DNA of 64,000 nucleotides. Origin: an uncultured Eubacteriales bacterium. GTDB lineage: Bacteria > Acidobacteriota > Aminicenantia > Aminicenantales > Saccharicenantaceae. The translations under genes were made by a program, and so were the position numbers. Positions 1 through 64,000 of this stretch are shown in pieces. The notes beneath the pieces were generated by a model. It was given only the letters and a program-made list of their open reading frames with translations. It was not told the DNA's origin and searched no databases. Numbering within the stretch: the stretch's first letter is position 1; each line of letters opens with the position of its first letter. The stretch covers positions 21,043 through 85,042 of the forward strand of contig CAZPEP010000039.1 of the NCBI GenBank assembly GCA_964585685.1, read 5' to 3'.

Positions 1-131
1 AACATCAAACTGGAAGCTGCTCTTTATATTGGCTTTATTAAGGACGGATTCAGGAGCTGGAGGGAAGGGTGCTCTCTGGCAAAAATGATAAGTAGAATCC
101 CTGGTCCGGGCACCGAGGAGAAGAGAGGCCG

Positions 132-1139
132 TCATGGCCTCCTTTCCTCGACTACGGGAGAGGCCTCTCTTCGGGTCAGCCGCCGAAAAAACCGACGTGG
201 CGCGCGGATCGATCGAAGGTCGAACGAAACGGCTTTCCCATAGAGATAAGCGGTCCCGCCGGAATCGATCCTAAGGGACAGCAGCCTCCGGACAACCTTT
301 CCCCCGGCCGGTCCGGAAGGTTGGCTATACGGTTGGTTTTCCTTCTCGTAATAACCTTCCGGGGGCCGGGCGACGATGCATTCGGGAGAGACCGCCTTGA
401 CCCGGCGGTCCAGATCCTCCCATTCCGGGGGGGAGAGAAGGCTGGCCCGCTTCCACTCCGCCGAATGATGGAAGGTCTCGTAAACGAAGCGGACCTCATG
501 ACTCACCGACCGGAATTCCTTCAGGCAGCGTTCCACCACCGAAGGGATTTCGTCCTTGTTTTCCTTCAGAGCCATCGTGCAGTATCGGAGCGGCGGGGCG
601 TCCGCCCGGAGGCTGAAGGCCCGGACGAGCCTCTGGAGATTGTCGAGGAACACCTCGAACCGGGCTCCACGCCGAAGCCGTTCGTACAGTTCGGGCCGGA
701 AGGAATCGACCGATATATTGATATAGTTCAGACCGCTTTCGGCCATTCTCCGAACCTGTTCGTCGTCCAGGGGAACGCAAAGATTGGTCGTGAAGAACGC
801 TTTTTTTCGGAACCGTTTCGGGATCATTTCCATCAGGTCGAGGAACCGGGGATGGATCAACGGCTCATAAAGGCAGGAAAGGAAGAACTTCCCGTCGGGA
901 ACGAGCGGCAGGAGGCGGAGAAGCTTACGGAAGGGACGACGCTCGATTGGCGCCTTCTGCGGAGTGTGGGCGAAGTCGTTGATGCAGAACGGACACCGCA
1001 GGTTGCAGTTGCCGGTGAGGTCGGCTGCGATGAATTCAAAAACCGGCTTCCCGACACGGATCCGCGCGATCCGCCGGAGGAAGCCCCTCTTGAGGGGGGA
1101 GAGCTTGATTCGGACGGCCTGGAACCGGGGCGCTTTCAT
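132..1139 (-). CDS. Radical SAM superfamily protein (no SPASM/twitch domain evident)
   Basis: CxxxCxxC motif GNCNLRCPFC, FFTTN and NISVDSF core motifs; AAGGA RBS upstream. Confidence 0.85.
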   Translation of the reverse strand: MKAPRFQAVRIKLSPLKRGFLRRIARIRVGKPVFEFIAADLTGNCNLRCPFCINDFAHTPQKAPIERRPFRKLLRLLPLVPDGKFFLSCLYEPLIHPRFLDLMEMIPKRFRKKAFFTTNLCVPLDDEQVRRMAESGLNYINISVDSFRPELYERLRRGARFEVFLDNLQRLVRAFSLRADAPPLRYCTMALKENKDEIPSVVERCLKEFRSVSHEVRFVYETFHHSAEWKRASLLSPPEWEDLDRRVKAVSPECIVARPPEGYYEKENQPYSQPSGPAGGKVVRRLLSLRIDSGGTAYLYGKAVSFDLRSIRAPRRFFRRLTRREASPVVEERRP

Positions 1140-1226
1140 ATCCTTTCGATTCTTCGGGGGGGGCCGGAAGAACGAGATGTTACCGCGAACGCGACAGGGA
1201 TCTCACCATCGAAGCCCCTTCCGGGA

Positions 1227-1255
1227 ATTATATCGGGATCGATCCTGATCATCAA
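1227..1255 (-). promoter_or_regulatory. Putative sigma70 promoter of the radical SAM gene
   Basis: Minus strand TTGATG-N17-TATAAT. Confidence 0.55.
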
Positions 1256-1297
1256 GGTCAATCCGGGGACGCATCGCTCGACCCCCGAACCCGGATT

Positions 1298-2422
1298 TCA
1301 GATGGCCTTCTGGAAGACGCGGTATTTCTTGTAGATCTTGCCCCCCATGCGCTCCATTTCGCCCCGGACCTTGGCGTTGGTCTCCATCTCGTGGTGGGTA
1401 TCCATGTACTCCTTGCCGGCCTTTAGAGCGGACTCGAGCATCTTGACGCCCATCATCACGTCCAGACCCATGCCCCTGTGCTTGTCCTTGACGGCGCCCA
1501 GCATGAGGTCGAGCTGTTTGGTCTTCTTGGAGGCCCTGAGGATGTACAGGATCCCGAAGGGAAAGAGCCGGCCCCGGGCCTTGCGGATGCCGGCCGTCAT
1601 GTCCGGCATGCCGATGACGAAAGCCACGGCCTCCCCGTCCTTCCGGACGATCTTGATGAAGCGGGGATCGAGGACGGGCATGTACTTCTTGGCCAGGTCG
1701 TCCATCTCCTTCTCGTCAAGGGGCGCGTAGCCGTAGATGTTGTTCTGCATGTAGCATTCGTTCATCAGGGACAGGATGGGCCGGATCCAGGGCTTGAGCT
1801 GCCTCTTGCTCGTGAATCCGACGACCTCGAAATTCCCCTTTTTTTGGGCCCGCTCGTAGATCCTCTTGTAGAACTCCGGGATCTCCTTGGGGACGTCGAT
1901 CTTGTAGACGAAATAATCGATGTCCTTGACGTACCCGGCGGCCTCGACGAACTTCGGCATCCACTCGAAATTGTAATAGCTGGCGATGGTCACCCCGTGC
2001 TCGAAGCCCTCGATCATGAAGCCCTCGGGGTCCTGATCGGAGAAGCCGTAAGGGCCGACGACGCGCGTCATCCCCTTGTCCCGGGCCCACGCCTCGATCC
2101 GACCGAGGAGCGCGTGAATGGTCTCCGGGTCCTCCCGGGTCTCCAGGAAGCCGAATCGGGCCGTTTTCTCGTTCCGATGCTGGTTGTAACGGTGGTTGAT
2201 GATCCCCATGACCCGGCCGACGCATTCGGTCCCGCGCCAGGCCAGGAGGAGGATGGTGTCGCAATAGGCGAACGCCTTGTTCTTGTCCTTGCGGAAATAA
2301 TTCCAGTCGTCCATGAGGATCGGATGCACCCACTTCGGGTGGTCCGCGTGGACCTTCTCAGGCAGGTAGATGAACGTCCGGAGGTCCTTTTTGTCTTGCA
2401 CTTCTCGAATGTCAACGCTCAT
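1298..2422 (-). CDS. GNAT-fold N-acetyltransferase-like protein (YghO-like)
   Basis: Family-typical segments GRVMGIINHRYN, ARFGFLE, VVGPYGFSDQDPEG, YYNFEWMP; start moved to MSVDIRE. Confidence 0.7.
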   Translation of the reverse strand: MSVDIREVQDKKDLRTFIYLPEKVHADHPKWVHPILMDDWNYFRKDKNKAFAYCDTILLLAWRGTECVGRVMGIINHRYNQHRNEKTARFGFLETREDPETIHALLGRIEAWARDKGMTRVVGPYGFSDQDPEGFMIEGFEHGVTIASYYNFEWMPKFVEAAGYVKDIDYFVYKIDVPKEIPEFYKRIYERAQKKGNFEVVGFTSKRQLKPWIRPILSLMNECYMQNNIYGYAPLDEKEMDDLAKKYMPVLDPRFIKIVRKDGEAVAFVIGMPDMTAGIRKARGRLFPFGILYILRASKKTKQLDLMLGAVKDKHRGMGLDVMMGVKMLESALKAGKEYMDTHHEMETNAKVRGEMERMGGKIYKKYRVFQKAI

Positions 2423-2549
2423 GTCATTTCCCTTCACGGAGGATGCCTCTGTTATCTAATAATATAGGACAAAAATCAACCCCCCGGGGCCAAGTGGAAA
2501 ACCCTGTGGAAATGCTGAGAAAAATCGGTGGACGGGATGTGAGTTTGCC

Positions 2550-2578
2550 TTGACTTTTCTGATTATGGTTAATATATT
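2550..2578 (+). promoter_or_regulatory. Sigma70 promoter of the hydrogenase operon
   Basis: TTGACT(2550-2555)-N17-TATATT(2573-2578); ATG at 2588 with no Shine-Dalgarno. Confidence 0.65.
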
Positions 2579-2587
2579 ACCAATCTC

Positions 2588-4018
2588 ATGAAAACCGAGA
2601 CGATCACCCTCCTAACGGTTCTTGTCCCGATCCTGGGGTCCCTGACCATTCCCCTCGCCGGCGCGATCTCCCGGGCGGCCCGGTCCGTCTGGTCGGTCAT
2701 CCTCGGCGCGGTCACGGTCGCACTGCCCATGACGCTCATCCCGTTCGCTTTGGGCGGGGGCGAGCTCGTTGCGCGGCACACGTTTGTCCTCGGGCTCGAC
2801 TTCGTCCTCGTTATCGACCCCCTGTCGGTCTTCATGTCCATCGTGTCCTCGTTCGTCGGCTTCCTCATCATCGTCTATTCCCTAGGCTACATCGGTCACG
2901 AAGAGAGCCAGAACGAATATTACCTGATGGTCGTCCTCTTCATCGGGTCGATGATGGGACTGGTGTTTTCCGGGAACCTGATCTTCATGTACCTGTTCTG
3001 GGAGATCATCGCCATCTGCTGCTGGCGGCTCATCGGCTTCTATCGGGTCCGGGAACACGTCCGTCGGGCCGACAAGGCGTTCCTTATGACCTTTTTCGGC
3101 GCGGTGGTCATGCTCCTCGGTTTCATCCTGATCTACAACCAGACCGGGACCTTCGACCTGACGCAGATGCGCGGCACGCTTATCTCCGGGACGGCCGTGG
3201 CCCTGATCCTCTTCGGCATGTTCTCCAAGTCCGCCACGATCCCGCTCCACACCTGGCTCCCGGACGCCGGCGTCGCCCCGACCACCGTCACGGCCCTCCT
3301 CCACGCCGCCGTGCTCGTCAAGATCGGCGTCTACGCGTACGCCCGCCTATTCCTGTACGCTTTTCAGGTCCCCGACGTCTGGCAGCAGATCATCCCCGTC
3401 ATCGCTGTCGTTTCGAGCCTCGTCGCGGCCGCCGCGGCGATCGTCGAGACCGACATCAAAAGGATCCTGGCTTACTCCACGGTCAGCCAGATCGGATACA
3501 TCTTCCTGGGATTCAGCATGGCCAACCCGGCCGGGATATCGGGTTCGCTCCTCTTCATCCTGATGCACGGGCTGGCCAAGGCCGGCCTCTTCCTCTGCGC
3601 CGGGATCGTCATCCACGCCACGCACAAGAGGGACATCCGGGAGATGGGCGGGCTCATCCGGACGATGCCGGTCACGGCGTTCTCCTTCCTGTTCTGCGCC
3701 TTCTCCGTCATCGGCATCCCGCCCTTCGGGGGCTTCTTCTCGAAGTTCCTGGTCATCATGGGGACGCTCAACGCCGGGCAGACATGGCTCGCCGCCACGG
3801 CCCTGTTCACGGCCGTCCTGACTATGGTGTACCTCCTCAAGGTCTTCAGCATGGTCTTTCTTGGCGAGGCCAAGGACCCGGCCCAGGAGAAGACGCCGGG
3901 CATGGTCGGGGTCGTCGCCCTGCTCGCAGGGCTATCCTTCGCGGCCGGGCTCCTCGTGGCCTACCCCATGAAACTCGTCAACATCGCGACAACTCACATC
4001 AGCTGGTGGCTCAAATGA
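2588..4018 (+). CDS. Antiporter-like membrane subunit 1 (MrpD/NuoL-M-N family) of energy-converting hydrogenase
   Basis: Multi-TM; FWEII, KSATIPLHTWLPDA, LHAAVLVKIG, DIKRILAYSTVSQIGY motifs. Confidence 0.9.
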   Translation: MKTETITLLTVLVPILGSLTIPLAGAISRAARSVWSVILGAVTVALPMTLIPFALGGGELVARHTFVLGLDFVLVIDPLSVFMSIVSSFVGFLIIVYSLGYIGHEESQNEYYLMVVLFIGSMMGLVFSGNLIFMYLFWEIIAICCWRLIGFYRVREHVRRADKAFLMTFFGAVVMLLGFILIYNQTGTFDLTQMRGTLISGTAVALILFGMFSKSATIPLHTWLPDAGVAPTTVTALLHAAVLVKIGVYAYARLFLYAFQVPDVWQQIIPVIAVVSSLVAAAAAIVETDIKRILAYSTVSQIGYIFLGFSMANPAGISGSLLFILMHGLAKAGLFLCAGIVIHATHKRDIREMGGLIRTMPVTAFSFLFCAFSVIGIPPFGGFFSKFLVIMGTLNAGQTWLAATALFTAVLTMVYLLKVFSMVFLGEAKDPAQEKTPGMVGVVALLAGLSFAAGLLVAYPMKLVNIATTHISWWLK

Positions 4019-5883
4019 CACCCAATATGCTCCTTTGGCCCATCCTCGTGCCGGCTTTGCTGGCGGCGGTCTTCCTGGCCCTGCCCTCGCGGGTCCGGCT
4101 CGTCCGCGAGGTCCTGGCGGTCGCCGGGTCCGCGGGCCTGCTCGTCCTCGGCTTCGCCCTCTTCGCCGCCAAGGACCTGACCCTGAGCCTGCCCTGGCTC
4201 GGCATGGGCATCGACTTCAACCTCCGGCTCTACCAGTTCTCGAGCTTCATCCTGCTGGCCCTCACCGGGTTCCTTTTCCTCATCGCCCTGTTCTCCACGG
4301 CGAAGATGAAGGACGACCCGAAGGCCCGGGAATATTACGGCTACGTCTTCCTGGCCGCGGCCATGGCCAACGGCGCCGTCCTGGCCGACAACTTCGTCCC
4401 CCTGGTCTTCTTCTGGGAGGGCCTCCTGGTGACGATCTACGGGCTGATCACGATCGGCCGCAAGGCGACGTCGAACCGGACGGCCGTCAAGGCCTTCGTC
4501 ATCAGCGGCCTCTGCGACTTCTGCATGATCCTGGGCATCGGCATCCTCTGGACGATCACCGGGACGCTGAAGATGTCCGCCATTTCGGTCCGGCCCGAGG
4601 GCATCGCCGTCCTCGCCTTCATCATGATGATGATCGGGGCCATCGGCAAGGCCGGGGCCATGCCGTTCCACACGTGGATCCCGGACGCCGCCGTCGACGC
4701 CCCGGTTGGCTTCATGGCATTCATGCCGGCCGCCTTCGAAAAGCTCCTGGGCATCTACCTCCTCGCCCGGATCACCCTCGACCTCTTCACGCTCGAGAAG
4801 GGGAGCGGCCTGTCCCTCGTCCTCATGGTCATCGGCGCCGCGACGATCGTCCTGGCCGTCATGATGGCCCTCGTCCAGAAGGATCTCAAGCGCCTGCTCT
4901 CCTACCATGCCGTCAGCCAGGTCGGCTACATGATCCTGGGCATCGGGACGGCCGTCCCCATCGGCATCGCCGGCGGGATCTTCCACATGATCAACCACGC
5001 CATGTATAAATGCGGGCTCTTCCTGAGCGCTGGCTCGGTCGAGCACCGGACCGGAACGACCGAGCTCAAGAAGCTCGGCGGGCTCGCCCGCCAGATGCCC
5101 TTGACGGCGGCCGGCTTCACCGTCTGCGCCCTGGCCATCTCGGGCGTCTGGCCGCTCAACGGGTTCGTCTCTAAAGAGATGGTCTTTCACGGGGCCCTCG
5201 AATCGGGTTCCGTCATCTTCGCCATCGCCGCCTGGGTCGGGGCCATCTTCACCTTCGCCTCCTTCCTCAAGGCCGGCCACGCGGTGTTCTTCGGGCCCCG
5301 CTCGAAAGAGGTCGCCGCAACGAAGGAAAGCCCCGCGACGATCGTCCTCCCCATCCTCGTCCTGGCAGCTCTGTGCATCACGTTCGGCGTCTTCAACAAG
5401 CTTCCGCTCGAAACCTTCATCCAGCCGATCCTCGCCGGCCACACTGAAGCCGGCACGACCCTCGACTTCACGTCCCACGCCCTGGCCGTCTTCAACCCGG
5501 TGGCCGGGATCTCCATCCTCTGCCTGCTCATCGCCTTCGGGCTCCACGCCTACGGTTGGAAAAAGGGCGGAAAGAACGCCTCCCTGGCCTCCGAGCCCGT
5601 CCACAAGTTCCCGGGTCTGCGGCAGGTGTACGACCTGGCCGAAGCCCGCGTCTTCGACCTCTACGAGCAGGGGGTCAAATTTATCCAGGGCCTGTCCTGG
5701 GTCCTGTTCAAGGGCGTCGACCGGCCCATCGACTTCTTCTTCGAGAAGGTCGTGACGTCCGTCGGCCGGGCGTTCAGCGGGATCATGAGCAAGGCCCACA
5801 ACGGCCAGTACGCCAATTACCTGGCCTGGTCGGTCGGCGGGCTCGTGGTCGTGGCATCGGTCATCGTGCTATTAATGAAATAG
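4015..5883 (+). CDS. Antiporter-like membrane subunit 2 (NuoL/MrpA-like, long C-terminus)
   Basis: GKAGAMPFHTWIPDA, DLKRLLSYHAVSQVGY; ATG at 4015 overlaps upstream TGA (ATGA coupling). Confidence 0.9.
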   Translation: MTPNMLLWPILVPALLAAVFLALPSRVRLVREVLAVAGSAGLLVLGFALFAAKDLTLSLPWLGMGIDFNLRLYQFSSFILLALTGFLFLIALFSTAKMKDDPKAREYYGYVFLAAAMANGAVLADNFVPLVFFWEGLLVTIYGLITIGRKATSNRTAVKAFVISGLCDFCMILGIGILWTITGTLKMSAISVRPEGIAVLAFIMMMIGAIGKAGAMPFHTWIPDAAVDAPVGFMAFMPAAFEKLLGIYLLARITLDLFTLEKGSGLSLVLMVIGAATIVLAVMMALVQKDLKRLLSYHAVSQVGYMILGIGTAVPIGIAGGIFHMINHAMYKCGLFLSAGSVEHRTGTTELKKLGGLARQMPLTAAGFTVCALAISGVWPLNGFVSKEMVFHGALESGSVIFAIAAWVGAIFTFASFLKAGHAVFFGPRSKEVAATKESPATIVLPILVLAALCITFGVFNKLPLETFIQPILAGHTEAGTTLDFTSHALAVFNPVAGISILCLLIAFGLHAYGWKKGGKNASLASEPVHKFPGLRQVYDLAEARVFDLYEQGVKFIQGLSWVLFKGVDRPIDFFFEKVVTSVGRAFSGIMSKAHNGQYANYLAWSVGGLVVVASVIVLLMK

Positions 5884-5895
5884 AGGAGAGGACCG

Positions 5896-7377
5896 TTGAT
5901 TTTTCTCTTCATCGCTTTGCCGCTCGTGGTCGCCGGGTTGCTGCCCCTGCTGGGCAAGATTTCCAAGCGGGTCCTGCCGGACGCGCTGGCCAACGCCGTC
6001 CTGCTCTTCCTGCTCGTCGAGTCGGTCCTCATGGGGAAACAGCTCGCCGCGAGCGGCCCCTACGTCCGGACGTTCTCCTGGCTGGGTGAGCCGGTCAACC
6101 TCCGCCTGGCCGTCGACGGGTTCAGCCTGTTCATGCTCTTCACCGTCGCTCTGGTCGGCCTGTGCGCGGGCATCTTCTCCATCGACTACATGAAGCATTA
6201 CGGGTCCAAGGCCAACTACTACGCCCTCTTCCTGGTCATGATCGCCGGGATGAACGGACTGGTGCTCTCGACCGACCTGTTCAACGTCTACATCTTCCTC
6301 GAAGTGGCGGCCGTGGCCTCTTACGCCCTGGTGGCCTTCGGACTCGAATACGACGAGCTCGAGGCGTCGTTCAAGTATCTCATGCTCTCGGTCGTCGCCT
6401 CGGCCTTCGTCCTCATCGCGATCACCGTCCTCTTCGGCGTCACCGGTGACGTGAGCTTCGCCGCCGTGGCCCGGGGGCTCCAGGACACGGACTCGAGGTG
6501 GGTCGTCGCCGCCTGCTCGGCGCTGTTCATCATGGGCTTCGGGCTCAAAGCGGCCATCATGCCCTTCCACGCCTGGCTTCCGGACGCCCACCCTTCGGCC
6601 CCGGCCCCCATCTCGGCCATGCTTTCGGGCCTCCTCATCAAGGTCTCGGGCGTCTACGCCCTGACCCGCGTCTTCTTCAACGTCTTCGGCATGACGCCCG
6701 CACTCTCGACCGTTCTCATGTCGCTCGCGACCCTGTCCATGGTCGCAGCGGCCTTCCTGGCCCTCGGGCAGAAGGACCTCAAGAGGATGCTGGCCTACTC
6801 ATCGATCAGCCAAGTGGGCTACATCGTCCTCGGCCTCGGCCTGGGGACACCGCTCGGGATCGCAGGGGGCCTATTCCACCTCATCAACCACGCCCTCGCT
6901 AAAAGCCTTCTGTTCTTGAACTCCGGCTCCGTCCAGCAGGCCACCGGCACGCGAAACCTCGACGAGATGGGCGGCCTGGCCAAGCGGATGCCGGTGACCG
7001 CGGCCGCGAACCTCGTCGGGTCGCTGTCCATCGCCGGCGTGCCGCCGCTCAACGGCTTCTGGAGCAAGCTCATCATCATCATCGCCCTCGTCCAGGCCGG
7101 CCAATGGGGCTTCGCCCTGGCCGCCGTCCTGGCCAGCGTCCTGACGCTCTGGTACTACCTGCTCATCCAACGCAAAGCTTTCTTCGGCAAGCTCGACGAG
7201 CGCTGGAAGGACATCAAAGAGGCTCCGTTCTGGATGCTGGCGTCCAACGTCATCCTCGCCCTCCTCTGCCTCGGCGTCGGCCTCTTCTTTGCCCTGATGA
7301 TCAAGACCTGGATCCAGCCGGCGGCGGACGCCCTGGGCCAGGGAGTCCAGTTAGCTCTCGGTTCCTGGGGAATGTGA
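5896..7377 (+). CDS. Antiporter-like membrane subunit 3 (MrpD/MbhH/NuoN-like)
   Basis: DLFNVYIFLEV, EASFKYL, GLKAAIMPFHAWLPDAH, DLKRMLAYSSISQVGY; TTG start with AGGAG RBS. Confidence 0.9.
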   Translation: MIFLFIALPLVVAGLLPLLGKISKRVLPDALANAVLLFLLVESVLMGKQLAASGPYVRTFSWLGEPVNLRLAVDGFSLFMLFTVALVGLCAGIFSIDYMKHYGSKANYYALFLVMIAGMNGLVLSTDLFNVYIFLEVAAVASYALVAFGLEYDELEASFKYLMLSVVASAFVLIAITVLFGVTGDVSFAAVARGLQDTDSRWVVAACSALFIMGFGLKAAIMPFHAWLPDAHPSAPAPISAMLSGLLIKVSGVYALTRVFFNVFGMTPALSTVLMSLATLSMVAAAFLALGQKDLKRMLAYSSISQVGYIVLGLGLGTPLGIAGGLFHLINHALAKSLLFLNSGSVQQATGTRNLDEMGGLAKRMPVTAAANLVGSLSIAGVPPLNGFWSKLIIIIALVQAGQWGFALAAVLASVLTLWYYLLIQRKAFFGKLDERWKDIKEAPFWMLASNVILALLCLGVGLFFALMIKTWIQPAADALGQGVQLALGSWGM

Positions 7378-7380
7378 ACC

Positions 7381-7863
7381 ATGGTCCTACAAATCATTCT
7401 GCTCGTCGGATTGGTCCTCTTCTCGGTCCTGGCCATCCTGGTCAAGGACCTTCTCCGGGCCGCGATCTCGCTCGCGGTGGCCAGCCTGCTGCTCGGTATC
7501 CTCTTCTTCCGTATGAACGCCCCCTACGCGGGCGTCTTCGAGATCTCGGTCGTGGCTGGCCTGATCACCGTCCTCTTCATGCTGACCATCGCCCTGACCA
7601 AGGGCGGGGCCGCGGCCGAATCCAAGGCGGCGGCGATCGCCTTCCCGGCCTTTTTCGTCGTCTTCGCTGCGATCGACATCCTCGTCATGCGCAAACTCCT
7701 CGCCCGGATCCCGGCCGTCATCGCCCCGGCGGAGGCCGGGACCTTCGGCCAGGTCCTCTGGAACGCGCGCACGCTGGACCTCGTCGGCCAGATCGCCGTC
7801 ATCTTCGCCGGCGTCTTCGCCGTCCTCGCCCTCTTCCGGAAAAGGAACGACAAAGATGAATGA
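7381..7863 (+). CDS. Small membrane subunit (NuoJ / MrpB-DUF4040-like)
   Basis: Hydrophobic 160 aa; APYAGVFEISV and RTLDLVGQ motifs; in operon. Confidence 0.75.
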   Translation: MVLQIILLVGLVLFSVLAILVKDLLRAAISLAVASLLLGILFFRMNAPYAGVFEISVVAGLITVLFMLTIALTKGGAAAESKAAAIAFPAFFVVFAAIDILVMRKLLARIPAVIAPAEAGTFGQVLWNARTLDLVGQIAVIFAGVFAVLALFRKRNDKDE

Positions 7864-8164
7864 CACCTGGATCCTATACATGCTCTTCGTGGCCGCCCTC
7901 CTGTTCGCAGGCATCTTCTGCCTGCTGACCATGAGGAACCTCATCAAGCTCTTTATCGGCATCGAGGTCGTCAGCAAGGCCGTGAGCCTGGCCCTCGTGG
8001 CCACCGGCGCCGCCCGCAACAGCATCCTGGCCGCCCAGGCCCTCGTCGTCACCTACATCGTCGTCGAGGTCAGCCTGGTCGCCACGGCCCTGGCCCTGAT
8101 CATCAATATTTACCGGAAGACCGGGAGCCTCGACATCCGGAAACTCGCGAAGCTGAAGGGTTGA
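7856..8164 (+). CDS. NuoK/MrpC-like membrane subunit
   Basis: RNLIKLFIGIEV, IVVEVSLVATALAL, IYRKTGSLD. Confidence 0.85.
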   Translation: MNDTWILYMLFVAALLFAGIFCLLTMRNLIKLFIGIEVVSKAVSLALVATGAARNSILAAQALVVTYIVVEVSLVATALALIINIYRKTGSLDIRKLAKLKG

Positions 8165-8167
8165 ACC

Positions 8168-8500
8168 ATGAAAGGTCTTGCATTCCTCTTGTCGCCCCCC
8201 GTGGCCTTCCTCCTCTTCCTCGGCGCCGCCGGCCTGCTGTTCGCCCTGGGCAAGGGCATGGCGCCCAAGCCCAGGAAGGTCGGGGGCAAGCTCGAAACGT
8301 ACGCCTGCGGCGAGAACATGCCGGGCTTCAAGATCCAGTTCGGCTACCGGCTCTTCTTCTTCGTCGCTCTGTTCTTCACCATGATGCACGTGGCGGCGCT
8401 CGTCATCGCCACCGTCCCCTCGGGGAAGATCGTCTTCTTCGCGATCGTCTATCTGGCCATGATCTTTCTCTCCATCATGGCGCTCGTGACAAGGAGTTGA
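8168..8500 (+). CDS. NuoA-like (MbhI-like) membrane subunit
   Basis: KLETYACGE loop between TM helices, typical of NuoA. Confidence 0.8.
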   Translation: MKGLAFLLSPPVAFLLFLGAAGLLFALGKGMAPKPRKVGGKLETYACGENMPGFKIQFGYRLFFFVALFFTMMHVAALVIATVPSGKIVFFAIVYLAMIFLSIMALVTRS

Positions 8501-8501
8501 C

Positions 8502-8921
8502 ATGCTCAATAGATTGGTGCGCTGGTCGCGGAAAAAATCGCCCTGGATCCTCCATCTCAATTCCGGCGCCTGCAATGCCTGCGACATCGAGATCGTCGCG
8601 GCCCTGACGCCTCGGTTCGACGTGGAGCGCCTCGGCGTCCTGCTCAAGGCCACCCCCCGGCACGCCGACGTCATCGTCTGCACCGGCCCCGTGACCCGCC
8701 AGATCAAGGACCGGATCATCCGCATCTACGAACAGGTCCCCGACCCGAAGTTCGTCGTGGCCGTCGGGGCGTGCGCCATGTCGGGCTGCGTCTACCGCGG
8801 AGCCTACAACGTCGAGGGGGGGATCGACCAGGTCATCCCCGTGGACGCCTACGTCCCCGGGTGCCCGGCCCGGCCGGACGCCATCCTGGACGGCGTCGTC
8901 AAGCTCCTGGGAAAACTCTAG
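8502..8921 (+). CDS. Group 4 hydrogenase small subunit (NuoB/MbhJ-like)
   Basis: GACNACDIE, TPRHADV, VGACAMSG, VPGCPARP: four Cys for a [4Fe-4S] cluster. Confidence 0.92.
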   Translation: MLNRLVRWSRKKSPWILHLNSGACNACDIEIVAALTPRFDVERLGVLLKATPRHADVIVCTGPVTRQIKDRIIRIYEQVPDPKFVVAVGACAMSGCVYRGAYNVEGGIDQVIPVDAYVPGCPARPDAILDGVVKLLGKL

Positions 8922-8935
8922 ACCTTGAGGTTGAT

Positions 8936-9409
8936 ATGAAAGACTCCGAGATCATAGAAAGGATCCAGGACCTCCTCGGCGGCCGTGTCCTCGCGATCGC
9001 GAACCCGTCGGAGAGAAGGATCTTCATGACGGTCGCGCCCGGGGACCTCCAGGATGCCGTCCGGACCCTCCGGGACGGCCTGGGATTCGCCTACCTGGTC
9101 ACGATCAGCGGCCTGGACAAGGGGCCCGCCTTCGAGCTCCTTTACCACTTCGCCAACGCCCAGACCTGCCTCACCGTCCGGACGGAGGTCCCCCGGTCCG
9201 AGCCCCGCGTCCCGGCCGTGACGCCGGTCATCCCCGGGGCCATCCTCTACGAACGAGAGATCCAGGACATGTTCGGCATCGTCGTTGAGGGCCTCTCCGA
9301 TCCGCGGCCCCTCCTCGTGCCCGACGACTGGCCGCCGGAGAACTACCCCCTCCGCAAGGACTGGAAATTCACACGGCCCGAAGAAAAGATCCCCGGAGGA
9401 AGGTCATGA
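8936..9409 (+). CDS. NuoC/MbhK-like subunit
   Basis: LVTISGLD, YEREIQDMFG, DWPPENYPLRKD; start moved to ATG 8936 (GAGG RBS). Confidence 0.88.
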   Translation: MKDSEIIERIQDLLGGRVLAIANPSERRIFMTVAPGDLQDAVRTLRDGLGFAYLVTISGLDKGPAFELLYHFANAQTCLTVRTEVPRSEPRVPAVTPVIPGAILYEREIQDMFGIVVEGLSDPRPLLVPDDWPPENYPLRKDWKFTRPEEKIPGGRS

Positions 9410-10608
9410 AGGTCCAAATCCCCATCGGGCCCCAGCATCCGGCCCTCAAGGAGCCGATCAGCCTGCGAATGACGGTCGACGGGGAGGTCATCACCGACGC
9501 CGACCTCCGCCTGGGCTACAACCATCGCGGCCTGGAGAAACTGGCCGAGGAAAAGACCTGGATCCAGAACATCTACCTCACCGAGCGCATCTGCGGCATC
9601 TGCTCGCACTCCCACGCGACCTGCTTCGTCCAGGGAGCGGAGAAGCTCCTCGAGATTGAGGCCCCGCGGCGCGGTCAGTACATCCGCTATCTCGTCTCCG
9701 AGCTCGAACGGGTCCACAGCCACCTCCTCTGGCTCGGCGTCGCCGGCCACGAAGCGGGCTTCGATTCGTTCTTCATGTACACCTGGCGGGATCGCGAGGT
9801 CGTCATGGACCTCCTGGAGATGATCTCCGGCAACCGCGTCCACTACGCCATCAACACCCTCGGCGGCGTCCGCCGCGACCTCGACGACGCCCTGAAGGGG
9901 AAGATCCTCGGTTCGCTGGACCTCCTCCGCGAACGGACCAAGTACTACCTGATGATAGGGGCGAACGAACCCAGCTTTACGGGCCGCCTGGCCAACGTCG
10001 GATACCTGTCGAAGGAGGACGCGCTCGCCCTCTGTGCCGTCGGGCCGACAGCTCGGGCCTCGGGCGTCGCCCAGGACGTGCGCAAGGACGACCCCTACGG
10101 CATCTACGGGGAGGTCCCCTTCGAGGTCTGCACGGCCGATTCGTGCGACGTCCTCGGCCGAACCGTCGTCCGCATCAAGGAGCTTCTCCAGTCCTACAAC
10201 ATCATCGAGTTCCTGCTGAAGAACCTCCCGCCCGGGCCCGTGGCCGTCCGGGCCCCCCGCAAGGCCAAGCCGGGCGAAGTCGTCAGCCGCTACGAGGCGC
10301 CCCGGGGCGAGAACATGCATTACATCAAGGCCAACGGCACGGACAAGCCCGAGCGGCTCAAGGTTCGGGCCCCGACGCTGGCCAATTACGCCGCGACCAT
10401 CAAGATGCTCAAGAACGGGTTTATCGCCGACATCCCGCTGATCTTCGCCGCCATCGACCCGTGCATCTGCTGCGCCGAGCGGACCGTCGAGGTCGTCGAC
10501 GCCCGGAGCGGCGAAGGCCGCGTCCTCCGGTTCAGCGAACTTCGACGAGCGGCCGCCGAGCGGTATAAGAACGTCTCACAGAAAGGGAATGCGGCATGGC
10601 CGTTCTAA
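9406..10608 (+). CDS. Group 4 [NiFe]-hydrogenase large (catalytic) subunit
   Basis: L1 motif ERICGICSHSH and L2 motif DPCICCAER intact; 41-aa C-terminal extension after the Arg. Confidence 0.93.
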   Translation: MKVQIPIGPQHPALKEPISLRMTVDGEVITDADLRLGYNHRGLEKLAEEKTWIQNIYLTERICGICSHSHATCFVQGAEKLLEIEAPRRGQYIRYLVSELERVHSHLLWLGVAGHEAGFDSFFMYTWRDREVVMDLLEMISGNRVHYAINTLGGVRRDLDDALKGKILGSLDLLRERTKYYLMIGANEPSFTGRLANVGYLSKEDALALCAVGPTARASGVAQDVRKDDPYGIYGEVPFEVCTADSCDVLGRTVVRIKELLQSYNIIEFLLKNLPPGPVAVRAPRKAKPGEVVSRYEAPRGENMHYIKANGTDKPERLKVRAPTLANYAATIKMLKNGFIADIPLIFAAIDPCICCAERTVEVVDARSGEGRVLRFSELRRAAAERYKNVSQKGNAAWPF

Positions 10609-11567
10609 GAACCCTCCTCTATCTGCTGGTCTATCCGGGGCTCCTCTTCCTCTTCGTCTATTCCACCTTCTGCGAGTGGTTCGACCGCAAGGTCTACGCC
10701 CGCCTCCAGAACAGGATGGGCCCGACCCATACGGGCAAGTGGGGCCTCCTCCAGCCCGTGGCCGACTTCGTCAAGCTCATGTCCAAGGAGGACATCGTCC
10801 CGGACCTGGCCGACAAACGCTTGTTCACGATCCTCCCCATCTTCGGGCTGGCCGTCGTCGCAGCCGCCGGCCTGCTCCTCCCGGTCTGGAACTTCGACCT
10901 CGCGGTCCCCGGACCGACCTCCTTCGCCGGCGACATCGTCGTCATCCTATATATGCTGAGCCTGCCGACCCTCGTCTTCTTCCTGGCCGGATGGGCCTCG
11001 ACGAGCTTCTTTGCGACGATTGGCGCGACCCGCGTCCTAACCATGCTCTTCGGATACGAAGTGCCGCTGTTCCTCTCGGTCCTCAGCCCGGCCCTCCTGG
11101 CCGGATCCTGGCGCCTCGCCGAGATCGCCCGGTTCTATCAGCAGAAGCCCCTCCTCATCCTCCCCAACCTCCTGGGTTTCGTCGTCGCCCTCATCGCCGT
11201 TCAGGCCAAGCTCGAGCGGACCCCATTCGACATCCCCCATGCCGAGACCGAGGTTGTCGGCGGGACCTTCACCGAATACTCGGGAAAGAAGCTGGCCTTC
11301 TTCCGCCTGATGACGGACATCGAGATGGTCGTTTCGGCGGGCTTGCTCTCCGCCGTCTTTCTGGCCGGGTTTCCGGGCGGCGCCCTCCTCGGCTTTGCTA
11401 ACTTCGTCGTAAAGACCCTGTTCGTCATCTTCCTCCTCTCCCTGATGCGGGCGTTGACCTCTCGGATCCGCGTCGACCAAGTCGTCTCGTTCGCCTGGAA
11501 GTACTTGGCCCCGCTGGCCGTCCTCCAGCTCCTCATCGTCATCCTGATCAAGGGATTCCTGCCATGA
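10596..11567 (+). CDS. NuoH/MbhM-like membrane subunit
   Basis: DRKVYARLQNRMGP, LLQPVADFVKL, RTPFDIPHAETEVVGG motifs. Confidence 0.92.
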   Translation: MAVLRTLLYLLVYPGLLFLFVYSTFCEWFDRKVYARLQNRMGPTHTGKWGLLQPVADFVKLMSKEDIVPDLADKRLFTILPIFGLAVVAAAGLLLPVWNFDLAVPGPTSFAGDIVVILYMLSLPTLVFFLAGWASTSFFATIGATRVLTMLFGYEVPLFLSVLSPALLAGSWRLAEIARFYQQKPLLILPNLLGFVVALIAVQAKLERTPFDIPHAETEVVGGTFTEYSGKKLAFFRLMTDIEMVVSAGLLSAVFLAGFPGGALLGFANFVVKTLFVIFLLSLMRALTSRIRVDQVVSFAWKYLAPLAVLQLLIVILIKGFLP

Positions 11568-11995
11568 AGATAGCCGCCTTCCTCCCGGAGCTCCTTCGCC
11601 ATCTCTTCAAGAAGCCCGCCACCGTAGACTACCCGTTCAAGAAGCTCGCGGTCCCGAAGGATTTCCGCGGGACGCCGTTCCTCCATCCCGCGTTGTGCAT
11701 CGCCTGCCGGGCCTGCGAGCGGGACTGCCCTGCCGAGGCCATCGAGATCACGTCGGTGAGCGACGTCGAGAAGCGCTTCAAGATGATCATCCACAACGAC
11801 CGGTGCATCCACTGCGCCCAGTGCGTAGATTCCTGCCCGACGACGCCGGTGAAGGCGATGGACATGGACGACAAGTTCGAGATCGCGGTCTTCGACCGGC
11901 ACGACCTTAAGGCCGAATGGGAGTACGCCCGGGCCGTCCAGAAGCCCAAGGCCCCGGCCGCCCCCGCTGCCCCGAAAACCGAAGCCCCGGCCTGA
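11564..11995 (+). CDS. 2x[4Fe-4S] ferredoxin-like subunit (NuoI/MbhN-like)
   Basis: CIACRACERDCP and CIHCAQCVDSCP; Pro/Ala-rich tail. Confidence 0.92.
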   Translation: MKIAAFLPELLRHLFKKPATVDYPFKKLAVPKDFRGTPFLHPALCIACRACERDCPAEAIEITSVSDVEKRFKMIIHNDRCIHCAQCVDSCPTTPVKAMDMDDKFEIAVFDRHDLKAEWEYARAVQKPKAPAAPAAPKTEAPA

Positions 11996-12079
11996 AGGGC
12001 TTGGAAGGCTGCCCCTTGCCCCCGTGCTGCCAGCCTTCTGGCTCCAAACAAAATTTGGCCCATGCGCTAGATGATCGCG

Positions 12080-12088
12080 TGCTATAAT
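12080..12088 (+). promoter_or_regulatory. Extended -10 promoter for the maturation protease
   Basis: TG-C-TATAAT about 40 nt upstream of ATG 12128; no clear -35. Confidence 0.5.
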
Positions 12089-12127
12089 GCATACACTGAG
12101 AACGAAGGACACGCGGAACGGAGAGAG

Positions 12128-12646
12128 ATGCCTAAAGACTGGAAGAAAGCGCTGGCGGCGGGCCTGAAAGGGAAGGGCCGCATCGTTATCATGGGCGTCG
12201 GGAACCCGCTAAAGGGGGACGACGCGGCGGGGCTCCTATGCGCCGAGGCCCTCCTGAAGGGCATCCCCGCGAAGGACCGGCGCGGGGTCAAGATCCTCCG
12301 CGCTTACGATGTCCCCGAGAACTACACCGGCATCATCCGGAAGTTCCGGCCGACGCGGGTCATCATCATCGACGCCGCCTTGGCCGGGCTTAAGCCGGGA
12401 GAGATCTTCGTCCTGGAAAAGGAGAAGATCGCCATCGAGGAGATTTCCAGCCACAAGATTCCGCTCATGGTCCTCATCGCCTACCTGGAGCAGAGCATCG
12501 AATGCAAGGTCACGGTCCTCGGCATCCAAGCCAAGGACCTGTCGTTCGGCGCCCCGGTCAGCCCGATCATTAAAACCGCGGTCAAGACGGCCTCGGATTT
12601 CTTGGCCGGGATCATCGCCGGCGCCACCCCGGAGAAAAGATCTTAG
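12128..12646 (+). CDS. hycI: Hydrogenase 3-type maturation endopeptidase
   Basis: IVIMGVGNPLKGDDAAG, DVPENY, IIIDAA, SSHKIPL; adjacent to a large subunit with a cleavable tail. Confidence 0.88.
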   Translation: MPKDWKKALAAGLKGKGRIVIMGVGNPLKGDDAAGLLCAEALLKGIPAKDRRGVKILRAYDVPENYTGIIRKFRPTRVIIIDAALAGLKPGEIFVLEKEKIAIEEISSHKIPLMVLIAYLEQSIECKVTVLGIQAKDLSFGAPVSPIIKTAVKTASDFLAGIIAGATPEKRS

Positions 12647-12688
12647 CTCGGGCACTTCCGTTATTTTGTTTTAGCCGTTCGCCGACGC

Positions 12689-12784
12689 TCCCCCGCCATG
12701 AAAGGCGGGGATGCAGAGCGCGAAGCGAGGCTTAGGCTTAACCCCGAACAAACCCCGGTATTCGTGCCGGGGAGTCGAGGGGTT
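12689..12784. repeat. Two GC-rich hairpins between convergent hycI and dnaN (terminator and/or IS200/IS605-end-like remnant)
   Basis: CCCCGCC-ATGAAA-GGCGGGG (12691-12710); CCCCGG-TATTCGTG-CCGGGG nested in AACCCC...GGGGTT (12740-12784). Confidence 0.6.
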
Positions 12785-12805
12785 GGCTCGTATCGCCGGT
12801 CTCGC

Positions 12806-13903
12806 CTAGATTTTCATAGGCATAAGGACATAGATGTTCTTTATATCCTCTTCGTGTTCGGGTTTAAGGAGGACGGCGCTGTTCTCGTCCTTGATCTCGA
12901 ACGAGACGTTCTCGGAGGTCACGGTCATCAGGAAATCGAGAAGGTATTGGGCGTTGAAACCGATCTCGACGTCCTCTCCTTTGTAATCCACGGTCAGCTT
13001 GTCCCGGGCTTCGCCGATCTCGGGGTTCGAAGAGAAGAGACGGATGCGGTTCTTTTCCAGGTAGAACTTGATGCCCTTGGAGCGCTCCGCGGAGAGGAGA
13101 TAGACCCTCCGAACCGCGCCGGCGAGCTCTTCACGGGAAAGGGTGAGGGTGTTCGGGTTGTCCTTCGGGATAACCGCCTTATAGTTCGGAAATTTGCTTT
13201 CGATGACTCGTGAAATCAGAGTCCGGTTGTTGACCCTGAAGAATAGATTATTGTCGTCGAGGTCGAATTCGAGCGTTTCGTCGTCGAACTTACGGAGTTC
13301 ACTGAGCGTCTTTTTCGCCACGATGACGCTCAGGTCCTTATCCATCTTCAGGCCGTCGACCGGCCTGGAAACATAAGACAGCCGGTGTCCGTCCGTGCTG
13401 ACGAGCTCCATTTCCTTATTCCGGAGCGTTAGGAGGGCCCCGTTGAGATAATATCTCTGCTCCTGGGTGATCGCGTAATAGACCCGATCGATCATATCCT
13501 TGAATCCCGCCAAGGGGAGTCGGATATCCTTCTCGAAGCGGGGCTCCGGGACCTGGGGGTAGTCCTCTTTCGGCAGGCAGAGGACTTTGAACTCGCTCTC
13601 TCCGGCGCGAATCTCGAGCTGATCGTCCTTCATCTCGAAGACGACGTTCCCCCCTTCGGCGAGCGATTTGACGATCTCAAAGATCTTCTTCCCGTTGACG
13701 GTGACCGCTCCGGGTTTTTCGATGTCGGCGGCAAAATGCGTCTTTAACCCGACCTCGAGGTCCGTCCCCGTGAGCTCGACCTCGTCCTTGGTGACGTTCA
13801 TTAGGACGTTGGCGAGGATGGGCATCGTGTTCCGCTTCTCGACGATTCCCTGGAGAAGCTGAAGTTCCACGAGGATGTTTTCCTTGGGAATGGTGAATCT
13901 CAT
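12806..13903 (-). CDS. dnaN: DNA polymerase III beta sliding clamp
   Basis: GTDLEVG, STDGHRLS, FPNYKAVIP, IGFNAQYLLD, VLMPMKI; follows dnaA. Confidence 0.97.
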   Translation of the reverse strand: MRFTIPKENILVELQLLQGIVEKRNTMPILANVLMNVTKDEVELTGTDLEVGLKTHFAADIEKPGAVTVNGKKIFEIVKSLAEGGNVVFEMKDDQLEIRAGESEFKVLCLPKEDYPQVPEPRFEKDIRLPLAGFKDMIDRVYYAITQEQRYYLNGALLTLRNKEMELVSTDGHRLSYVSRPVDGLKMDKDLSVIVAKKTLSELRKFDDETLEFDLDDNNLFFRVNNRTLISRVIESKFPNYKAVIPKDNPNTLTLSREELAGAVRRVYLLSAERSKGIKFYLEKNRIRLFSSNPEIGEARDKLTVDYKGEDVEIGFNAQYLLDFLMTVTSENVSFEIKDENSAVLLKPEHEEDIKNIYVLMPMKI

Positions 13904-14018
13904 TTTTCCACCTTTCAACAACTCTTAATATATTTCCTGAATAGATAAATATCAATAGGGATTAAAGAATAAGAAAAGGAGTGGAAATGTGCAAAACCCA
14001 CGCAAGTCACTGTTACAC
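13904..14018. promoter_or_regulatory. oriC unwinding region candidate (dnaA-dnaN spacer)
   Basis: Strongly AT-rich 13921-13980 in a GC-rich region; degenerate DnaA boxes AGTGGAAAT (13980-13988), TGTGCAAAA (13988-13996), TTTTCCACC (13904-13912). Confidence 0.65.
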
Positions 14019-15350
14019 TCATTGGATGAAGCTGATCAGGCTGTTGATTTCCTTGTTGAATTCCGGGTCGTCGGCCCTCATTTTCTCGATCTTGCGGACG
14101 CTGTGGATGACCGTCGTATGATGTTTTCCACCGAACTTCTTGCCGATCTCAGGCAGGGAGGCCTTGGTCAGCTCTTTGGAAAGATACATGGCGACTTGCC
14201 TGGGGAAGGCGACCTTCGGGGAGTTATTCTTGGCCTTGAGCTGAGAGGACTTGATCTTGAACCGGTGGCAGATGAGCTTCTGGATCTTCTCCACGCTGAC
14301 GACGTTCGAGGACGCGTCGAGCAGGCCCTTGAGGGCCTCCTTGGTCAGGTCGAGGTCTATCTTTTCCCCCTTGAGGGAGGAATAGGCGATGACCCGTCGG
14401 AGGTAGCCCTCGAGCTCGCGGATGTTGGAATGGACCTTGTCGGCCACGTAGAGGGCAACGCTCTCAGGGAGACTGATGTCCTCCATGTCCGCCTTCTTCT
14501 TGAGGATGGCGATTCGCGTCTCGATGTCCGGGGGCTTGAGGTCGGCGATCAGGCCCCACTCGAAGCGCGAACGGAATCGCTCCTCGAGGTGAGGAATTTC
14601 CTTCGGGGGACAGTCGCTGGAGATTACGATCTGCTTCTGGCTATCGTAGAGGTGGTTGAACGTGTGGAAGAATTCCTCCTTCGTCCGTTCGCGGCCGCCG
14701 AGATAGTGGATGTCGTCCATGAGGAGGACGTCCACGCTCCGATACTTCTCCCGGAAGTCCAGGATCTTCCCGTATTGGAGGTGGTTAATGAGGTCGTTCA
14801 TGAACTTTTCTGTCGTAATATATAGGACCTTGAGGCGCGCGTTACTCGCCAGGGCGCTCTGGCCGATGGCGTTCATCAGGTGGGTCTTCCCGAGCCCTGC
14901 CCCGCCGTAGATGTAAAGAGGGTTGTACGCCTTGGCCGGCGTCTTGGCGACCGCGATCGCCGCCGCGTTGGCGAACTGGTTGCATGAGCCGATGACGAAA
15001 TTCTCGAACGTATAGTTGGGGTTCAGGTTGGGGTTGAGGAACGCGCCCGGCTTCGCCTTCCGGTCCTCGGGGGACTTCCGGATGAACGCCGAGGGCGTTT
15101 CGTCGAATATGTACTTGATATCGAAGACCTTGCCGAAGATATCCTTCGAGCATTCGTTGAGGAGAGCGGAATAGTGGAACGAAAGCCAGTCCCGGAAATA
15201 GGAATTGGGGACCTTGATGTAGATCGCCTCCCCTTCCTCTCCGATGTATCCCGTCGGCTCGAACCAGGTCTCGAAGCTGTTGGCGTCGATCTTTTTCTGG
15301 ATCGCTTGGACGATGCGAAGCCAAGGGTTAGTTTTATCTATAGGTTCCAT
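14019..15350 (-). CDS. dnaA: Chromosomal replication initiator protein
   Basis: Walker A GGAGLGKTHL, LLMDDIH, SRFEWGL, SNIRELEG, C-terminal GGKHHTTVIHS; start moved to MEPIDK. Confidence 0.98.
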   Translation of the reverse strand: MEPIDKTNPWLRIVQAIQKKIDANSFETWFEPTGYIGEEGEAIYIKVPNSYFRDWLSFHYSALLNECSKDIFGKVFDIKYIFDETPSAFIRKSPEDRKAKPGAFLNPNLNPNYTFENFVIGSCNQFANAAAIAVAKTPAKAYNPLYIYGGAGLGKTHLMNAIGQSALASNARLKVLYITTEKFMNDLINHLQYGKILDFREKYRSVDVLLMDDIHYLGGRERTKEEFFHTFNHLYDSQKQIVISSDCPPKEIPHLEERFRSRFEWGLIADLKPPDIETRIAILKKKADMEDISLPESVALYVADKVHSNIRELEGYLRRVIAYSSLKGEKIDLDLTKEALKGLLDASSNVVSVEKIQKLICHRFKIKSSQLKAKNNSPKVAFPRQVAMYLSKELTKASLPEIGKKFGGKHHTTVIHSVRKIEKMRADDPEFNKEINSLISFIQ

Positions 15351-15363
15351 GGGTATCCGCCAG

Positions 15364-15400
15364 TTTTCCACAGAATTATCCACATCTGTGGATAATTCTG
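15364..15400. promoter_or_regulatory. DnaA box cluster upstream of dnaA
   Basis: TTTTCCACA 15364-15372, TTATCCACA 15376-15384, TGTGGATAA 15387-15395; the last two sit in a perfect 14-bp inverted repeat. Confidence 0.9.
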
Positions 15401-15434
15401 CCCCTTTCTCCGGGGGGCCTGGTGAAGCTATGAG

Positions 15435-15463
15435 ATAATAGCATTCCAGGAGGCCGCTTTCAA
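15435..15463 (-). promoter_or_regulatory. dnaA promoter
   Basis: Minus strand TTGAAA-N17-TATTAT with TG extension; DnaA boxes lie in the leader. Confidence 0.65.
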
Positions 15464-15526
15464 GGTTTATTTTACCTGCGACGGGGGGCAGAAGGCGACC
15501 GGGAGCGGTGTTTGCGGCCCGCCCGC

Positions 15527-16186
15527 TCACCTCGTGAACAGGTATCGCTCCTGGAGCCGCTCTTCGCCGAAGACCGCCTGGAAGAACTTCGTCCTAAGGC
15601 GCGTCGAGAGCTCGTAGAAGGCGTACGAGAAAGGCAGATTAGGGTCGGGATAGGTGCTCGTCTCCTTGAATTCCTTCCTGAGGACCACCTCCCCCGTGCC
15701 CGCGCGGATGAGGGCGAAATCGACCGCGAAGGTATAAAGCCGCCGCTCGGAAAGCCCCTTCTTCTCCTGCCGGAAGGGCCCATCGATCTCCTTGGCGTCT
15801 GCTTCGAGGAGCGCTTTCCGGACCTCCTCCGTATAGAGGATCGTACCGGTCAGAAAGAGGGCGGACCCGGACCCTCCGAGCAGGCCCTTCCAGAACTCCG
15901 AGTCCCCGATAAAGCCGGCCTTGTCGGCGGGAATAAGCCGGCGGAAGACCTTCCCCTCGTACTTCCGGGCCAGTTCGACGTACAGATGGTCGACGAACTC
16001 CTTCCCGATGTCGAAATCCGCGGGGGGGGTCTCCACCCGGAAGTCCGTGACGTAGATTTCGCCGAAGTCCCCGGCGCGAGGCGGCGTGTACCCCGGGATG
16101 CCGAGCCGGACCCGGCGGGCGTTCTCGCTCACACAGGCGAGCTGGAGGAAGCAGGCGGCGGCGGCGATCGCCCTACTTCTTTTCAT
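15527..16186 (-). CDS. Uncharacterised lipoprotein (219 aa)
   Basis: Signal MKRSRAIAAAACFLQLAC; host-like codon use; overlaps the stop of the upstream TPR gene. Confidence 0.7.
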   Translation of the reverse strand: MKRSRAIAAAACFLQLACVSENARRVRLGIPGYTPPRAGDFGEIYVTDFRVETPPADFDIGKEFVDHLYVELARKYEGKVFRRLIPADKAGFIGDSEFWKGLLGGSGSALFLTGTILYTEEVRKALLEADAKEIDGPFRQEKKGLSERRLYTFAVDFALIRAGTGEVVLRKEFKETSTYPDPNLPFSYAFYELSTRLRTKFFQAVFGEERLQERYLFTR

Positions 16187-16529
16187 CCGTTTCCTTCCAG
16201 ACATCCAGATTCCCTTGGAACCGGTCGAAGTTGTCCTTGACGTACGTGTTCGACGGGTCGAGCTCGAGCGCCTTCTTGTATTCCTTCCGGGCGGCCTCCC
16301 ACCGGCCTTTTTTCTCGTAAGCGACCGCGAGATTATTATGGGCGGATACGGAACGGGGGGAGAGCTCCACCGCCTTCTCCCAACGCAGGACGGCTTCGTC
16401 CCATTGTTCGCCTTCCGAGGCCTGGAGCCCGAGCCTGAAGGAATCGTCCCGGAGCGTCCGGGCACAGCCGGCGGAGAGGAGTCCGGCGACGACCGCGGCG
16501 AAGAAGAGGACGAACCCTGTTCGCTTCAT
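16173..16529 (-). CDS. TPR-repeat lipoprotein
   Basis: Lipobox LSAGC; TPR consensus WEKAVELSPRSVSAHNNLAVAYEKKGRWEAARKEYKKALELDP. Confidence 0.85.
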   Translation of the reverse strand: MKRTGFVLFFAAVVAGLLSAGCARTLRDDSFRLGLQASEGEQWDEAVLRWEKAVELSPRSVSAHNNLAVAYEKKGRWEAARKEYKKALELDPSNTYVKDNFDRFQGNLDVWKETDEKK

Positions 16530-16552
16530 GTTGCGCTGCATATCCCGACTTC

Positions 16553-16583
16553 AACCGTATCGCGTTTCCCCAAACGCGTCAAG
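16553..16583 (-). promoter_or_regulatory. Putative promoter of the TPR lipoprotein gene with an inverted repeat in the spacer
   Basis: Minus strand TTGACG-N17-TACGGT; perfect CGCGTTT-CCCC-AAACGCG at 16561-16578. Confidence 0.45.
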
Positions 16584-16968
16584 GCCAACTCAACGCCTCT
16601 TTTGCAGGATTCGTGCCTTAATGCCCCCTCGAGGGAAGCGTGGCTTTTGCCTCGGTCGGCGTAAAACATGTTTACGCGCCTTTCCCCTCGGCCGAAAGAA
16701 CGGCTTTGGGTCGATTCATGCACGGCCGTGATGGGAAGGAGGGCTTTGCATAGAGCTTAACCCCCGGCTCCGCCGATAGCCTCGGGCCCGTCTCCGTGCC
16801 GCGCCCTTGCCGTTTTCATTCGTGCGGGCTAAACCCTCCACGTCCGCTCGGTCCGTCCCGTCCGTGCCCCCAGCCCACGGACCTGGACCACGCTGAGCTG
16901 GATCGCCGTTCTCCAAGTCCTCCGAAGGCGATTCCAGGTCGCGGGTGCGGGTCCGGGACGGTAGCGTG

Positions 16969-16997
16969 TTGCGGCGGTAGAGGTTTTATGGTATAAA
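16969..16997 (+). promoter_or_regulatory. rpmB promoter
   Basis: TTGCGG-N17-TATAAA with TG extension. Confidence 0.55.
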
Positions 16998-17022
16998 AGA
17001 AGCCTCAAAAAGAGAGACCACC

Positions 17023-17214
17023 ATGCCAAAAGTTTGCGAGATTTGTCAGAAGGGGCCCGTTTTCGGGCATAACGTCAGCCATTCCCACAAGTCTTCCCCG
17101 AAGAAGTGGAAGCCCAACCTGCAGAGCGTCAAGGCCCAGACCTCGAAGGGCCCTAAGAAAATATGGGTCTGCACGCGGTGCCTCCGTTCGGGCAAGGTCG
17201 TCAAAGCCGTCTGA
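17023..17214 (+). CDS. rpmB: 50S ribosomal protein L28 (Zn-binding form)
   Basis: MPKVCEIC..GHNVSHS..KWKPNLQ..VCTRCLRSGKV. Confidence 0.97.
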   Translation: MPKVCEICQKGPVFGHNVSHSHKSSPKKWKPNLQSVKAQTSKGPKKIWVCTRCLRSGKVVKAV

Positions 17215-17223
17215 CGGGGCCGG

Positions 17224-19377
17224 CTAGACCCGTTCCGCCGAAAAGATCTCCCTGATCTCCGCCAGCCCGGCGAGGATGGCCTCGAGGTGGCGGATGTCCC
17301 GTACGCTCATCTCCAAACAGAGGTTCCCTCTCTTGTTGGCGAAGGTCGCGACCTCGGCCTTCGTGATGTTCCCTTCGAGCCGCGAGATGACCGTCGCCAC
17401 CTTCGCCAGGACGCCGGGCGAGTCCTCGGTCTTGACAAGGAGCTTCGCCTTGAAACTTCCCTTGAAACGGTCGTCCCAAGCCACGGCCACCATCCTTTGC
17501 CCGTCCAAAACCTCCTTGACCACGAGCGGGCACCGCAGGGAGTGGACGGTGATCCCTTTGCCGACGGTGATGTAGCCGGTCACGGGTTCCCCTTTGATCG
17601 GGGTACAGCACCGGCCCAGGTGGATCATGGGATCGTCCAGGCTCCGGACCAGGAGCGCGGGCTGTTTCTTCCCGGTCACGGTGGACATGACCCGGCCCAG
17701 GAAGGACTCCTTCCTGGGAGGCATCCCGGCCGTAGGGACGAGGCTTTCGAGGAACCGGCGGTCGATGACGATTTTTCCCAGCCCGGCCTCCCGGTAGAAT
17801 TCGTCCATGGAGCCGAGCTTCTTGTTCAGGGCGGCGGATAGCCGGTCGAGGAGGGCCTCTTCTTTCGTGAGCTCGGCCGGGAGCTTGACCCGGGCTGTCT
17901 CGCGCGCCCAGAGTTTCTTCCCCAGGGTCAGGCTCTTCGTCCGACTCCGGTCGTTCAGCCAGCGCTTGATCTGGTGGCGGGCGTCGGAGGTCGAGGCCAC
18001 GGCCAGCCAGCTCCGGGTCGGGACCCGGTCCGGGGCGGTCTCGATCTCGACGATGTCGCCGGTTTTGAGGGCCGTCTTCAGCGGGGCGGCCGTGCCGTTG
18101 ATCCGAGCCTCGGCGGCGTGGAGGCCGATCTCGGTATGGATCTTGAAGGCGAAGTCCAGGGCCGTCGCCCCGGGCGGGAGGCTTACGGCCTTCCCCTTGG
18201 GGGTAAAGACATAGACCTCCTCCGGGATGAGGTTGGTCTTCAGGTCCTTCAGAAACTCCCGCGGGTTCTTCTGCTCCTCGTACAGGGCGACCATCTCCCT
18301 CAGCCAGTGGAGCCGCTTGTCGTCCTTCATCAGGCTCTGCGGCTCGCCTTCCTTGTACTTCCAGTGGGCCGAGATCCCGTTCTCGGCAAGGTCGTGCATC
18401 TCCCGCGTCCGGATCTGGATCTCGAACGTCTTCTTGTCCTCGGTGATGACGGTCGTGTGGAGGGCCTGGTACAGGTTGGGCTTGGGCATGGCGATGAAGT
18501 CGCGGAACCGCTGCGGCAGGTGCGGCCACTTCTGGTGGATGATTCCAAGGGCGGCGTAGCAGTTCTTGACGGTGTCCGTGATAAGGCGGAGAGCCAGAAA
18601 ATCGTAGACCTGGTCGAACCCGATGTCGCGCCGCTTCATTTTGCTCCAGACGCTATACGGCCGCTTCGTCCTGGAGAAGATGTCGGCCGGGACACCGTTC
18701 TCCTTCATCAGGTCATCGAGGGTCCGCTTGAACTGGCGAAGCTCCTTTTCGCCGGTCTTCGCCAGCGGCTCGACAAGGGCGGCGACCTTGAAGTACTCCT
18801 CCGGGGCGACATAGCGGAAGGACAGGTCCTCGAGCTCCGCCCGGATCTTCCCCATGCCCAAGCGGTTGGCGATCGGGGCGTAGATCTCGAGGGTCTCCCG
18901 GGCCACCCGCATCTGCTTCTCCCCGTCCAGGAACTTGAGGGTCTTGAGGTTGTGGGTCCGGTCGGCCAACTTGATGAAGATGACCCGCAAGTCGTCGGTC
19001 ATGGCCAGGATGATCTTCTGGATGGTCTCGGCCCGCCGGGCCTCGGGCGAGGCCTCCTGGACGCGGCTGATCTTCGTTACCCCCTCGACGAGGGCGTCGA
19101 CCTCCTTGCCGAAGGATTCGCGAATCTCGGCGGCGGTCACGTCGGTGTCCTCCAGGACGTCGTGGAGGAGGCCGGCGACGAGCGTTGTCCGGTCGAGGTT
19201 CATGTCGGCCAGCATCCCGGCGACCTCGAGGGGGTGGCTCAGGTACGGCTCGCCGGACCGGCGGATTTGGCCCTTGTGGGCGCGGGCCGCGAAGACGTAG
19301 GCCTTCTGGAGGACGGCGACGTCCTTCTCGCCGAGCCGGGGCGTGACCTTTTCGAGGATGTCGTCGAACCGGATCAT
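17224..19377 (-). CDS. relA: Bifunctional (p)ppGpp synthetase/hydrolase, long RSH (RelA/SpoT)
   Basis: HKGQIRRSGEPYLSHP, LLHDVLEDT hydrolase, YQALHT/EIQIRT synthetase, TGS (VFTPKG), RCCTP zinc finger, ACT; ATG overlaps the gmhB stop. Confidence 0.96.
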   Translation of the reverse strand: MIRFDDILEKVTPRLGEKDVAVLQKAYVFAARAHKGQIRRSGEPYLSHPLEVAGMLADMNLDRTTLVAGLLHDVLEDTDVTAAEIRESFGKEVDALVEGVTKISRVQEASPEARRAETIQKIILAMTDDLRVIFIKLADRTHNLKTLKFLDGEKQMRVARETLEIYAPIANRLGMGKIRAELEDLSFRYVAPEEYFKVAALVEPLAKTGEKELRQFKRTLDDLMKENGVPADIFSRTKRPYSVWSKMKRRDIGFDQVYDFLALRLITDTVKNCYAALGIIHQKWPHLPQRFRDFIAMPKPNLYQALHTTVITEDKKTFEIQIRTREMHDLAENGISAHWKYKEGEPQSLMKDDKRLHWLREMVALYEEQKNPREFLKDLKTNLIPEEVYVFTPKGKAVSLPPGATALDFAFKIHTEIGLHAAEARINGTAAPLKTALKTGDIVEIETAPDRVPTRSWLAVASTSDARHQIKRWLNDRSRTKSLTLGKKLWARETARVKLPAELTKEEALLDRLSAALNKKLGSMDEFYREAGLGKIVIDRRFLESLVPTAGMPPRKESFLGRVMSTVTGKKQPALLVRSLDDPMIHLGRCCTPIKGEPVTGYITVGKGITVHSLRCPLVVKEVLDGQRMVAVAWDDRFKGSFKAKLLVKTEDSPGVLAKVATVISRLEGNITKAEVATFANKRGNLCLEMSVRDIRHLEAILAGLAEIREIFSAERV

Positions 19378-19973
19378 CGGCTTTCCGTATCGTCGGCGCG
19401 TTCCTGTTCGCGGGCCAGGATCCAGTCCGCGGCCGCGCCCAGGTCGGGCGCGATATGGGCCGGCTCGACCCCCTCCCGGCGGAGGGCTTCGCGGGAGGCT
19501 TCTCCGTAGCCCGTCAGGACGAGGACGGGCCGGACGCCGGCGTTCAGCCCGAAACGGACGTCCTCGACCTTGTCGCCGACCATATAGGAACCCTCGAGGT
19601 CGAGGCCGAACTCCTCCCGGGCCCGGATGGCCATCCCCGGGAACGGCTTGCGGCAGGCGCAATCGATATCGTAGGCTGGGGATGAAGACCCCACGAAATG
19701 GGGGCAGTAATAGACCGCATCGATCCGGGCGCCCGCGGCGGTGAAGTCCGCCCGCATCCTGTCGTGGATGACGTGGAGTTCATCCTCCGTGAAGAATCCC
19801 CTGCCGACCCCGGACTGGTTGGTGATGACGACGACCGTCAGGCCGGCCGCGTTGAGCTTGCGTACGGCCTCGTAGCTGTAGGGATAGATGTGGACCTGAT
19901 CATATCGTCCCGGGTAGCCGACGTCCTCGTTGAGCGTCCCGTCCCGGTCCAGGAATACGGCCCGGCGCTTCAC
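19374..19973 (-). CDS. gmhB: D-glycero-D-manno-heptose 1,7-bisphosphate phosphatase
   Basis: AVFLDRDGTL, ITNQSGVGRG, YCPH...CACRKP, MVGDKVED; GTG overlaps the waaF stop. Confidence 0.92.
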   Translation of the reverse strand: MKRRAVFLDRDGTLNEDVGYPGRYDQVHIYPYSYEAVRKLNAAGLTVVVITNQSGVGRGFFTEDELHVIHDRMRADFTAAGARIDAVYYCPHFVGSSSPAYDIDCACRKPFPGMAIRAREEFGLDLEGSYMVGDKVEDVRFGLNAGVRPVLVLTGYGEASREALRREGVEPAHIAPDLGAAADWILAREQERADDTESR

Positions 19974-20971
19974 AGGAGCCTCCGCCCCGCTTCGAAGGCC
20001 TCTTCCGGCCCGATCCGTATCATGCAGCGGTGGTCGTAGGGGCATTTCCGGTAGAGGCACGGCCAGCACGGGACGTCGATCTTCAGGACGGCCGAGCGTG
20101 CCCGGCCGGGTCCGGTCGCGACGGGGTCCGTCGGGCCGAAGATCGAGAGGATGGGAGTGCCCAGCGCGTCGGCGATGTGCATGGGCCCGGTGTCGTTGGT
20201 CACGAACAGGCGGCCCAGGCCGATGAGAGCGACGAGCTCGCGAAGGGATGTCTGTCCGGCGAGGTTCAGGGCCGGCCTTTCCAGGCCCGCGGCGACGGCG
20301 CCGGCGATGTCCCGTTCCTCGGCCGAGCCGACGATCAAGATATCGGCGCCGGCTCGCACCTGGAAAAGAAGGCCGAGCGAAGCGAACCGGCCGGCCGGCC
20401 ACCTCTTGGCCGGGCCGTAGGCGGCGCCGGGGTTGAGGATAACAAGCGGCCGGGAACGGTCCCGCCCGGCCTCGTCGAGCATCCGTTCCGCGGCGGCCTT
20501 TTCCTCCGGCGTCACCTTCAGCCCGGACTCGGTGAAGGCGGCGGCGAACCCGAGCCCTGCGAGCAGTTCGAGGTAATAGTCCCGCTGATGGCGGGACTCG
20601 ATCGCTTCTTTCACGCGGACGCGACGCGTCAGGAGAAGTCTCCGACCGTCCCGGACGTACCCCCAGCGTTCGGGGATGCCGGCGAGCCTGAGGATCAGGG
20701 CGGAGCTGAAGGAATTCGTCAGAAGAAGGCCGGCGTCGAACCGGTGGGCCTTGAGCGCGGCCGCGGCCGCCTTGAGTTCCATGAGGCTCCGGGTCCGGGG
20801 GATGGGCAGGATGCCCCGGACGCCGAGATCGGCGGAGACGATGTCCCCGACCCACGGCTCGCCCGCCACCCAGACCTCGATACCGGGCCCCGAGGCCGCG
20901 AGCGACTCGAAGACAGGCAGGGCCATGACGGCGTCCCCGATCCAGTTCGGCATCCGGACGACCAGCTTCAT
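19970..20971 (-). CDS. waaF: Lipopolysaccharide heptosyltransferase II (GT9)
   Basis: PNWIGDAVM, LNPGAAYGPAKRWP, VTNDTGPMHIA, CWPCLYRKCP. Confidence 0.92.
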   Translation of the reverse strand: MKLVVRMPNWIGDAVMALPVFESLAASGPGIEVWVAGEPWVGDIVSADLGVRGILPIPRTRSLMELKAAAAALKAHRFDAGLLLTNSFSSALILRLAGIPERWGYVRDGRRLLLTRRVRVKEAIESRHQRDYYLELLAGLGFAAAFTESGLKVTPEEKAAAERMLDEAGRDRSRPLVILNPGAAYGPAKRWPAGRFASLGLLFQVRAGADILIVGSAEERDIAGAVAAGLERPALNLAGQTSLRELVALIGLGRLFVTNDTGPMHIADALGTPILSIFGPTDPVATGPGRARSAVLKIDVPCWPCLYRKCPYDHRCMIRIGPEEAFEAGRRLL

Positions 20972-21046
20972 CCTCTCCATTTTATCATTATTATGCCGGG
21001 CATACGAGGCGCGGGCTCATACCCTCCTCCTCCGGCCCGTCCGGGA

Positions 21047-22456
21047 TCATTCGGCGGCCGGTTCCGATCTGATGACGGGCCGTTTTCCGGAAGGCTCGGG
21101 ATCTATCCGGTCCAAGAGCTTGATCGTTACGGACATCCCCGGGCCGAGCCAGACTTCGAGGTCGCGGGCGATCCGGTCCGACATCGCGGCGCTGAAAGAA
21201 CCCGCCGGGACGATCAGAAGGTCGATGGATCCCTGGGCCCTCTGCACGGCCTGGAATTCCCAGATGTGCGGATGGGCGCCCCCGGGCCGCATGAAGAAGG
21301 ACCCGAAGCTCCCGGGCGAGACGATCCTGCCGGAAGGCAGGCGGAGGATCTCATTCCCGCGTCCTTCGACGCCCAGCAGGGTCGGAAAGCCCCGCCCGCA
21401 GGGGCACGGGGGACCCGCGGCGCCCCAATCCCCGGTTTCATAATTGATGAAAGGCATCACCTTGTTCGTCAGGTCGGTGACCAGGATGCGGCCCGTCTCG
21501 CCGAGGCGGGCGGTGGTCCCGTCCGGCCGGACGACCCGCAGGATCGCCTTTTCGCTGTTCACGTGCAGGAGGCCGGGATTGTCGGGGCAGGTCTGCGCCA
21601 TATGCAGCACCTCGAGGGAGGAATAATGGTTCACGACACGGCAGCGGAAGGCCCGCTCGATCAGGTCCTGCCGCGACGGGGTGAGCGTCTCCCCGTAGGA
21701 CATGACGACCCGGGGAAGCGACGGCAGTTCCGACCCCGAATCGAGGATCCGAGCCGCGAGCCAGGCCGCATAGGAAGGGAACGCGAAAATGAAATATCCC
21801 CGTTTTCCCGTGTCCCCGACCAGGGAGAGAAATCCCGGCAGGGTCATGTCGGGGCCGGAGAGTCGCATCACATTTTCGCCGAGAAGCCATCTTCGCAACC
21901 GGGGAGATCTTCCGAGAGAATGGGCCCGAAAGGCCTCGTTTTTTAAATATCCGCTGAAATGGGGAGGGGCGGCGATCTGGAGCCGCGTCAGCCACAAGGG
22001 CGCGCCCGCCCATTCCCTGAAGAAAAGAAAGGATGCCACCCAAGCATCGATCGCGGACCGGTCGGCAAAGAACTCTAGGGGGAGTCCGGACGATCCAGAC
22101 GTGCGCTTCCGGTAGAGGCGGCCGGCGGGGAGGTCGTCGGCGACTGTCCGGGACGGAAAGGCCGCGCGGAGCATGGCTTTCGTGATCACGGGAAAGCGTT
22201 CGAGGTCGGCCGCCCGGGCGACCCTCTCCGCGGCCATTCCCGCGTCCGCGAAATGTTCGCGGTAAAAGGGTACGTGGGTGCCGGCATGGATCAAGAGGCC
22301 CTTCAGCTTCGCCTCAGCGCGGTCCTCCAGTTCCTCGGACGATCGCCACTGAAGCTTCCGCAGGTTCAGCCATTCCTCCCGGATCCGCCGCCCGCTCAAC
22401 CGGTCGTAGAGCGGGAGGACGATCCCGGGAGCGAACCGACGAAAGATCGCGACCAT
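21047..22456 (-). CDS. Phenylacetate-CoA ligase-like / CapK family adenylate-forming enzyme
   Basis: HVPFYREHF, RTSGSSGLP, YSSLEV, MPFINYETGD, VEGRGNE; start moved to MVAIF. Confidence 0.85.
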   Translation of the reverse strand: MVAIFRRFAPGIVLPLYDRLSGRRIREEWLNLRKLQWRSSEELEDRAEAKLKGLLIHAGTHVPFYREHFADAGMAAERVARAADLERFPVITKAMLRAAFPSRTVADDLPAGRLYRKRTSGSSGLPLEFFADRSAIDAWVASFLFFREWAGAPLWLTRLQIAAPPHFSGYLKNEAFRAHSLGRSPRLRRWLLGENVMRLSGPDMTLPGFLSLVGDTGKRGYFIFAFPSYAAWLAARILDSGSELPSLPRVVMSYGETLTPSRQDLIERAFRCRVVNHYSSLEVLHMAQTCPDNPGLLHVNSEKAILRVVRPDGTTARLGETGRILVTDLTNKVMPFINYETGDWGAAGPPCPCGRGFPTLLGVEGRGNEILRLPSGRIVSPGSFGSFFMRPGGAHPHIWEFQAVQRAQGSIDLLIVPAGSFSAAMSDRIARDLEVWLGPGMSVTIKLLDRIDPEPSGKRPVIRSEPAAE

Positions 22457-22540
22457 ATTATCAGGAAGCATAGAACACGGAGGCGTTGCCGGTCAATGCG
22501 ACAAACCCCTCATCACGCGGCGAACGGTCCGGGAACCGGC

Positions 22541-24493
22541 TTACAGGCTTGCGGCGAATTCCTCGGCGAAGATCTGGATTCCGAGGGCGAGGTTCATGGC
22601 CCATGACGCGCCCATCCGGCTGAAGTCCGGGCGTCCGTCGGACAGCCGTTCTCGAAGGCCGTCGATCTCCCGGCGCCTGAAGAGACCCACCTTCTTCAGG
22701 GCTTCCGGGGACAACGCCGCTTCAACGAACGGGGGCCACGTCTCCCCGAACAGCCAGTGTTCGACCGGCGGATCGAAGGCCTTCTTCTTCCGGCGGCGCA
22801 GGGATTCGGGCATGCTCCCGGTCATTGCTTCCCGCAGGAGGTGCTTTTCCCTGAAGCCGCGGAGGAGCAAGCCCGAAGGGACGGCGGCCGTCAATTCCAC
22901 GAGACGGTGGTCGAGGAAGGGGACCCGTTCCTCCACGGAATGGGCCATCGACACCCGGTCCTCCAGAGCCAGCACCCAAGCCTCAAGGCGGGAGCGCTGT
23001 TCGAAGAGCAGATCGCGATGGAGCGGGTCCCGGATACGACCGACTACGAGATCCGGCGGCGGCTCGGGGAGCGTTTCGGCCTCCGACGGGTCCGCGGAAA
23101 GCCCGGCGGCGGCCGCCGGGTCGAGCAGGGCGTTCCAGGCGCCGGCGAGAAGCGCCCATTGGCCGCTCCAAGGGGGCACAAGCCCGTATCGCCCTTCCAG
23201 GACCGGTTCGGCCTTCCACCAGGAAAGCAGGGCGCCGTAAAAATCAGGGTCCCGCCACCGGAGCCACGAGCCGACCCCGAGACGCCGCCAGAAGAGGTGC
23301 CGGCCCGGCAGACTCCGCCTCATCCTGGCCGTCTTGAAGGCGCTGTATCCGGCCAAGGTCTCGTCCGCGCCCTGGCCGGAGAGAACGACCTTGAGACCCG
23401 CCTGGCGAACCGCCCGAGCCAGCCGGTATTGGCAGAAGGCCGCGGTGTAAAGCTGCGGCGCTTCCGTGGCGCGGATGGTCCCGCGATAATCGACCTCGTC
23501 GATAGCCTCCTGCGGCACTCGGACGTGCCGGGAGCGCATCGTCCTTGCCGCCAGATCGGAGAATTCGGACTCGTCGAAACCGGCATCGGCCTTAGAGAAC
23601 GTCATCGAGAAGGTGGAAAGCGGCTCCGTCTTTTGGGCGCTTGCCCGCATGGCGACGCTCACCGAATCGATCCCTCCCGAAACGTAGCTTCCGACGGGGA
23701 CGTCCGCGGTCAGATGGTCCCGGACGACCTCGTCGAACAGGCTGCGCATCCGATCCGCCGCTTCGGCGCCGAGATCGGAGCCTTCCCGATCCGCGGTGCC
23801 GGCCGGACCGGGGTAGGGAACGGAGAAATACCTCCTGGGCTTTCCGGCGGCCCCCGGGCCGAAAGACTGCCAACAGCCGGGGAGGAGATATTCGACCCCA
23901 CGGAACATGGTGCGCGGAGGCATCGGATAGCCAGCCGTCCCCAGGTCCCGGAGCGCCCTCGGATCGATCCGGGGTTCGATCCGGCCGCTCGCGAGGAGGG
24001 CCTTGGCCTCCGAGGCGAAGAGGAGGAGGCCGCCCGCACGGGCCAGCAGCAGAGGCTTGATGCCGAAGCGGTCGCGGGCTAGGAGAAGCCGCCGTTCCTT
24101 CCGGTCCCAAAGGGCGAAGGAGAACATCCCGGTGAGTTTCGGGGCGATCTCCGGGCCCAATTCCTCGTATAAGTGCGGGAGGACCTCGGAATCGCTTTGA
24201 TTGATCAGGCGGTGACCCCGCGAAAGAAGCCCTTTCCGGATGTCCCGGTAATTGTAGAGTTCCCCGTTCATGATGCCGATGATCTGCCCGTCCTCGCTCG
24301 AGACCGGCATGCGGCCGTTCGCGACGTCGATGATGGCGAGCCGCGTGTTCCCCAACCCGCAATGGGGATCGACGAACCGCCCCTCGCCGTCGGGGCCCCG
24401 GTGGGCCAGGGCCGCCAGCATCCGGGAGATGAGATCGTTCCCCTCGTCGAGGCCGATCCCGTCCGCGGCGAAGTATCCTGCGATGCCGCACAT
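22541..24493 (-). CDS. asnB: Asparagine synthase (glutamine-hydrolysing) family amidotransferase
   Basis: N-terminal MCGIAG, HRGPDG, RDRFGIKPL, SGGIDS, VLSGQGADE, EERVPFLDH. Confidence 0.92.
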   Translation of the reverse strand: MCGIAGYFAADGIGLDEGNDLISRMLAALAHRGPDGEGRFVDPHCGLGNTRLAIIDVANGRMPVSSEDGQIIGIMNGELYNYRDIRKGLLSRGHRLINQSDSEVLPHLYEELGPEIAPKLTGMFSFALWDRKERRLLLARDRFGIKPLLLARAGGLLLFASEAKALLASGRIEPRIDPRALRDLGTAGYPMPPRTMFRGVEYLLPGCWQSFGPGAAGKPRRYFSVPYPGPAGTADREGSDLGAEAADRMRSLFDEVVRDHLTADVPVGSYVSGGIDSVSVAMRASAQKTEPLSTFSMTFSKADAGFDESEFSDLAARTMRSRHVRVPQEAIDEVDYRGTIRATEAPQLYTAAFCQYRLARAVRQAGLKVVLSGQGADETLAGYSAFKTARMRRSLPGRHLFWRRLGVGSWLRWRDPDFYGALLSWWKAEPVLEGRYGLVPPWSGQWALLAGAWNALLDPAAAAGLSADPSEAETLPEPPPDLVVGRIRDPLHRDLLFEQRSRLEAWVLALEDRVSMAHSVEERVPFLDHRLVELTAAVPSGLLLRGFREKHLLREAMTGSMPESLRRRKKKAFDPPVEHWLFGETWPPFVEAALSPEALKKVGLFRRREIDGLRERLSDGRPDFSRMGASWAMNLALGIQIFAEEFAASL

Positions 24494-24534
24494 GGTCATT
24501 TCATGATATCAAATTAAATTGGTATTGTATCCCC

Positions 24535-25641
24535 ATGAACATCATTGCGCCGCTCGCTATTCTGGTAACGCTATCCGGCGGCCCGCGCCCCGAGACCAAG
24601 ATCCCCTGTTACGCGTGGCTTGGCGGACCCGGTGAGGCTACGGACGCCCAGCTCGAGGCCAAATTCGCCGATCTCAAGAAGAAAGGGATCGACGGCCTGC
24701 TCTATTCGGCCGGTCACGACCCCGAAACCTACCGGCGGGTCGGAAAGCTCGTCAAAGCGGCGGGCATGAAGTTCGAGGCCTGGATCCCGACGCTCGTCCA
24801 AGGGAGGAACCCCAAACTGAAGCACGCGTGGTACGCCGTGAACGGGCTCTGCCAGTCGGCGTTCGACAAGCCCGCCTACGTCGACCATTACAAGTTTCTC
24901 TGCCCGAACCGCGAAGGGGTCTTCCTCTTCCTGGCCGACCTGTACGGCCGGATCGCGGAGGTTCCCGAGGTCGACGGCATCCACTTGGACTTCATCCGCT
25001 TTCCGGACGTCATCCTCGCCCGCGGACTGTGGAAGAAATACAGTCTCGTGATGGACCGGGAGGCCCCGCAATTCGACTACTGCTATTGTGACAAGTGCGT
25101 CGCCGACTTCAAGGCGAAGACGGACATCGACATCAGGGCCGTCAAGGACCCTTCGTCGATCGAGGCCTGGAAGCAATTCCGCTATGACCTCATCACGAAC
25201 CTTGTAAGCCGCCTGGCGAAGGAGGTCCGCTCGAAGAACAAGCGCATCACGGCCGCCGTGTTCCCCGGCCCGAATTCCGTCGCCCGAAAGATCGTCCGGC
25301 AGGAATGGGACAAATGGGACCTGGACGCCTTCTTCCCGATGAACTACAACGACTTCTATCTCGAGGGGACGAAGTGGATCGGCGCGATGTGCCAAGAGGG
25401 CGTGACTGCGCTTGGCAACAGGAAGCCGCTCTATAGCGGCCTGTTCATCTGCCCCGACCCGGCCGCCAAAGCCTCCGAGCCCGACCCCGAGAACCACGGT
25501 CTTGTGCCGGAAGAGCTCGAGGCCGCCGTCCGGGAGTCCATGGAGAACGGCGCGGCGGGGATCTGCCTGTTCACCCCCGACCGGATGACCGAAGCCGGCT
25601 GGGCCGTCTTCGAAAAGGCGATCCGAAACCGGGTCCGATAA
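24535..25641 (+). CDS. Glycoside hydrolase-like family 10 (GHL10/DUF187) exported protein
   Basis: FLCPN, VDGIHLDFIRFP, RQEWDKW, FPMNY motifs; short hydrophobic N-terminus. Confidence 0.75.
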   Translation: MNIIAPLAILVTLSGGPRPETKIPCYAWLGGPGEATDAQLEAKFADLKKKGIDGLLYSAGHDPETYRRVGKLVKAAGMKFEAWIPTLVQGRNPKLKHAWYAVNGLCQSAFDKPAYVDHYKFLCPNREGVFLFLADLYGRIAEVPEVDGIHLDFIRFPDVILARGLWKKYSLVMDREAPQFDYCYCDKCVADFKAKTDIDIRAVKDPSSIEAWKQFRYDLITNLVSRLAKEVRSKNKRITAAVFPGPNSVARKIVRQEWDKWDLDAFFPMNYNDFYLEGTKWIGAMCQEGVTALGNRKPLYSGLFICPDPAAKASEPDPENHGLVPEELEAAVRESMENGAAGICLFTPDRMTEAGWAVFEKAIRNRVR

Positions 25642-25760
25642 ACCCCGTTCGTGAACACCCGGCTCGATGTCCCGGGCCCGAAGAGCGGGCGGCAGTCTAT
25701 CGGGACGACGACCTGTCACAAGGGAAGGAAGGGACGTAGGCCGTCTGGGGCTCCAAGGGG

Positions 25761-25793
25761 GCGCGAGACTAGCGGGGCGTGCGCGAGACCAGC
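25761..25793. repeat. Short direct repeat between convergent genes
   Basis: GCGCGAGAC(T/C)AGC at 25761-25773 and 25781-25793. Confidence 0.5.
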
Positions 25794-25794
25794 C

Positions 25795-26130
25795 CTAGTC
25801 TGCAGATGCGGCGGGCGAGTCCTTCTTTGCCGTTTCCGCCTTGGCCTCAGATTTCGATCCTGTTTTTTCCGGGGCCGTTTTGGCCGGCTTGTCCGCCGGC
25901 TTGTCGGCCGGCGCCTGATCCTGGGCCTTTTCTTCCTTGGTCGGGGTGTTCTTATGGGCGTAATCGGTGATGTAGAAGCCGGAGCCCTTGAACTGGATGG
26001 CTGGCGAAGAGATGAGCTTCACCAGCGGGCCGCCGCACTTCTGGCATTTCTGGAGCGGCTTGTCCCTGAGCTTCTGCAGGGCTTCAGTCCGGGCGCCGCA
26101 GGTCTTGCACTTGTATTCATGAATAGGCAC
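25795..26130 (-). CDS. FmdB family zinc-ribbon protein
   Basis: PIHEYKCKTCG...CQKCGG...FKGSGFYITDY; Ala/Lys/Pro tail; GTG start. Confidence 0.9.
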   Translation of the reverse strand: MPIHEYKCKTCGARTEALQKLRDKPLQKCQKCGGPLVKLISSPAIQFKGSGFYITDYAHKNTPTKEEKAQDQAPADKPADKPAKTAPEKTGSKSEAKAETAKKDSPAASAD

Positions 26131-26399
26131 GGTCGTTATCTTCCTTAAGCCATAGTAAGCCACATATTGTAACATAACTTAACGCAAAATACGCGGGATG
26201 GCGCATGGACTCACGTAACATGTTATCGAAGGAAAGGCTGTTGAATCATATCCCCTGGCGAGGGATCGCAGGCGATGACGAACGGCTTTGGTTTTTCGCT
26301 ATTTATCGCCCCAGGAAATTGACAAGGGGAATTATTAATTCGGCAGGATAAGACCCGTGATATACTCATATCTATAACTTTCGGCGGGTACGGTTACAA

Positions 26400-27257
26400 A
26401 TGACCAGTCGAACGGTGACCGCACTGATCAATGAAAAACGGCAGAGCTTTCCTCAGGGGACGACTTTGGCACAGTTGGCAAAGGATTTTCTTCCCGCCGC
26501 GGACGTCCTTGTTGTCAACGGCTTCCCGGAAGATCAGGCGTATGTGGTCAAGGACAGAGACAGGATCGTGTTGATTCAAAAAGGCCGAACCCCCTCGGAT
26601 AAAGAACTGGAGACGCTTCTGGTTGCCCGTCACTCTCCGGGCATTTATGAACGGGTCCGGAAGGCCGCCGTAGGCATTGCCGGCCTGGGGGGGCTGGGCT
26701 CGGCCGTGGCCATCAGCCTGGCCCGGACGGGGATCGGCCGGCTCATTCTTGCCGATTATGATGTGGTCGAACCCAGCAACTTGAACCGCCAGCAGTATCT
26801 TATCAAGCACCTGGGGATGGCCAAGACCCAAGCGCTCCAGGAAATGCTGGCCGAAATCAATCCTTGGGTCGAAGTTACGACCGTCAACCTCGAGTTGGAT
26901 CCACAGAATATCCCGGGAGTTTTCCGCTCTGCGGATATCATCGTCGAGTGCTTTGATGATGCCATGGCCAAGTCCATGCTCTTGGGATCGGTTCGCGAAG
27001 CCCTCCCTCAGGCTTATCTTATTCTCGCTTCGGGATTAGCCGGGTACGGGGATAGTAATTCCATTCGGACCTGGAGAATGGGCGAGCGGACCTTTGTAGT
27101 CGGGGACCTTAAGAGCGCGGCAGGGCCTGGCCATGGCCTCATGGCTCCCCGGGTCGGCATCGCGGCGCATCACCAAGCCAATTTGGTCATCAGCTTGCTC
27201 GTGTCTCCGGAGAGGACACGGGACGAGACGGAAGATCTCTTGGGAAAGCCGATCTAA
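26400..27257 (+). CDS. thiF: ThiF-family sulfur-carrier adenylyltransferase with an N-terminal ThiS-like domain
   Basis: GIAGLGGLGS, DYDVVEPSNLNRQQY, MAPRVGIAAHHQAN; N-terminal beta-grasp segment. Confidence 0.85.
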   Translation: MTSRTVTALINEKRQSFPQGTTLAQLAKDFLPAADVLVVNGFPEDQAYVVKDRDRIVLIQKGRTPSDKELETLLVARHSPGIYERVRKAAVGIAGLGGLGSAVAISLARTGIGRLILADYDVVEPSNLNRQQYLIKHLGMAKTQALQEMLAEINPWVEVTTVNLELDPQNIPGVFRSADIIVECFDDAMAKSMLLGSVREALPQAYLILASGLAGYGDSNSIRTWRMGERTFVVGDLKSAAGPGHGLMAPRVGIAAHHQANLVISLLVSPERTRDETEDLLGKPI

Positions 27258-27312
27258 TCGTTGTAGATTTAATGCCCTTGATTTTCAGGACTGAATCTGC
27301 AGCCTTCGGAGT

Positions 27313-27591
27313 CTAGCCGCCCCCTGAAATAGGGATGAATGAGATTCTATCTCCTTCGGCCAGTCTTCGGCCGCTTTTAATGTAGGTCTCGAACAGCTCT
27401 TTATTGATGAAAATCCGGACGCTTTTTTCGAGGATTCCCGACCAAGGGATCTGAAATCGTTTGATGATCATATCGATGGCCTCTCGAGGATCTGCCGGCA
27501 ACTGCATTTCAAGCTCTCTTTGACCCGAATACCGTTGCATGACCGTGATAAAGCGGACGCCGATCAAGATGGATTGTTGTATCTGTACCAA
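27313..27591 (-). CDS. MoaD/ThiS-family ubiquitin-like sulfur carrier
   Basis: 92 aa ending RLAEGDRISFIPISGGG; TTG start with GGAG RBS. Confidence 0.85.
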   Translation of the reverse strand: MVQIQQSILIGVRFITVMQRYSGQRELEMQLPADPREAIDMIIKRFQIPWSGILEKSVRIFINKELFETYIKSGRRLAEGDRISFIPISGGG

Positions 27592-27595
27592 GAAT

Positions 27596-27856
27596 TCACT
27601 CCGACCTCTTCAGGTCCCTGATGATCCCCGCATCATGCCACTCCTTGATGGTCCCCCACTGGAAATTCCGGTCGGTGAACCCGACTACGTGCAACCCCGT
27701 TTCTTTTTCACACTTTAAAAAGGCCTGGATGGAATCATAGTTCAAGCCATCCATGGATTCGATCTCCAGCCAGCGATCCCGCTCGACCTCCAAAAATACG
27801 TGGTCTCTCGCTAGATCGTATAGTGATTTTGCGATCCTTATTCTATGAGCTTTCAT
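27596..27856 (-). CDS. Hypothetical protein (86 aa)
   Basis: Open frame ending 4 nt before the MoaD-like start; plausible RBS; no recognisable motif. Confidence 0.55.
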   Translation of the reverse strand: MKAHRIRIAKSLYDLARDHVFLEVERDRWLEIESMDGLNYDSIQAFLKCEKETGLHVVGFTDRNFQWGTIKEWHDAGIIRDLKRSE

Positions 27857-27946
27857 CGGACCCCCTGCCCGTGATTTCTCCGGGGACGGAACGACGACTT
27901 TCGGCCATGGCCAAATCGTTCGCAGTCCCTAATCCGGCTTTCCGGA

Positions 27947-29224
27947 TTACCCGGTCTTGAGCGAGGCCGTTGCCTTGAGCATCAGGTCGATTTCCTCGGG
28001 TGTATTGTAATGCCCAGCTGAGAGCCGAACCGCGTCCGGCCATCCCAGCGCATCTAACGAGACGGTGGAATAGGCATCCCTGATTCTGGCGGCGAGCCGT
28101 ATCCCATGCTCCTTGTTGTATCGGCAGATGGCTGTTGAGGAGTCCATCCCCGCCAAACGAAACAAGAAGATGCAGAGACGGTCGCCGATTCCTTCCGGCA
28201 TGCCGCAGACCTCGACATGATCCTGATGGAGGAGGCCGGGGTGCGCTTCTGTCCCTTTCATGGCGCGATGGAGCAGCGCGTTCATGTGCTTGTGGATCGC
28301 TTCCTTGGCGGCAACGATCTGGGCTCGTCGGTCCAAGGCTTCTGTGAAATGGCTTCCGAGCCAGCAGAGATAGTCGACCGTGGTCGACCAGGCGGCATAC
28401 ATCATGTGGGCGGGGGAGCCCAGGACCCAATTTGTATCCGGCTTCCCGTGCAGCCTCTCATGGGGCAGCTTGGCCAGCCTGTCTGAAATATGAGCAAACC
28501 CGATCCCCTTGACGCAATAAGCCTTGTAAGGGCCAAACGCATAGGCATCGGCGCCGTATTCCTCCACCTCGATCGGGCCATGCGGCGCGTATTGGACGGC
28601 GTCCACGAGAACGTAGAGATCCGGCTTTATCGTTCTAGCCTCGTCGATGATGGTCCTGACATCATTGATCGCGCCCGTCTGGTTCGATCCGTGCTGGAAG
28701 GCCAAGAGGCATGTGCTTTTATCGATTTTTTCGAGGATGTTGTTGATCGGGACCGAACTCGTTTCTCTGGAGAGTTCGGCCACGCGCCATTGCTTGCCGT
28801 ATTTCTCGGCGTAGTATCGGGTGGCCCCTAGAACGGCCGGGTGTTCGAGTTCCGTAGTCACGACGTTATCGCCCGGGACGGAAGAAACCACGGCTTCAAT
28901 GGCCCGAAACATTGTCTGGGTTGCGCTGTGGGAAGGCACGACGGAACCCGACTTCGCCCCTAAGAAGAGCTTGACATCCGAGGTCCCTTTTTCCACGGCT
29001 TCGACCACGGCTTCAGAAGCGGGATTGAACCGATAAAGCTCATCAGGGAGAGCCGCTTCCCTGGCGATGGTATCGACAACGGACTTAAGCCTGAGAGAAC
29101 CGCCAGAGGCCTCGAAATACACCCGCTTTCCCGAGTAAGGATCCCAATCGGGATACATGAATCGGTTCCGGATCTCAGCCAGAAGCCCGGGGGAAAACAA
29201 GCCATTGTCGAGATTCGTCCTCAT
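27947..29224 (-). CDS. Class V PLP enzyme, cysteine desulfurase-like fold without the catalytic Cys loop
   Basis: LEHPA, DAVQYAPH, FGPYKAY (PLP Lys), VRLSAGHYNT; AGGAGG RBS before ATG 29224. Confidence 0.8.
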   Translation of the reverse strand: MRTNLDNGLFSPGLLAEIRNRFMYPDWDPYSGKRVYFEASGGSLRLKSVVDTIAREAALPDELYRFNPASEAVVEAVEKGTSDVKLFLGAKSGSVVPSHSATQTMFRAIEAVVSSVPGDNVVTTELEHPAVLGATRYYAEKYGKQWRVAELSRETSSVPINNILEKIDKSTCLLAFQHGSNQTGAINDVRTIIDEARTIKPDLYVLVDAVQYAPHGPIEVEEYGADAYAFGPYKAYCVKGIGFAHISDRLAKLPHERLHGKPDTNWVLGSPAHMMYAAWSTTVDYLCWLGSHFTEALDRRAQIVAAKEAIHKHMNALLHRAMKGTEAHPGLLHQDHVEVCGMPEGIGDRLCIFLFRLAGMDSSTAICRYNKEHGIRLAARIRDAYSTVSLDALGWPDAVRLSAGHYNTPEEIDLMLKATASLKTG

Positions 29225-29276
29225 AACGTTCCTCCTTGAGACGTCGCTCATGTCTTCTGAATCGGCTCAAGTATTC

Positions 29277-29304
29277 AGTTTAGTTATTTTGAGGGCCAAG
29301 TCAA
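29277..29304 (-). promoter_or_regulatory. Putative promoter of the PLP enzyme/MoaD-like operon
   Basis: Minus strand TTGACT-N16-TAAACT. Confidence 0.45.
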
Positions 29305-29463
29305 GAAAAAGCGCGAACAAAACTTCTAATCTGTAGCTTAAGCTCGCCATCGGATGAATTATCCTTTCACTGCTTAGTCCAAAATCATGATATATTACTT
29401 TACAAGTGACCTTTTGTATTGATAAAATGCGAGTCCTTAATTGATGAAAGGAGATACCTGCTC

Positions 29464-30579
29464 ATGGAAAATAGGCTAAACGACATCGAAGAGGTCCTCC
29501 TTATGGGGCCGGGCCCCTCGTGCGTCCATGAATCTGTCTATGCGGCGCTTGGCCGGAAAACTTTGGGCCACATGGATCCCTGCTTCATCGAGATCATGGA
29601 TGAAGTCAAAAAGTTGCTGTTGGTCGTTATGCAGACACAGAACAGGATGACCATTCCCATATCGGGGACCGGGTCGGCCGGGATGGAAACATGCTTCGTC
29701 AATCTCATCGAGAAGGACGATCCCGTGCTCATCTTGATCAACGGCGTCTTCGGTAAGCGCATGCAGGACGTCGCCGGCCGATTGGGTGCCCGGGTCGATG
29801 CGCTGGAGTTCGAATGGGGAACGCCTGTCGTCCCGGACCGTGTCGAAGAGAAATTGAAGAGCGGCCGTTATAGAATTCTTGCCGTTGTGCATGCCGAAAC
29901 TTCGACGGGCGTGAAAAATCCAGTCGAGGAAATAGGCGGGATGCTGCGGGGGAAAGACACTCTTTATCTTGTTGATGCGGTCACCAGCCTCGGAGGGATG
30001 AAGGTGGCTACAGACGAATGGGGCGTGGATGCCCTTTATAGCGGGTCACAAAAATGCCTTTCCTGCCCACCGGGGTTGTCGCCCGTTTCCTTTTCCAACA
30101 GAGCTCTGGAGGCCATCTTGGGCAGAAAGACGAAAGTCCCGAACTGGTATCTCGATATCAGTCTGTTGACCCAATACTGGGGCGGAAAATCGCGCGTCTA
30201 TCACCACACGGCTCCCATCAACATGATCTATGCTCTTTATCAAGCCCTCCTACTCATCGTGGAGGAAGGGTTCGAGAACGTCTGCCGGCGGCATCAGGAT
30301 TGTCACAGGCGGTTGGTTCAGGGACTTGAGGCCTTGGGACTGAAGATGCTGGTCGCCCCGGATTATCGGCTTCCGATGCTGAACTCGCTGTATATTCCCG
30401 AGGGCGCCGATGATGCCGGAGTGCGCCGTCGGCTCAGAAATGAATACAAGATCGAGATCGGGGCCGGGTTGGGACCTTTGGCCGGAAAGATCTGGCGCAT
30501 CGGACTGATGGGTCATACGGCCAGGCCGGAGAACGTCGATAGGGTATTGCAGGCGCTGAAAGAGATTTTGGGCCGCTAG
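29464..30579 (+). CDS. Alanine-glyoxylate / serine-pyruvate aminotransferase (class V)
   Basis: LLMGPGPS, SGTGSAGME, HAETSTGV, SGSQKCLSCPPG, IWRIGLMG. Confidence 0.92.
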   Translation: MENRLNDIEEVLLMGPGPSCVHESVYAALGRKTLGHMDPCFIEIMDEVKKLLLVVMQTQNRMTIPISGTGSAGMETCFVNLIEKDDPVLILINGVFGKRMQDVAGRLGARVDALEFEWGTPVVPDRVEEKLKSGRYRILAVVHAETSTGVKNPVEEIGGMLRGKDTLYLVDAVTSLGGMKVATDEWGVDALYSGSQKCLSCPPGLSPVSFSNRALEAILGRKTKVPNWYLDISLLTQYWGGKSRVYHHTAPINMIYALYQALLLIVEEGFENVCRRHQDCHRRLVQGLEALGLKMLVAPDYRLPMLNSLYIPEGADDAGVRRRLRNEYKIEIGAGLGPLAGKIWRIGLMGHTARPENVDRVLQALKEILGR

Positions 30580-30771
30580 TTCGTTAGGGGAGATCCGGAT
30601 GTTTCCGGGGTCTGAACGGCGGTCCGGAGACGCTGAGGTGAGGCGAGGATTGATTCTCCCGCAGCTGTTCGGATATATCCCTCGATGGTTCCCAATGGGG
30701 GGACGGCTAAAGAGACAGAGGCTGCGGTTGCTTCAAGCTCTCCATATGATTTCACAAAAAGGAGGACAACG

Positions 30772-32658
30772 ATGGCTCCTGGCTATTTAGGCAAGATCCT
30801 CAGAATCAACCTCAACGATCTGTCCTACGCGATCGAGGGGAAAAGCGAATTCTTTTACAGAACATTCATGGGCGGAAGCGCGATGGCGTCCTACTTCCTT
30901 TTGACGGAACTCAAGAAAGGAATCGATCCGCTCGGACCGGAGAATGTCCTGGTCCTGACAACCTCGGTCCTGACAGGGGCGCCTTTGCCGGGGGCGAACC
31001 GGATCACAATGGCGGCGAAGTCTCCCCTCAGCGAAGGCTTCGGAGAAGCTGAGGCCGGAGGCTTTTTTTCGGTGGAGTTGAAGAAAGCCGGATTTGATGC
31101 CGTCGTTATCCGGGGGAAAGCGCCGAGGCCCGTCTATCTCTGGATCGCCGACGGGAAGGTAGCGTTCAAGGATGCAAGCCATCTCTGGGGGCACGATTCC
31201 GGCTTTGCCCAGGACACAATTCGACAGGAATTGGGCGATGCCAAGATCCAGACACTGACCATCGGCCAGGGAGCCGAGAACCTGGTTCGATATGCCTGCG
31301 TGGTCCACGATCTCCGTCATACGTGCGGACGGTCGGGGATGGGAGCCGTCATGGGCTCTAAGAATATCAAAGCCATCGCTGTCCGGGGGAAGCTTGACCT
31401 GGAGCTGCATAATAAAGAAAAGATCAAGGAATTGAGCTCGTTCTTTGCCCGCAACAGGAAAGGTCACCCCGTCTGCGATATCCTTACGTACGGAGGGACT
31501 TGGGGATGGGATATGGAGGACATGGATACCGACGGTGTCCTGCCAACCCAGAACTTTCATGGAGGGGCTTTTGACAAGATAGAGGATGTGACATTCGAAA
31601 AGCTGAAGGAAACCGTCTTCAGCGGTCAATACACGTGTTATGCTTGTCCCGTCCGCTGCAAGCCGATCTGCCAAGGCGGGAAATACGAGATCGATTCCGC
31701 CTACGGGGGTCCTCAATACGAAACGGCCGGCGCTTTCGGGCCCAATCTGCTGATCCATGATGTCGAGGTGATCGCCAAAGCCCACGAACTCTGCAATAGA
31801 TACACGATCGACACGATCGATACGGGCATGACGATCTCATTCGCCATGGAATGCTTCGAGCAGGGCCTGATCACGAAAGAGGATACGGGTGGAATCGATT
31901 TGCGTTTTGGCAACGGCGAAGCGCTCCTGCAGATGATCGAGAAGATCGCCTTCCGGCAGGGCTTCGGAGCGCTCCTGGCTGAAGGAAGCTATAGAGCAGC
32001 CAAGGCCATAGGCAAGGGCGCCCAGCGATTTGCCATGACGGTCAAAAAGCAAGCCTTCGCCATGCATGAGCCGAGGGGGAAGAACAACATCGGATTTGCC
32101 TTTGCTCTTTCGCCGACGGGCGCGGACCATATCGAGGCGGCTCATGACATGAATTTCCAGGAGGGGAAATGGGCCGTCGCGGATCTTTTCCCGATAGGAA
32201 TTTTGAAGGGCATCCCGGCCCGGGATCTCAGCCCTTACAAGGTCAGGTGGTTCGTCCTGAATCAGCATATCTACAGCGCTCTGAACACACTCTGCCTGTG
32301 CTTTTTCACCGTGGGTCCGGCGCGGCTCTTCCGTCTGAATCACATGGTCGAGATGGTGAACGCGGCCACAGGATGGGAAACGAGCCTGTTCGAACTAATG
32401 ATGTTGGGGGAGAGAACCACGACCTTGGCGCGCCTCTTCAACGCTCGGGAGGGTTTCGATCGAAAAGAAGACGAACTCCCGGAGCGGCTTTTCGAACCCC
32501 TGGAGACAGGCCCGCTGACTGGCGTAAAGTTGGAAAAGAAGGACTTCACCAGGGCCCTGGATCTGTATTATGAGATGATGGGCTGGGATGTCGCCACGGG
32601 AGTGCCGCGAGAAGCGAAACTCTACCATCTCAACATTGCCGACCTATCGCAATTCTGA
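30772..32658 (+). CDS. aor: Aldehyde:ferredoxin oxidoreductase family (tungstopterin) enzyme
   Basis: GKILRINL, GRSGMGAVMGSKNIKAI, CYACPVRC, GPQYET, DELPERLF, YYEMMGWD; GGAGG RBS. Confidence 0.92.
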   Translation: MAPGYLGKILRINLNDLSYAIEGKSEFFYRTFMGGSAMASYFLLTELKKGIDPLGPENVLVLTTSVLTGAPLPGANRITMAAKSPLSEGFGEAEAGGFFSVELKKAGFDAVVIRGKAPRPVYLWIADGKVAFKDASHLWGHDSGFAQDTIRQELGDAKIQTLTIGQGAENLVRYACVVHDLRHTCGRSGMGAVMGSKNIKAIAVRGKLDLELHNKEKIKELSSFFARNRKGHPVCDILTYGGTWGWDMEDMDTDGVLPTQNFHGGAFDKIEDVTFEKLKETVFSGQYTCYACPVRCKPICQGGKYEIDSAYGGPQYETAGAFGPNLLIHDVEVIAKAHELCNRYTIDTIDTGMTISFAMECFEQGLITKEDTGGIDLRFGNGEALLQMIEKIAFRQGFGALLAEGSYRAAKAIGKGAQRFAMTVKKQAFAMHEPRGKNNIGFAFALSPTGADHIEAAHDMNFQEGKWAVADLFPIGILKGIPARDLSPYKVRWFVLNQHIYSALNTLCLCFFTVGPARLFRLNHMVEMVNAATGWETSLFELMMLGERTTTLARLFNAREGFDRKEDELPERLFEPLETGPLTGVKLEKKDFTRALDLYYEMMGWDVATGVPREAKLYHLNIADLSQF

Positions 32659-32675
32659 CTGACGAGGAGTCGAGC

Positions 32676-34019
32676 ATGGGTTTGAATAATATCTTCCCGG
32701 CGTTCTTGGGCACTTTTTTTCTGCTCGGGGGAACCGTTGTCCAAGCCCAGGAGGCCAAGGCACGTTTTGAGATGCTGAACCTGATCAGGAAGGAGAAATT
32801 CGACAAGATCCTGCCGGGCGCGATGCGGGATCATCATGTCGACATGTGGATTCATGTGATCCGGAGAGGGGACCCCGACGCCTTCGCCCTGGATTTTGGA
32901 GCGACGATGGGCTCTATCATCTTTGCCGACAGGGGGGGAGACCGCATCGAGAGGGCTATATTCGGCAACAGTTTTGCCGACATTGCCGACGACTCCGTTT
33001 ATGACATCATCGGCGAGGAGACCGATATCACTCAGCATATCGCCGCGCGCGATCCTCAAAGGATCGCGATCAACATGTCGGAATCCCTCACCCACGCGGA
33101 TGGGCTTTCGCATACGGGGTATAAGAAATTGGCGGGTTTGCTGGGCGAGAAATACACCAATAGACTGATCTCTTCCGAAGAGGTTGTCACCGATTTCCGG
33201 GTGAGACGGGTCCAGACGGAAATCATTACCTTTGCCAAGGCCTGCGAGATCCAGAGACTCATCATGGAGGCGGCTTTGGGAAGCATAAAGCCCGGGGTCA
33301 CGACCCGGGAGGAACTCGGGTCGTGGGCGAATGATCAGCTGCTGTCCCAGAGAATCGAACCGTCATATTTCGGGCTGGATCTGCCCGGCATTCAGCATTC
33401 CGAAACCGCTGACCCTTCCGAAACCAGCCGACCGGGATATGCTTTCCAGAGGGGAGACCTGATATCGTGGGATTGGGGGATCCATTACCTCAATTTCGGA
33501 ACCGACTACAAACGAAAAGCGTACATCCTTCGGGAGGGAGAAACGACGCTTCCCAAGAGCATCCAGAAGGCTTGGGATAGAGGGCTGAAGGCCCGGGAAG
33601 TGATCTGTCGGACATTCACCGCGGGACGGACCGCGGGGGAAACGCTGAAGATCGTGGTCGCTGCTTTGGGAAAGGCGGGATTCGCCTATACGCCATTTAT
33701 GGATACCGATCGGGATGCTGAGATCATCCAGTCCCTGAGGGATTCGGATCAATCCGGATTTTCCATCGATTGCCATTGCGTGGGCAATACGGGCAACAGC
33801 GAAATCGCCGAGGGCCCCTCCATGGCGCCGTTCCGTCCCTATCGGGCCCATCTCCTGGTCCAGCCGAACAATCTCATCTCTTTTGAATTCATCGTACACA
33901 CCTGGATCCCTGAATGGGGAAAAAGGCTGGCCATCAACTTCGAGGACAATGCCGTCGTGACGGAACGAGGCGTGGAGGCGCTCTACCCTCGGAACGACAC
34001 GATCATCCTGGTCCGATGA
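32676..34019 (+). CDS. Secreted M24 (Xaa-Pro peptidase fold) metallopeptidase
   Basis: Signal peptide; ligand motifs WDWG...GTDYK, DCHCVG, SFEF, FEDN. Confidence 0.82.
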   Translation: MGLNNIFPAFLGTFFLLGGTVVQAQEAKARFEMLNLIRKEKFDKILPGAMRDHHVDMWIHVIRRGDPDAFALDFGATMGSIIFADRGGDRIERAIFGNSFADIADDSVYDIIGEETDITQHIAARDPQRIAINMSESLTHADGLSHTGYKKLAGLLGEKYTNRLISSEEVVTDFRVRRVQTEIITFAKACEIQRLIMEAALGSIKPGVTTREELGSWANDQLLSQRIEPSYFGLDLPGIQHSETADPSETSRPGYAFQRGDLISWDWGIHYLNFGTDYKRKAYILREGETTLPKSIQKAWDRGLKAREVICRTFTAGRTAGETLKIVVAALGKAGFAYTPFMDTDRDAEIIQSLRDSDQSGFSIDCHCVGNTGNSEIAEGPSMAPFRPYRAHLLVQPNNLISFEFIVHTWIPEWGKRLAINFEDNAVVTERGVEALYPRNDTIILVR

Positions 34020-34101
34020 CGGTATTGCGTGTCCATGCTCTTTTGAGGCCAGGTCCCGGACAGACAAGCGGAACACGAAGAATCTCATCGTCAGAACGAG
34101 A

Positions 34102-34995
34102 ATGGGTTTTTCTTTGATAGAAAAGAAAGATGACACGATAAAAGCGTATGTGAGTTGCCTTCTGCTCTTGACTCTGGGCATTTTGGGGTGCCGATCGAAC
34201 CGCTCTCCGGCTCCGGAATCCCGAAAACTTCAGTTGACCAAAAAGGTCGAGGTCTTTGGCCTGTTTCTCTATGCGACCGATCGTGTGGCCGATGAAAAAT
34301 TGCTCCATGCGGCGCGTGTCCTGGCTGAATACCTGGATAACGATGAAAGCGGGATCCCCGACAACCCGCTGGTCCTAGAGGCGCTGCTTGCCCAAGATGC
34401 TGCCATCCTGATGGGCTGCGATGAGGACGAACTCCGTTCGCTGGACCGGGGGGGGATCCCCCCCGGGGCTACGCAATTCCTCTATGACTATGAGACGCGC
34501 CCGGGTGGGGCGGAACGGGGGGTTTTTGATGCGGCCGTCGAAGAGATCCTCCATCCCATCACCGACGTCGGATACGCGACCGCTTATCCGGATGTTTTCG
34601 GGACCGGCCCCGGCTCGGAAGTGGCCAGGATCATGGACGAGGCGAGGGGAGGCCATTTCGAGAAGGTCCCCGAGAAATATCCGGAAAGCGCTTGGTATAC
34701 CTATTATGATAAGACGTGCCTCTACGAATGCCAGGTCACGGAATATGTCTATTGGGCCTTAACATCGATACTCGGCGCTCAGGATTTCCCTGGACGCCTG
34801 GAGCAGATCCGGCAAGAGTGGAGATACAACACTCCAGAGAAGGTCAGGATGGGCGATCCAAAAGTCTATAATCTCTTAACGGATCCTCAGTACAGGTTCC
34901 CGACGTTCCTGCCGAACGGTGATTACGCCGCGAATTCCTTGACCATCCAGAAGCATGAATCCCTCATTTTGGACACGCCAGCTTCTGATCCTTGA
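34102..34995 (+). CDS. Uncharacterised lipoprotein, zincin-like EExxH domain (paralog 1)
   Basis: Lipobox ILGC; DAAVEEILHPITDVG...TEYVYW; exact start uncertain. Confidence 0.75.
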   Translation: MGFSLIEKKDDTIKAYVSCLLLLTLGILGCRSNRSPAPESRKLQLTKKVEVFGLFLYATDRVADEKLLHAARVLAEYLDNDESGIPDNPLVLEALLAQDAAILMGCDEDELRSLDRGGIPPGATQFLYDYETRPGGAERGVFDAAVEEILHPITDVGYATAYPDVFGTGPGSEVARIMDEARGGHFEKVPEKYPESAWYTYYDKTCLYECQVTEYVYWALTSILGAQDFPGRLEQIRQEWRYNTPEKVRMGDPKVYNLLTDPQYRFPTFLPNGDYAANSLTIQKHESLILDTPASDP

Positions 34996-36286
34996 ACTTG
35001 AGGAATTCGATATCCGCCAACTCGTCCTCTCCGTCACGACCGGGAAAGGTATCCTTGACGATGACTTTGTTGCCTGCTTCCTTTATCTCATATTCCGTGG
35101 AACTGCCTGAAAATTCCGCCGTATCTTTGCCTTCTCCCCCCGCGATCAGGTCATTTCCCTTTCCGCCAATGATCAGGTTGTTGCCGTCATTCCCTGTTAG
35201 CCTGTTATCCTGGTCATTGCCGAGAATGTTCGAATTGTTCTTCCCGGTCAGGATGATGTTGAGAAGGTGTTGGGATTTGTGGGTATATTCTGCATCCTGA
35301 TCAAGAATCGTTGAAAAAGTCCCTTCAAATGACGGATCGATATAGGCATTATAGGTCAAATATCCCGGCCAGAATTTTTCAACAAGACCGTCTAGAGCCG
35401 GGTCGCCCGCTTTCATTTCCGCTCTCGTATGGAAGGGATACTCGTTGCCAAAAGATTTCCCGTCACCCTGAGGATTGTGATCCCACAGGCCGAAATAGAT
35501 ATCGAAACCCGTGATGATGTATTCATGAGATGCCGGCCGCCCGTACAAATATTTCCCGGCTTTAACGGCCGCCTGTTCCGCCTCGACGATTTCCTTTTGG
35601 AATTCAGGCAGAACCTCCTCCAGTCCTTTGGCATGAACAAGATGCATGATCTCCTCATAGGAGGCATCCCGGGTAAAACGATGACCCGGCTTCGCCTTAT
35701 TGTGGAGATATTCATAACTGCCCTCGACGGGAGATTCCGTCGCATAGAGATCCTGGATCCTGAGCTCTGAATCCCTCAATATGGGACGCGTGGCAAAGGA
35801 CTTGATCTCCGTATCCGTATAGATGAGCGTGGCCCTGACGTCCGCCATCCTGTTGGCCAGCGCGGTTTTATCATGACCGTATTGCGTGCCGGGAGCATCG
35901 GTCAGATGGTATCTCAAGATCTCCCTCGCCCTAACAAGCTGCAAGTCACTCACGCCGGACTGGGCAAAAATATGGATGGGCTTGCCGTTGGGGGCCAAGT
36001 GTTTCGTGTATTTCGAGAACAGGCCGCTTAGCGTCTTCCCGAGCTCCTTCGGGAGCGGAACGATCCCGAGAGGGGACGTTGACGTGTCGATCCGGTCGAG
36101 GGCCGCATAATTGATGTCGATCCGTTCAGGCACGTCATATTTGACCTCTGCAACGGCCCTCTCCATTCTCGCCCTTCTGTCATCCTGGGCGGTTCGTTTT
36201 ACACTTGCGGCCGGCTGCCCCGTTCGCGTCCCACACGACAGGATCGAAAAGGCCACGATGATCATTGAGGCCGTCCGTCTCATCAT
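34964..36286 (-). CDS. Lipoprotein, EExxH domain plus C-terminal RTX/hemolysin-type Ca-binding repeats (paralog 2)
   Basis: Lipobox ILSC; DASYEEIMHLVHAKG...HEYII; GNDQDNRLTGNDGNNLIIGGKGNDLIAGGEGKD. Confidence 0.8.
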   Translation of the reverse strand: MMRRTASMIIVAFSILSCGTRTGQPAASVKRTAQDDRRARMERAVAEVKYDVPERIDINYAALDRIDTSTSPLGIVPLPKELGKTLSGLFSKYTKHLAPNGKPIHIFAQSGVSDLQLVRAREILRYHLTDAPGTQYGHDKTALANRMADVRATLIYTDTEIKSFATRPILRDSELRIQDLYATESPVEGSYEYLHNKAKPGHRFTRDASYEEIMHLVHAKGLEEVLPEFQKEIVEAEQAAVKAGKYLYGRPASHEYIITGFDIYFGLWDHNPQGDGKSFGNEYPFHTRAEMKAGDPALDGLVEKFWPGYLTYNAYIDPSFEGTFSTILDQDAEYTHKSQHLLNIILTGKNNSNILGNDQDNRLTGNDGNNLIIGGKGNDLIAGGEGKDTAEFSGSSTEYEIKEAGNKVIVKDTFPGRDGEDELADIEFLKFKDQKLACPK

Positions 36287-36478
36287 TTATGCCTCCTGTA
36301 GAAGAATTCCTGCTGCTAAGGGGCGGAGAATCCGGCAGTCTCGCCAGGCCAGGGTCATGGCGGCGACGAGAGAGACATGAGCGACGGCCTCACCGCGGGC
36401 GCCCGCGTTATCCGGCCGCCCGGTGGGGAGGCTGGGGTCAACCGCCGCCAAGACGTAAGGGACGTGTTTGGAAAACAC

Positions 36479-37375
36479 CTAGCGGTCCTCCGCGTTGGCG
36501 CTGTTCCCGGCAAATTCGTCGAGTGTCGACCGGCCGGGAGGCGCCATGACTTTCGGAATGGTGGTTTCGAAGAGCTTGAACGACCGGGGAAGCTTGGTTT
36601 TGAGTTCGGAGCTGTTCATGAAGGACCACTCGGCCTTTTTCGGGCCGTAAGGCTCCCGGAGATCCCAGGATGTATAGATGATCCAATACGCATATTCCTG
36701 GAGCAATATGCGATTCCATACGTCTTCGTTCTCTTTCTCATCCTCGTACTGTCTGATATCGTAATAGCCCTTCTGGATCGCTTCCTGCATCGCCTGATAT
36801 AGCTTTGAGGTTTTGGAGATGCCCCACTCTTCTGGAAACGTGTAATGAAGCCCGACGTCGGTCACGTGATGGAGGATGTGCTCGACGACCTCGTTGACCT
36901 GTCCGGGGACGCCTTCCATGATGATATCGCAGATGCTGTTCCGGCTTGTTGTAAGGTCCCAGGCCGCCCGGTCGGACGGATCAAACTCCTGCTCTTTGCC
37001 CTTAAAGAGCGGGATCACAGTCCGGTATTTATACATATTTGTGAGAATCTCTTTTTGCAGATCCCTATCGATGGCCTTATCTTGAGGAAATATTTTTTTG
37101 ATGGTTTGAGCGACCTTCCGCATAAATTCGTTGCTGATGTCGTCCCGGCCGATCAAAGTGATACCGTAGACCGAAAGTTTTTTCGTGAACGGCGCGTATT
37201 CGTCCGTCGGAACGATCTCGCTTTCTTGATAGAGATCGGAGGGCACTTCACCTACGGGCGAGACGAGGATGCAGCCCCCCAAATAGGTTTTTGCCGTTCC
37301 CGTCTTTTCAGCGGCGCATGAACCCAGCAGGGCGATCAAACAAAGAAAGGCCCAATAAACGCGTGGTGCGAACAT
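36479..37375 (-). CDS. Uncharacterised lipoprotein, divergent EHxxH variant (paralog 3)
   Basis: Lipobox LGSC; FTKKLSVYG...EVVEHILHHVTDVG...QEYAYW. Confidence 0.75.
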   Translation of the reverse strand: MFAPRVYWAFLCLIALLGSCAAEKTGTAKTYLGGCILVSPVGEVPSDLYQESEIVPTDEYAPFTKKLSVYGITLIGRDDISNEFMRKVAQTIKKIFPQDKAIDRDLQKEILTNMYKYRTVIPLFKGKEQEFDPSDRAAWDLTTSRNSICDIIMEGVPGQVNEVVEHILHHVTDVGLHYTFPEEWGISKTSKLYQAMQEAIQKGYYDIRQYEDEKENEDVWNRILLQEYAYWIIYTSWDLREPYGPKKAEWSFMNSSELKTKLPRSFKLFETTIPKVMAPPGRSTLDEFAGNSANAEDR

Positions 37376-37779
37376 ATCATATCCTCTTGATGCTTGCTAA
37401 TAATAAACGCATTGCAATATTATATGTATATCTGAAAACGCAATACCTAATATTATAGTCTAATTCAAATATATTATGCTCTCTTTTAGTTGGTTAATTA
37501 TGGCTGATTTCCATTCGCCGGGGGGGCATGGAAGTTGGAGTGCCCCTTGGCGAAATACCCAAGGGTTCGGAGCTTATCGCCGGGCTTGAATCGGCAAACG
37601 CGTTTCATCGCGATCGAGGAAGGCCTCGTCCGCGCTTCTTTTCCGGCCCTCCGCAAACGGCAACAACGCATACGGGATGGAAGAGAACCCGATAATTCAA
37701 CGCTGAGTCAATAATAATAGATATTATTACATCAGAAATGAAAGAAAAGGATAGTAATACAAATAAACGCAGATAAATC

Positions 37780-37808
37780 TTGACAATAGAAATTGTTCCT
37801 CTTATTCT
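37780..37808 (+). promoter_or_regulatory. Sigma70 promoter of TonB-dependent receptor 1
   Basis: TTGACA-N17-TATTCT in an AT-rich intergenic region. Confidence 0.65.
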
Positions 37809-37922
37809 GCTAATGGAAAGAGATGATAAATGATAAGGGGCGGAGATCCGGAAAAGGCCCCCTCTTTAATAGGAATCAAGGCATCAGTGATTCATAAAAG
37901 GATTATTTTGAGGGAGGCCTAA

Positions 37923-40688
37923 GTGAAAAAGCAAGGGATATTGGCTTTTTTCTGCTTTTTTCTAGCAACGAGCTTCATGGCTCAAGCCCAAACGACTGAA
38001 ATCGTCGGGAAAGTGAAATCGACAGAAGGAGAGGCGCTTCCGGGCGCCGAAGTCACGCTGACGTCTCCAAACCTCATCGGGGGCACTCAGAGTCGAATAG
38101 CGGACACGGAGGGGAAATACAGATTCGTCGCACTTCTGTCGGGCACCTATGAAGTCGAGGCGAAGCTCACGGGATTCAGTCCTCAGAAACATTCGGACAT
38201 CCGCCTGAGTCAGGGAAGGACCCTGACCGTGGACCTGATCCTTGAAGTCGGCACGCTCAATTCCGAGGTCACGATCGTCGCCGAAGCTCCGATCATCGAT
38301 ATTAAGGATTCACAAACGGTAACAACGACTTTAAAAACCGAATTTATCGATAAGCTCCCGAACAGGGATATCAACGGAGCGTTGGGTATGACGCCAGGGG
38401 TTTCCAACCGGTCCTCATTTGGTTCTGCCGCAAGCAATGCCAACAATTATCTGGTCAACGGCGTCAAGGTCAATGATCCGGAAGCCGGCGAAATGGGGAT
38501 GAGCCCGGACTACGATTCCATCGAGGAGATCAGCGTGGGGGGAGTCGGGGCTCCCGCAGAATATGACGGATACAGCGGCGCGGTGATCAACACGGTGATG
38601 AAATCGGGCGGCAACAATTTCAGCGCCCTATTCACCTTTTTCATGCGGGCGCCCGGTTTGCACAGCAATAACTGGGAGGATTATCCCTATCTGGTCAGAA
38701 AGAACTGGAGCGAAGCCTACGAGGTGAATTTCAATCTGGGCGGGGCGATCATCAAAGATAGGCTCTGGTTTTTCACGAGCGGAAAATACAACTACAGCAA
38801 AGCACACGTGGATGGTTTTAAGGGGCTTACGGAATCGGAGAACGGGCAGAGAGTCTCGGGAAAACTGACTTGGCAGGCAAGCAAGAGCGCCAGATTCTCG
38901 GTATGGGCCGGCGTCCAACCCAGCGTCATAGATAATTATGGGACGGACCCTCTCTGGGCGCCCGAGGCCAACACGAACGAAAAGCACCTGGATTACTATT
39001 TCAATTCCAATAATCTGCACACGCTTTCCGATTCTACGTTCCTTGAATGGAAAGTCGGAGGATTCCGCCTCAAAGGGCAAAATGGCGTCCAGAGAGATGG
39101 CCCCCCCGCACATTTCGATCTGGCCACAGAAGAACTGTCCGGAAGCTATCCGTCAACCTACTATCGTACGAGTCTCCGCGTTCAAACCGGCGTAACCTTG
39201 ACCCATCACGCCGAGGATTTCATAAAAGGCGATCATGATTTCAAGTTCGGAGCGGAAGCCGAAATATCCAATGTCAATATCTCGTACAATTTTCCCAGCA
39301 ACAAGTATTATCTTGATTACAGCGGAGAGAACTACCTTCTGGACGAATGGGATGGAGAGGCGGGGAATCCCAAATCCCGAACGCTCTCGGCCTTTGTCCA
39401 GGACAGCTGGACGATCACTGACCGATTGGTCATCAATCCGGGCCTGAGGATCAATTATTGGAGAGGGTATGTTCCCGGAATCAACGGTCCCGCCTTTTCT
39501 CCCAAAACGGGCATCGCACCCCGTTTTGGAATAACCTACGATGTGTTCGGAGACAACTCGACAGCCCTAAAAGCCCACTACGGCAAGTATTATCACGGGA
39601 TCATGGGGCAATTCTATTTCCGTCTGCAGCCCCAGGGAGGATTTAGGGAATATGTCTGGGGGCCGATCTACGACGAGTGGAATGAGCTCCCGCCGGGAAC
39701 CCATGGTGAAGAATGGGTGTTGGATTTTGAAAACATATGGAAGAACGAATATACGGTTGACCCGAACCTGAAGATGCCCTATATGAACCAGTACGTCCTG
39801 GGCATTGAAAGGGAGCTCGGGAAGAACGTCTCTGCAGGTGTTAGTTTCATCTACAGGACCAATCATGATTTCCAGGACAGGGTGAACATCACGGGGCAGT
39901 GGGAACAGACAACTTGGACCTGTGACCTTGACGGCCCCAATTTCGGGAAAACATACACCGTTTTCAGGAGACTCAATCCCGGTGAGAATCAATACTATCT
40001 CACGAACCCCAAAGCGGGCAATGATTACGGAGCGGCATTCCCGGGGATTGTCGCGTTTACTCCTTCCCGCAAGTATCGGGGCCTTCAATTCACCTTTGAA
40101 AAAAGATGGTCGAACAGATGGATGCTGAACGCGTCTTACGTGTGGAGCCGATCGTGGGGCACGGACGACAATGCCTGGGGCGAATGGGGAGAGAACAGGG
40201 GTTCGATGCTCGGCTCTTCAACCCTGTTTTCCAATCCCAATTATCAGATCAATGCCGAAGGGCCCCTCAGCATCGACCCCTCCCACCAGGTGAAGATCTT
40301 CGGGGCCGTGGATATCCCCGTCATCGATGTCACGCTCGGCCTATCCTATGGCTTCACCTCCGGCAATCCTTACAATTCCAATGTGGCCCTGCCCAGGGAA
40401 ATCGATCCGGATTCGATCAATGGGGAGGATTGGGTCTTTATCTATGGAGAACAGCGGGGCCGATACCGCTATCCCGCGATCCACAACATCGATTTAAGGC
40501 TTGAAAAATTCATCAAGTTCGGAAACATCAGGGTCGCGGCGCTAGCCGATGTCTTTAATGCCCTTAACAGCAATGCGGTAACGGATTATCGAAGAGATAT
40601 CAGGCCGGGAACGAGCTACCCGTTCGGATATGTCTGGCGCATTAGCAGCCCGAGAACCTTCAGGCTTGGATTCAGATTCGAATTCTAG
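37923..40688 (+). CDS. TonB-dependent receptor with an N-terminal carboxypeptidase-regulatory-like domain
   Basis: Signal peptide; LPGAEVTL...GKYRF, plug NNYLVNGV...SIEEISV...PAEY, FVQDSWT, C-terminal RLGFRFEF. Confidence 0.92.
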   Translation: MKKQGILAFFCFFLATSFMAQAQTTEIVGKVKSTEGEALPGAEVTLTSPNLIGGTQSRIADTEGKYRFVALLSGTYEVEAKLTGFSPQKHSDIRLSQGRTLTVDLILEVGTLNSEVTIVAEAPIIDIKDSQTVTTTLKTEFIDKLPNRDINGALGMTPGVSNRSSFGSAASNANNYLVNGVKVNDPEAGEMGMSPDYDSIEEISVGGVGAPAEYDGYSGAVINTVMKSGGNNFSALFTFFMRAPGLHSNNWEDYPYLVRKNWSEAYEVNFNLGGAIIKDRLWFFTSGKYNYSKAHVDGFKGLTESENGQRVSGKLTWQASKSARFSVWAGVQPSVIDNYGTDPLWAPEANTNEKHLDYYFNSNNLHTLSDSTFLEWKVGGFRLKGQNGVQRDGPPAHFDLATEELSGSYPSTYYRTSLRVQTGVTLTHHAEDFIKGDHDFKFGAEAEISNVNISYNFPSNKYYLDYSGENYLLDEWDGEAGNPKSRTLSAFVQDSWTITDRLVINPGLRINYWRGYVPGINGPAFSPKTGIAPRFGITYDVFGDNSTALKAHYGKYYHGIMGQFYFRLQPQGGFREYVWGPIYDEWNELPPGTHGEEWVLDFENIWKNEYTVDPNLKMPYMNQYVLGIERELGKNVSAGVSFIYRTNHDFQDRVNITGQWEQTTWTCDLDGPNFGKTYTVFRRLNPGENQYYLTNPKAGNDYGAAFPGIVAFTPSRKYRGLQFTFEKRWSNRWMLNASYVWSRSWGTDDNAWGEWGENRGSMLGSSTLFSNPNYQINAEGPLSIDPSHQVKIFGAVDIPVIDVTLGLSYGFTSGNPYNSNVALPREIDPDSINGEDWVFIYGEQRGRYRYPAIHNIDLRLEKFIKFGNIRVAALADVFNALNSNAVTDYRRDIRPGTSYPFGYVWRISSPRTFRLGFRFEF

Positions 40689-40713
40689 GCGCGGAGCCGC
40701 ACAGCTGGAAAAG

Positions 40714-40737
40714 AGGGGAGGGAATTTCCCCTCCCCT
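40714..40737. terminator. Hairpin between convergent TBDR and sulfatase genes
   Basis: AGGGGAGGG-AATTTC-CCCTCCCCT. Confidence 0.55.
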
Positions 40738-40739
40738 GC

Positions 40740-42941
40740 TCACCGACACTTGAAAATGAGCTCATCCAGCTGTTGCCTTTCTCCCGGAGGCAATACCGCA
40801 TAACAGTAGACTTTATATCTCTGAAGATAATCGAGAGCCTGGGTTTTTTCCCCCCGCTGGAGATAGGCCAATCCCAGATTATAGAGGGCGAAACCATAGT
40901 CCGCCTTCAGTTCGACGGCCCTTTTCCAGTTCGCCATCGCCCCGTCCATATCACCGGCCATCTTCAGGGCGATTCCGAGGCCGTTGTATGCGGATTCATG
41001 TTTCGGATCGAGACCAATAGCTTCTCTGAATAATCCAGCGGCCTTTTGGTGAGCTTCCTGCTCCTTGGTCTTGAGATAAATCGAAAGATATAGAGATCCA
41101 AGGTTAGTCATAACCGTCGGATAGTTGCGGTCGAGGGACAGCGCATGTTCGAACGCTTTGAGAGCCTCCTTAAAGTTGCCTCTGTTCCAATAAGCGACCC
41201 CCAGACAGTTCCAGAGCTCCGGATCAAAGTCAATAATCGTCAATCCCTGCTTCAGAATATCGATCGCCCGTTCCGGGGCCCCCGCTTCGGCCAGAAAGAG
41301 GCCGTAGGTGATGATGATCTTGTAATTTCCGGGGCAATTCCGATAGCCTTCCTCGAGAACGTCGAGGGCTTCTTTGAGGTTCCGCCGTTCTTTGTAAAGC
41401 GTCGCGAGATAGGTGTAGGCCTGATCGAAGTCCCTTCTCTTGGCTATGATCCCTCTGAGAAGTTCCGCCCCCTTGTCGACATCTCCTTTTTGACAGGCCG
41501 CCATCGCCTCCTGAAGCTGGGTCTGATATGGGAGGAGGACTTTGAGGTCGTCCTGTGACGTAAACGTCCTTTTTCGCGGCGAATGAGGGCTGGAAACATA
41601 ACCCAGGCTTCTCAGGTTTTCCCTCGTCTGCCGACCGGCATTTTGTTCGGCGGCACCCGGACCGGCGTATGCTTGTTTCTCCATCAGGGCCGCAAGCGTC
41701 GTTCTGTAGGTCTCGAGGGAGGCCGAATCGGCGAGGTTCTTGAGCTCGTTATAATCTTCGTGCAGGTCGTACAGTTCGGGGATGGGGGAATCCATGAATT
41801 TGATGTCGTTCTGAATGAATCCTCTCAAGGGCGCCCAGCCTCGGCTGTAGAAGGGGTAGAGCGATTCAAAATAGATCTGTCTTTCAGGGGTCTTCCGGCC
41901 CTTCATCACCGGCAGGAGAGAATAACCCTGGAGATGAGCGGGCTTCTCGATCTCCAGAGCTTCGCACACAGTGGGGAAAATATCGATGTGGGAGACGGAG
42001 GCATCGATATTCGCCGGCCCTATTCCGGGAGAATCAATGATGAGAGGAATTCCAATGGTGCTGTTGTAAGCAAAATATCCGTGGGTGGATTCCCCATGTT
42101 GACCCAGGGACTCCCCGTGATCACCGGTGAAGACGATCAGGGTTTGTTCCTCGAGCCCGTGGATGCGGAGATAATCCAGCAGCCGGCCGAGAGCATCGTC
42201 CACATAGGCCACCTCACCGTCATAGGGGGCGTCCTTGTATTCCGTTTTGAAAGGTTCGGGGGGATTATACCGCTGATGCGGATCGAAGCAGTGCACCCAG
42301 AGAAACCAGGGCCCGTTTTGGCCGTCCACCCATTTCAGCGCTTTCTGGACGACCGCTTCGGCCTTCCTCTCTACGTAGGAGAACTCCTGAGAGTCGTTCG
42401 TCCCATAATTGTCGTCATAGACATCGAATCCCTGGGTGAGACCGAACCGGGAATCGAGCGGAAAAGCTCCGACAAAAGCCCCGCTGGCGTAGCCGTTGTT
42501 TTGGAGATGCTCGGCGAGGGTCAGGAACTCCTCGCGGACCATGAAGTTCTGATTGTCATGGACTCCGTGAAAAACGGGTGTTGTTCCCAGAAGAATACTG
42601 GCATGGGAGGCGAGGGTCGTCGTGGCATGGGCGAACGCCCTCCGGAAAAAGGCTCCCCGCCTGGCCAAGCTGTCGATATTGGGCGTCTTGACGCGGTCGT
42701 TTCCATAACAGCCGAGCCGGTCCGCCCGCAGGGTATCCACGGTGATGAGGAGGACGTTGAGCCTTCTTTGCCCTGTCCCGCCTTCTCCCGGCTGGGTCGT
42801 GGAGAACAAGGAAAGGAAGAAAAGCAGGGTGAACACGGAGATCGCCGAAAAGGACCGCTTTATAGGAGGGCCGGATCTTCCGTGAAGGCCCGATTTAATG
42901 AATCCGGATCGCTCGCCCAATCGGCCGCCGTTAGGAATCAT
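40740..42941 (-). CDS. Sulfatase/alkaline-phosphatase-superfamily hydrolase with C-terminal TPR repeats
   Basis: LLITVDTLRAD, TLASH, WVHCFDPH, GDHGESLGQHGE; multiple TPRs; start uncertain (42941-43043). Confidence 0.88.
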   Translation of the reverse strand: MIPNGGRLGERSGFIKSGLHGRSGPPIKRSFSAISVFTLLFFLSLFSTTQPGEGGTGQRRLNVLLITVDTLRADRLGCYGNDRVKTPNIDSLARRGAFFRRAFAHATTTLASHASILLGTTPVFHGVHDNQNFMVREEFLTLAEHLQNNGYASGAFVGAFPLDSRFGLTQGFDVYDDNYGTNDSQEFSYVERKAEAVVQKALKWVDGQNGPWFLWVHCFDPHQRYNPPEPFKTEYKDAPYDGEVAYVDDALGRLLDYLRIHGLEEQTLIVFTGDHGESLGQHGESTHGYFAYNSTIGIPLIIDSPGIGPANIDASVSHIDIFPTVCEALEIEKPAHLQGYSLLPVMKGRKTPERQIYFESLYPFYSRGWAPLRGFIQNDIKFMDSPIPELYDLHEDYNELKNLADSASLETYRTTLAALMEKQAYAGPGAAEQNAGRQTRENLRSLGYVSSPHSPRKRTFTSQDDLKVLLPYQTQLQEAMAACQKGDVDKGAELLRGIIAKRRDFDQAYTYLATLYKERRNLKEALDVLEEGYRNCPGNYKIIITYGLFLAEAGAPERAIDILKQGLTIIDFDPELWNCLGVAYWNRGNFKEALKAFEHALSLDRNYPTVMTNLGSLYLSIYLKTKEQEAHQKAAGLFREAIGLDPKHESAYNGLGIALKMAGDMDGAMANWKRAVELKADYGFALYNLGLAYLQRGEKTQALDYLQRYKVYCYAVLPPGERQQLDELIFKCR

Positions 42942-43069
42942 CGGAGCGAAGTATATCATAGCCCTCTCCCGGTGCCGTGCGGCCATTTCCGGCAGCTTGA
43001 GTTCCTGATGAAATATCTTTAAGATGGCGGGCCGAATCCGCACGCGCGTCGCTATCCCGGGTCCTCGCT

Positions 43070-45028
43070 TTAATAGCCGGGGGACCAGTTGGGACTTGAT
43101 CCTTCTGCGATCTTCTTCAATCCCGAGCCATCAAGATGGACGACATAGATAGAAGGCGGATGCCCTTCATCGCCAGAAACAAACACAACACGCGATCCAT
43201 CCGGCGAGAAGGAAGGGAAGGAGTCCCCAATAGCCAAGTTTTGGGTGAGCCGTCTCTTGTGGCTCCCATCAGCATTCATCACCCAGAGGTCCTTATCTCG
43301 TTCAATGCCGTGTGACCACGCGATCATCGAGCCATCTCGTGAAAAGCAAGGCCACTCGTCGAGCTGTTCGTTGTCCGTCAGCCGCTTCAGATTCTCCCCG
43401 CTGTCGGCACGGATCGTATAGATTTCCGGATTTCCGTCTCTCCCTGACTCAAAAACAAGCAGGGGTTCGACGGGAGACCAACTCTGGTATCCTCCGTGTA
43501 TGCCATTTCCCGCGACGGCTTTTGGATTGGCACCGTCGATATCTATTATTTCAATGGAACGGCCCTCTTTTCCTTCCGCCGTATAGGCGATCTTCCTGCC
43601 GTCGTGTGACCAGCATGGAGTATCCGGGAACCCAGCACCGGTGCCGACCTTTCTTAGGTTTATGCCCCCACGATCGATGAGGTACAACCCCCGGGTGCTC
43701 CCGTCATAAGAAACGAACATAATACTCTTGCCGTCGGGCGACCAGCTGGGCCATTCCACGGAAAACGCCAGATCGGCCAGCCGCCTTTTTCCGGAGCCGT
43801 CTTCGTCCATGCTGAAGAGCTCTCTGCGGTTCCCGGAGGCGGCAAGGTAGATGATCTTGGATGTCTTCAGGCCCCAACCCATCTCCCCAAAAAACTCTTC
43901 GCGGGTGGGGAACAGAAAGGAGACGATCTCATATAGCTCGGGATCGTACTTCTTGAGATTGTCGGCTGTCATCAGCACGTCGTTGTTGATGCTCAACCGG
44001 TATGCCGGCTGCATCGGGTTGCCGTTTTCATCCTGCAAACGGCCCTTGGAAAGCTTGTTTTGAAACACCCCGTAGTAGATATCCAAACCGATAGCAAGAT
44101 ATTCATAGCTGAATGAATCGGCCGGCAATCCATCCCAAGGGCGGAATAATTTCCGGTCTATGGCGTCTTGTGTCGCCTTTTCCAGGCGCTTCTGAACCTC
44201 CGGGTAGGCTTCCATGATTCCCCCTTCATGGACCACATGGGTGATCTCCTCAACGGACGCATCCCGGCGCAGGTTGGCCGGCCCGCCCAGACGCAAGTAA
44301 TCCGGGATGATCTCTTCGTCCTCCAGATCCTGATCCCTCATTCCCAGGCTCCTGCTGTGCATGAAGAAACCGATGGACGTGTTGCGCTCCTCATAGGTTT
44401 TGAACAGGGTCATGACCCATTTATCCCGTTTGAGGTTAAGCGTGATCTTGCCCGATCCTTTCCTATCTTTGGAGAGAAGGGCCTCGGCCACCTTGGCCGC
44501 ATACTCGATCTTCTTGGGATCGACACCCGCAGTGGCATAGAAGCTCATCCCCGACCCCTCGATCCGTTGCGTGAAAATATCCAAGGCGTGTTCCCTTCGC
44601 GGCGTCTCTTCCAACGCCACGATGATCAGGACTTGTTCCATGAATCCATCCTCGTTGGCAGCCCTGACTTCAGCGTAATAGTGGGCCGGGCAGCTGGCCG
44701 GCCGCGCTTTGAGCCGGACCTCGGCCGTACGGGGGTCGATCTCCACGATCGCTGTCGCATCCATCTGGCCTTCTTTCAAATAGTTCCTCCGGTCCCCCCC
44801 GGGGACAGGAGGAACTAGGCTCCACGCGACCTTCTTGCTGTTGGGAAAAACAAGGTTGATCCGGCCGATCGCGTCGCCGATTTGTGTCGCTTTCGTCACC
44901 AGGAAGAGGTCGAATTCGTCGGTGACCACGGGAGGATCGAACTTCTTTTTCCCCGCACAGCCGCTCAAGACAACGAGCAGGCCCAACCCCAATAGACAGC
45001 AAAAGATCAATAGGAATAATCTTTTCAC
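43070..45028 (-). CDS. Lipoprotein: cadherin-like domain, EExxH domain and TolB/PD40 beta-propeller (paralog 4)
   Basis: Lipobox LSGC; DASVEEITHVVHEGG...YEYLA; repeated PSWSPDGK/PCWSHDG/PSFSPDG. Confidence 0.8.
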   Translation of the reverse strand: MKRLFLLIFCCLLGLGLLVVLSGCAGKKKFDPPVVTDEFDLFLVTKATQIGDAIGRINLVFPNSKKVAWSLVPPVPGGDRRNYLKEGQMDATAIVEIDPRTAEVRLKARPASCPAHYYAEVRAANEDGFMEQVLIIVALEETPRREHALDIFTQRIEGSGMSFYATAGVDPKKIEYAAKVAEALLSKDRKGSGKITLNLKRDKWVMTLFKTYEERNTSIGFFMHSRSLGMRDQDLEDEEIIPDYLRLGGPANLRRDASVEEITHVVHEGGIMEAYPEVQKRLEKATQDAIDRKLFRPWDGLPADSFSYEYLAIGLDIYYGVFQNKLSKGRLQDENGNPMQPAYRLSINNDVLMTADNLKKYDPELYEIVSFLFPTREEFFGEMGWGLKTSKIIYLAASGNRRELFSMDEDGSGKRRLADLAFSVEWPSWSPDGKSIMFVSYDGSTRGLYLIDRGGINLRKVGTGAGFPDTPCWSHDGRKIAYTAEGKEGRSIEIIDIDGANPKAVAGNGIHGGYQSWSPVEPLLVFESGRDGNPEIYTIRADSGENLKRLTDNEQLDEWPCFSRDGSMIAWSHGIERDKDLWVMNADGSHKRRLTQNLAIGDSFPSFSPDGSRVVFVSGDEGHPPSIYVVHLDGSGLKKIAEGSSPNWSPGY

Positions 45029-45070
45029 GCCGGACCTCCCGAACGAACAGAGCTTTCCTTTACCCGCCCG

Positions 45071-47380
45071 TCATTTGCCGAGCTCCAACAAAACCGTTGT
45101 TCTGATGTCATGTGAGGAGCTCCCGACCATGATCTCGAACGACCCCGGCTCCACGATCCAGCCTTTTGTGTCGACGTCGTAAAATGCAAAAGCATCCTTT
45201 CCCAGTTCAAACGTCACGGTCCTTTTTTCCCTGGGTCGCAGAGAGATGCGTCGGAATCCCTTGAGCTCCTTGATAGGCCGGACAACCGACGAGGACTGGT
45301 CGCGAACGTACACCTGAACCACTTCATCCCCAGCGCGGGGGCCGGTGTTCTGAATATCGACGCTTGCGGTCGCCGATGTCGGGGAGGATGCCCGTGCCCG
45401 AAGGTTCGAATAGGAAAACGTCGTATAGCTCAACCCGTGGCCGAACGGAAAGAGCGGCCCGACGGGAGAATCTCTGTATTCCTTGTCGCCCCCCGGGAAC
45501 TTGTTATAATAAACGGGGATCTGCCCGACATTCCTGGGGATCGAAACCGGAAGCCGCCCGGCCGGGTTGATATCGCCGAAGAGCGCCTCCGCGACCGCGG
45601 TGCCGGTTTCTTGACCCAAGAACCACCCGGAGAGGATGGCGGGGATGTTTTCGGCGATCCAGGGGATGGACAGGGGGCGGCTTTGAAGCAACACGGCGAC
45701 GATCGGAACGCCCGTGGCATGGATGGCCTTCACCAATTTTTCCTGATAGCCGACGAGATCCAGGCTGTCCGAATCTTCTCCTTCCTTGGCGGTCAACTCG
45801 TTTCCGCCGATGACAAGAACGACTAAGTCCGATTTCTCGGCGGCCTTCACCGCGCCGGAAATATTTTCCTTTCCCCAGTCGATGAGGCTGCAACCTTCTT
45901 CATAAAGAACATCGACATCTTTTCCGACAGATGCCTTGATCCCATCCAAGACGGTGACAAAGTGGCGGGCTTCCGGAGTGGAATACGCCCCCAGGATTTC
46001 CACATTGGCATTGGGCCCGATGACGGCGATCCTTTTTAAGTTTCCTTTATCCAGGGGGAGGTGGTTCCCGTCATTTTTCAGGAGGGTTATGGCTTTTCTG
46101 GCGACCTCGAGGGCGAGCTGATCGTGGGTTGGGTCGTTGATGATCTCTTCCCAGCCTTTTCTCGGCACCCCAAGGCGGTGGAGCTTGTTGAAATAGTCGT
46201 TGGTGCCTTTATCCAGGCCGCGGACGGCCTTTGTATGCTCCATCTCCACATACTCGGGCCATCCCTTAATGGGCCCCAAGCCTTCGTCTCCCGAGGCCAT
46301 GTGGTCTTGCCAAGGGTAGACGGGCTCGCCGTTATCGAACAGGCCAAGCCGGAATTTGGTCCGTAAAACGTTTCCGGCGGCCCGGTCGATCAGCTCAACG
46401 GGAACCTTACCGCCGGCAACAGCTTGGATCAGGTTGGCCCCGTAGACGCGGTCTTTCCATGGCCTTTCGATGGCCAATTCCTGGTCAACGCCAACTTCCA
46501 AGGCCAATCGGGCCGCTTCCGCCAGGGATTCGGCAATGCGTTTCGTCGTGTAGAGGGAGCGGATGTCTCCGTTGTCGCTGATAATGTGCCCCCTGAATCC
46601 ATATGTATCCCTGAGAATCTCATCCAGGATGTATTTATTCGCGTGGCAGGGGATGCCGTTGAGCGCATGATGAGCGGGCATGATGCTGCCGACATGGGCC
46701 TCTTCTACGGCGGCCCGGAACGGAGGGAGAAAGATCTCCTGGAGCCGGCGGATCGAAACGTCCATTTCCGTGCCGTTCAATCCGGCGAGAGGCTGACCGT
46801 CGGCGACATAATGCTTTGCTGAGGCGATGATGTGGTTCTCGTCGAACAATTCCGTCCCGGTGCCCTGGAGCCCTCTGATGTAGGCCACACCTATCCTCGA
46901 CACGAGATAGGGATCTTCGCCGTAGCTTTCTTCCGAGCGCCCCCAACGGGGGTCGATCAACACACCCAGCATCGGGGAATAAACCTGGTGGGTACCCAGG
47001 GCTCGGGCTTCCTTGGCCACGACGGTCCCCACACGTTCGATGATTTCCGGGTCCCAGGTGCTTCCCATGGCCAGGGGTGACGGGAAGCTTGTGGCATGTT
47101 TCAGGCAGATGCCGTGGAGCGCTTCGCCCGCCTGAAGGTGGGGAATTCCCAGTCTCACGACAGCATTGGGATACAGGGTTGCCAGCTGATGGGCCTTCTC
47201 CTCCAGGCTCATTCTCGGAAGCAGGTCGTCGATCCGTTGATCGATCGAGAGGTCGCGGTTTTTATAAGGAGGGATATCAGTGGCCTTGGCCTTTCGCTGG
47301 CACGCGAAGGGCCATCCGGCCAGGAATATGATCATTAGGCCTAAAACGCATTTCTGGGATTGCCTTCGGTCGCTTATCAT
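45071..47380 (-). CDS. Glycoside hydrolase family 3 (beta-glucosidase/xylosidase) with a C-terminal Fn3-like domain
   Basis: GEALHG, RWGRSEESYGEDP, AKHYV, IISDNG nucleophile region, LFPFGHGLSYT, KELKGF; GAGGTG RBS. Confidence 0.93.
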   Translation of the reverse strand: MISDRRQSQKCVLGLMIIFLAGWPFACQRKAKATDIPPYKNRDLSIDQRIDDLLPRMSLEEKAHQLATLYPNAVVRLGIPHLQAGEALHGICLKHATSFPSPLAMGSTWDPEIIERVGTVVAKEARALGTHQVYSPMLGVLIDPRWGRSEESYGEDPYLVSRIGVAYIRGLQGTGTELFDENHIIASAKHYVADGQPLAGLNGTEMDVSIRRLQEIFLPPFRAAVEEAHVGSIMPAHHALNGIPCHANKYILDEILRDTYGFRGHIISDNGDIRSLYTTKRIAESLAEAARLALEVGVDQELAIERPWKDRVYGANLIQAVAGGKVPVELIDRAAGNVLRTKFRLGLFDNGEPVYPWQDHMASGDEGLGPIKGWPEYVEMEHTKAVRGLDKGTNDYFNKLHRLGVPRKGWEEIINDPTHDQLALEVARKAITLLKNDGNHLPLDKGNLKRIAVIGPNANVEILGAYSTPEARHFVTVLDGIKASVGKDVDVLYEEGCSLIDWGKENISGAVKAAEKSDLVVLVIGGNELTAKEGEDSDSLDLVGYQEKLVKAIHATGVPIVAVLLQSRPLSIPWIAENIPAILSGWFLGQETGTAVAEALFGDINPAGRLPVSIPRNVGQIPVYYNKFPGGDKEYRDSPVGPLFPFGHGLSYTTFSYSNLRARASSPTSATASVDIQNTGPRAGDEVVQVYVRDQSSSVVRPIKELKGFRRISLRPREKRTVTFELGKDAFAFYDVDTKGWIVEPGSFEIMVGSSSHDIRTTVLLELGK

Positions 47381-47420
47381 GTTACCCACCTCGGTTTCCG
47401 GGAATCCCTCTTTTCGATTC

Positions 47421-49190
47421 TTACCGATTGATAACAATCGTCTTTTTATCGGTGCCGGCTTTGGGCGCCCGGGCTTCGACCGTCACCAGGATCGGGCCCG
47501 GCCCCGTTGGCCGGATGGTCCAGACCGCCGTTTTCGTCGACCTGTCCTGTCCTTCGATCCAGTAGAGGATATAGGCCCATTTTCCCAGGATGTGGCCCAA
47601 GCTTTGCACGCTGTTCCCTTCCAGCACTCCGGCTCCCGTGACCTTGATCTCACTTAACGCCGGATAGTCCCTTCGAATCTGAATAGCATTACGCGTGACA
47701 TAGGTCGACAGACAGCCCTCATTACGGACGATCGCCGCGATCTTGAATTTTCCGTCCGGCGTCGGAGTGGCGGTCAGGTCTTTGATCCGAAGGAGCGGCG
47801 ACAAATCGGCCACGTAAAGGAGCCAATCATACTGAGACTCGCAATCGAACTTTGCCCGGTCCCCCACAGCCGGGGGGATGCCGCGCGATCCTCCGATCTC
47901 GACTTTGCCCAAAATGGGGTGGTCGTAGGATACCCAGGGCGAAAAATACTTGTTTTTCATATCTTCTCTCGCCCACCTTTCGAGTTCGGGGATGGTGACA
48001 TAGCCATCCTTGTCGTAGTCGACTCCCGATCCCGAGATCTCCGGCAGAACGCAGTGGAGCCCCGCGTGGGAATAGACGAAGTCGCTCATGAACCCGGCCA
48101 TGGTCGGGCCATAGCCCTTCTGGTTCCCCTTCTCATCCTCTTCGCTCGTGTTGAAAAGGAAACTGTAGTAATTGTTCTCGATGATATTGCCAGCGCTCAG
48201 GTAGGACCAGATAGCTCCTGCCCTGACATAGAAATCGTTGTCCTCGTGGTGCATTTCCTCATAAGGGTGGTCCATGAGCGGGCGGACGAGATAGCTTCGG
48301 CCCTCGCTCTCCCCGCCGCCGGAATGGATCGAATAGACAAAGAAGACATTCCTGTGAGTGGTCATGAGAAGGTCGGCTACCGCCCTCAGTTCCGGCCGTG
48401 AGAACGGATAGGGGCCCGCGCCGGGCTCTTCCGGCAGCCATTCCGCCGACCAGTTCCGGTTGAAGTCCGCGGCCTCCCGTTCGCCGGTCAGCTCATCCCG
48501 CTGTCTTCTGTTCATGAACGGCGTATCCGCGGAAAGTGGGAGAGCGTCCGGTCCCTCCTGGTAGAATCGGAACCCTCCTTCCCGGGCCGTGTCCTTGACC
48601 CGCATTTGAGTGATATAGCCGTCCCCGTCCAGGTCTCGCCCACGATGCTGAACGGGGTCGTGACCGGGCCACGCGGGATGACGGGTCAGCTCCCTCTCTC
48701 CGCCATCGGCGTCGAACACGGGAAGGATATAGAACGCACGGCTGTCGACGAGCCTTGTGACGTCCGGATTCTTGCCGTACTCGGCGAGCAGGCGTTCGAT
48801 GAAGTACGACAGGTAGAGACGGCCGGTGATCTCGCCGGCATGGATGTTGGCGTCCAGCCAGACGGCGGGCTTGGATGTCCCCGGCCCGGTCCTCTCGTTG
48901 GTGATCTCCATCACCATCATGTTCCGGCCTTCCCCGGTATTGCCGATGACCATGGTCCGGGCGATCTGAGGGTACTTCCGCGCCAGCTCCTGAAGGCGAC
49001 TATTGACTTCGGCATGAAGGGGGTAGGGCCAGCGATTGAAATCAAAGCCGAAGTCCAGGGGAGGCGCACTCCTGTGACCCATGTCGGCTTCGATGGCCCA
49101 AGGGTCAATAAGGGAAAAGACCAATAGAAACAAGGATAAAACCAGAACCGTCGGTGGCGTGTGGGGTGTCCGCCAGGCTCGCATGTTCAT
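47421..49190 (-). CDS. Secreted M14 zinc carboxypeptidase family protein
   Basis: DANIHAGE, DFNRNW, SIHSG; signal-like N-terminus; AGGAGG RBS. Confidence 0.88.
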   Translation of the reverse strand: MNMRAWRTPHTPPTVLVLSLFLLVFSLIDPWAIEADMGHRSAPPLDFGFDFNRWPYPLHAEVNSRLQELARKYPQIARTMVIGNTGEGRNMMVMEITNERTGPGTSKPAVWLDANIHAGEITGRLYLSYFIERLLAEYGKNPDVTRLVDSRAFYILPVFDADGGERELTRHPAWPGHDPVQHRGRDLDGDGYITQMRVKDTAREGGFRFYQEGPDALPLSADTPFMNRRQRDELTGEREAADFNRNWSAEWLPEEPGAGPYPFSRPELRAVADLLMTTHRNVFFVYSIHSGGGESEGRSYLVRPLMDHPYEEMHHEDNDFYVRAGAIWSYLSAGNIIENNYYSFLFNTSEEDEKGNQKGYGPTMAGFMSDFVYSHAGLHCVLPEISGSGVDYDKDGYVTIPELERWAREDMKNKYFSPWVSYDHPILGKVEIGGSRGIPPAVGDRAKFDCESQYDWLLYVADLSPLLRIKDLTATPTPDGKFKIAAIVRNEGCLSTYVTRNAIQIRRDYPALSEIKVTGAGVLEGNSVQSLGHILGKWAYILYWIEGQDRSTKTAVWTIRPTGPGPILVTVEARAPKAGTDKKTIVINR

Positions 49191-49522
49191 TCCTCCTCCT
49201 CTTGCTTTGTATTCCGAATATGTCAATTATTTTAATGCATATGTTATCGTATTGTGAATAATTATATATAGAATAGAATAATTAATCGCTTATGATTATA
49301 CATATTCAATTTCTCGGCCTCAAGAAGAGGCTCGGCCTATCCCGCGGGGCATGCCGCCGGCCTTTCTTCGGAGAGAAAAACGAACCGGACGGCGTTGCGT
49401 TTTTTCTTCCCCCTGGGCATGATAAACTCGCGTTCCGCTCGGAGACTCGGATGATCGCATGGCCGAACAAGCTTTCCGCATAGAGAGAGCGGAGATAATC
49501 CGAGATCAAAAAAGGAGGATCC

Positions 49523-50419
49523 GTGACAAAAGAAAAAGGGCCCTGGATTCCAAAGATCATCGGAGATTGGTGGCAGATCGCGGGGAATCCGGATCTGGGA
49601 GCATACCAGACCGATCGTCAACAGCCGCTGGATTTTGCCATCTGGCAGGCGATGGACGGAACATGGCAGGTATGGTCGTGTGTCCGGCGGACCGCCTGCG
49701 GAGGCCACAACCGGCTTTTTTATCGCTGGGAAGGCGACAAGCTCACGGATCAGAACTGGCGGCCCAAGGGCATCGCCATGATGGCCGATCCGAATTTCGG
49801 GGAGACCGAGGGGGGCCTTCAAGCCCCATATGTCATTCGGATTAAGGACACCTTTTATATGTTCTATGGGGATTGGGTCCATATCTGCCTGGCCGTCGGG
49901 TGGGACGGGAAAACATTTGCCCGCCGCCTGAACGCCGACAGCCTGTCCGGGTTGTTTGCGGAAAAACCCGGCACCAGTACTCGGGACCCCATGGTGATGG
50001 CCTACCGTGACCGATATTACGTGTACTACACGGGAGTTCCCGAGGGGCTGGGGGCGATTTTTTGCCGCACTTCACCCGATCCATTTTCTTGGGGGAATTC
50101 CGTCATCGTCTCCTCCGGCGGGAGCGCCGGGAACGGTCCTTCCGACGCGGAATGCCCATTCGTGTCTTATCTCCCGCACGACGATGCTTTCTATCTATTC
50201 CGAGCTCATCCCGATCAAAACAGCGGAGAGTACAAGACCTCGATCTATCGGTCAGCCGACCCCCTGAATTTCGGCGTGGATTCCGATAAGGACCTCGTGG
50301 GAAGCCTGCCTTTCGAAGTCGTGAGGATCATTCAAGAAGGACCGGATCTCTTTATATCCGCCTTGAAACCAGATTACACGGGGATCAGGCTTGCCAGGAT
50401 GAAATGGGTTCAGGTATGA
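49523..50419 (+). CDS. Five-bladed beta-propeller glycoside hydrolase-like protein (GH32/GH43 clan-like)
   Basis: PLDFAI, LQAPYV, RDPMV, AECPFV acidic motifs; AAGGAGG RBS before GTG; no signal peptide. Confidence 0.65.
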   Translation: MTKEKGPWIPKIIGDWWQIAGNPDLGAYQTDRQQPLDFAIWQAMDGTWQVWSCVRRTACGGHNRLFYRWEGDKLTDQNWRPKGIAMMADPNFGETEGGLQAPYVIRIKDTFYMFYGDWVHICLAVGWDGKTFARRLNADSLSGLFAEKPGTSTRDPMVMAYRDRYYVYYTGVPEGLGAIFCRTSPDPFSWGNSVIVSSGGSAGNGPSDAECPFVSYLPHDDAFYLFRAHPDQNSGEYKTSIYRSADPLNFGVDSDKDLVGSLPFEVVRIIQEGPDLFISALKPDYTGIRLARMKWVQV

Positions 50420-50478
50420 GTAGAGGGACGGGTCACCGCCGAACGGATCATGGCAGGCCGGTCATTCTCAGGACGCCG

Positions 50479-51516
50479 TTAGAGAACCTGCGCTTTCATC
50501 CAGCCGGCCGTGTTATGAAAATTGGCCACATTGCTGCCGGGGGGGACAAGATTGTCGCAGGCTTCCCTCAGCTCTTTGGAGAGGGTCATTTCCAGGACCG
50601 GCAGCAGGTCTTCAAGATGCTCCATCTTCTCGGGACCGATCAAAGGCGCGGTGATGCCCGGCTGGTCCTTACACCATAGAACTCCCAGCTGAGCCGGCGT
50701 CAGACCCGCATCATGGGCCAACTTGGAGAATTTCTTGCCGACCTCAATGCCTTTTCGCGTCACACGATCGGCATAAAATCCTCCGCGCAATGCGGCTCGC
50801 GAATCCGGGGGAAAGACGCCTTCCTTGTCATAGACGCCGGCTAAGATGCCCATCGCCAGGGGAGACCAGGTGATGATTCCCAGGCCGTACTTTTGTGTCA
50901 TGGGGATCAATTCGTTCTCGATGCGCCGGTCCAACAGGTTGTAGGGGGATTGTTCCGTAGCAAATCGCACATAACCCTTCATTTCGCTGAGGAGGATCGC
51001 TTCCATCACCGCCCACGCCGGAAAGGTGGAGCACCCGACATATCGGATCTTCCCCTGACGGACGAGGTCCGTCAGCGCACCCAAGGTCTCCTCGATGTGC
51101 ACGGTCAGGTCCTGACGGTGGATCTGGTAGAGGTCGATATAATCCGTTTGGAAGCGTTTCAAGGACCCTTCAACCGCACGCATGATGTTCAGTCGCGTCG
51201 GACCGTTTTGATTGGGACCGAGCTCAGGGACGAACTCATCCAGGGTCAATCCAGGACGGCGCTGCCCATGATCACACTTTGTGGCCAGCAGTACCGAAGG
51301 ACGCAGGCCGCTTTCCTTCAGGGTTCGACCGATGATCCGCTCGCCTTCCCCTTCCGCATAGGAATCGCCTGTATCGAAAAGATTGATTCCGGCCTCCACG
51401 GCGCGAAGCAACATCGCCGCCGATTCCTTCTCCGGCACCGGGTCTGCAAAGCAGTCCGTTCCAAAACAGAGGGGTGAAACGTTCACTCCGGTTCGTCCTA
51501 AAGTCCGATATTGCAT
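50479..51516 (-). CDS. Aldo/keto reductase
   Basis: VSPLCFGT, FDTGDSY, SLKRFQTDYIDLYQIH, GKIRYVGCS, QSPYNLL, WSPLAMG. Confidence 0.95.
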   Translation of the reverse strand: MQYRTLGRTGVNVSPLCFGTDCFADPVPEKESAAMLLRAVEAGINLFDTGDSYAEGEGERIIGRTLKESGLRPSVLLATKCDHGQRRPGLTLDEFVPELGPNQNGPTRLNIMRAVEGSLKRFQTDYIDLYQIHRQDLTVHIEETLGALTDLVRQGKIRYVGCSTFPAWAVMEAILLSEMKGYVRFATEQSPYNLLDRRIENELIPMTQKYGLGIITWSPLAMGILAGVYDKEGVFPPDSRAALRGGFYADRVTRKGIEVGKKFSKLAHDAGLTPAQLGVLWCKDQPGITAPLIGPEKMEHLEDLLPVLEMTLSKELREACDNLVPPGSNVANFHNTAGWMKAQVL

Positions 51517-51776
51517 GTCCTACCTCCCGTCAAAACGGATGGCTTCCGCCCCACTCTTCGTCTCAGAAATTCCGAGAGTGAGGGGGCCATAGCATTGTCC
51601 TTGTTTATTCTAACAAAAACGTAATAAAAACCAACAATTATAATATATGATCGAATATGTCAATAGCTATTCTCTGAATGTCACATATAAGTTGCAATTT
51701 GTAAATATATTGTTAATATTAATTACCGATGTTAAAATCAATTGGGCTATCTTCGGATACGAGTTCATTCTAGGAT

Positions 51777-52814
51777 GTGACGGAGATGACGCAGGAGAAC
51801 AGGGGCTATCGCCTCAACCTTTTCCTCCTGGCGATGGTGGTCGCCTTTGCAGCCGGCTGCCCAGCTTCCAAGAAGACTCCGAGGCCGGCAGAGCAGAAAG
51901 CCAGGAAGATCGTTTTGAAAGTGGCTCACAACGGGAACGAGAAGCATCCTTTCCAAAAAGGTTTTGAGGAGTTCAAGCGGATCCTCGAGGCAGAGACAAA
52001 GGGAGTTGTAGAGGTCCAGATCTTCCCCGGTGCCCAGCTCGGCTCCGAGCAGGAGGCGACCCAGATGGTCAAATTGGGTCTCTTGGCCGCCAATGCCTCC
52101 GCAGCGGCGGGAGGGTTGGCGACCTCGGTTCCGGAAGCCGAGCTCTTTAACCTGCCTTTCATTTTTCGCGATCTGGACCACTGCTACCGGGTCATCGATG
52201 GACCCATCGGCCAGGATTTGGCCCGGATCATCGAGAAGAAGCTCAATTGCGTCGTCCTTGGATTCTGGTTTTCCGGAATCCGGAATGTCTGGAACTCGAA
52301 AAGGCCGGTTCGGACTCCCGCTGATCTCAAGGGCATCAAGATAAGGGTCATGGCTAGCCCGATGTCGATCGAAAGCTTCAACATGCTGGGGGCGCAGGCA
52401 ACCCCCATGGCCTTTGGGGAATTGTACTCCGCTCTTCAGACAAAAGTCGTTGACGGCGCAGAGACCGACCACTTGGATCTTTTGTATGAGAAATTCTATG
52501 AAGTCACAAAATATGTCTCGTTGACCAACCACATGTATGCGGTCGTCGGCCTGATCTTCAGCAAGAAGATATTCGACAAATTGCCTTCTGACGTTCAAGC
52601 GATTGTCGTGAAAGCCGGCCGCGCTTCGGTGACCGCGGAAAGGGAATCGATGGCTGTTTTGACGGCATCGGCGCTCGAGGAACTCAAGACACGCGGGCTC
52701 GCATTCATCGACGTGGAGAGGGGCCTCTTCCGGGAGAAAACGAAAGGTGTTTATGAAAGGAATGCGCAGAGGGTCGGAGGAATGAACCTCATCAAGAAGG
52801 TGATCGATTATTAA
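51777..52814 (+). CDS. dctP: TRAP transporter substrate-binding lipoprotein
   Basis: Lipobox AAGC; IFPGAQLG, DLKGIKIRV, ELYSALQTKVVDG. Confidence 0.92.
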   Translation: MTEMTQENRGYRLNLFLLAMVVAFAAGCPASKKTPRPAEQKARKIVLKVAHNGNEKHPFQKGFEEFKRILEAETKGVVEVQIFPGAQLGSEQEATQMVKLGLLAANASAAAGGLATSVPEAELFNLPFIFRDLDHCYRVIDGPIGQDLARIIEKKLNCVVLGFWFSGIRNVWNSKRPVRTPADLKGIKIRVMASPMSIESFNMLGAQATPMAFGELYSALQTKVVDGAETDHLDLLYEKFYEVTKYVSLTNHMYAVVGLIFSKKIFDKLPSDVQAIVVKAGRASVTAERESMAVLTASALEELKTRGLAFIDVERGLFREKTKGVYERNAQRVGGMNLIKKVIDY

Positions 52815-52818
52815 GAAC

Positions 52819-53322
52819 ATGGACACGAAAAGAACGACGCCCAATAGGATCCTCAAGGATCCTCTGGAACTGGTCCTGTCGCTGATCCTCATCGGCATCG
52901 TTGGCGTTACGTTCATCCAGGTTCTCTTTCGTTACGTGTTCCGTCTCTCGCTCGCCTGGTCCGAGGAGGTTGCCAGATACCTGTTCTTTTGGCTGGGCGC
53001 GCTGGCTTCTGCGTACGCCTTCAAAACAAAGTCGCATTTCGCTTTGACGTTTCTTGTCAACCGGTTGGGGGGAAGGCTCAAGCGTTGGGTCGGTGCGTTT
53101 GCGGTCTTTATCGTTTCCGGATTTCTCCTGCTCTTCATATGGAAATCCCTGGAATTCAGCATCAGCATGGCGAGGCAGATCGCGCCCAGCACAAGGATTT
53201 CGATGGCCGTGCCGTATTCTTCGGCCTGGGTGGGCGGAATCCTGATGCTCTATTATGTGCTGAGGAATTGGTGGTCGGATCGACACGTCAAGAGAGAGGA
53301 AGAATCGAGCCCGGGGGAATAA
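52819..53322 (+). CDS. dctQ: TRAP transporter small permease
   Basis: QVLFRYVF...WSEEVARY; four TM; between dctP and dctM. Confidence 0.9.
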   Translation: MDTKRTTPNRILKDPLELVLSLILIGIVGVTFIQVLFRYVFRLSLAWSEEVARYLFFWLGALASAYAFKTKSHFALTFLVNRLGGRLKRWVGAFAVFIVSGFLLLFIWKSLEFSISMARQIAPSTRISMAVPYSSAWVGGILMLYYVLRNWWSDRHVKREEESSPGE

Positions 53323-54605
53323 TGGGACTCGTCATACTGATCGTTTTCTTCGCGGCCCTGGCGCTTTCCGTCCCGATCGGGATCGCTCTCGGCGTCGCGG
53401 CCCTCTCGGGCTTGATGTTCATCTCTTTCGACCCGGAACTGATCATCTTGCTTCCGCAGAAGTTCATGGCCGGCCTGGATTCGTTCCCGATGTTAGCCAT
53501 TCCCCTGTTCATTCTGGCCGGCGCCATCATGTCCCGGGGCGGCATCGCCCGGCGTATCGTCGATCTTGCCCTCGTGTTCTTCGGGCGCATTCGGGGGGGG
53601 CTGGGGATCGTCGTCACGGTTTCGACGTTCTTTTTCGGCGCTATCTGCGGCTCCGGAAGCGCCAAGACGGCGGCCATAGGGTCCGTGATGTTCCCGGAGA
53701 TGAAAAGGAAAGGGTACCCGCCGGATCTGGCCACGGCCATCATTGCAGCTGCAGGGGGGGCCTCGTCCCTCATCCCCCCCTCCATCGATCTCATCATCAT
53801 CGGCGTTGTCGCGAACATATCGATCGGGGGGCTGTTCGCGGCAGGCATCCTTCCCTCGCTCGTAAGCCTGGTCGCCCTGGTTGTCTTGGTTTATTTTACG
53901 GCCAAAAAGCTTGACCTTCCCATGGGCCCGAAGATTCCCCGGAGAAAGAAACTCGAGATCATCCGAGACGGGATTCCCCCCATGTTCTTGGTCGTGATCG
54001 TCTTGGGAGGGATCTATGGAGGGGTCTTCACGCCGACGGAAGCGGCCGCCGTTGCCGTGGTCTACGGGTTCTGCCTTTCTTTTTTCGTTTATAAAGAATT
54101 GAAACCGGCGGACCTGAAAAAATCCCTCCTGCAGACCGCCTCCCTGTCGGGAGTGGTTTTGATCATGCTCGGGACCGCGTCGATGGTCTCCTTCGTCATG
54201 ACGTTCGAGCGCATCCCTCAACAGATCGCTGCCGCGATCACGCAGTATGCGTCCAACTGGGTCATTTTCGTCATGTTCATCAATGTCGTTTTCCTCATTC
54301 TCGGCATGTTCATGGATGCCCTCCCGGCCATCATCGTCTTGATGCCTATCCTCGTCCCGGCGGCGGCATCCCTGGGAATGGACCCCATTCATCTCGGGAT
54401 CCTGGTCGAGGCCAATGTGGGACTGGGGATGATCACCCCTCCGGTGGGGATTTGTCTGTATGTGGCCTGCGGAATCAGCGGAATTTCCATCGAGAAGAGC
54501 ATTCGGGCCCTGATGCCGTTCATGTTGGTCATGCTGATCGCCCTCCTCGTGATCAGCTATGTTCCTCAAGTCACCCTATTCCTGCCGAGGCTGTTAGGAT
54601 ATTGA
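53322..54605 (+). CDS. dctM: TRAP transporter large permease
   Basis: SFPMLAIPLFILAG, GVFTPTEAAA, GMITPPVG; ATG overlaps the dctQ stop. Confidence 0.93.
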   Translation: MGLVILIVFFAALALSVPIGIALGVAALSGLMFISFDPELIILLPQKFMAGLDSFPMLAIPLFILAGAIMSRGGIARRIVDLALVFFGRIRGGLGIVVTVSTFFFGAICGSGSAKTAAIGSVMFPEMKRKGYPPDLATAIIAAAGGASSLIPPSIDLIIIGVVANISIGGLFAAGILPSLVSLVALVVLVYFTAKKLDLPMGPKIPRRKKLEIIRDGIPPMFLVVIVLGGIYGGVFTPTEAAAVAVVYGFCLSFFVYKELKPADLKKSLLQTASLSGVVLIMLGTASMVSFVMTFERIPQQIAAAITQYASNWVIFVMFINVVFLILGMFMDALPAIIVLMPILVPAAASLGMDPIHLGILVEANVGLGMITPPVGICLYVACGISGISIEKSIRALMPFMLVMLIALLVISYVPQVTLFLPRLLGY

Positions 54606-54680
54606 GGTGGTTCTTCCTTTGAATGCAGAAATGACCGTAGACATTAGAAACGACGACAGAGTAAGGAGGCGGTTGAGCCT

Positions 54681-56195
54681 ATGACTGGAATGGGAATCGG
54701 TTTGATCGCTTTTGTGGCGGTCTTTCTTATCGTTGGCCTGGCGTCGTTCTGGATGGTCAAGGGAAGCGGGAAAAGATATATCGTCTGTGGCAAGAGCCTG
54801 CCTTTGATCTTCATAGGAACCATGCTGACGGCGCAGGCCATCGACGCCAATTCGACCATCGGGAATTCATCTCTGTCCTACAGCGGCGGTTTTTGGTCGG
54901 GCTTCAGCATTCCCCTGGGACTAACGGCATGTCTCCTGATCACGGGTCTGTTCTTTGCCAAGCCGCTGAACCGCATGAATCTGCTCACGCTGCCTGATTT
55001 TTACTTTCGGCGCTATGGCTCAGGCGTGGAATTGCTGAGTTCGATCCTCATGGGAATCAGCTTCATCGTCTTGGTGGCCGGCAATTTTGCCGGGTGTGCC
55101 TGGATCGTGAAGGTCGTATTCGATTTACCGTACCTTCCTTCTTTGATCATCGTCTCTGCCACGATTCTGCTCTACTCGATCGCCGGGGGTCTGTTCTCTT
55201 CGGCAAGCACGAACTTCGTGCAAATCTACCCGGCGATCATCGGCTTCGTCGGAAGCGCGATTTGGTTGATCAAAACCCACGGCTGGGATTATCTGACACA
55301 GGCCGTTCCCCCAGGATTCATGGATTTAAGCGGGTTGATCTCTCCTCATCAGGGAGCTTTCGTGAACTGGGGACAGTTCATGGCGTTGGCCTTGGGAGAC
55401 GTCGTGGCTCTTGATTTCATGGAAAGGGTTTTTGCGGCCCGGACCCCAAGGACCGCACAACTGGGCTGCTATATGGGGGCCATCCTGACGCTGATAACAG
55501 GACTGAGCTGCTCGTTGCTCGGGATCATGAGCATCAGCCTCATTCCCGGCATGGCGGATCCCCGGATGGTATTGCCGAACCTCGCGTTGAGAATGGTCCC
55601 CTTCGTCCTCGGCCTTCTTTTGATCTCCGGGGTCATTGGGGCGGGCGCCTCGACGGCCAGCGGCGGCATCCTGGGAGTTTCGATCGTGCTGGGGCGGAAC
55701 ATTCTCCAGAAAAATGTCCTGCGCTGGAGGGGTGAAAGAAGGATCGGTAAGGGAAACGGAGGCCTCTCCCCCTCTGCCAACAATGTTTTTAGATCAGACA
55801 AAAGTCTCCTTCTTGTCAGCCGGGTCATGGCGCTGCCGGTCGTGCTCTTGGCCGTCGTGTTGGCCTGGCTGCGTCCGGAGCCGGGGGTCCTTTTGGCCTT
55901 GGCTTTCGATGTCGTATTTGCCGGCTGTTTCGTTCCGTTGGCCGGGGGCATTTATTGGAAAAAGGCCAATGCGGCGGGAGCCCTGGCCGCGATTGTCGCC
56001 GGGTCACTGCTTCGCGCCGTGCTCTATGTCACGATCCCCGGACATCTCAAAGGTCTGGATACTCTGATTCCCCCGGTCTTTTCACTCATGGTTTTCGTCG
56101 TCGTCTGCCTGCTGACCCGGGACCGGTATCCGTCAAAACACCATGTGATCCATGAAATTCCGTGCGATGCCGACGTGATTGCCGGGATCGTATGA
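54681..56195 (+). CDS. Sodium:solute symporter (SSS) family transporter
   Basis: Multi-TM; TLPDFYFRRYG, YSIAGGL, ERVFAA, YWKKANAAGA. Confidence 0.88.
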   Translation: MTGMGIGLIAFVAVFLIVGLASFWMVKGSGKRYIVCGKSLPLIFIGTMLTAQAIDANSTIGNSSLSYSGGFWSGFSIPLGLTACLLITGLFFAKPLNRMNLLTLPDFYFRRYGSGVELLSSILMGISFIVLVAGNFAGCAWIVKVVFDLPYLPSLIIVSATILLYSIAGGLFSSASTNFVQIYPAIIGFVGSAIWLIKTHGWDYLTQAVPPGFMDLSGLISPHQGAFVNWGQFMALALGDVVALDFMERVFAARTPRTAQLGCYMGAILTLITGLSCSLLGIMSISLIPGMADPRMVLPNLALRMVPFVLGLLLISGVIGAGASTASGGILGVSIVLGRNILQKNVLRWRGERRIGKGNGGLSPSANNVFRSDKSLLLVSRVMALPVVLLAVVLAWLRPEPGVLLALAFDVVFAGCFVPLAGGIYWKKANAAGALAAIVAGSLLRAVLYVTIPGHLKGLDTLIPPVFSLMVFVVVCLLTRDRYPSKHHVIHEIPCDADVIAGIV

Positions 56196-56237
56196 TCTCG
56201 GTTGACACCGGCTGTTGTGACTGGATAGGGAGGCCGC

Positions 56238-57833
56238 ATGACAAGATCGCGTAGTCTTGGGACCGGACTTCTCATCCTTTGTACAGCGGCCCTTTCCCTG
56301 GGCCAGGAACAGACCGATACCCCGATGACCGTGAAGATTCGAGAGGAAGGACTGAGACGCTCCCAGGTCATGGACATCGCTTGGTCCATGACAGATGTAT
56401 TGGGTCCGCGACTGTCGAACTCTCCCGGTTATGCCGAGGCCTGCCGCTGGGCGGTCGGCAAGTTTGCCCAATACGGGATCCAGGCCGAGCTCCAGGAGTA
56501 CGGCAAAGTCGGCTCGGGGTGGGAGAATGAATACACTTCCGTCCATATGCACGAGCCCCGTTACCTGCCGTTCATCGCCTACACCAAGCCGTATTCGCGC
56601 AGTACCGCGGGAAAGGTCATCGGCGAAGCGGTGTTGATCAACACCGATGATCTCTACGGAGAAGATGAGCTGTTGGAATACCGGGGGCGTCTTAGGGGGA
56701 AGATCATCTGCTTCAAGCCCGCGCGCCATTTGACCTTGAATTTCCAGCCTCCGGCTTCGCGTCTTTCCCGGGATGAGCTGGATGACATGGCGGACCTTCA
56801 TATTCCCGATCTTCAGCCGGGCCGGCAAGCCCGAGCAGATGATCCGTCGAGGGGAAATCAGCGGGACCGGAAGGAACTCCTCGCGGAAAAAACATGGCGC
56901 GCATTCTTTGATCGGGAGGGCGTGGGCGCGTTGATGGAGCCCGGGGGTCCGCAGGGTCCCGCGCCGATGGATAAGGGCCTGGTCCAGGTCAACGCTTCTC
57001 GGCCTCCTCAACCGGGTGAGCCCAGGCCGCTTCCGGCTGTCCTTGTCTCGGCGGAACAATACAACCGGGTGGTGAGACTCCTGGAAAGAAGAATTCCGGT
57101 CAAATTGGAGATCGAGACCCGCGTCCGGTGGAAGGAAAGCGATTGGCCCGACTTCAATGTCATCGCTGAACTTCCTGGCGGAGATCTCAAAGAGGAGATC
57201 GTCATGATAGGCGGTCATTATGATAGTGAACTCGCCGGGACCGGAGCGACCGATAACGCTGCAGGATGCGCTGCCGTCGTCGAGGCGATGCGCATCCTCA
57301 GAACGGTCGGGGCGCGTCCGCGCCGGACGATCCGCGCGGCCCTATGGGGCGGGGAAGAAATCGGTCACTTAGGCTCGAGAGCTTATGTGAAAAAGAATTT
57401 TGGCGATCCGGAAACCCAGGCCCGGCTTCCCGGATACGACAAGCTCTCGGCTTATTTCAATATGGATTGGTATGGGCGTTTTCGGGGGATCTATCTCCAA
57501 GGCAACGATCTGGTCCGACCCATCTTTGAAGAGTGGATGAAACCGTTCCGGGATCTGGGGATGACCTGTCTGGCTCCGGGAAACACGGGCGGAACGGATC
57601 ATATGAGTTTTGTGGCCGTAGGACTTCCGGGGTTTCAGTTCATCCAGGATGACCTGGAATTCTTCACGACGACCTTTCACACAAATATGGATGTCTATGA
57701 TCGCCTGGTCCCTGAAGACCTGATGCAAGCCGCCGTCATCCTTGCCGGTTTTGCCTACAATGCGGCCATGCGGGACGAGATGATCCCTCGGACTCCAAAT
57801 CAGATGGAGAACAATCGTCGGTGGCACAAGTGA
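56238..57833 (+). CDS. Secreted M28 family aminopeptidase
   Basis: Signal peptide; GGHYDS, GATDNAAG, WGGEEIG, FNMD, TDH, FHTNMD. Confidence 0.9.
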   Translation: MTRSRSLGTGLLILCTAALSLGQEQTDTPMTVKIREEGLRRSQVMDIAWSMTDVLGPRLSNSPGYAEACRWAVGKFAQYGIQAELQEYGKVGSGWENEYTSVHMHEPRYLPFIAYTKPYSRSTAGKVIGEAVLINTDDLYGEDELLEYRGRLRGKIICFKPARHLTLNFQPPASRLSRDELDDMADLHIPDLQPGRQARADDPSRGNQRDRKELLAEKTWRAFFDREGVGALMEPGGPQGPAPMDKGLVQVNASRPPQPGEPRPLPAVLVSAEQYNRVVRLLERRIPVKLEIETRVRWKESDWPDFNVIAELPGGDLKEEIVMIGGHYDSELAGTGATDNAAGCAAVVEAMRILRTVGARPRRTIRAALWGGEEIGHLGSRAYVKKNFGDPETQARLPGYDKLSAYFNMDWYGRFRGIYLQGNDLVRPIFEEWMKPFRDLGMTCLAPGNTGGTDHMSFVAVGLPGFQFIQDDLEFFTTTFHTNMDVYDRLVPEDLMQAAVILAGFAYNAAMRDEMIPRTPNQMENNRRWHK

Positions 57834-57862
57834 TATTCCGGTCCGATTCGGGGAGTCCTGAC

Positions 57863-59200
57863 ATGACACGAAAACTACGGCGCCGCGCTTTCCCCCAGAT
57901 CCTTCTTTCTCTCGTTCTGCTCATAGGGTCGAGCGCACAGGAACATGAACTAATTTCCTCCGGAGATGTTCACAACGTCCTCCCGCTCTGGGATCAGGCG
58001 AAGTTCATGGAGCGTCAGTTGAAATGGAGACAGGATCATGTCCTGCCCGAGCTCATGCTCAGAGAACAGGTCGATCTATGGATCGTCGAGAGGGACGAGG
58101 GGGTTCTCTATCTTTCACTCGTTCCGGGGGATCAAGAGGGGTTGGTTCCGGAGGAGCCTTCCTGCCTGGTTTATCACTATGCGGGACGTGGCGGGAGGGT
58201 GGAACTGAGGTTCGCGGAGCAGGATCAATTGGCCGGGCTCGTCAAAAGGCTTAAACCCGAGCGCATCGGAGTGGCCGAGCGGAACATCCCTCGGCTGAAA
58301 GTGGCCCTCGGAAATTCATCCGGCGATCGGCTTGTGGATTCAAGTAACCTCAGAATCGGATTTCTCGAGAAGAGGAGCCCCGAGGAGATCAGCGTCTTCC
58401 ACTACGTCACCCGCATCGCGCACGATGTGATTGCCGAGGCGTTTTCCACCCGGGCGGTCATTCCGGACGTCACGACCACGGATGAGTTGAACTGGTGGAT
58501 CAGGCAGAGATACCGCGACCTCGGGTTGTTGACCAGCGACCACCCCACGATCACTCTTCAGAGGTGCCGTACGGAAAGGATATTATATACGGAATCGGAC
58601 GAGCATTTTCGGATCGATATTCCGCCGCGGAACGGATACAACTCCGTCATCCGGAGAGGGGATATCATCGCCTGCGATACAGGAATCAACTATCTCGGAT
58701 TGGGGACGGATACGCAACAGGTGGCCTATGTCCTGAAAGAAGGAGAATCGGCTGTCCCTGAAGGGCTCAAGACGGCGATGGCCCGGACAAACCGGTTGCA
58801 GGACCTGTTCGCAGCAGAGTTCAAAGAAGGGCGCAAGGGAAATGATATTTGGCTGTCGGCTCTCAAGAAGGCGAAAGACGAGGGATTACGACCGTCCATA
58901 TATAGTCACCCCATCCCGTACTATCTGATGCGATACGAGGGCAACGGCGCATTTTATAAGAACACGAGGTACGGAGCCGGGCCGGATTTGGGCGATGGGA
59001 AATCCGAGGAGCCGACCGAGAAGGGGGAATATCCTATATACCTAAATACAGTCTATGCCATGGAATTAGACACCATGACCTCAATCCCGGAATGGGGAGG
59101 TCAGGATGTCAGAATTGTCTTGGAACAGACGGTCGCCTTCACCGAAAAAGGACTCGTATTCCTCGGCGGTCGCCAGACAGACTGGTATGTGATCAAGTAG
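57863..59200 (+). CDS. Secreted M24 (Xaa-Pro peptidase fold) metallopeptidase
   Basis: Signal peptide; CDTG...GTDTQQ, YSHP, AMELD, VLEQ ligand motifs. Confidence 0.85.
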   Translation: MTRKLRRRAFPQILLSLVLLIGSSAQEHELISSGDVHNVLPLWDQAKFMERQLKWRQDHVLPELMLREQVDLWIVERDEGVLYLSLVPGDQEGLVPEEPSCLVYHYAGRGGRVELRFAEQDQLAGLVKRLKPERIGVAERNIPRLKVALGNSSGDRLVDSSNLRIGFLEKRSPEEISVFHYVTRIAHDVIAEAFSTRAVIPDVTTTDELNWWIRQRYRDLGLLTSDHPTITLQRCRTERILYTESDEHFRIDIPPRNGYNSVIRRGDIIACDTGINYLGLGTDTQQVAYVLKEGESAVPEGLKTAMARTNRLQDLFAAEFKEGRKGNDIWLSALKKAKDEGLRPSIYSHPIPYYLMRYEGNGAFYKNTRYGAGPDLGDGKSEEPTEKGEYPIYLNTVYAMELDTMTSIPEWGGQDVRIVLEQTVAFTEKGLVFLGGRQTDWYVIK

Positions 59201-59232
59201 GCCATTTGAAATCCTATGTAGGAGGGTTTCCT

Positions 59233-59700
59233 ATGAGTCAGAAGAGGCGGGTCGCAATCGGTTTTCCCCCTTTTGTCCTCTCGGGGATCCCGCCGGCCGT
59301 CCTCTCGTCCCAGATCATCCCCAATAAAGACGGCCTGGCCATCATGCCCATGAGAGATCGGGTGAAGCTCATTAAGAAGGGGTGGAATCAGAGGAGCGAC
59401 GCCGATGTCGAAAAATACAACGATCCTCCCGAATATTTTCTTAAGGGACGGACCAGAAATGGCGTGAACGCGGTTATTCATCGTGGAGATGTCATCAGTT
59501 GCGACACGGACCTCTTTCTGCTCGGTCTGGTGATTGATTCGCATCGGCATGCCTATGCTTTCGAGCCCCATACCCGAGTGGCCGTTCCCGAGTGGGAACA
59601 TGGCCTTGAGCTCGGCATCGATCAGGTAACGGTCTTCACCGAAAACGGCCTCAAATATATGGCTCGACCTCAAGAGCGTCAATGGCATATAATCAGGTGA
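59233..59700 (+). pseudogene. Internally deleted but in-frame M24 peptidase paralog (155-aa mini-protein or pseudogene)
   Basis: Three collinear blocks similar to 57863-59200, joined without frameshift; GGAGG RBS. Confidence 0.7.
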
Positions 59701-59902
59701 GAAAGGGGCACGTAGAGCAGGACCCGAGCACGCCCGAAAGCCGGGAGAGAAGACTATTCCTTAAGAACCCGGACTCTCAGGAAATCGAGGGACTGTCGAG
59801 AGGCCAAAAGAGATGAATCCGAAAGAAAAATTTCAAGAATCACGTTTTGGGAGTTTTTTTTCAGGACGTCATGAGGGTCCTGACGCGTATGGAGGGGGAT
59901 TT

Positions 59903-62632
59903 ATGATGAGATTTCATTGGACGCGGTATTGGGTCCTCGTTGTTGGGCTTGTCCTTTTAGCGGGGCTGGCCTATTCTCAGAGCTCAACGACGGGTGCCAT
60001 CGATGGGAAGATCACGGATGACCAAGGATCGCCTCTTCCCGGAGCCCAGGTCAGGCTCTATTCTCCCGACCTGATCGGCGGCGCCCAGACCAAGGTCGCA
60101 AATGCCGAAGGGAAGTACAGGTTCGTCGCTCTCCTTCGGGGAACCTACGTTCTCGAGGCGTCACTCGCCGGGTTTGTCGCCGTCAAAAAAGACGATATCA
60201 AGATCTTCGTCGGTCAGACCATTACCATTGACCTCGTTCTCAAGATCGGCAAGCTGGAGCAGGAGGTGACGGTCACGGGGACGGCGCCCCTCGTCGATAT
60301 CAAGGACAGCCAGATGAATACCACCAACCTGGACCGACAGATGCTCCAGACCGTGGGTTCACAAATGCGCTGGAAAAGTTCAACCAGCCTGATCAACCTG
60401 GCGCCCGGAGTCAATGGCGGCAGCGCCATGGGCGCGCCATCCAAGGTCAGCAACCAGTGGCAGATGGATGGCCAGAGCCTCCTCACCTATGTCGGCGATG
60501 GCAGTGATTGGCAGTACCCCGACATGGACATCATCGAAGAGGCCCAGATTTCCGGCTCGGGAGCCGGCGCCGAATACGGGAATTTCACCGGCGCCGTGCT
60601 GAACCTGGTCACCAAGAGCGGCGGCAATGCATTTGAAGGGCTGCTGTCGGCGTCCTATTCCCCGTTAAACTGGAACCAGAAGAATTTCAACCGTGCCGAT
60701 CCCCTGTTTTCACTGTTTGGCACCCCGCCCCGTAAACTGTTCTCCGATTTTCATATTGGCCTCGGGGGGCCGATCATCAAGGACAAGCTCTGGTTCTATG
60801 TCTCCGGCGGCTGGATCAAGGACCAAACTGAAATCGAGGGGTCCGCGGCGGGCTCTGTTTTGGGCCGAAATACATATCAAATTCCCAAGGGCTTTGCCAA
60901 GCTCACTTTCCAGGCTGGCAAGGACTCCAGGCTCTCGGCCTTCGTCGAATACGAACGCTGGCAAATGTTCAACATGGGCTTGAGCGTCAACCGCACGATG
61001 GATGCAACGCAAGACCAGGTTGGCGATGCGTTCCCCGTGGCCCTCAATCTCCTCCATACCTTCAGCGAGAATACGTTTGCCGAAATCAAACTGGGCTACT
61101 TTGGCGGCTACTGGGAAGGGATACCGAAGAAAGGGCGAGATGTCCCTGAACGCTATGACAATCTGACCGGGCAGGTCACCGGGAACAATGCCAACTGGGA
61201 CGAAGCGTTTTCATCCCAGGTCACGGCTTCGACGACACTGACCCACCACGCGGATGAGTTCATCAAGGGCGCCCATGATTTTAAGATCGGCGTCGAGTTT
61301 ATGCGTGGGACCGACGACTGGGCGAAGGGGTACACGGGTGGCTACAAGTATACGGATAACTACTACAGCTATTATGACTACCAATACCATACCTACGCCT
61401 ATTCCTATGGCTTCGATATCAAGTCCAATGGCTGGAAAGTCTCGGCGTTTGCCCAGGATTCCTGGACGATCGGCAACCGGCTGACCATCAATCCCGGGGT
61501 CCGCTGGAGCATGCAGAGGGGTTACCTCCCGAACCTGCAGAAAGGGGCCTTCTTCAAGCCCAGGAACTACATCGAGCCGCGCATCGGTTTGACTTTCGAT
61601 GTTTTCGGAGACCATAAAACGGCGCTCAAGGCCCACTACGGCCGGTTCCATGAATCCTTCAAGACATGGTACTTCAACGCCTTCGATCCCGGCTACCAGG
61701 ATCAGGTTTGGTATGAGGTCTTGCCGGACGGAAGCAAGGTCGAAGGGGGGAGGGTCAATTATTCCCTGCCGGGCACCGTGGATCCCCGCATCCGCATCCC
61801 GTATTCGGACCAGTTCACCGTCGGGCTGGAAACAATGATCATGAGAGACGTTTCCCTGGGCCTGACTTTCATTTATCGCGAATACAAGGATTTCATCGGC
61901 CGCGTCAACACGACGGCGATCTGGGAACCCTACATGTACACCTATCTGGACGAAAACCGAAATCCGCAGGAGATCCAAGTCTACCAACAGACATCCCCGA
62001 GCGCGGATGACCGGTTCATGATCACCAATCCACGGGCCGGCGCACACTCGGTTCTGATCACTCCCAAGAACAAGTATTCCGCCATTTCCCTTTCATTGAA
62101 CAAGAGATTCTCTGCCGGCTTGATGTTCCATATCGACTATACGTACAGCCGGGCCAAGGGAACCATGTATAATAGCGGCACCGCTTCCTGGGGGGGAAAC
62201 TACTTCGAAAACCCGAACCGGCAGATCAACGCTTATGGCAACCTGACGTATGATGCGCCCCACGCTCTCAACATCTACGGAACCGTCACCTTGCCCCTGG
62301 GTTTTGTTTTCTCCCCGCGGTTCTCGGTCCAGAGCGGCTCGCAGTGGACGCCCTTTATCCAAATTAATGAGATTCCCGGCCGACCTTGGGTCTACCTCGA
62401 ATCCGCGGGCTCCAGGAGACTTCCAACCCAGATATCGCTCGATCTCAGGATGGAAAAACTCTTCGCCTTCTCTCCACGGTACAAGCTGGGGCTCATCCTG
62501 GACGCCTTCAATATTTTTAACCGCGGCGTGGCGGCTGGTCTCAATACTCAAGTCAACGGTGCCAACTACGGAAAAGCCAGCGGGGTCTGCGAACCCAGGT
62601 ATTTCCGGGTGGGCATGAGGCTTTATTTCTGA
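59903..62632 (+). CDS. TonB-dependent receptor, paralog of 37923-40688
   Basis: LPGAQVRLYSPDLIGG...GKYRFVALL, GAEYGNFTGAV, FAQDSWT, C-terminal RVGMRLYF; GGAGG RBS. Confidence 0.92.
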   Translation: MMRFHWTRYWVLVVGLVLLAGLAYSQSSTTGAIDGKITDDQGSPLPGAQVRLYSPDLIGGAQTKVANAEGKYRFVALLRGTYVLEASLAGFVAVKKDDIKIFVGQTITIDLVLKIGKLEQEVTVTGTAPLVDIKDSQMNTTNLDRQMLQTVGSQMRWKSSTSLINLAPGVNGGSAMGAPSKVSNQWQMDGQSLLTYVGDGSDWQYPDMDIIEEAQISGSGAGAEYGNFTGAVLNLVTKSGGNAFEGLLSASYSPLNWNQKNFNRADPLFSLFGTPPRKLFSDFHIGLGGPIIKDKLWFYVSGGWIKDQTEIEGSAAGSVLGRNTYQIPKGFAKLTFQAGKDSRLSAFVEYERWQMFNMGLSVNRTMDATQDQVGDAFPVALNLLHTFSENTFAEIKLGYFGGYWEGIPKKGRDVPERYDNLTGQVTGNNANWDEAFSSQVTASTTLTHHADEFIKGAHDFKIGVEFMRGTDDWAKGYTGGYKYTDNYYSYYDYQYHTYAYSYGFDIKSNGWKVSAFAQDSWTIGNRLTINPGVRWSMQRGYLPNLQKGAFFKPRNYIEPRIGLTFDVFGDHKTALKAHYGRFHESFKTWYFNAFDPGYQDQVWYEVLPDGSKVEGGRVNYSLPGTVDPRIRIPYSDQFTVGLETMIMRDVSLGLTFIYREYKDFIGRVNTTAIWEPYMYTYLDENRNPQEIQVYQQTSPSADDRFMITNPRAGAHSVLITPKNKYSAISLSLNKRFSAGLMFHIDYTYSRAKGTMYNSGTASWGGNYFENPNRQINAYGNLTYDAPHALNIYGTVTLPLGFVFSPRFSVQSGSQWTPFIQINEIPGRPWVYLESAGSRRLPTQISLDLRMEKLFAFSPRYKLGLILDAFNIFNRGVAAGLNTQVNGANYGKASGVCEPRYFRVGMRLYF

Positions 62633-62646
62633 CGCCCAAGGCGGTG

Positions 62647-62682
62647 CGGGGGAGCTCGCCCCTCCCCCGTTCTTTGATTTTT
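62647..62682 (+). terminator. Rho-independent terminator after TBDR 2
   Basis: CGGGGGAG-CTCGCCC-CTCCCCCG followed by TTCTTTGATTTTTT. Confidence 0.75.
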
Positions 62683-62786
62683 TGCTTAAAGAATTAAGGC
62701 AAAGGCAAAAATTTAGTGTCATCGCGAGAAGCGGAGCAGTCGTGTATTCCCAAAGCGAGAACCTAGGTTTTGCCGGCAGAAACCGG

Positions 62787-64000
62787 ATGACCTGGAGAAG
62801 GGTCTTCCTTGCCCTCGTTTTCTCTGTATCCTCCCTAATCGGTCTCTTCGCCGCGACCCCGCCGCTGACCGGGGAGTGGACGGCGTGGCTTGATGAGGTC
62901 GAGCCGATCATGACCCGGCGGGAGCTTTCGGTCTTTAAAAGCCTGCAGACCGAGGAGGACCGGAAGAGGTTCCAGCAGATGTTCTGGAAGGCCAGAGACA
63001 CGACGCCCGGGACTCCCCAGAATGAAGCCGTGGTCGAATATTATGCCCGGAGGGGGTACGCCGGGGCCCATTACGCCGGGGCCCGGACGGATCGGGGCCG
63101 GATCTATATCCTTCTCGGAAAGCCGGCGGAGGTCCAGAATTTCTCGGGATCGGAAAAGATCGTCGATTGCGAGCTCTGGCTCTACCAGAATGAGGGGCAG
63201 AGGGGGCTCCCCCCCATGCTCTACCTTCTTTTCTACCGGAAGGACAACTTGGGAGATTACGTTCTTTTCTATCCCGGACTCAATTCCAACCTGGAGATCC
63301 TGTCTACGGGCTATATGCGGGGGAGTGTTGGGAAAGTCCAGGCCTACCGGATCATCAGCTCGAGCTTTCCCGAGCTGGCCAAGGCCACTCTGTCCGTCAT
63401 CCCGGAGGAGGCGAACTCGGCCTTCATCGGGACCCCGAACTCTTCGGCCAACGTCATCGCCCAAATCTACAACCTGCCGGAAAAGGAGGTCGAGAAGGGC
63501 TATCTCAGGAACTTCCCGGCCGTCGAGGGGACGGTCGATGTCAGCTATTCGACCAAGGAGATCGCCGCCAAAGCGTCCTTCTGGCTGACCGAACAGAACG
63601 GCATCCGTTTTCTCAATTATTCGCTCCTGCCGGAAGTGATCCGAACGGTGAAGAACCCGGACGGGTTCCAGTCCGCGCATCTCGTCTTTCACCTCCGGGT
63701 TACGGACGCGGCGGGGAGAACGATCATCCAAAGGGACAAAGAGATCCGCTTGAAGCTCGACGAGGCCAAGACGAGGGCGATGGAGGAACGGAAATTCGTC
63801 TTCAACGATCTGGTCCCGATCATCGAAGGCGATTTCGACGTCAGTCTGACCTTGACCAACAAGACTACGGAGGAATTCGCCGTCCTCAAGGAACGGATCC
63901 GGACGGGCCCCGGGGCCGTGCCGGCCGTCGTGGGTTACGAGGTCAAGGAGAAGACGGCGGGAGCTTTCGTTCCCCTGAGCCTTGGGGACGACAAGGTCCT
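62787..64000 (+). CDS. GWxTD-domain exported protein (truncated by the window end; absent from the ORF track)
   Basis: Manual translation MTWRRVFLALVFS...WLDEVEPIMTRRELSVFKSL...FWKARD..PGTPQNE...GARTDRGRIYILLGKP; no stop before 64000. Confidence 0.85.
   Translation, partial: MTWRRVFLALVFSVSSLIGLFAATPPLTGEWTAWLDEVEPIMTRRELSVFKSLQTEEDRKRFQQMFWKARDTTPGTPQNEAVVEYYARRGYAGAHYAGARTDRGRIYILLGKPAEVQNFSGSEKIVDCELWLYQNEGQRGLPPMLYLLFYRKDNLGDYVLFYPGLNSNLEILSTGYMRGSVGKVQAYRIISSSFPELAKATLSVIPEEANSAFIGTPNSSANVIAQIYNLPEKEVEKGYLRNFPAVEGTVDVSYSTKEIAAKASFWLTEQNGIRFLNYSLLPEVIRTVKNPDGFQSAHLVFHLRVTDAAGRTIIQRDKEIRLKLDEAKTRAMEERKFVFNDLVPIIEGDFDVSLTLTNKTTEEFAVLKERIRTGPGAVPAVVGYEVKEKTAGAFVPLSLGDDKV

Follow-up and report, generated by a model that had tools for sequence, protein, structure and literature searches.

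What does a protein with the fold of a cysteine desulfurase do beside an aldehyde oxidoreductase (AOR) when the residue that should carry its persulfide is missing? The question is raised by a locus in the DNA analysed here, a stretch of 64,000 nucleotides (the window) from an uncultured bacterium of the Aminicenantia, in which a tungsten-type AOR, an aminotransferase, a SufS-like PLP enzyme with tyrosine in place of cysteine, a GGG-ended carrier protein and an E1-like enzyme are encoded side by side. Here, we show that these five are co-inherited, and weigh the roles that the genomic evidence leaves to each.

Layout of the locus

The preliminary description of this DNA had a ThiF gene converging on a unit of three genes on the opposite strand, those for the PLP enzyme, an 86-residue protein (p86) and the GGG-ended carrier, and the coordinates bear this out (Table 1), the p86 and carrier genes being separated by 4 nt. 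It was also right that thiG, thiH and thiS are missing from the neighbourhood of ThiF and that no TPP riboswitch lies near it, as an Rfam search of positions 25000-35000 returned no family at E<=1, TPP and Moco riboswitches included. The region that separates the PLP gene from the divergent aminotransferase gene holds one promoter-like site per strand (29304-29277 on the minus strand, 29399-29428 on the plus strand), the total number of such sites not being above chance, and the divergent layout around it is maintained in arrangement types A and B of the locus. For the aminotransferase, the ATG at 29464 is a more probable start than the TTG at 29419.

Table 1. Features of the locus, with positions in the window
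Feature	Positions	Strand	Basis
E1 (ThiF-type)	26400-27257	+	PF14453, PF00899 and TIGR02354 matches
Beta-grasp carrier, MoaD-like, 92 aa, GGG end	27313-27591	-	PF02597 match
p86, 86 aa, fold unassigned, passenger	27596-27856	-	35 homologues
SufS-fold class-V PLP enzyme, Tyr394	27947-29251	-	PF00266 match and AlphaFold
Divergent intergenic region, PLP gene versus aminotransferase-AOR operon	29252-29418		promoter-like sites
AGXT / serine-pyruvate-type class-V aminotransferase	29419-30579	+	PDB 1vjo match
Tungsten-type AOR, P. furiosus AOR type	30685-32658	+	AFOR_N and AFOR_C matches
Divergent M24 metallopeptidase, common but inconstant neighbour	32676-34019	+	PF00557, 41 bits
p297 lipoprotein, adjoins M24 gene	34102-34995	+	no Pfam match

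A co-inherited and mobile module

The preliminary description had made its reading depend on the synteny of the five genes, and a survey of metagenome loci upholds it on this point. In all 16 long module loci, defined by a PLP enzyme at least 60% identical to that of the window, the PLP enzyme has both the aminotransferase and the AOR as neighbours, the former directly upstream of the latter, and all 16 also hold an E1 or a GGG-ended carrier. Aminotransferase, AOR and carrier are found in none of the 13 loci of distant PLP homologues, one of which has a weak E1 match. The AOR of the module forms a subtype (at least 67% identity) that shares only about 33% identity with other AORs of relatives, and in family f6 of the Aminicenantes this subtype and the PLP orthogroup occur one-to-one, with both in 18 of 96 genomes, only one of them in 2 and neither in 76, although the compared genomes are related to one another and such counts overstate their independence. 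The carrier accompanies the PLP orthogroup in 18 of 20 genomes.

At least three rearrangements have left the genes together, as has non-orthologous replacement of two of them: a canonical MoeB-type enzyme substitutes for the family-2 ThiF, present in 13 of the 16 long loci, in L082 and L069, and in a second order (genome G597) the module has its aminotransferase replaced by one of 32% identity. Some genomes have all five in a single operon. As the module is absent from 86 other genomes of the window's own family and stands at the start of a low-GC island, we take it to have been acquired. Among uncultured Aminicenantes, then, the five genes make up a genuine module that is inherited as a unit and moves horizontally.

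The E1 enzyme, its carrier and the cofactor context

The E1 consists of an N-terminal ThiS-like ubiquitin-fold domain (PF14453, 49.7 bits), which went unmentioned in the preliminary description, and an adenylyltransferase domain (PF00899, 113 bits), and it belongs to the family-2 ThiF proteins (TIGR02354 thiF_fam2, 262.8 bits against a cut-off of 152.2); it has neither a rhodanese domain nor CxxC zinc motifs. The carrier matches PF02597 (28 bits, cut-off 22.5) and, under the cut-off of that model, TIGR01687 (23.4 bits). It ends in ...FIPISGGG, and the C-terminal motif FIP(I/L/M)SGGG is retained in about 20 module loci.

Matches above the equivalog cut-offs of TIGR02354 and NF006395 could make the E1 a conventional thiamine enzyme with a distant ThiS as its substrate, the remaining genes being unrelated neighbours. 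In some phyla, thiamine operons do typically carry fusions of a ubiquitin-like (Ubl) domain to ThiF (PMC1779556), and those of Campylobacter and Firmicutes combine, as the module does, a two-domain E1 with a separate solo GG carrier. The module, however, has no ThiG/ThiH/ThiC/ThiE context and no TPP riboswitch, and its partners are an AOR and PLP enzymes. Because ThiG does not rise above noise anywhere in the genome, which is 95.6% complete, and because the second family-2 E1 of the genome is fused to MobB inside a Moco cluster, the ThiF of the module is, judged by its sequence context, not a thiamine enzyme, a point in favour of the preliminary description. In 13 of the 16 long loci, moreover, the gene adjoins that of the PLP enzyme or of the carrier, and it converges on the carrier in other genera too, so that we regard the thiamine assignment as very improbable.

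The preliminary description suggested a search for moaE and tupABC. TupA/B-like proteins are encoded in the Moco cluster with the MobB-fused E1, together with MoeA, MoaA, MoaC, MOSC and MogA; MoaE was found neither in the genome nor in any of 41 genomes of its order. The AOR paralogues of the order each have their own adjacent Ubl gene, often with a family-2 E1, which accords with a described theme in which an AOR is joined by a MoaD-like carrier and an E1 (Iyer, Burroughs and Aravind 2006, PMC1779556; also PMC2948915 and PMC6365974), and the link between E1, carrier and AOR drawn earlier agrees with this published 'tungsten cofactor' neighbourhood. The neighbourhood (PMC1779556, Table 1 row 3; aorD/aorE of Aromatoleum aromaticum, PMC6365974) resembles the module in its tungsten-type AOR, its own GG-ended carrier and its rhodanese-less E1, and both are sporadic and mobile-looking, with a separate Moco operon elsewhere in the genome. 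The module differs in always adding an AGXT-type aminotransferase and a SufS-fold PLP enzyme, in having as its E1 a family-2 ThiF with an N-terminal Ubl domain, and in lacking ferredoxin, a pyridine-nucleotide disulfide oxidoreductase and MoaE. In the literature we found no description of an AOR-linked aminotransferase with a Tyr-for-Cys SufS-like enzyme, and the strict linkage of two class-V PLP enzymes to an AOR, carrier and E1 is apparently new.

A SufS-like enzyme with tyrosine in place of cysteine

The PLP enzyme matches PF00266 with 115 bits, stays under every NCBIfam cut-off and is modelled by AlphaFold with a pLDDT of 92.6, its top fold matches being SufS and CsdB (E. coli SufS, PDB 6mrh, 1c0n; TM 0.8, 19-24% identity). 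In common with these it has the stacking His of the EHPA motif (His137), Asp217, the PLP Lys (Lys243) and the carboxylate-binding Arg (Arg409). In a profile alignment to SufS (PDB 5vpr), however, the catalytic cysteine, Cys364, stands opposite Tyr394 in an 'RDAYS' motif, a tyrosine that is invariant in 35 of 35 orthologues, among 162 invariant residues. The sole invariant cysteine of these close orthologues, C360, lies in a predicted beta-strand outside the active-site loop, and an alignment of the 22-member clade has no invariant cysteine. The enzyme thus retains the EHPA His and PLP Lys and lacks the persulfide Cys, as first described. Unlike SufS and CsdB, it has no SufE/SufU partner and scores far under all desulfurase HMM cut-offs.

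The cystine C-S lyase C-DES, a Cys-less member of this fold, functions without a catalytic Cys. A NifS/SufS-like scaffold without catalytic cysteine is likewise found in the decarboxylative aldol enzyme UstD (PDB 7mkv), FGM3 (PDB 9x4u) and Rv3778c (PDB 3cai), which are weak single-sequence matches of the PLP enzyme (E 1e-10 to 1e-18). To our knowledge, none of the four is associated with AORs, Ubl carriers or E1 enzymes.

The enzyme was first proposed to be a C-DES-like C-S lyase that takes sulfide or persulfide from cysteine or cystine to thiocarboxylate the carrier, a private sulfur supply for the tungsten-pterin of the AOR. Its SufS fold, intact PLP- and alpha-carboxylate-binding residues and regular company of the carrier would suit this, as would the position of its gene, which in arrangement types A and C immediately precedes that of the carrier (the two overlap or are 4-25 nt apart) and in L082 immediately precedes carrier and E1 within one operon. 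Cys-less C-DES activity offers one precedent; another is the thiocarboxylation of MoaD by sulfide in vitro, in work cited in PMC11323500. Yet nothing links the enzyme specifically to sulfur mobilisation. Other AOR-carrier-E1 clusters, among them C16 of the window's genome and those of relatives, do without such an enzyme, an E1-carrier pair without it exists in genus g229, and the enzyme follows the AOR subtype, not the type of carrier. Two canonical NifS/IscS desulfurases are encoded elsewhere in the genome, which together with the missing MoaE tells against the self-contained thiocarboxylation route put forward at first, and the equally conserved aminotransferase would be left without a role. 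We consider a dedicated sulfur donor unlikely, though still a serious rival.

Cofactor and substrate sides of the AOR

The AOR itself (AFOR_N 238.9 bits, AFOR_C 393.3 bits) has P. furiosus AOR as its top PDB match (1aor, E 1.4e-107) and carries the CxxCxxxC cluster motif. The top PDB match of the AGXT-like aminotransferase is 1vjo (E 3e-115), its matches to PhnW models being well under cut-off. Since the PLP enzyme occurs one-to-one with the AOR subtype and the aminotransferase, its distribution points to a role on the substrate side of the AOR.

The account that we favour, and to which we give about an even chance, is of a mobile Aminicenantes module built on one tungsten AOR subtype, with the carrier and E1 on the cofactor side and the two PLP enzymes on the substrate side. 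The E1 would adenylate the terminal glycine of the carrier, the acyl-adenylate would become a thiocarboxylate by means of a generic donor (one of the two NifS/IscS proteins or free sulfide), and the thiocarboxylate would supply dithiolene sulfur for the tungsten-pterin of the AOR. The same part has been proposed for AOR-linked MoaD/MoeB pairs of other organisms; the present lineage is one in which no MoaE was found. With tyrosine for cysteine, canonical desulfurases at hand and no counterpart in other AOR-Ubl-E1 clusters, the SufS-like enzyme would be incapable of persulfide formation and not a dedicated sulfur donor; it would probably catalyse Cys-independent release of a substituent at the beta or gamma position of an amino acid, giving alanine or pyruvate. 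The aminotransferase may then process the amino-acid product or generate an oxo or aldehyde intermediate, so that the two PLP enzymes would feed the AOR, which would oxidize aldehyde to acid and reduce ferredoxin. If so, PLP enzymes and AOR form a branch of amino-acid or peptide fermentation.

Hints of a substrate-side role are also seen in the divergent promoter region or operon that the PLP gene has in common with the aminotransferase and AOR, in an Lrp/AsnC regulator that adjoins the module in five loci, and in the contexts of distant PLP paralogues, which have hydantoinase/oxoprolinase, aconitase-like and dipeptide-binding genes around them, not sulfur-relay genes. The position of the PLP gene directly upstream of the carrier also fits a direct partnership of the two proteins, which counts against the favoured account. 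In several genomes, 24-120 kb separate the carrier gene from the module, so that its product could serve targets beyond the module AOR.

Co-inheritance and the single operons would also suit biosynthetic sulfur insertion. The carrier thiocarboxylate would then act as nucleophile towards a small molecule, as in CysO/CysM, HcyS/MetY and some thio-natural products, with the SufS-like enzyme forming the C-S bond and the aminotransferase and AOR (running from acid to aldehyde) preparing or completing the carbon skeleton. In the known carrier-dependent routes to Cys and Hcy the acceptors are PLP enzymes, and the clusters CysO-MoeZ-CysM-Mec of M. tuberculosis and HcyS-HcyF-MetY-HcyD of Wolinella likewise unite a Ubl carrier, an E1 and a PLP enzyme. 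AORs can reduce acids (PMC9295118). Those clusters differ, however, in the fold class of the PLP enzyme, in having a JAMM hydrolase and in lacking the constant AOR partner; no product-releasing hydrolase of the JAMM/Mec type is among the neighbours scanned, AOR-linked Ubl genes of the order are as a rule without a PLP enzyme, and the surroundings are peptidases and transporters, with no biosynthetic tailoring or export genes. This makes sulfur insertion, in our estimate, less probable still than a dedicated sulfur donor.

A free GG(G) C-terminus with a dedicated E1 is equally what SAMP- or TtuB-like protein conjugation would use, with the carrier attached to targets such as the AOR, and archaeal sulfur carriers form conjugates too (PMC11323500). 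An E2-like or JAMM protein occurs in none of the loci scanned and the constant partner is a pterin enzyme; we hold conjugation, raised earlier as an alternative, to be scarcely credible here.

Accessory neighbours

The unit of PLP enzyme, p86 and carrier is adjacent in the window, but its middle gene is not part of the core: p86, found in only 6 of the 16 long module loci, is an accessory passenger. Its 35 homologues have 29 invariant columns, several of them have Ser in place of its single Cys, and its top fold match reaches only Z 3.5. Elsewhere it occurs in the orders p297>p86>aldo-keto reductase (AKR) or TRAP>p86>AKR. The M24 metallopeptidase is present in 7 of the 16 long loci, and p297, which stands outside the module, in 2.

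Conservation of the module

In the window, a ThiF-type E1 converges on three minus-strand genes, encoding a class-V PLP enzyme, an 86-residue protein (p86) and a small ubiquitin-like carrier, while the genes for an aminotransferase (AT) and a tungsten-type AOR are divergent from the PLP gene, with an M24 peptidase and then a lipoprotein behind the AOR. The gene calls and coordinates of the preliminary description, which had read these genes as a sulfur-relay module, were all correct.

Features of the module and its immediate neighbours
Feature	Position	Strand	Characteristics
Zn-ribbon protein	25795-26175	-	PF09723; long Lys/Ala/Pro/Glu-rich tail
E1 (ThiF)	26400-27257	+	TIGR02354 thiF_fam2 262.8 bits (cut-off 152.2); NF006395 274.4 bits (cut-off 159)
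Carrier	27313-27591	-	92 aa; PF02597 beta-grasp, 28 bits (cut-off 22.5); C-terminus SGGG
p86	27596-27856	-	86 aa; tight family of 35 metagenomic proteins
PLP enzyme	27947-29251	-	Class V; SufS fold, Tyr394 at SufS catalytic Cys position
AT	29419-30579	+	Full-length similarity to AGXT/SPT
AOR	30685-32658	+	AFOR_N 238.9 bits, AFOR_C 393.3 bits, both above cut-off

A survey of synteny, which had been put forward as a check on the module, was positive. A metagenome scan seeded with the PLP gene comprised 80 loci, 41 with a PLP identity of at least 60% and 39 more distant; some window genes were nearby in all 41 of the former, and none of the 39 latter held an AT, an AOR or a carrier, a weak E1 match being seen in one. 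Among long loci, which extend at least 3.5 kb to either side, AT and AOR accompany every PLP gene of at least 60% identity, as does an E1 or a carrier (16/16 in each case).

Genes found in long loci, by identity of the PLP enzyme
Gene	PLP at least 60% (n=16)	PLP below 60% (n=13)
AT	16	0
AOR	16	0
E1	13	1
Carrier	11	0
E1 or carrier	16	1
E1 and carrier	8	0
p86	6	0
M24 peptidase	7	0

The genes are arranged in at least three orders. In order A, that of the window, AOR and AT diverge from PLP enzyme, p86 and carrier, facing the E1; in order B, AOR and AT diverge from a PLP gene that faces the E1 directly, the carrier being either next to the AOR, at its far end, or at another place; and in order C, AT, AOR, PLP enzyme and carrier follow one another in a single operon. 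Two members are also found displaced by non-orthologous proteins. The locus L082 runs PLP enzyme, carrier, E1 and AT in one direction, its E1 being of the canonical MoeB/ThiF type, 29% identical to that of the window, and L069 has an E1 of this same type; in a genome of another order (G597), the operon reads AOR, PLP enzyme, carrier and AT, the AT being just 32% identical to that of the window. Retention through rearrangement, and the replacement of two members by non-orthologues, make a good case that the module is a functional unit. Because the compared genomes and contigs are related to one another, the counts do not stand for independent events; independent support comes from the three gene orders, from the two displacements and from two transfers into other families. 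A Lrp/AsnC regulator adjoins the module in five loci.

Synteny seeded with p86 or the carrier had suggested that the trio of minus-strand genes is not conserved, with carrier homologues beside unrelated genes (FGGY kinase, SSF transporter). This was misleading, because in those genomes the carrier lies 24-120 kb from the module, which the PLP-seeded scan uncovered.

The p86 protein is real and conserved, yet not a core member of the module, since it occurs in so few of the long loci and is elsewhere tied to an aldo-keto reductase. Its family has 29 invariant columns, including VGF.D.NFQWGTIK.W (motif VGFTDQNFQWGTIKDW); it has no Pfam family, and its structural model (pLDDT 75.5) found no match above Z 3.5. 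In 12 GTDB genomes (loci L014-L025), p86 always stands ahead of a 345-residue aldo-keto reductase and behind a TRAP transporter or a lipoprotein resembling that of the window (p297). A role as trans persulfide acceptor was rejected, its single Cys being Ser in several homologues and the protein itself being absent from most module loci.

Among 339 genomes in the class, 20 other than the window's have the PLP orthogroup (at least 64% identity), 19 belonging to one Aminicenantes family (f6) and one to another (f12); members of the carrier family occur in 18 of these 20. Within the 96 genomes of f6, 18 have both the AOR subtype of the module (at least 67% identity) and the PLP orthogroup, 76 have neither, and the two that have only one of them are fragmented assemblies.

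The E1 and its carrier

The first 62 residues of the E1 form a PF14453 ThiS-like ubiquitin-fold domain. As had been described, it has no thiS, thiG or thiH among its neighbours in the window and no TPP riboswitch: no Rfam family matched at E<=1 between 25000 and 35000, so that TPP and Moco riboswitches are both absent there. Across the whole genome (95.6% complete), a search for ThiG returned just two partial matches of ~22 bits. A thiamine role for the E1 is excluded; as an account of the module's ThiF it had a probability close to nil.

The carrier gene starts 4 nt past the p86 stop. Its earlier description as a MoaD-like protein with a GGG end was borne out by the PF02597 match and by retention of the C-terminal SGGG in ~20 orthologues, and its score against the MoaD model TIGR01687 is 23.4 bits, under the cut-off of 49.5. 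Conjugation of the carrier to proteins, as by ubiquitin, has hardly any likelihood, no E2-like or JAMM/JAB domain being present in any neighbour scanned. Carrier-dependent biosynthesis of a thiol was also considered, and we give it a slim chance.

A moaE gene, suggested as something to look for elsewhere in the genome, was not found: PF02391 has no match in this genome, nor in any of the order's 41 genomes, all but one of which are at least 90% complete. With the same search, MoaE was detected in 227 of the phylum's 301 genomes, a tally that counts in three unpublished genomes (G089, G114 and G217). If the carriers serve pterin synthesis, they would thus act without a recognisable MoaE. The PLP enzyme was rejected as a MoaE substitute, occurring in ~21 of 339 class genomes while almost every genome of the order has an AOR. 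In one relative (L028, G008:C15:13298-16558), a GGG-ended MoaD gene lies behind a small NTPase_1/DUF2478 P-loop protein in place of an AOR.

Other AOR-linked carriers

MoaD genes that strictly adjoin AOR genes, in many cases along with MoeB, have been described from clusters of sporadic distribution that look mobile, and a role in tungsten-cofactor pterin synthesis was proposed for them; N-terminal ubiquitin-like fusions to ThiF were described in the same work (Iyer, Burroughs, Aravind; PMC1779556). The archaeal link to AOR was confirmed by Makarova and Koonin (PMC2948915), and in Aromatoleum, aorD and aorE are putative W-cofactor maturation factors (PMC6365974). The present module resembles the neighbourhood of Iyer et al. 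(2006) in that a ubiquitin-like carrier and an E1 are conserved by the AOR gene (either in 16/16 long loci, both in 8/16).

AOR genes are present in 40 of the 41 genomes of the order, most having two to five, and by coordinate comparison an 87-residue MoaD-type or 71-residue ThiS-type gene adjoins different AOR paralogues throughout the order, often with a ThiF of family 2 (TIGR02354) a few kb away. To our knowledge, what the AOR-linked MoaD-like and ThiF-like genes do has never been put to the test.

The window's genome has a second such cluster, on contig C16 (16000-34000; L012), which consists of TupA-like, TupB-like, MoeA, MoaA, MoaC, small MOSC and MogA/MoaB genes, followed by a MobB::ThiF (family 2) fusion, an aldehyde dehydrogenase, a 75-residue SGG-ended carrier and an AOR. 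A search for WtpA was negative, and of the tupABC genes, also suggested as something to look for elsewhere in the genome, it is this TupA-like and TupB-like pair that was found instead. The small MOSC protein, between MoaC and MogA, has a MoaC/MOSC fusion model as its best NCBIfam match. The ThiS/MoaD-like carrier (L012:13003-13227, minus strand; C16 ~29002-29226), directly downstream of the AOR, was missed by both the genome-wide PF02597 search and NCBIfam, so family searches undercount such carriers, and the notion that the genome has a single ubiquitin-like carrier is wrong.

No SufS-like enzyme or aminotransferase was found in the other AOR-carrier-E1 clusters compared, whether in relatives within the order or on C16. 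One genus (g229; L158, at G411:C24, L159 and L160) has a convergent Ubl::ThiF and MoaD-like pair without a PLP enzyme; the pair closes an operon that also encodes an FMN-bind/4Fe-4S protein, an aldehyde dehydrogenase and a MatE-like membrane protein, and no AOR occurs within 9 kb.

A SufS fold without the catalytic cysteine

The AlphaFold model of the PLP enzyme (pLDDT 92.6) superposes best, by Foldseek, on the type II desulfurases SufS and CsdB (TM 0.77-0.81, 19-24% identity). When the profile of its 22-member clade is aligned with solved SufS, the 'RTGHHC' loop corresponds to 'R(I/V)xDAY', confirming the earlier observation that the PLP Lys is kept and the persulfide Cys is missing. Across 35 close orthologues, Asp392, Tyr394 and Ser395 are invariant, as are His137, Asp217, Gln220, Lys243, Arg389 and Arg409 at the PLP and alpha-carboxylate positions. 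No Cys is invariant in the clade alignment; the close orthologues share a single invariant one, C360, in a predicted beta-strand that is not part of the active-site loop. Desulfurase models score far under their cut-offs (TIGR01979, 96.7 against 475 bits; TIGR01976, 143.5 against 352 bits). Together, the Cys-to-Tyr replacement, the invariant PLP and carboxylate residues and the low scores point to an enzyme predicted to bind an amino acid and to be unable to form an enzyme persulfide. It thus has the fold and PLP Lys of SufS, but neither its persulfide Cys nor a desulfurase-level score. C-S lyases of the C-DES type need no catalytic Cys. The ESM Atlas annotation is 'class V PLP enzyme' only, and the neighbours of distant paralogues are hydantoinase/oxoprolinase, aconitase-like and dipeptide-binding genes. 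A literature search on FGM3 gave nothing useful. The module defines an orthogroup of SufS-fold enzymes that have lost the catalytic Cys and are tied to a single AOR subtype and to an AGXT-type AT.

The AT matches AGXT-type structures in the PDB (best match 1vjo, E 3.1e-115; human AGXT, E ~1e-83) far better than 2-aminoethylphosphonate transaminases (E ~1e-31 at best), and a PhnW/AEP transaminase identity was rejected in favour of AGXT; it reaches none of the NCBIfam equivalog cut-offs. As listed, its reading frame opens with a TTG at 29419 that overlaps a promoter-like site, and the ATG at 29464, 15 codons downstream, is the more likely start. The AOR has P. furiosus AOR as its best PDB match (1aor, E 1.4e-107, residues 33-653), and a CxxCxxxC motif is visible in its translation. 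We found no useful literature on AOR in Aminicenantes. An AOR-family paralogue in two genomes of one genus (G011:C14:27170-28228; G014:C30:61161-62216) carries one in-frame TGA, which may encode selenocysteine or else stem from a sequencing or pseudogene artefact.

Candidate roles of the module

Beyond family membership, we infer a division of labour, to which we give an even chance: the E1 and carrier would mature the cofactor of the module's AOR, while the SufS-like enzyme and the AGXT-type AT would turn an amino acid into the aldehyde substrate of the AOR. A SufS fold without the Cys typically expels the beta or gamma substituent of its substrate, leaving alanine or pyruvate; an alanine-using AT and an aldehyde oxidoreductase would be its natural followers.

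The preliminary description had instead made the SufS-like enzyme the direct sulfur donor of the carrier. It has the scaffold of a sulfur-mobilising enzyme, and in orders A and C its gene directly precedes that of the carrier, with a gap of a few nt or an overlap. Such a partnership is nevertheless rather unlikely, given that the catalytic Cys is gone, that two canonical NifS/IscS enzymes are encoded elsewhere in the genome, that all other AOR-carrier-E1 clusters do without a dedicated PLP enzyme, as does the convergent pair beside an aldehyde dehydrogenase in g229, and that the PLP enzyme follows one AOR subtype and the AT one-to-one, the behaviour expected of substrate-pathway enzymes. Still less probable is a broader form, in which AOR-adjacent carriers would deliver sulfur independently of MoaE and the Cys-to-Tyr enzyme would be a dedicated, persulfide-free mobiliser of sulfur (or selenium) that loads the carrier; if true, it would be a new way to make the tungsten-cofactor dithiolene.

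The cofactor supply of tungsten AORs is poorly known, and the many AORs and order-wide absence of MoaE sharpen this gap in Moco/Wco biosynthesis. As a compact, clonable five-gene unit with clear co-inheritance, the module lends itself to testing the role of carrier and E1, and might reveal either a new branch of amino-acid fermentation in Aminicenantes, uncultured bacteria that abound in anoxic sediments, or a new chemistry by which pterin cofactors receive their sulfur.

Horizontal acquisition

The window's genome obtained the module by horizontal transfer. The PLP orthogroup is absent from all 86 other genomes of its own family, the AOR is just ~33% identical to the AORs of its relatives, and GC content falls from 0.63-0.67 to 0.53-0.57 exactly at the start of the module (genome GC 0.617). 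From the module on, low GC (0.53-0.58) persists for ~45 kb (window ~25000-64000; contig C39 ~46000-94000), a stretch in which peptidase and transporter genes are abundant and several proteins are 45-60% identical to f6 proteins, and which was probably acquired as a single large island; the window contains no tRNA genes. The Zn-ribbon protein is encoded at the GC boundary, a short way upstream of the E1.

Follow-up and report, generated by a model that had tools for sequence, protein, structure and literature searches.

A widespread, unnamed secreted domain with a Glu–His–Glu triad shared by four neighbouring lipoproteins

The locus

The Aminicenantes-like window analysed here is a single stretch of 64,000 nucleotides (64 kb), within which lie four lipoprotein genes that we refer to as p1 to p4 (Table 1). 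All four ORFs are present where the first-pass annotation had placed them, and each protein starts with a lipobox-type signal, with the Cys at residue 30, 18, 20 and 24 in p1 to p4, respectively. p1 also has a DNDxxGxPDN calcium-like loop (residues 79–88), H69 and a C206/C210 pair. Different accessory modules had been proposed for the other copies, and the RTX repeats of p2 and the propeller of p4 were recovered, while the supposed cadherin-like module in residues ~25–143 of p4 has no Pfam match at E≤1. The surroundings are peptidase-rich, as had been described, with M24-like, M14 and M28 genes; the M24-like gene directly upstream of p1 had been missed as a partner. The M14, GH3, p4 and sulfatase genes form a minus-strand string, in which the sulfatase beside p4 is a contextual neighbour.

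Table 1. Features of the window (nucleotide positions are those of the window)
Feature	Position	Strand	Description
M24-like (pita-bread) protein	32676..34019	+	447 aa, signal peptide; 83 bp upstream of p1
p1	34102..34995	+	297-aa lipoprotein, domain alone (~aa 40–286)
p1 motif E147-E148-x-x-H151	34540–34554	+	
p1 distal E214	34741–34743	+	
p2	34964..36286	-	440-aa lipoprotein; N-terminal helical extension, domain, RTX repeats
p2 RTX repeats	35087–35251	-	aa 346–400; Pfam HemolysinCabind, 2e-7
p2 domain	35297–36040	-	aa 83–330
p2 distal E255	35522–35524	-	
p2 motif E211-E212-x-x-H215-x-x-H218	begins at 35642–35656	-	
p3	36479..37375	-	298-aa lipoprotein, domain alone
p3 distal E227	36695–36697	-	
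p3 motif E165-H166-x-x-H169-H170	36869–36883	-	His in second position
Oar-type TonB-dependent receptor	37923..40688	+	921 aa; CarboxypepD_reg, weak Plug, OMP_b-brl_4
Sulfatase plus TPR protein	40740..43043	-	767 aa; 27 bp downstream of p4
p4	43070..45028	-	652-aa lipoprotein; N-terminal module, domain, propeller
p4 PD40/TolB-like beta-propeller	43079–43915	-	aa ~372–650; 4e-24
p4 domain	43916–44599	-	aa 144–371
p4 distal E309	44102–44104	-	
p4 motif E260-E261-x-x-H264-x-x-H267	begins at 44237–44251	-	
p4 N-terminal module		-	aa ~25–143
GH3 glycosidase	45071..47437	-	788 aa; upstream of p4, same strand
M14 peptidase	47421–49226	-	
M28 peptidase	56238–57833		
Second M24-like gene	57821–59200		
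Second receptor of the same type	59813–62632		20 kb from the first

A shared domain and its conserved residues

The four lipoproteins have in common one homologous domain of ~250 aa, which is widespread and unnamed. In BLASTP comparisons p2 and p4 match at 3e-12, p1 and p3 at 4e-10 and p1 and p4 at 3e-7, and the remaining pairs, at 1e-3 to 0.015, are connected transitively. A family HMM searched against the window retrieves exactly the p1 to p4 genes and nothing else (E 2e-110 to 8e-53). Approximately 2,066 representatives at 50% identity are spread over many phyla, including Chloroflexota. The description of the domain as collinear in all four proteins and uncharacterised thus holds: Pfam gave no match at E≤10 with 18 members and family consensus sequences, and neither NCBIfam nor sequence-profile searches of the PDB matched the domain.

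The central motifs first reported (DAAVEEILHPITDVG, DASYEEIMHLVHAKG, EVVEHILHHVTDVG and DASVEEITHVVHEGG) and the downstream EY motifs (TEYVYW, HEYII, QEYAYW, YEYLA) all occur exactly in the ORFs. Only three columns are invariant across the four paralog types, namely the Glu and His of E-[E/H]-x-x-H and the distal Glu (EY), 40–63 residues downstream. Counted over 171 domain instances (165 or 166 scored per column), conservation amounts to 164/165 for the first Glu, 162/165 for the His and 161/166 for the distal Glu. The position after the first Glu holds E in 151 instances and H in 11, and no member has a canonical HExxH. This conservation supports the E-E-x-x-H…E signature as the core of the domain. 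Many polar residues (K47, H69, E131, D143, E147, E148, H151, D179, R182, E214) are invariant, being retained across phyla among proteins at 45–65% identity. The p3 orthologues, for which a binding-only role had been suggested, are well conserved, E-H-I-L-H being invariant in 23 aligned members, and throughout this group His takes the place of the presumed general base. Twenty p2-like copies align an Asn at the distal Glu column, preceded by Asp.

Predicted fold and comparison with known families

AlphaFold models of p1 and p2 are confident (pLDDT 88 and 83) and agree in the succession of their secondary-structure elements. A sheet is followed by a backing helix and an edge strand, then by a long helix with E-E-x-x-H in its first turns, and the distal Glu sits on a later helix. 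This order fits the zincin-like architecture that had been suggested, and the best PDB fold matches of the p1 model are all catalytic domains of gluzincins (M9, M1 and lethal factor), although with E-values of 8e-3 to 0.5 and TM-scores of 0.27–0.35 they fall below significance. An M1-like aminopeptidase also appears when p1 is searched against a viral library. The p2 search returned noise in which M1 aminopeptidases and lethal factor weakly recur, neither model has a significant structural match in the PDB, and hhalign of the domain against MtfA was null (probability 0.1%), so a zincin-like fold is a plausible, weakly supported lead and not a demonstrated relationship.

The likeness to gluzincins of clan MA(E) (M9 clostridial collagenases, M1 aminopeptidases, M34 anthrax lethal factor, M90 MtfA), the sole enzyme families heading the p1 fold search, lies in a motif in the first turns of a long helix after a beta-strand, an acidic residue at motif position 2 and a Glu on a later helix downstream; many secreted zincins are, in addition, extracytoplasmic, as is this domain. 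They differ in having a His where the domain has its first Glu, in the general base, which is replaced by His in the p3 group, and in showing no detectable profile similarity to it. We know of no gluzincin family with the calcium-like loop and Cys pair of the p1 type.

A second point of comparison is provided by the substrate-import-associated zinc metallohydrolase lipoproteins of Bacteroidota, which likewise combine a lipid anchor with a small zincin-type domain and are encoded beside TonB-dependent receptors. PDB 4l7a, a Bacteroides caccae "putative zinc-binding metallo-peptidase" that we take to be a member of this SusC/SusD-adjacent family, is a weak fold match to p1 (TM 0.31/0.33). These proteins have a canonical HExxH and a consistent SusC/SusD linkage, whereas the p1–p4 family has EExxH (EHxxH in p3), no SusD and only rare linkage to a receptor.

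The same Glu-for-His substitution is known from the unrelated membrane transporters ZIP8 and ZIP14 (SLC39A8/A14), in which EEXXH replaces the HEXXH of the family, and ZIP8 no longer transports Mn once its motif is reverted to HEXXH (PMC10457451). As an analogy confined to metal-site chemistry, this is a precedent for such a substitution leaving a functional site whose selectivity is changed, so that the site is retuned and not destroyed.

The PD40/TolB-like propeller of p4, and a similar one in an Aliikangiella protein (L061), recall the access-restricting propellers of S9 prolyl oligopeptidase/DPP-IV and tricorn; p4, however, lacks the catalytic alpha/beta-hydrolase domain, carrying the Glu–His–Glu domain instead, and its propeller is C-terminal.

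The M24-like partner

The M24-like protein of the window scores 41 bits with the Pfam M24 model, above its cutoff of 23, and in an alignment with Pyrococcus prolidase each of its five ligand positions is occupied (candidate metal ligands D266, D277, H367, E404 and E423), as in pita-bread peptidases such as prolidase and aminopeptidase P. It differs from these in being secreted and very divergent: no NCBIfam model matches it and its best PDB E-value is 2e-3.

In p1-type loci an M24-like domain and the Glu–His–Glu domain form a single ORF in 9 genomes, and in 11 further loci the M24-like gene lies ≤300 bp away, on the same strand in 9 of them. For p3-type genes an M24-like gene is adjacent in 20 loci, representing 16 of ~30 lineages, with 22 of 25 pairs co-directional. 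Arrays of the order M24–p1–p3–p2–p2–M24 recur with junctions of 4–20 bp and also contain amidohydrolases, PD40 propellers and an aldo/keto reductase. In several lineages, all nine fusions among them, the M24-like domain lacks the Asp-Asp ligand segment, so the pairing cannot simply be one of two active peptidases. Other fusion partners are S8, S1 and TAP-like S33 peptidases, DPPIV-type propellers, and 3-keto-disaccharide hydrolase, BNR and YHYH domains, and a T9SS tail also occurs.

Proposed function

We propose that the domain defines a family of metal-dependent hydrolases, so far without a name, that work outside the cytoplasm and are most probably peptidases or amidases; this reading has about an even chance of being correct. 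Export is indicated by lipoboxes or signal peptides, RTX repeats and the T9SS tail, and the proteins would be lipid-anchored in this organism. A metal ion would be held by the three invariant residues, whose proximity in space we infer: the Glu and His one helical turn apart on the long helix (E147 and H151 in p1) and the Glu of the later helix (E214). E148, next to E147, would serve as general base, with possible assistance in the transition state from the conserved Tyr beside the distal Glu. The result would be a gluzincin arrangement with its first His replaced by Glu. In the p1 type the DxDxDG-like calcium loop and the Cys pair probably stabilise the protein. Together with the divergent, secreted M24 exopeptidase-like partner, and often with amidohydrolase-type enzymes, the domain could break down peptides outside the cytoplasm, with paralogs that may be specialised (p4 propeller-gated, p2 RTX-tailed, p3 with an altered base). 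Against this hydrolase reading count the fold searches, in which the p1 matches stay below significance and p2 gives noise, the profile searches null for Pfam, NCBIfam, PDB families and MtfA, and, judged from alignment, the p3 His, the Asn of the 20 p2-like copies and the fusion M24-like domains devoid of both Asp ligands.

A rival reading is a non-catalytic accessory module, either a metal-binding or metallochaperone-like loader or regulator of the secreted M24-like and amidohydrolase enzymes, or a peptide-presenting subunit. Such client enzymes need Mn, Co, Fe or Zn. The M24-like linkage, through fusions and junctions of 4–300 bp, is the strongest comparative signal, Glu–His–Glu favours harder metals (compare the EEXXH of ZIP8/14), neither fold search found significant likeness to an enzyme and p3 lacks the presumed catalytic Glu. 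The domain is, however, also found joined to serine peptidases, which use no catalytic metal (S8, S1, S33), and often occurs alone, 65/80 p1-type loci holding a single family copy and 57/80 no M24-like gene within 10 kb. The many polar residues retained across phyla have the look of an active site, and the ligands lost in the fusions are those of the M24-like half. We therefore consider an accessory role unlikely.

Somewhat more doubtful is a hydrolase or lyase whose substrate is non-peptide or hybrid in nature (for example debris of glycopeptides or muropeptides, sulfated glycoconjugates or small amides), with the peptidase-like neighbours attacking other parts of it. GH3 genes recur beside the family in Aminicenantes (the window, L001, L087, L112–L118), sulfatase-domain genes flank 24/80 loci, and the amidohydrolases and aldo/keto reductase of the arrays and the 3-keto-disaccharide hydrolase, BNR and YHYH fusions point the same way. 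The GH3 linkage, though, is confined to contigs of that one phylum and to 2/80 p1-type loci, sulfatases are very abundant in several host phyla, and peptidase families are the most frequent and tightest partners, in fusions as well.

The TonB-dependent receptor

The receptor between p3 and p4 is real (Oar type) and, as had been stated, no SusD-like gene lies near it. It is transcribed away from p3, across a 548-bp gap, and towards the sulfatase gene, in a transcription unit separate from all four family genes. It is thus a neighbour rather than a conserved part, contrary to the earlier picture of a system organised around it. The founding member of the Oar subclass is required for export of a protease (PMC6434023), so import cannot be assumed. 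No receptor homologue was found in 80 p1-type loci from many phyla or in 6 Pfam-annotated contexts, which include three Aminicenantes contigs with p1, p2, p3 or p4 types. Orthologous receptors are immediately adjacent in three further lineages, in two arrangements (divergent from p3 in L093 and L094; co-directional upstream of p2 in L137, L138, L142 and L145), and 3 of ~30–55 p3 lineages at a receptor density of ~1 per 58 kb is close to the expectation from chance plus inherited synteny. That four surface capture-and-cleave lipoproteins feed this receptor, in a peptide import system resembling a polysaccharide utilisation locus (PUL) but without SusD, is hence very unlikely despite the lipoprotein nature of p1 to p4 and the position of the receptor among them, given these counts, the second receptor of the same type in the window, and the presence of the family in Chloroflexota and in fusions with T9SS or secreted modules. 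The partner conserved across phyla is the divergent M24-type peptidase, sometimes fused to the domain, and not the neighbouring receptor.

A shared domain in four lipoproteins

The first-pass annotation had described four lipoprotein genes, here p1 to p4, whose products share one domain, and all four open reading frames lie where it had placed them, with every motif string exact. The common domain is borne out by BLASTP, with E-values of 4e-10 for p1 and p3, 3e-12 for p2 and p4 and 3e-7 for p1 and p4; the remaining pairs score between 1e-3 and 0.015 and are linked transitively, phmmer is concordant, and on these E-values the homology of the four proteins is beyond chance. In the 64 kb window a family HMM picks out these four genes and no others. 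We refer to the common region, about 250 residues with an E-(E/H)-x-x-H motif and a distal glutamate in an 'EY' pair, as the E-H-E domain. In a regex-based test all four proteins start with a lipobox-type signal peptide ending in the lipobox cysteine, and a lipobox was found by the same test in 100 of 120 p3 orthologues, 91 of 120 p2 orthologues and 54 of 120 p1 orthologues.

Two of the accessory modules described earlier are confirmed, namely the RTX tail of p2 (Pfam HemolysinCabind, residues 356–389, 31.3 bits against a cutoff of 23) and the PD40/TolB-like propeller at the C-terminus of p4 (Pfam PD40, 84.5 bits over four stretches; NCBIfam TolB propeller model, 1.6e-43, which lies below the equivalog cutoff). 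The N-terminal 120 or so residues of p4, previously called cadherin-like, gave no Pfam match in residues 25–143 at E<=1, and no relatives of this segment occur among the fetched proteins.

The convergent p1 and p2 genes overlap at their 3' ends by 32 bp (34964-34995). The p2 product in the public collection (P0389) has 400 residues, 40 fewer than the open reading frame, which matches a start at the internal Met at residue 41, so it would be without the lipoprotein signal; p2 orthologues are mostly about 440–450 residues long, favouring the longer start. A promoter and terminator scan lent weak support to the inferred transcription units and nothing more, and no RNA element was detected across the window with Rfam.

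Positions in the window of the genes and open reading frames discussed in the text
Feature	Position	Strand	Description
RelA/SpoT homologue	17224-19662		in high-G+C stretch
Asparagine synthase	22541-24499		in high-G+C stretch
Aldehyde:ferredoxin oxidoreductase	30685-32658		just upstream of the M24-like/p1 pair
M24-like protein	32676-34019	+	pita-bread protein with signal peptide
p1	34102-34995	+	ORF, 297 aa
p2	34964-36286	-	ORF, 440 aa
p3	36479-37375	-	ORF, 298 aa
TonB-dependent receptor	37923-40688	+	Oar-type
p4	43070-45028	-	ORF, 652 aa
Aldo/keto reductase	50479-51516		near the cluster
ORF	51765-52916	-	383 aa
M28	56238-57833		second set
M24-like paralog	57821-59200		second set
Second receptor	59813-62632		Oar-type, second set
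ORF	62835-63731	-	298 aa

Conserved residues

Across all four types only three columns of a 55-sequence alignment are invariant, two in E-x-x-x-H (its first Glu and its His) and one in 'EY' (the Glu). Among the best 150 representatives, which contain 171 domain instances, the first Glu is kept in 164 of 165, the His in 162 of 165 and the distal Glu in 161 of 166. At the position following the first Glu these instances have Glu (151), His (11), Lys (two) or Gln (one), and His never occupies the first position of the motif in the 171 instances, so that no member has a canonical HExxH.

Each type adds features of its own. The p1 type has an invariant or near-invariant His69, an RGG motif, a Cys-x-Tyr-x-Cys pair and a DNDxDGxPDN loop reminiscent of a calcium site; in the p2 and p4 types there is an additional second His (H-x-x-H); E-H-I-L-H is invariant throughout the p3 orthologue group; and in twenty divergent p2-like copies 'DNY' aligns at the 'EY' position. 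Outside the shared core, p3 orthologues also share two invariant features, a G-G-C motif at the N-terminus, directly behind the lipobox, and an N-S-x-C-D-I-I-M-E segment preceding the putative metal motif.

Family size and distribution

The E-H-E family is recognised by none of Pfam, NCBIfam and PDB: 18 members and three consensus sequences gave no Pfam match to the shared domain at E<=10, the domain of p1 to p4 had no NCBIfam match, and PDB sequence-profile searches with three alignments at E<=10 returned spurious short matches only. Literature searches on an EExxH peptidase motif retrieved papers on ZIP8/ZIP14 only, and those on the combination of zincin, lipoprotein and TonB found no description of the family. 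Relatives are abundant, with 911, 785 and 365 clusters at 90% identity matching p1, p3 and the p2 domain, respectively, nearly all of them unnamed or 'hypothetical' and a handful with other automatic names. Searched with a profile, 1.84 billion representatives contained 2,066 proteins that pass E<=1e-3, of which 471 reach E<=1e-30.

With each species represented by one genome, a further scan yielded at least 576 relatives of the p1 type, whose carriers belong to Aminicenantes, Acidobacteriota, Poribacteria, Planctomycetota, Chloroflexota, Verrucomicrobiota, Kiritimatiellia, Bacteroidota and Gammaproteobacteria. Cultured carriers among the relatives are Aliikangiella coralliicola M105 and Pseudoalteromonas sp. 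NBT06-2. The window too evidently belongs to an Aminicenantes-like genome, as the nearest homologues bear the name Aminicenantes. One genome, OZ252239.1, accounts for six of the best 80 p1-type loci and so has many family copies. At two loci (L060 in OZ252239.1 and L032 in OZ244870.1) a family gene and several M24-like genes are each broken up into a number of short open reading frames, which may be frameshifts or pseudogenes in long-read MAG assemblies.

Fold and relation to zincins

The AlphaFold2 models of p1 (pLDDT 88.2, pTM 0.81) and of the p2 domain (pLDDT 83.2, pTM 0.82) are confident. Both predict, in the same order, a beta-hairpin, a helix, further strands, a long helix and a later helix bearing the distal Glu, with the last strand shortly before the long helix and E-E-x-x-H in the first two turns of that helix; the distal Glu lies 40–63 residues downstream of the motif, on a predicted helix. 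In zincins the elements run from a backing helix through an edge strand and an active-site helix to a glutamate helix, and the modelled order in p1 and the p2 domain is compatible with this sequence.

Searches of both models against the PDB with Foldseek found nothing below an E-value of 1e-3. For p1 the twelve best matches are peptidase domains of clostridial M9 collagenases (best E 8e-3, probability 0.72, TM 0.27). Behind them come IRAP (M1), lethal factor from anthrax (TM 0.35, rmsd 6.9 A) and 4l7a, a Bacteroides 'putative zinc-binding metallo-peptidase'; the list as a whole spans E-values of 8e-3 to 1.2 and TM 0.22–0.35, and lethal factor, compared by fold only, gave TM 0.31–0.35 over the two models. 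For p2 the best E-value is 0.43, with ERAP1/2, PSA and lethal factor scattered among unrelated alpha/beta folds, and a Foldseek search of the p1 model against a viral library showed the same soft trend with no significant match. The suggested kinship with M90 found no support when family alignments were compared by hhalign with E. coli MtfA, the one zincin sequence covered (probability 0.1%, motif unaligned). Mean-field DCA, applied to the packing of the two motif helices with about 249 effective sequences, gave top pairs that are local or gap-driven.

Formal membership of clan MA(E) fails, since the members have no HExxH and profile homology is not detectable. With structural support that is consistent but sub-threshold, a zincin relationship is a reasonable lead and not an established one. 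A ferritin-like diiron site (ExxH) was also considered and rejected, as the domain has a single ExxH and its model shows a mixed alpha/beta fold, with no four-helix bundle.

The M24-like partner

The partner of the family is an M24-like protein, and not the receptor. In the window p1 lies 83 bp downstream of, and on the same strand as, a secreted M24-like gene whose product matches Pfam M24 at 41.1 bits (cutoff 23) and has no NCBIfam match. Alignment with Pyrococcus prolidase (1pv9/1wy2) matches both Asp ligands, and H367, E404 and E423 fall in conserved blocks, so that all five candidate D-D-H-E-E ligands are kept.

An M24-like homologue occurs within 10 kb in 23 of 80 p1-type loci in reference genomes. 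Nine of these 23 are full-length fusions in a single open reading frame, with the E-H-E domain N-terminal and the M24-like domain C-terminal, from Acidobacteriota, Holophagales and Multivorans (for example loci L073, 9794-12127; L056, 9830-12124; and L080, 9845-12124; and six more); in a further 11 the M24-like gene is within 300 bp, nine times on the same strand, and in three it is further off. Some neighbours that appear 'unannotated' in the Pfam-annotated contexts are strong members of the same M24-like family. On 80 metagenome contigs, genes of the p3 type have an immediately adjacent M24-like gene in 20 loci from 16 lineages, with 22 of 25 pairs co-directional, and seven contigs contain a tight array of the form M24 > p1 > p3 > ... 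p2 > ... p2 > M24 with junctions of 4–20 bp. The contig L134 (1-17398) is a 17-kb single-strand array of four M24-like and four E-H-E domain genes, together with a PD40 double propeller, a PD40-amidohydrolase fusion, an Amidohydro_1 enzyme and an aldo/keto reductase.

The M24-like half of the nine fusions retains the His and the first Glu but lacks the stretch of about 25 residues that includes both Asp ligands. This loss would fit the E-H-E domain being the catalytic half in those lineages.

Other fusions and paralog clusters

The four-paralog cluster is conserved: locus L001 holds one copy each of the p1 to p4 types within 13 kb, without the receptor, and p1-type and p2-type genes are neighbours also in Acidobacteriota and Gammaproteobacteria. 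Among the long representatives the domain is fused to Peptidase_S8 (two proteins) and to trypsin-like domains (two proteins); to a TAP-like alpha/beta hydrolase, a combination present too in the cultured Pseudoalteromonas; to DPPIV-type and PD40 propellers, present too in Aliikangiella; and to Ig-like domains, EF-hands, RTX repeats, DUF4214, YCII, a T9SS sorting tail and others. Secretion or surface location is what these proteins have in common, and peptidase modules are clearly in excess among them.

Proposed function

We take the E-H-E domain, whose family has no name, to have a putative metallohydrolase site in the style of zincins but with a different set of ligands. Our leading reading, to which we give an even chance, is that the domain is a hydrolase that depends on a metal and works outside the cytoplasm, and that it is probably a peptidase or amidase. 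Metal binding would fall to the invariant Glu, His and Glu, and the Glu adjoining the first Glu (His in p3) would be the putative general base; the accessory modules may anchor the enzyme or gate access of the substrate, and the domain, with the M24-like and amidohydrolase-type exopeptidases, would act on peptides outside the cytoplasm. Of this, homology, the invariant residues, the export signals and the links by fusion and operon are established, and the metal, the catalysis and the substrate are putative. For the metal itself ZIP8 offers a precedent, in which reverting EEXXH to HEXXH abolishes Mn transport (PMC10457451); there the change of His to Glu in an HEXXH site retunes metal preference and does not destroy the site, so that by analogy a metal other than zinc is possible for the E-H-E domain.

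It is possible, if doubtful, that the domain is not a diverged zincin at all and represents a new metallohydrolase fold with a Glu-His-Glu (Mn/Fe/Co-type) site, the obligate partner of pita-bread proteins in a new two-component machine. The pita-bread half, whose own metal site would have been lost in some lineages, would then serve as a scaffold only. If true, this would be a new two-component extracytoplasmic machine for peptide or amide processing, widespread in uncultured phyla. That the domain is instead a non-catalytic metal- or substrate-binding partner of the M24-like enzymes is unlikely: the operon links suit such a role, and the fusions that have lost both Asp ligands from the M24-like half do not. 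A hydrolase for non-peptide or hybrid substrates is distinctly unlikely; the excess of peptidase modules points to peptides.

If, as the leading reading has it, the triad binds a metal and catalyses hydrolysis, the E-H-E proteins would form a new metallopeptidase or metallohydrolase family of at least about 2,000 clusters at 50% identity; the p1 type by itself occurs in at least 576 genomes at species level. With Glu for the first His, a zincin-like site would widen the chemistry known for the enzyme class and would raise the question of the metal. Aminicenantes, Acidobacteriota, Planctomycetota, Poribacteria and Chloroflexota dominate the turnover of organic matter in sediment and marine settings, where extracellular protein degradation is a key and poorly annotated step. 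The M24 fusions and operon link provide a testable functional context for both unnamed families, and the two cultured carriers make experiments feasible. What goes beyond the first-pass annotation is the Rosetta-stone link of the domain with a divergent M24 family, together with the arrays of several paralogs that are conserved across phyla.

The TonB-dependent receptor

The receptor is divergent from the p3–p2 pair across a gap of 548 bp and convergent with a minus-strand string of M14, GH3, p4 and sulfatase/TPR genes, a gene order that makes it a separate unit. It has a CarboxypepD_reg extension (Pfam), the feature that defines the Oar subclass (PMC6434023). No SusD-type gene accompanies it, its flanking genes being p3 and the sulfatase/TPR protein.

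Among the best 80 of at least 576 p1-type relatives in reference genomes, no locus has a receptor homologue within 10 kb, and the receptor is absent from all six Pfam-annotated contexts. A scan with p3 covered 868 kb on 80 metagenome contigs, which make up 55 lineages at 90% identity (30 of these with at least 8 kb), and here orthologues of the window receptor immediately adjoin family genes on six contigs, from three of some 30–55 lineages. Two of these (L093 and L094) repeat the divergent arrangement of receptor and p3 found in the window, and in four (L137, L138, L142 and L145) the receptor lies upstream of p2 on the same strand. With a receptor density of about one per 58 kb in these contigs, a rough estimate is that about two adjacencies would be expected from chance placement and inherited synteny. 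The view that the receptor is never conserved, taken from the p1-type loci alone, is revised in view of the three p3 lineages; a lineage-restricted functional link is possible, and is not a defining feature of the system.

The receptor-centred system for capture, cleavage and import that was first proposed, and that would be PUL-like, has those three lineages in its favour and the p1-type loci and the six contexts against it, and is very unlikely. The receptor-centred model is less well founded; the finding of the domain itself is real.

About 20 kb away a second set comprises an M28 gene, an M24-like paralog and another Oar-type receptor, beside which the family HMM finds no E-H-E domain gene.

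Other features of the window

The M24-like/p1 pair is preceded, just upstream, by a gene for an aldehyde:ferredoxin oxidoreductase, and such genes are also found within a few kb of family genes on six metagenome contigs (L094, L096, L127, L128, L130 and L139); this neighbour would fit an amino-acid-fermenting lifestyle. An aldo/keto reductase gene is near the cluster both in the window and at L001. The open reading frames of 383 aa (51765-52916) and 298 aa (62835-63731) fall outside the E-H-E family and have no Pfam match at E<=1e-4. The G+C content is 0.61–0.67 at 2001-12000 and 16001-26000, against 0.51–0.58 elsewhere, and the whole p1–p4 region falls in the latter portion. The high-G+C stretches hold the RelA/SpoT homologue and the asparagine synthase, and the difference might come from an island, an assembly join or compositional heterogeneity.
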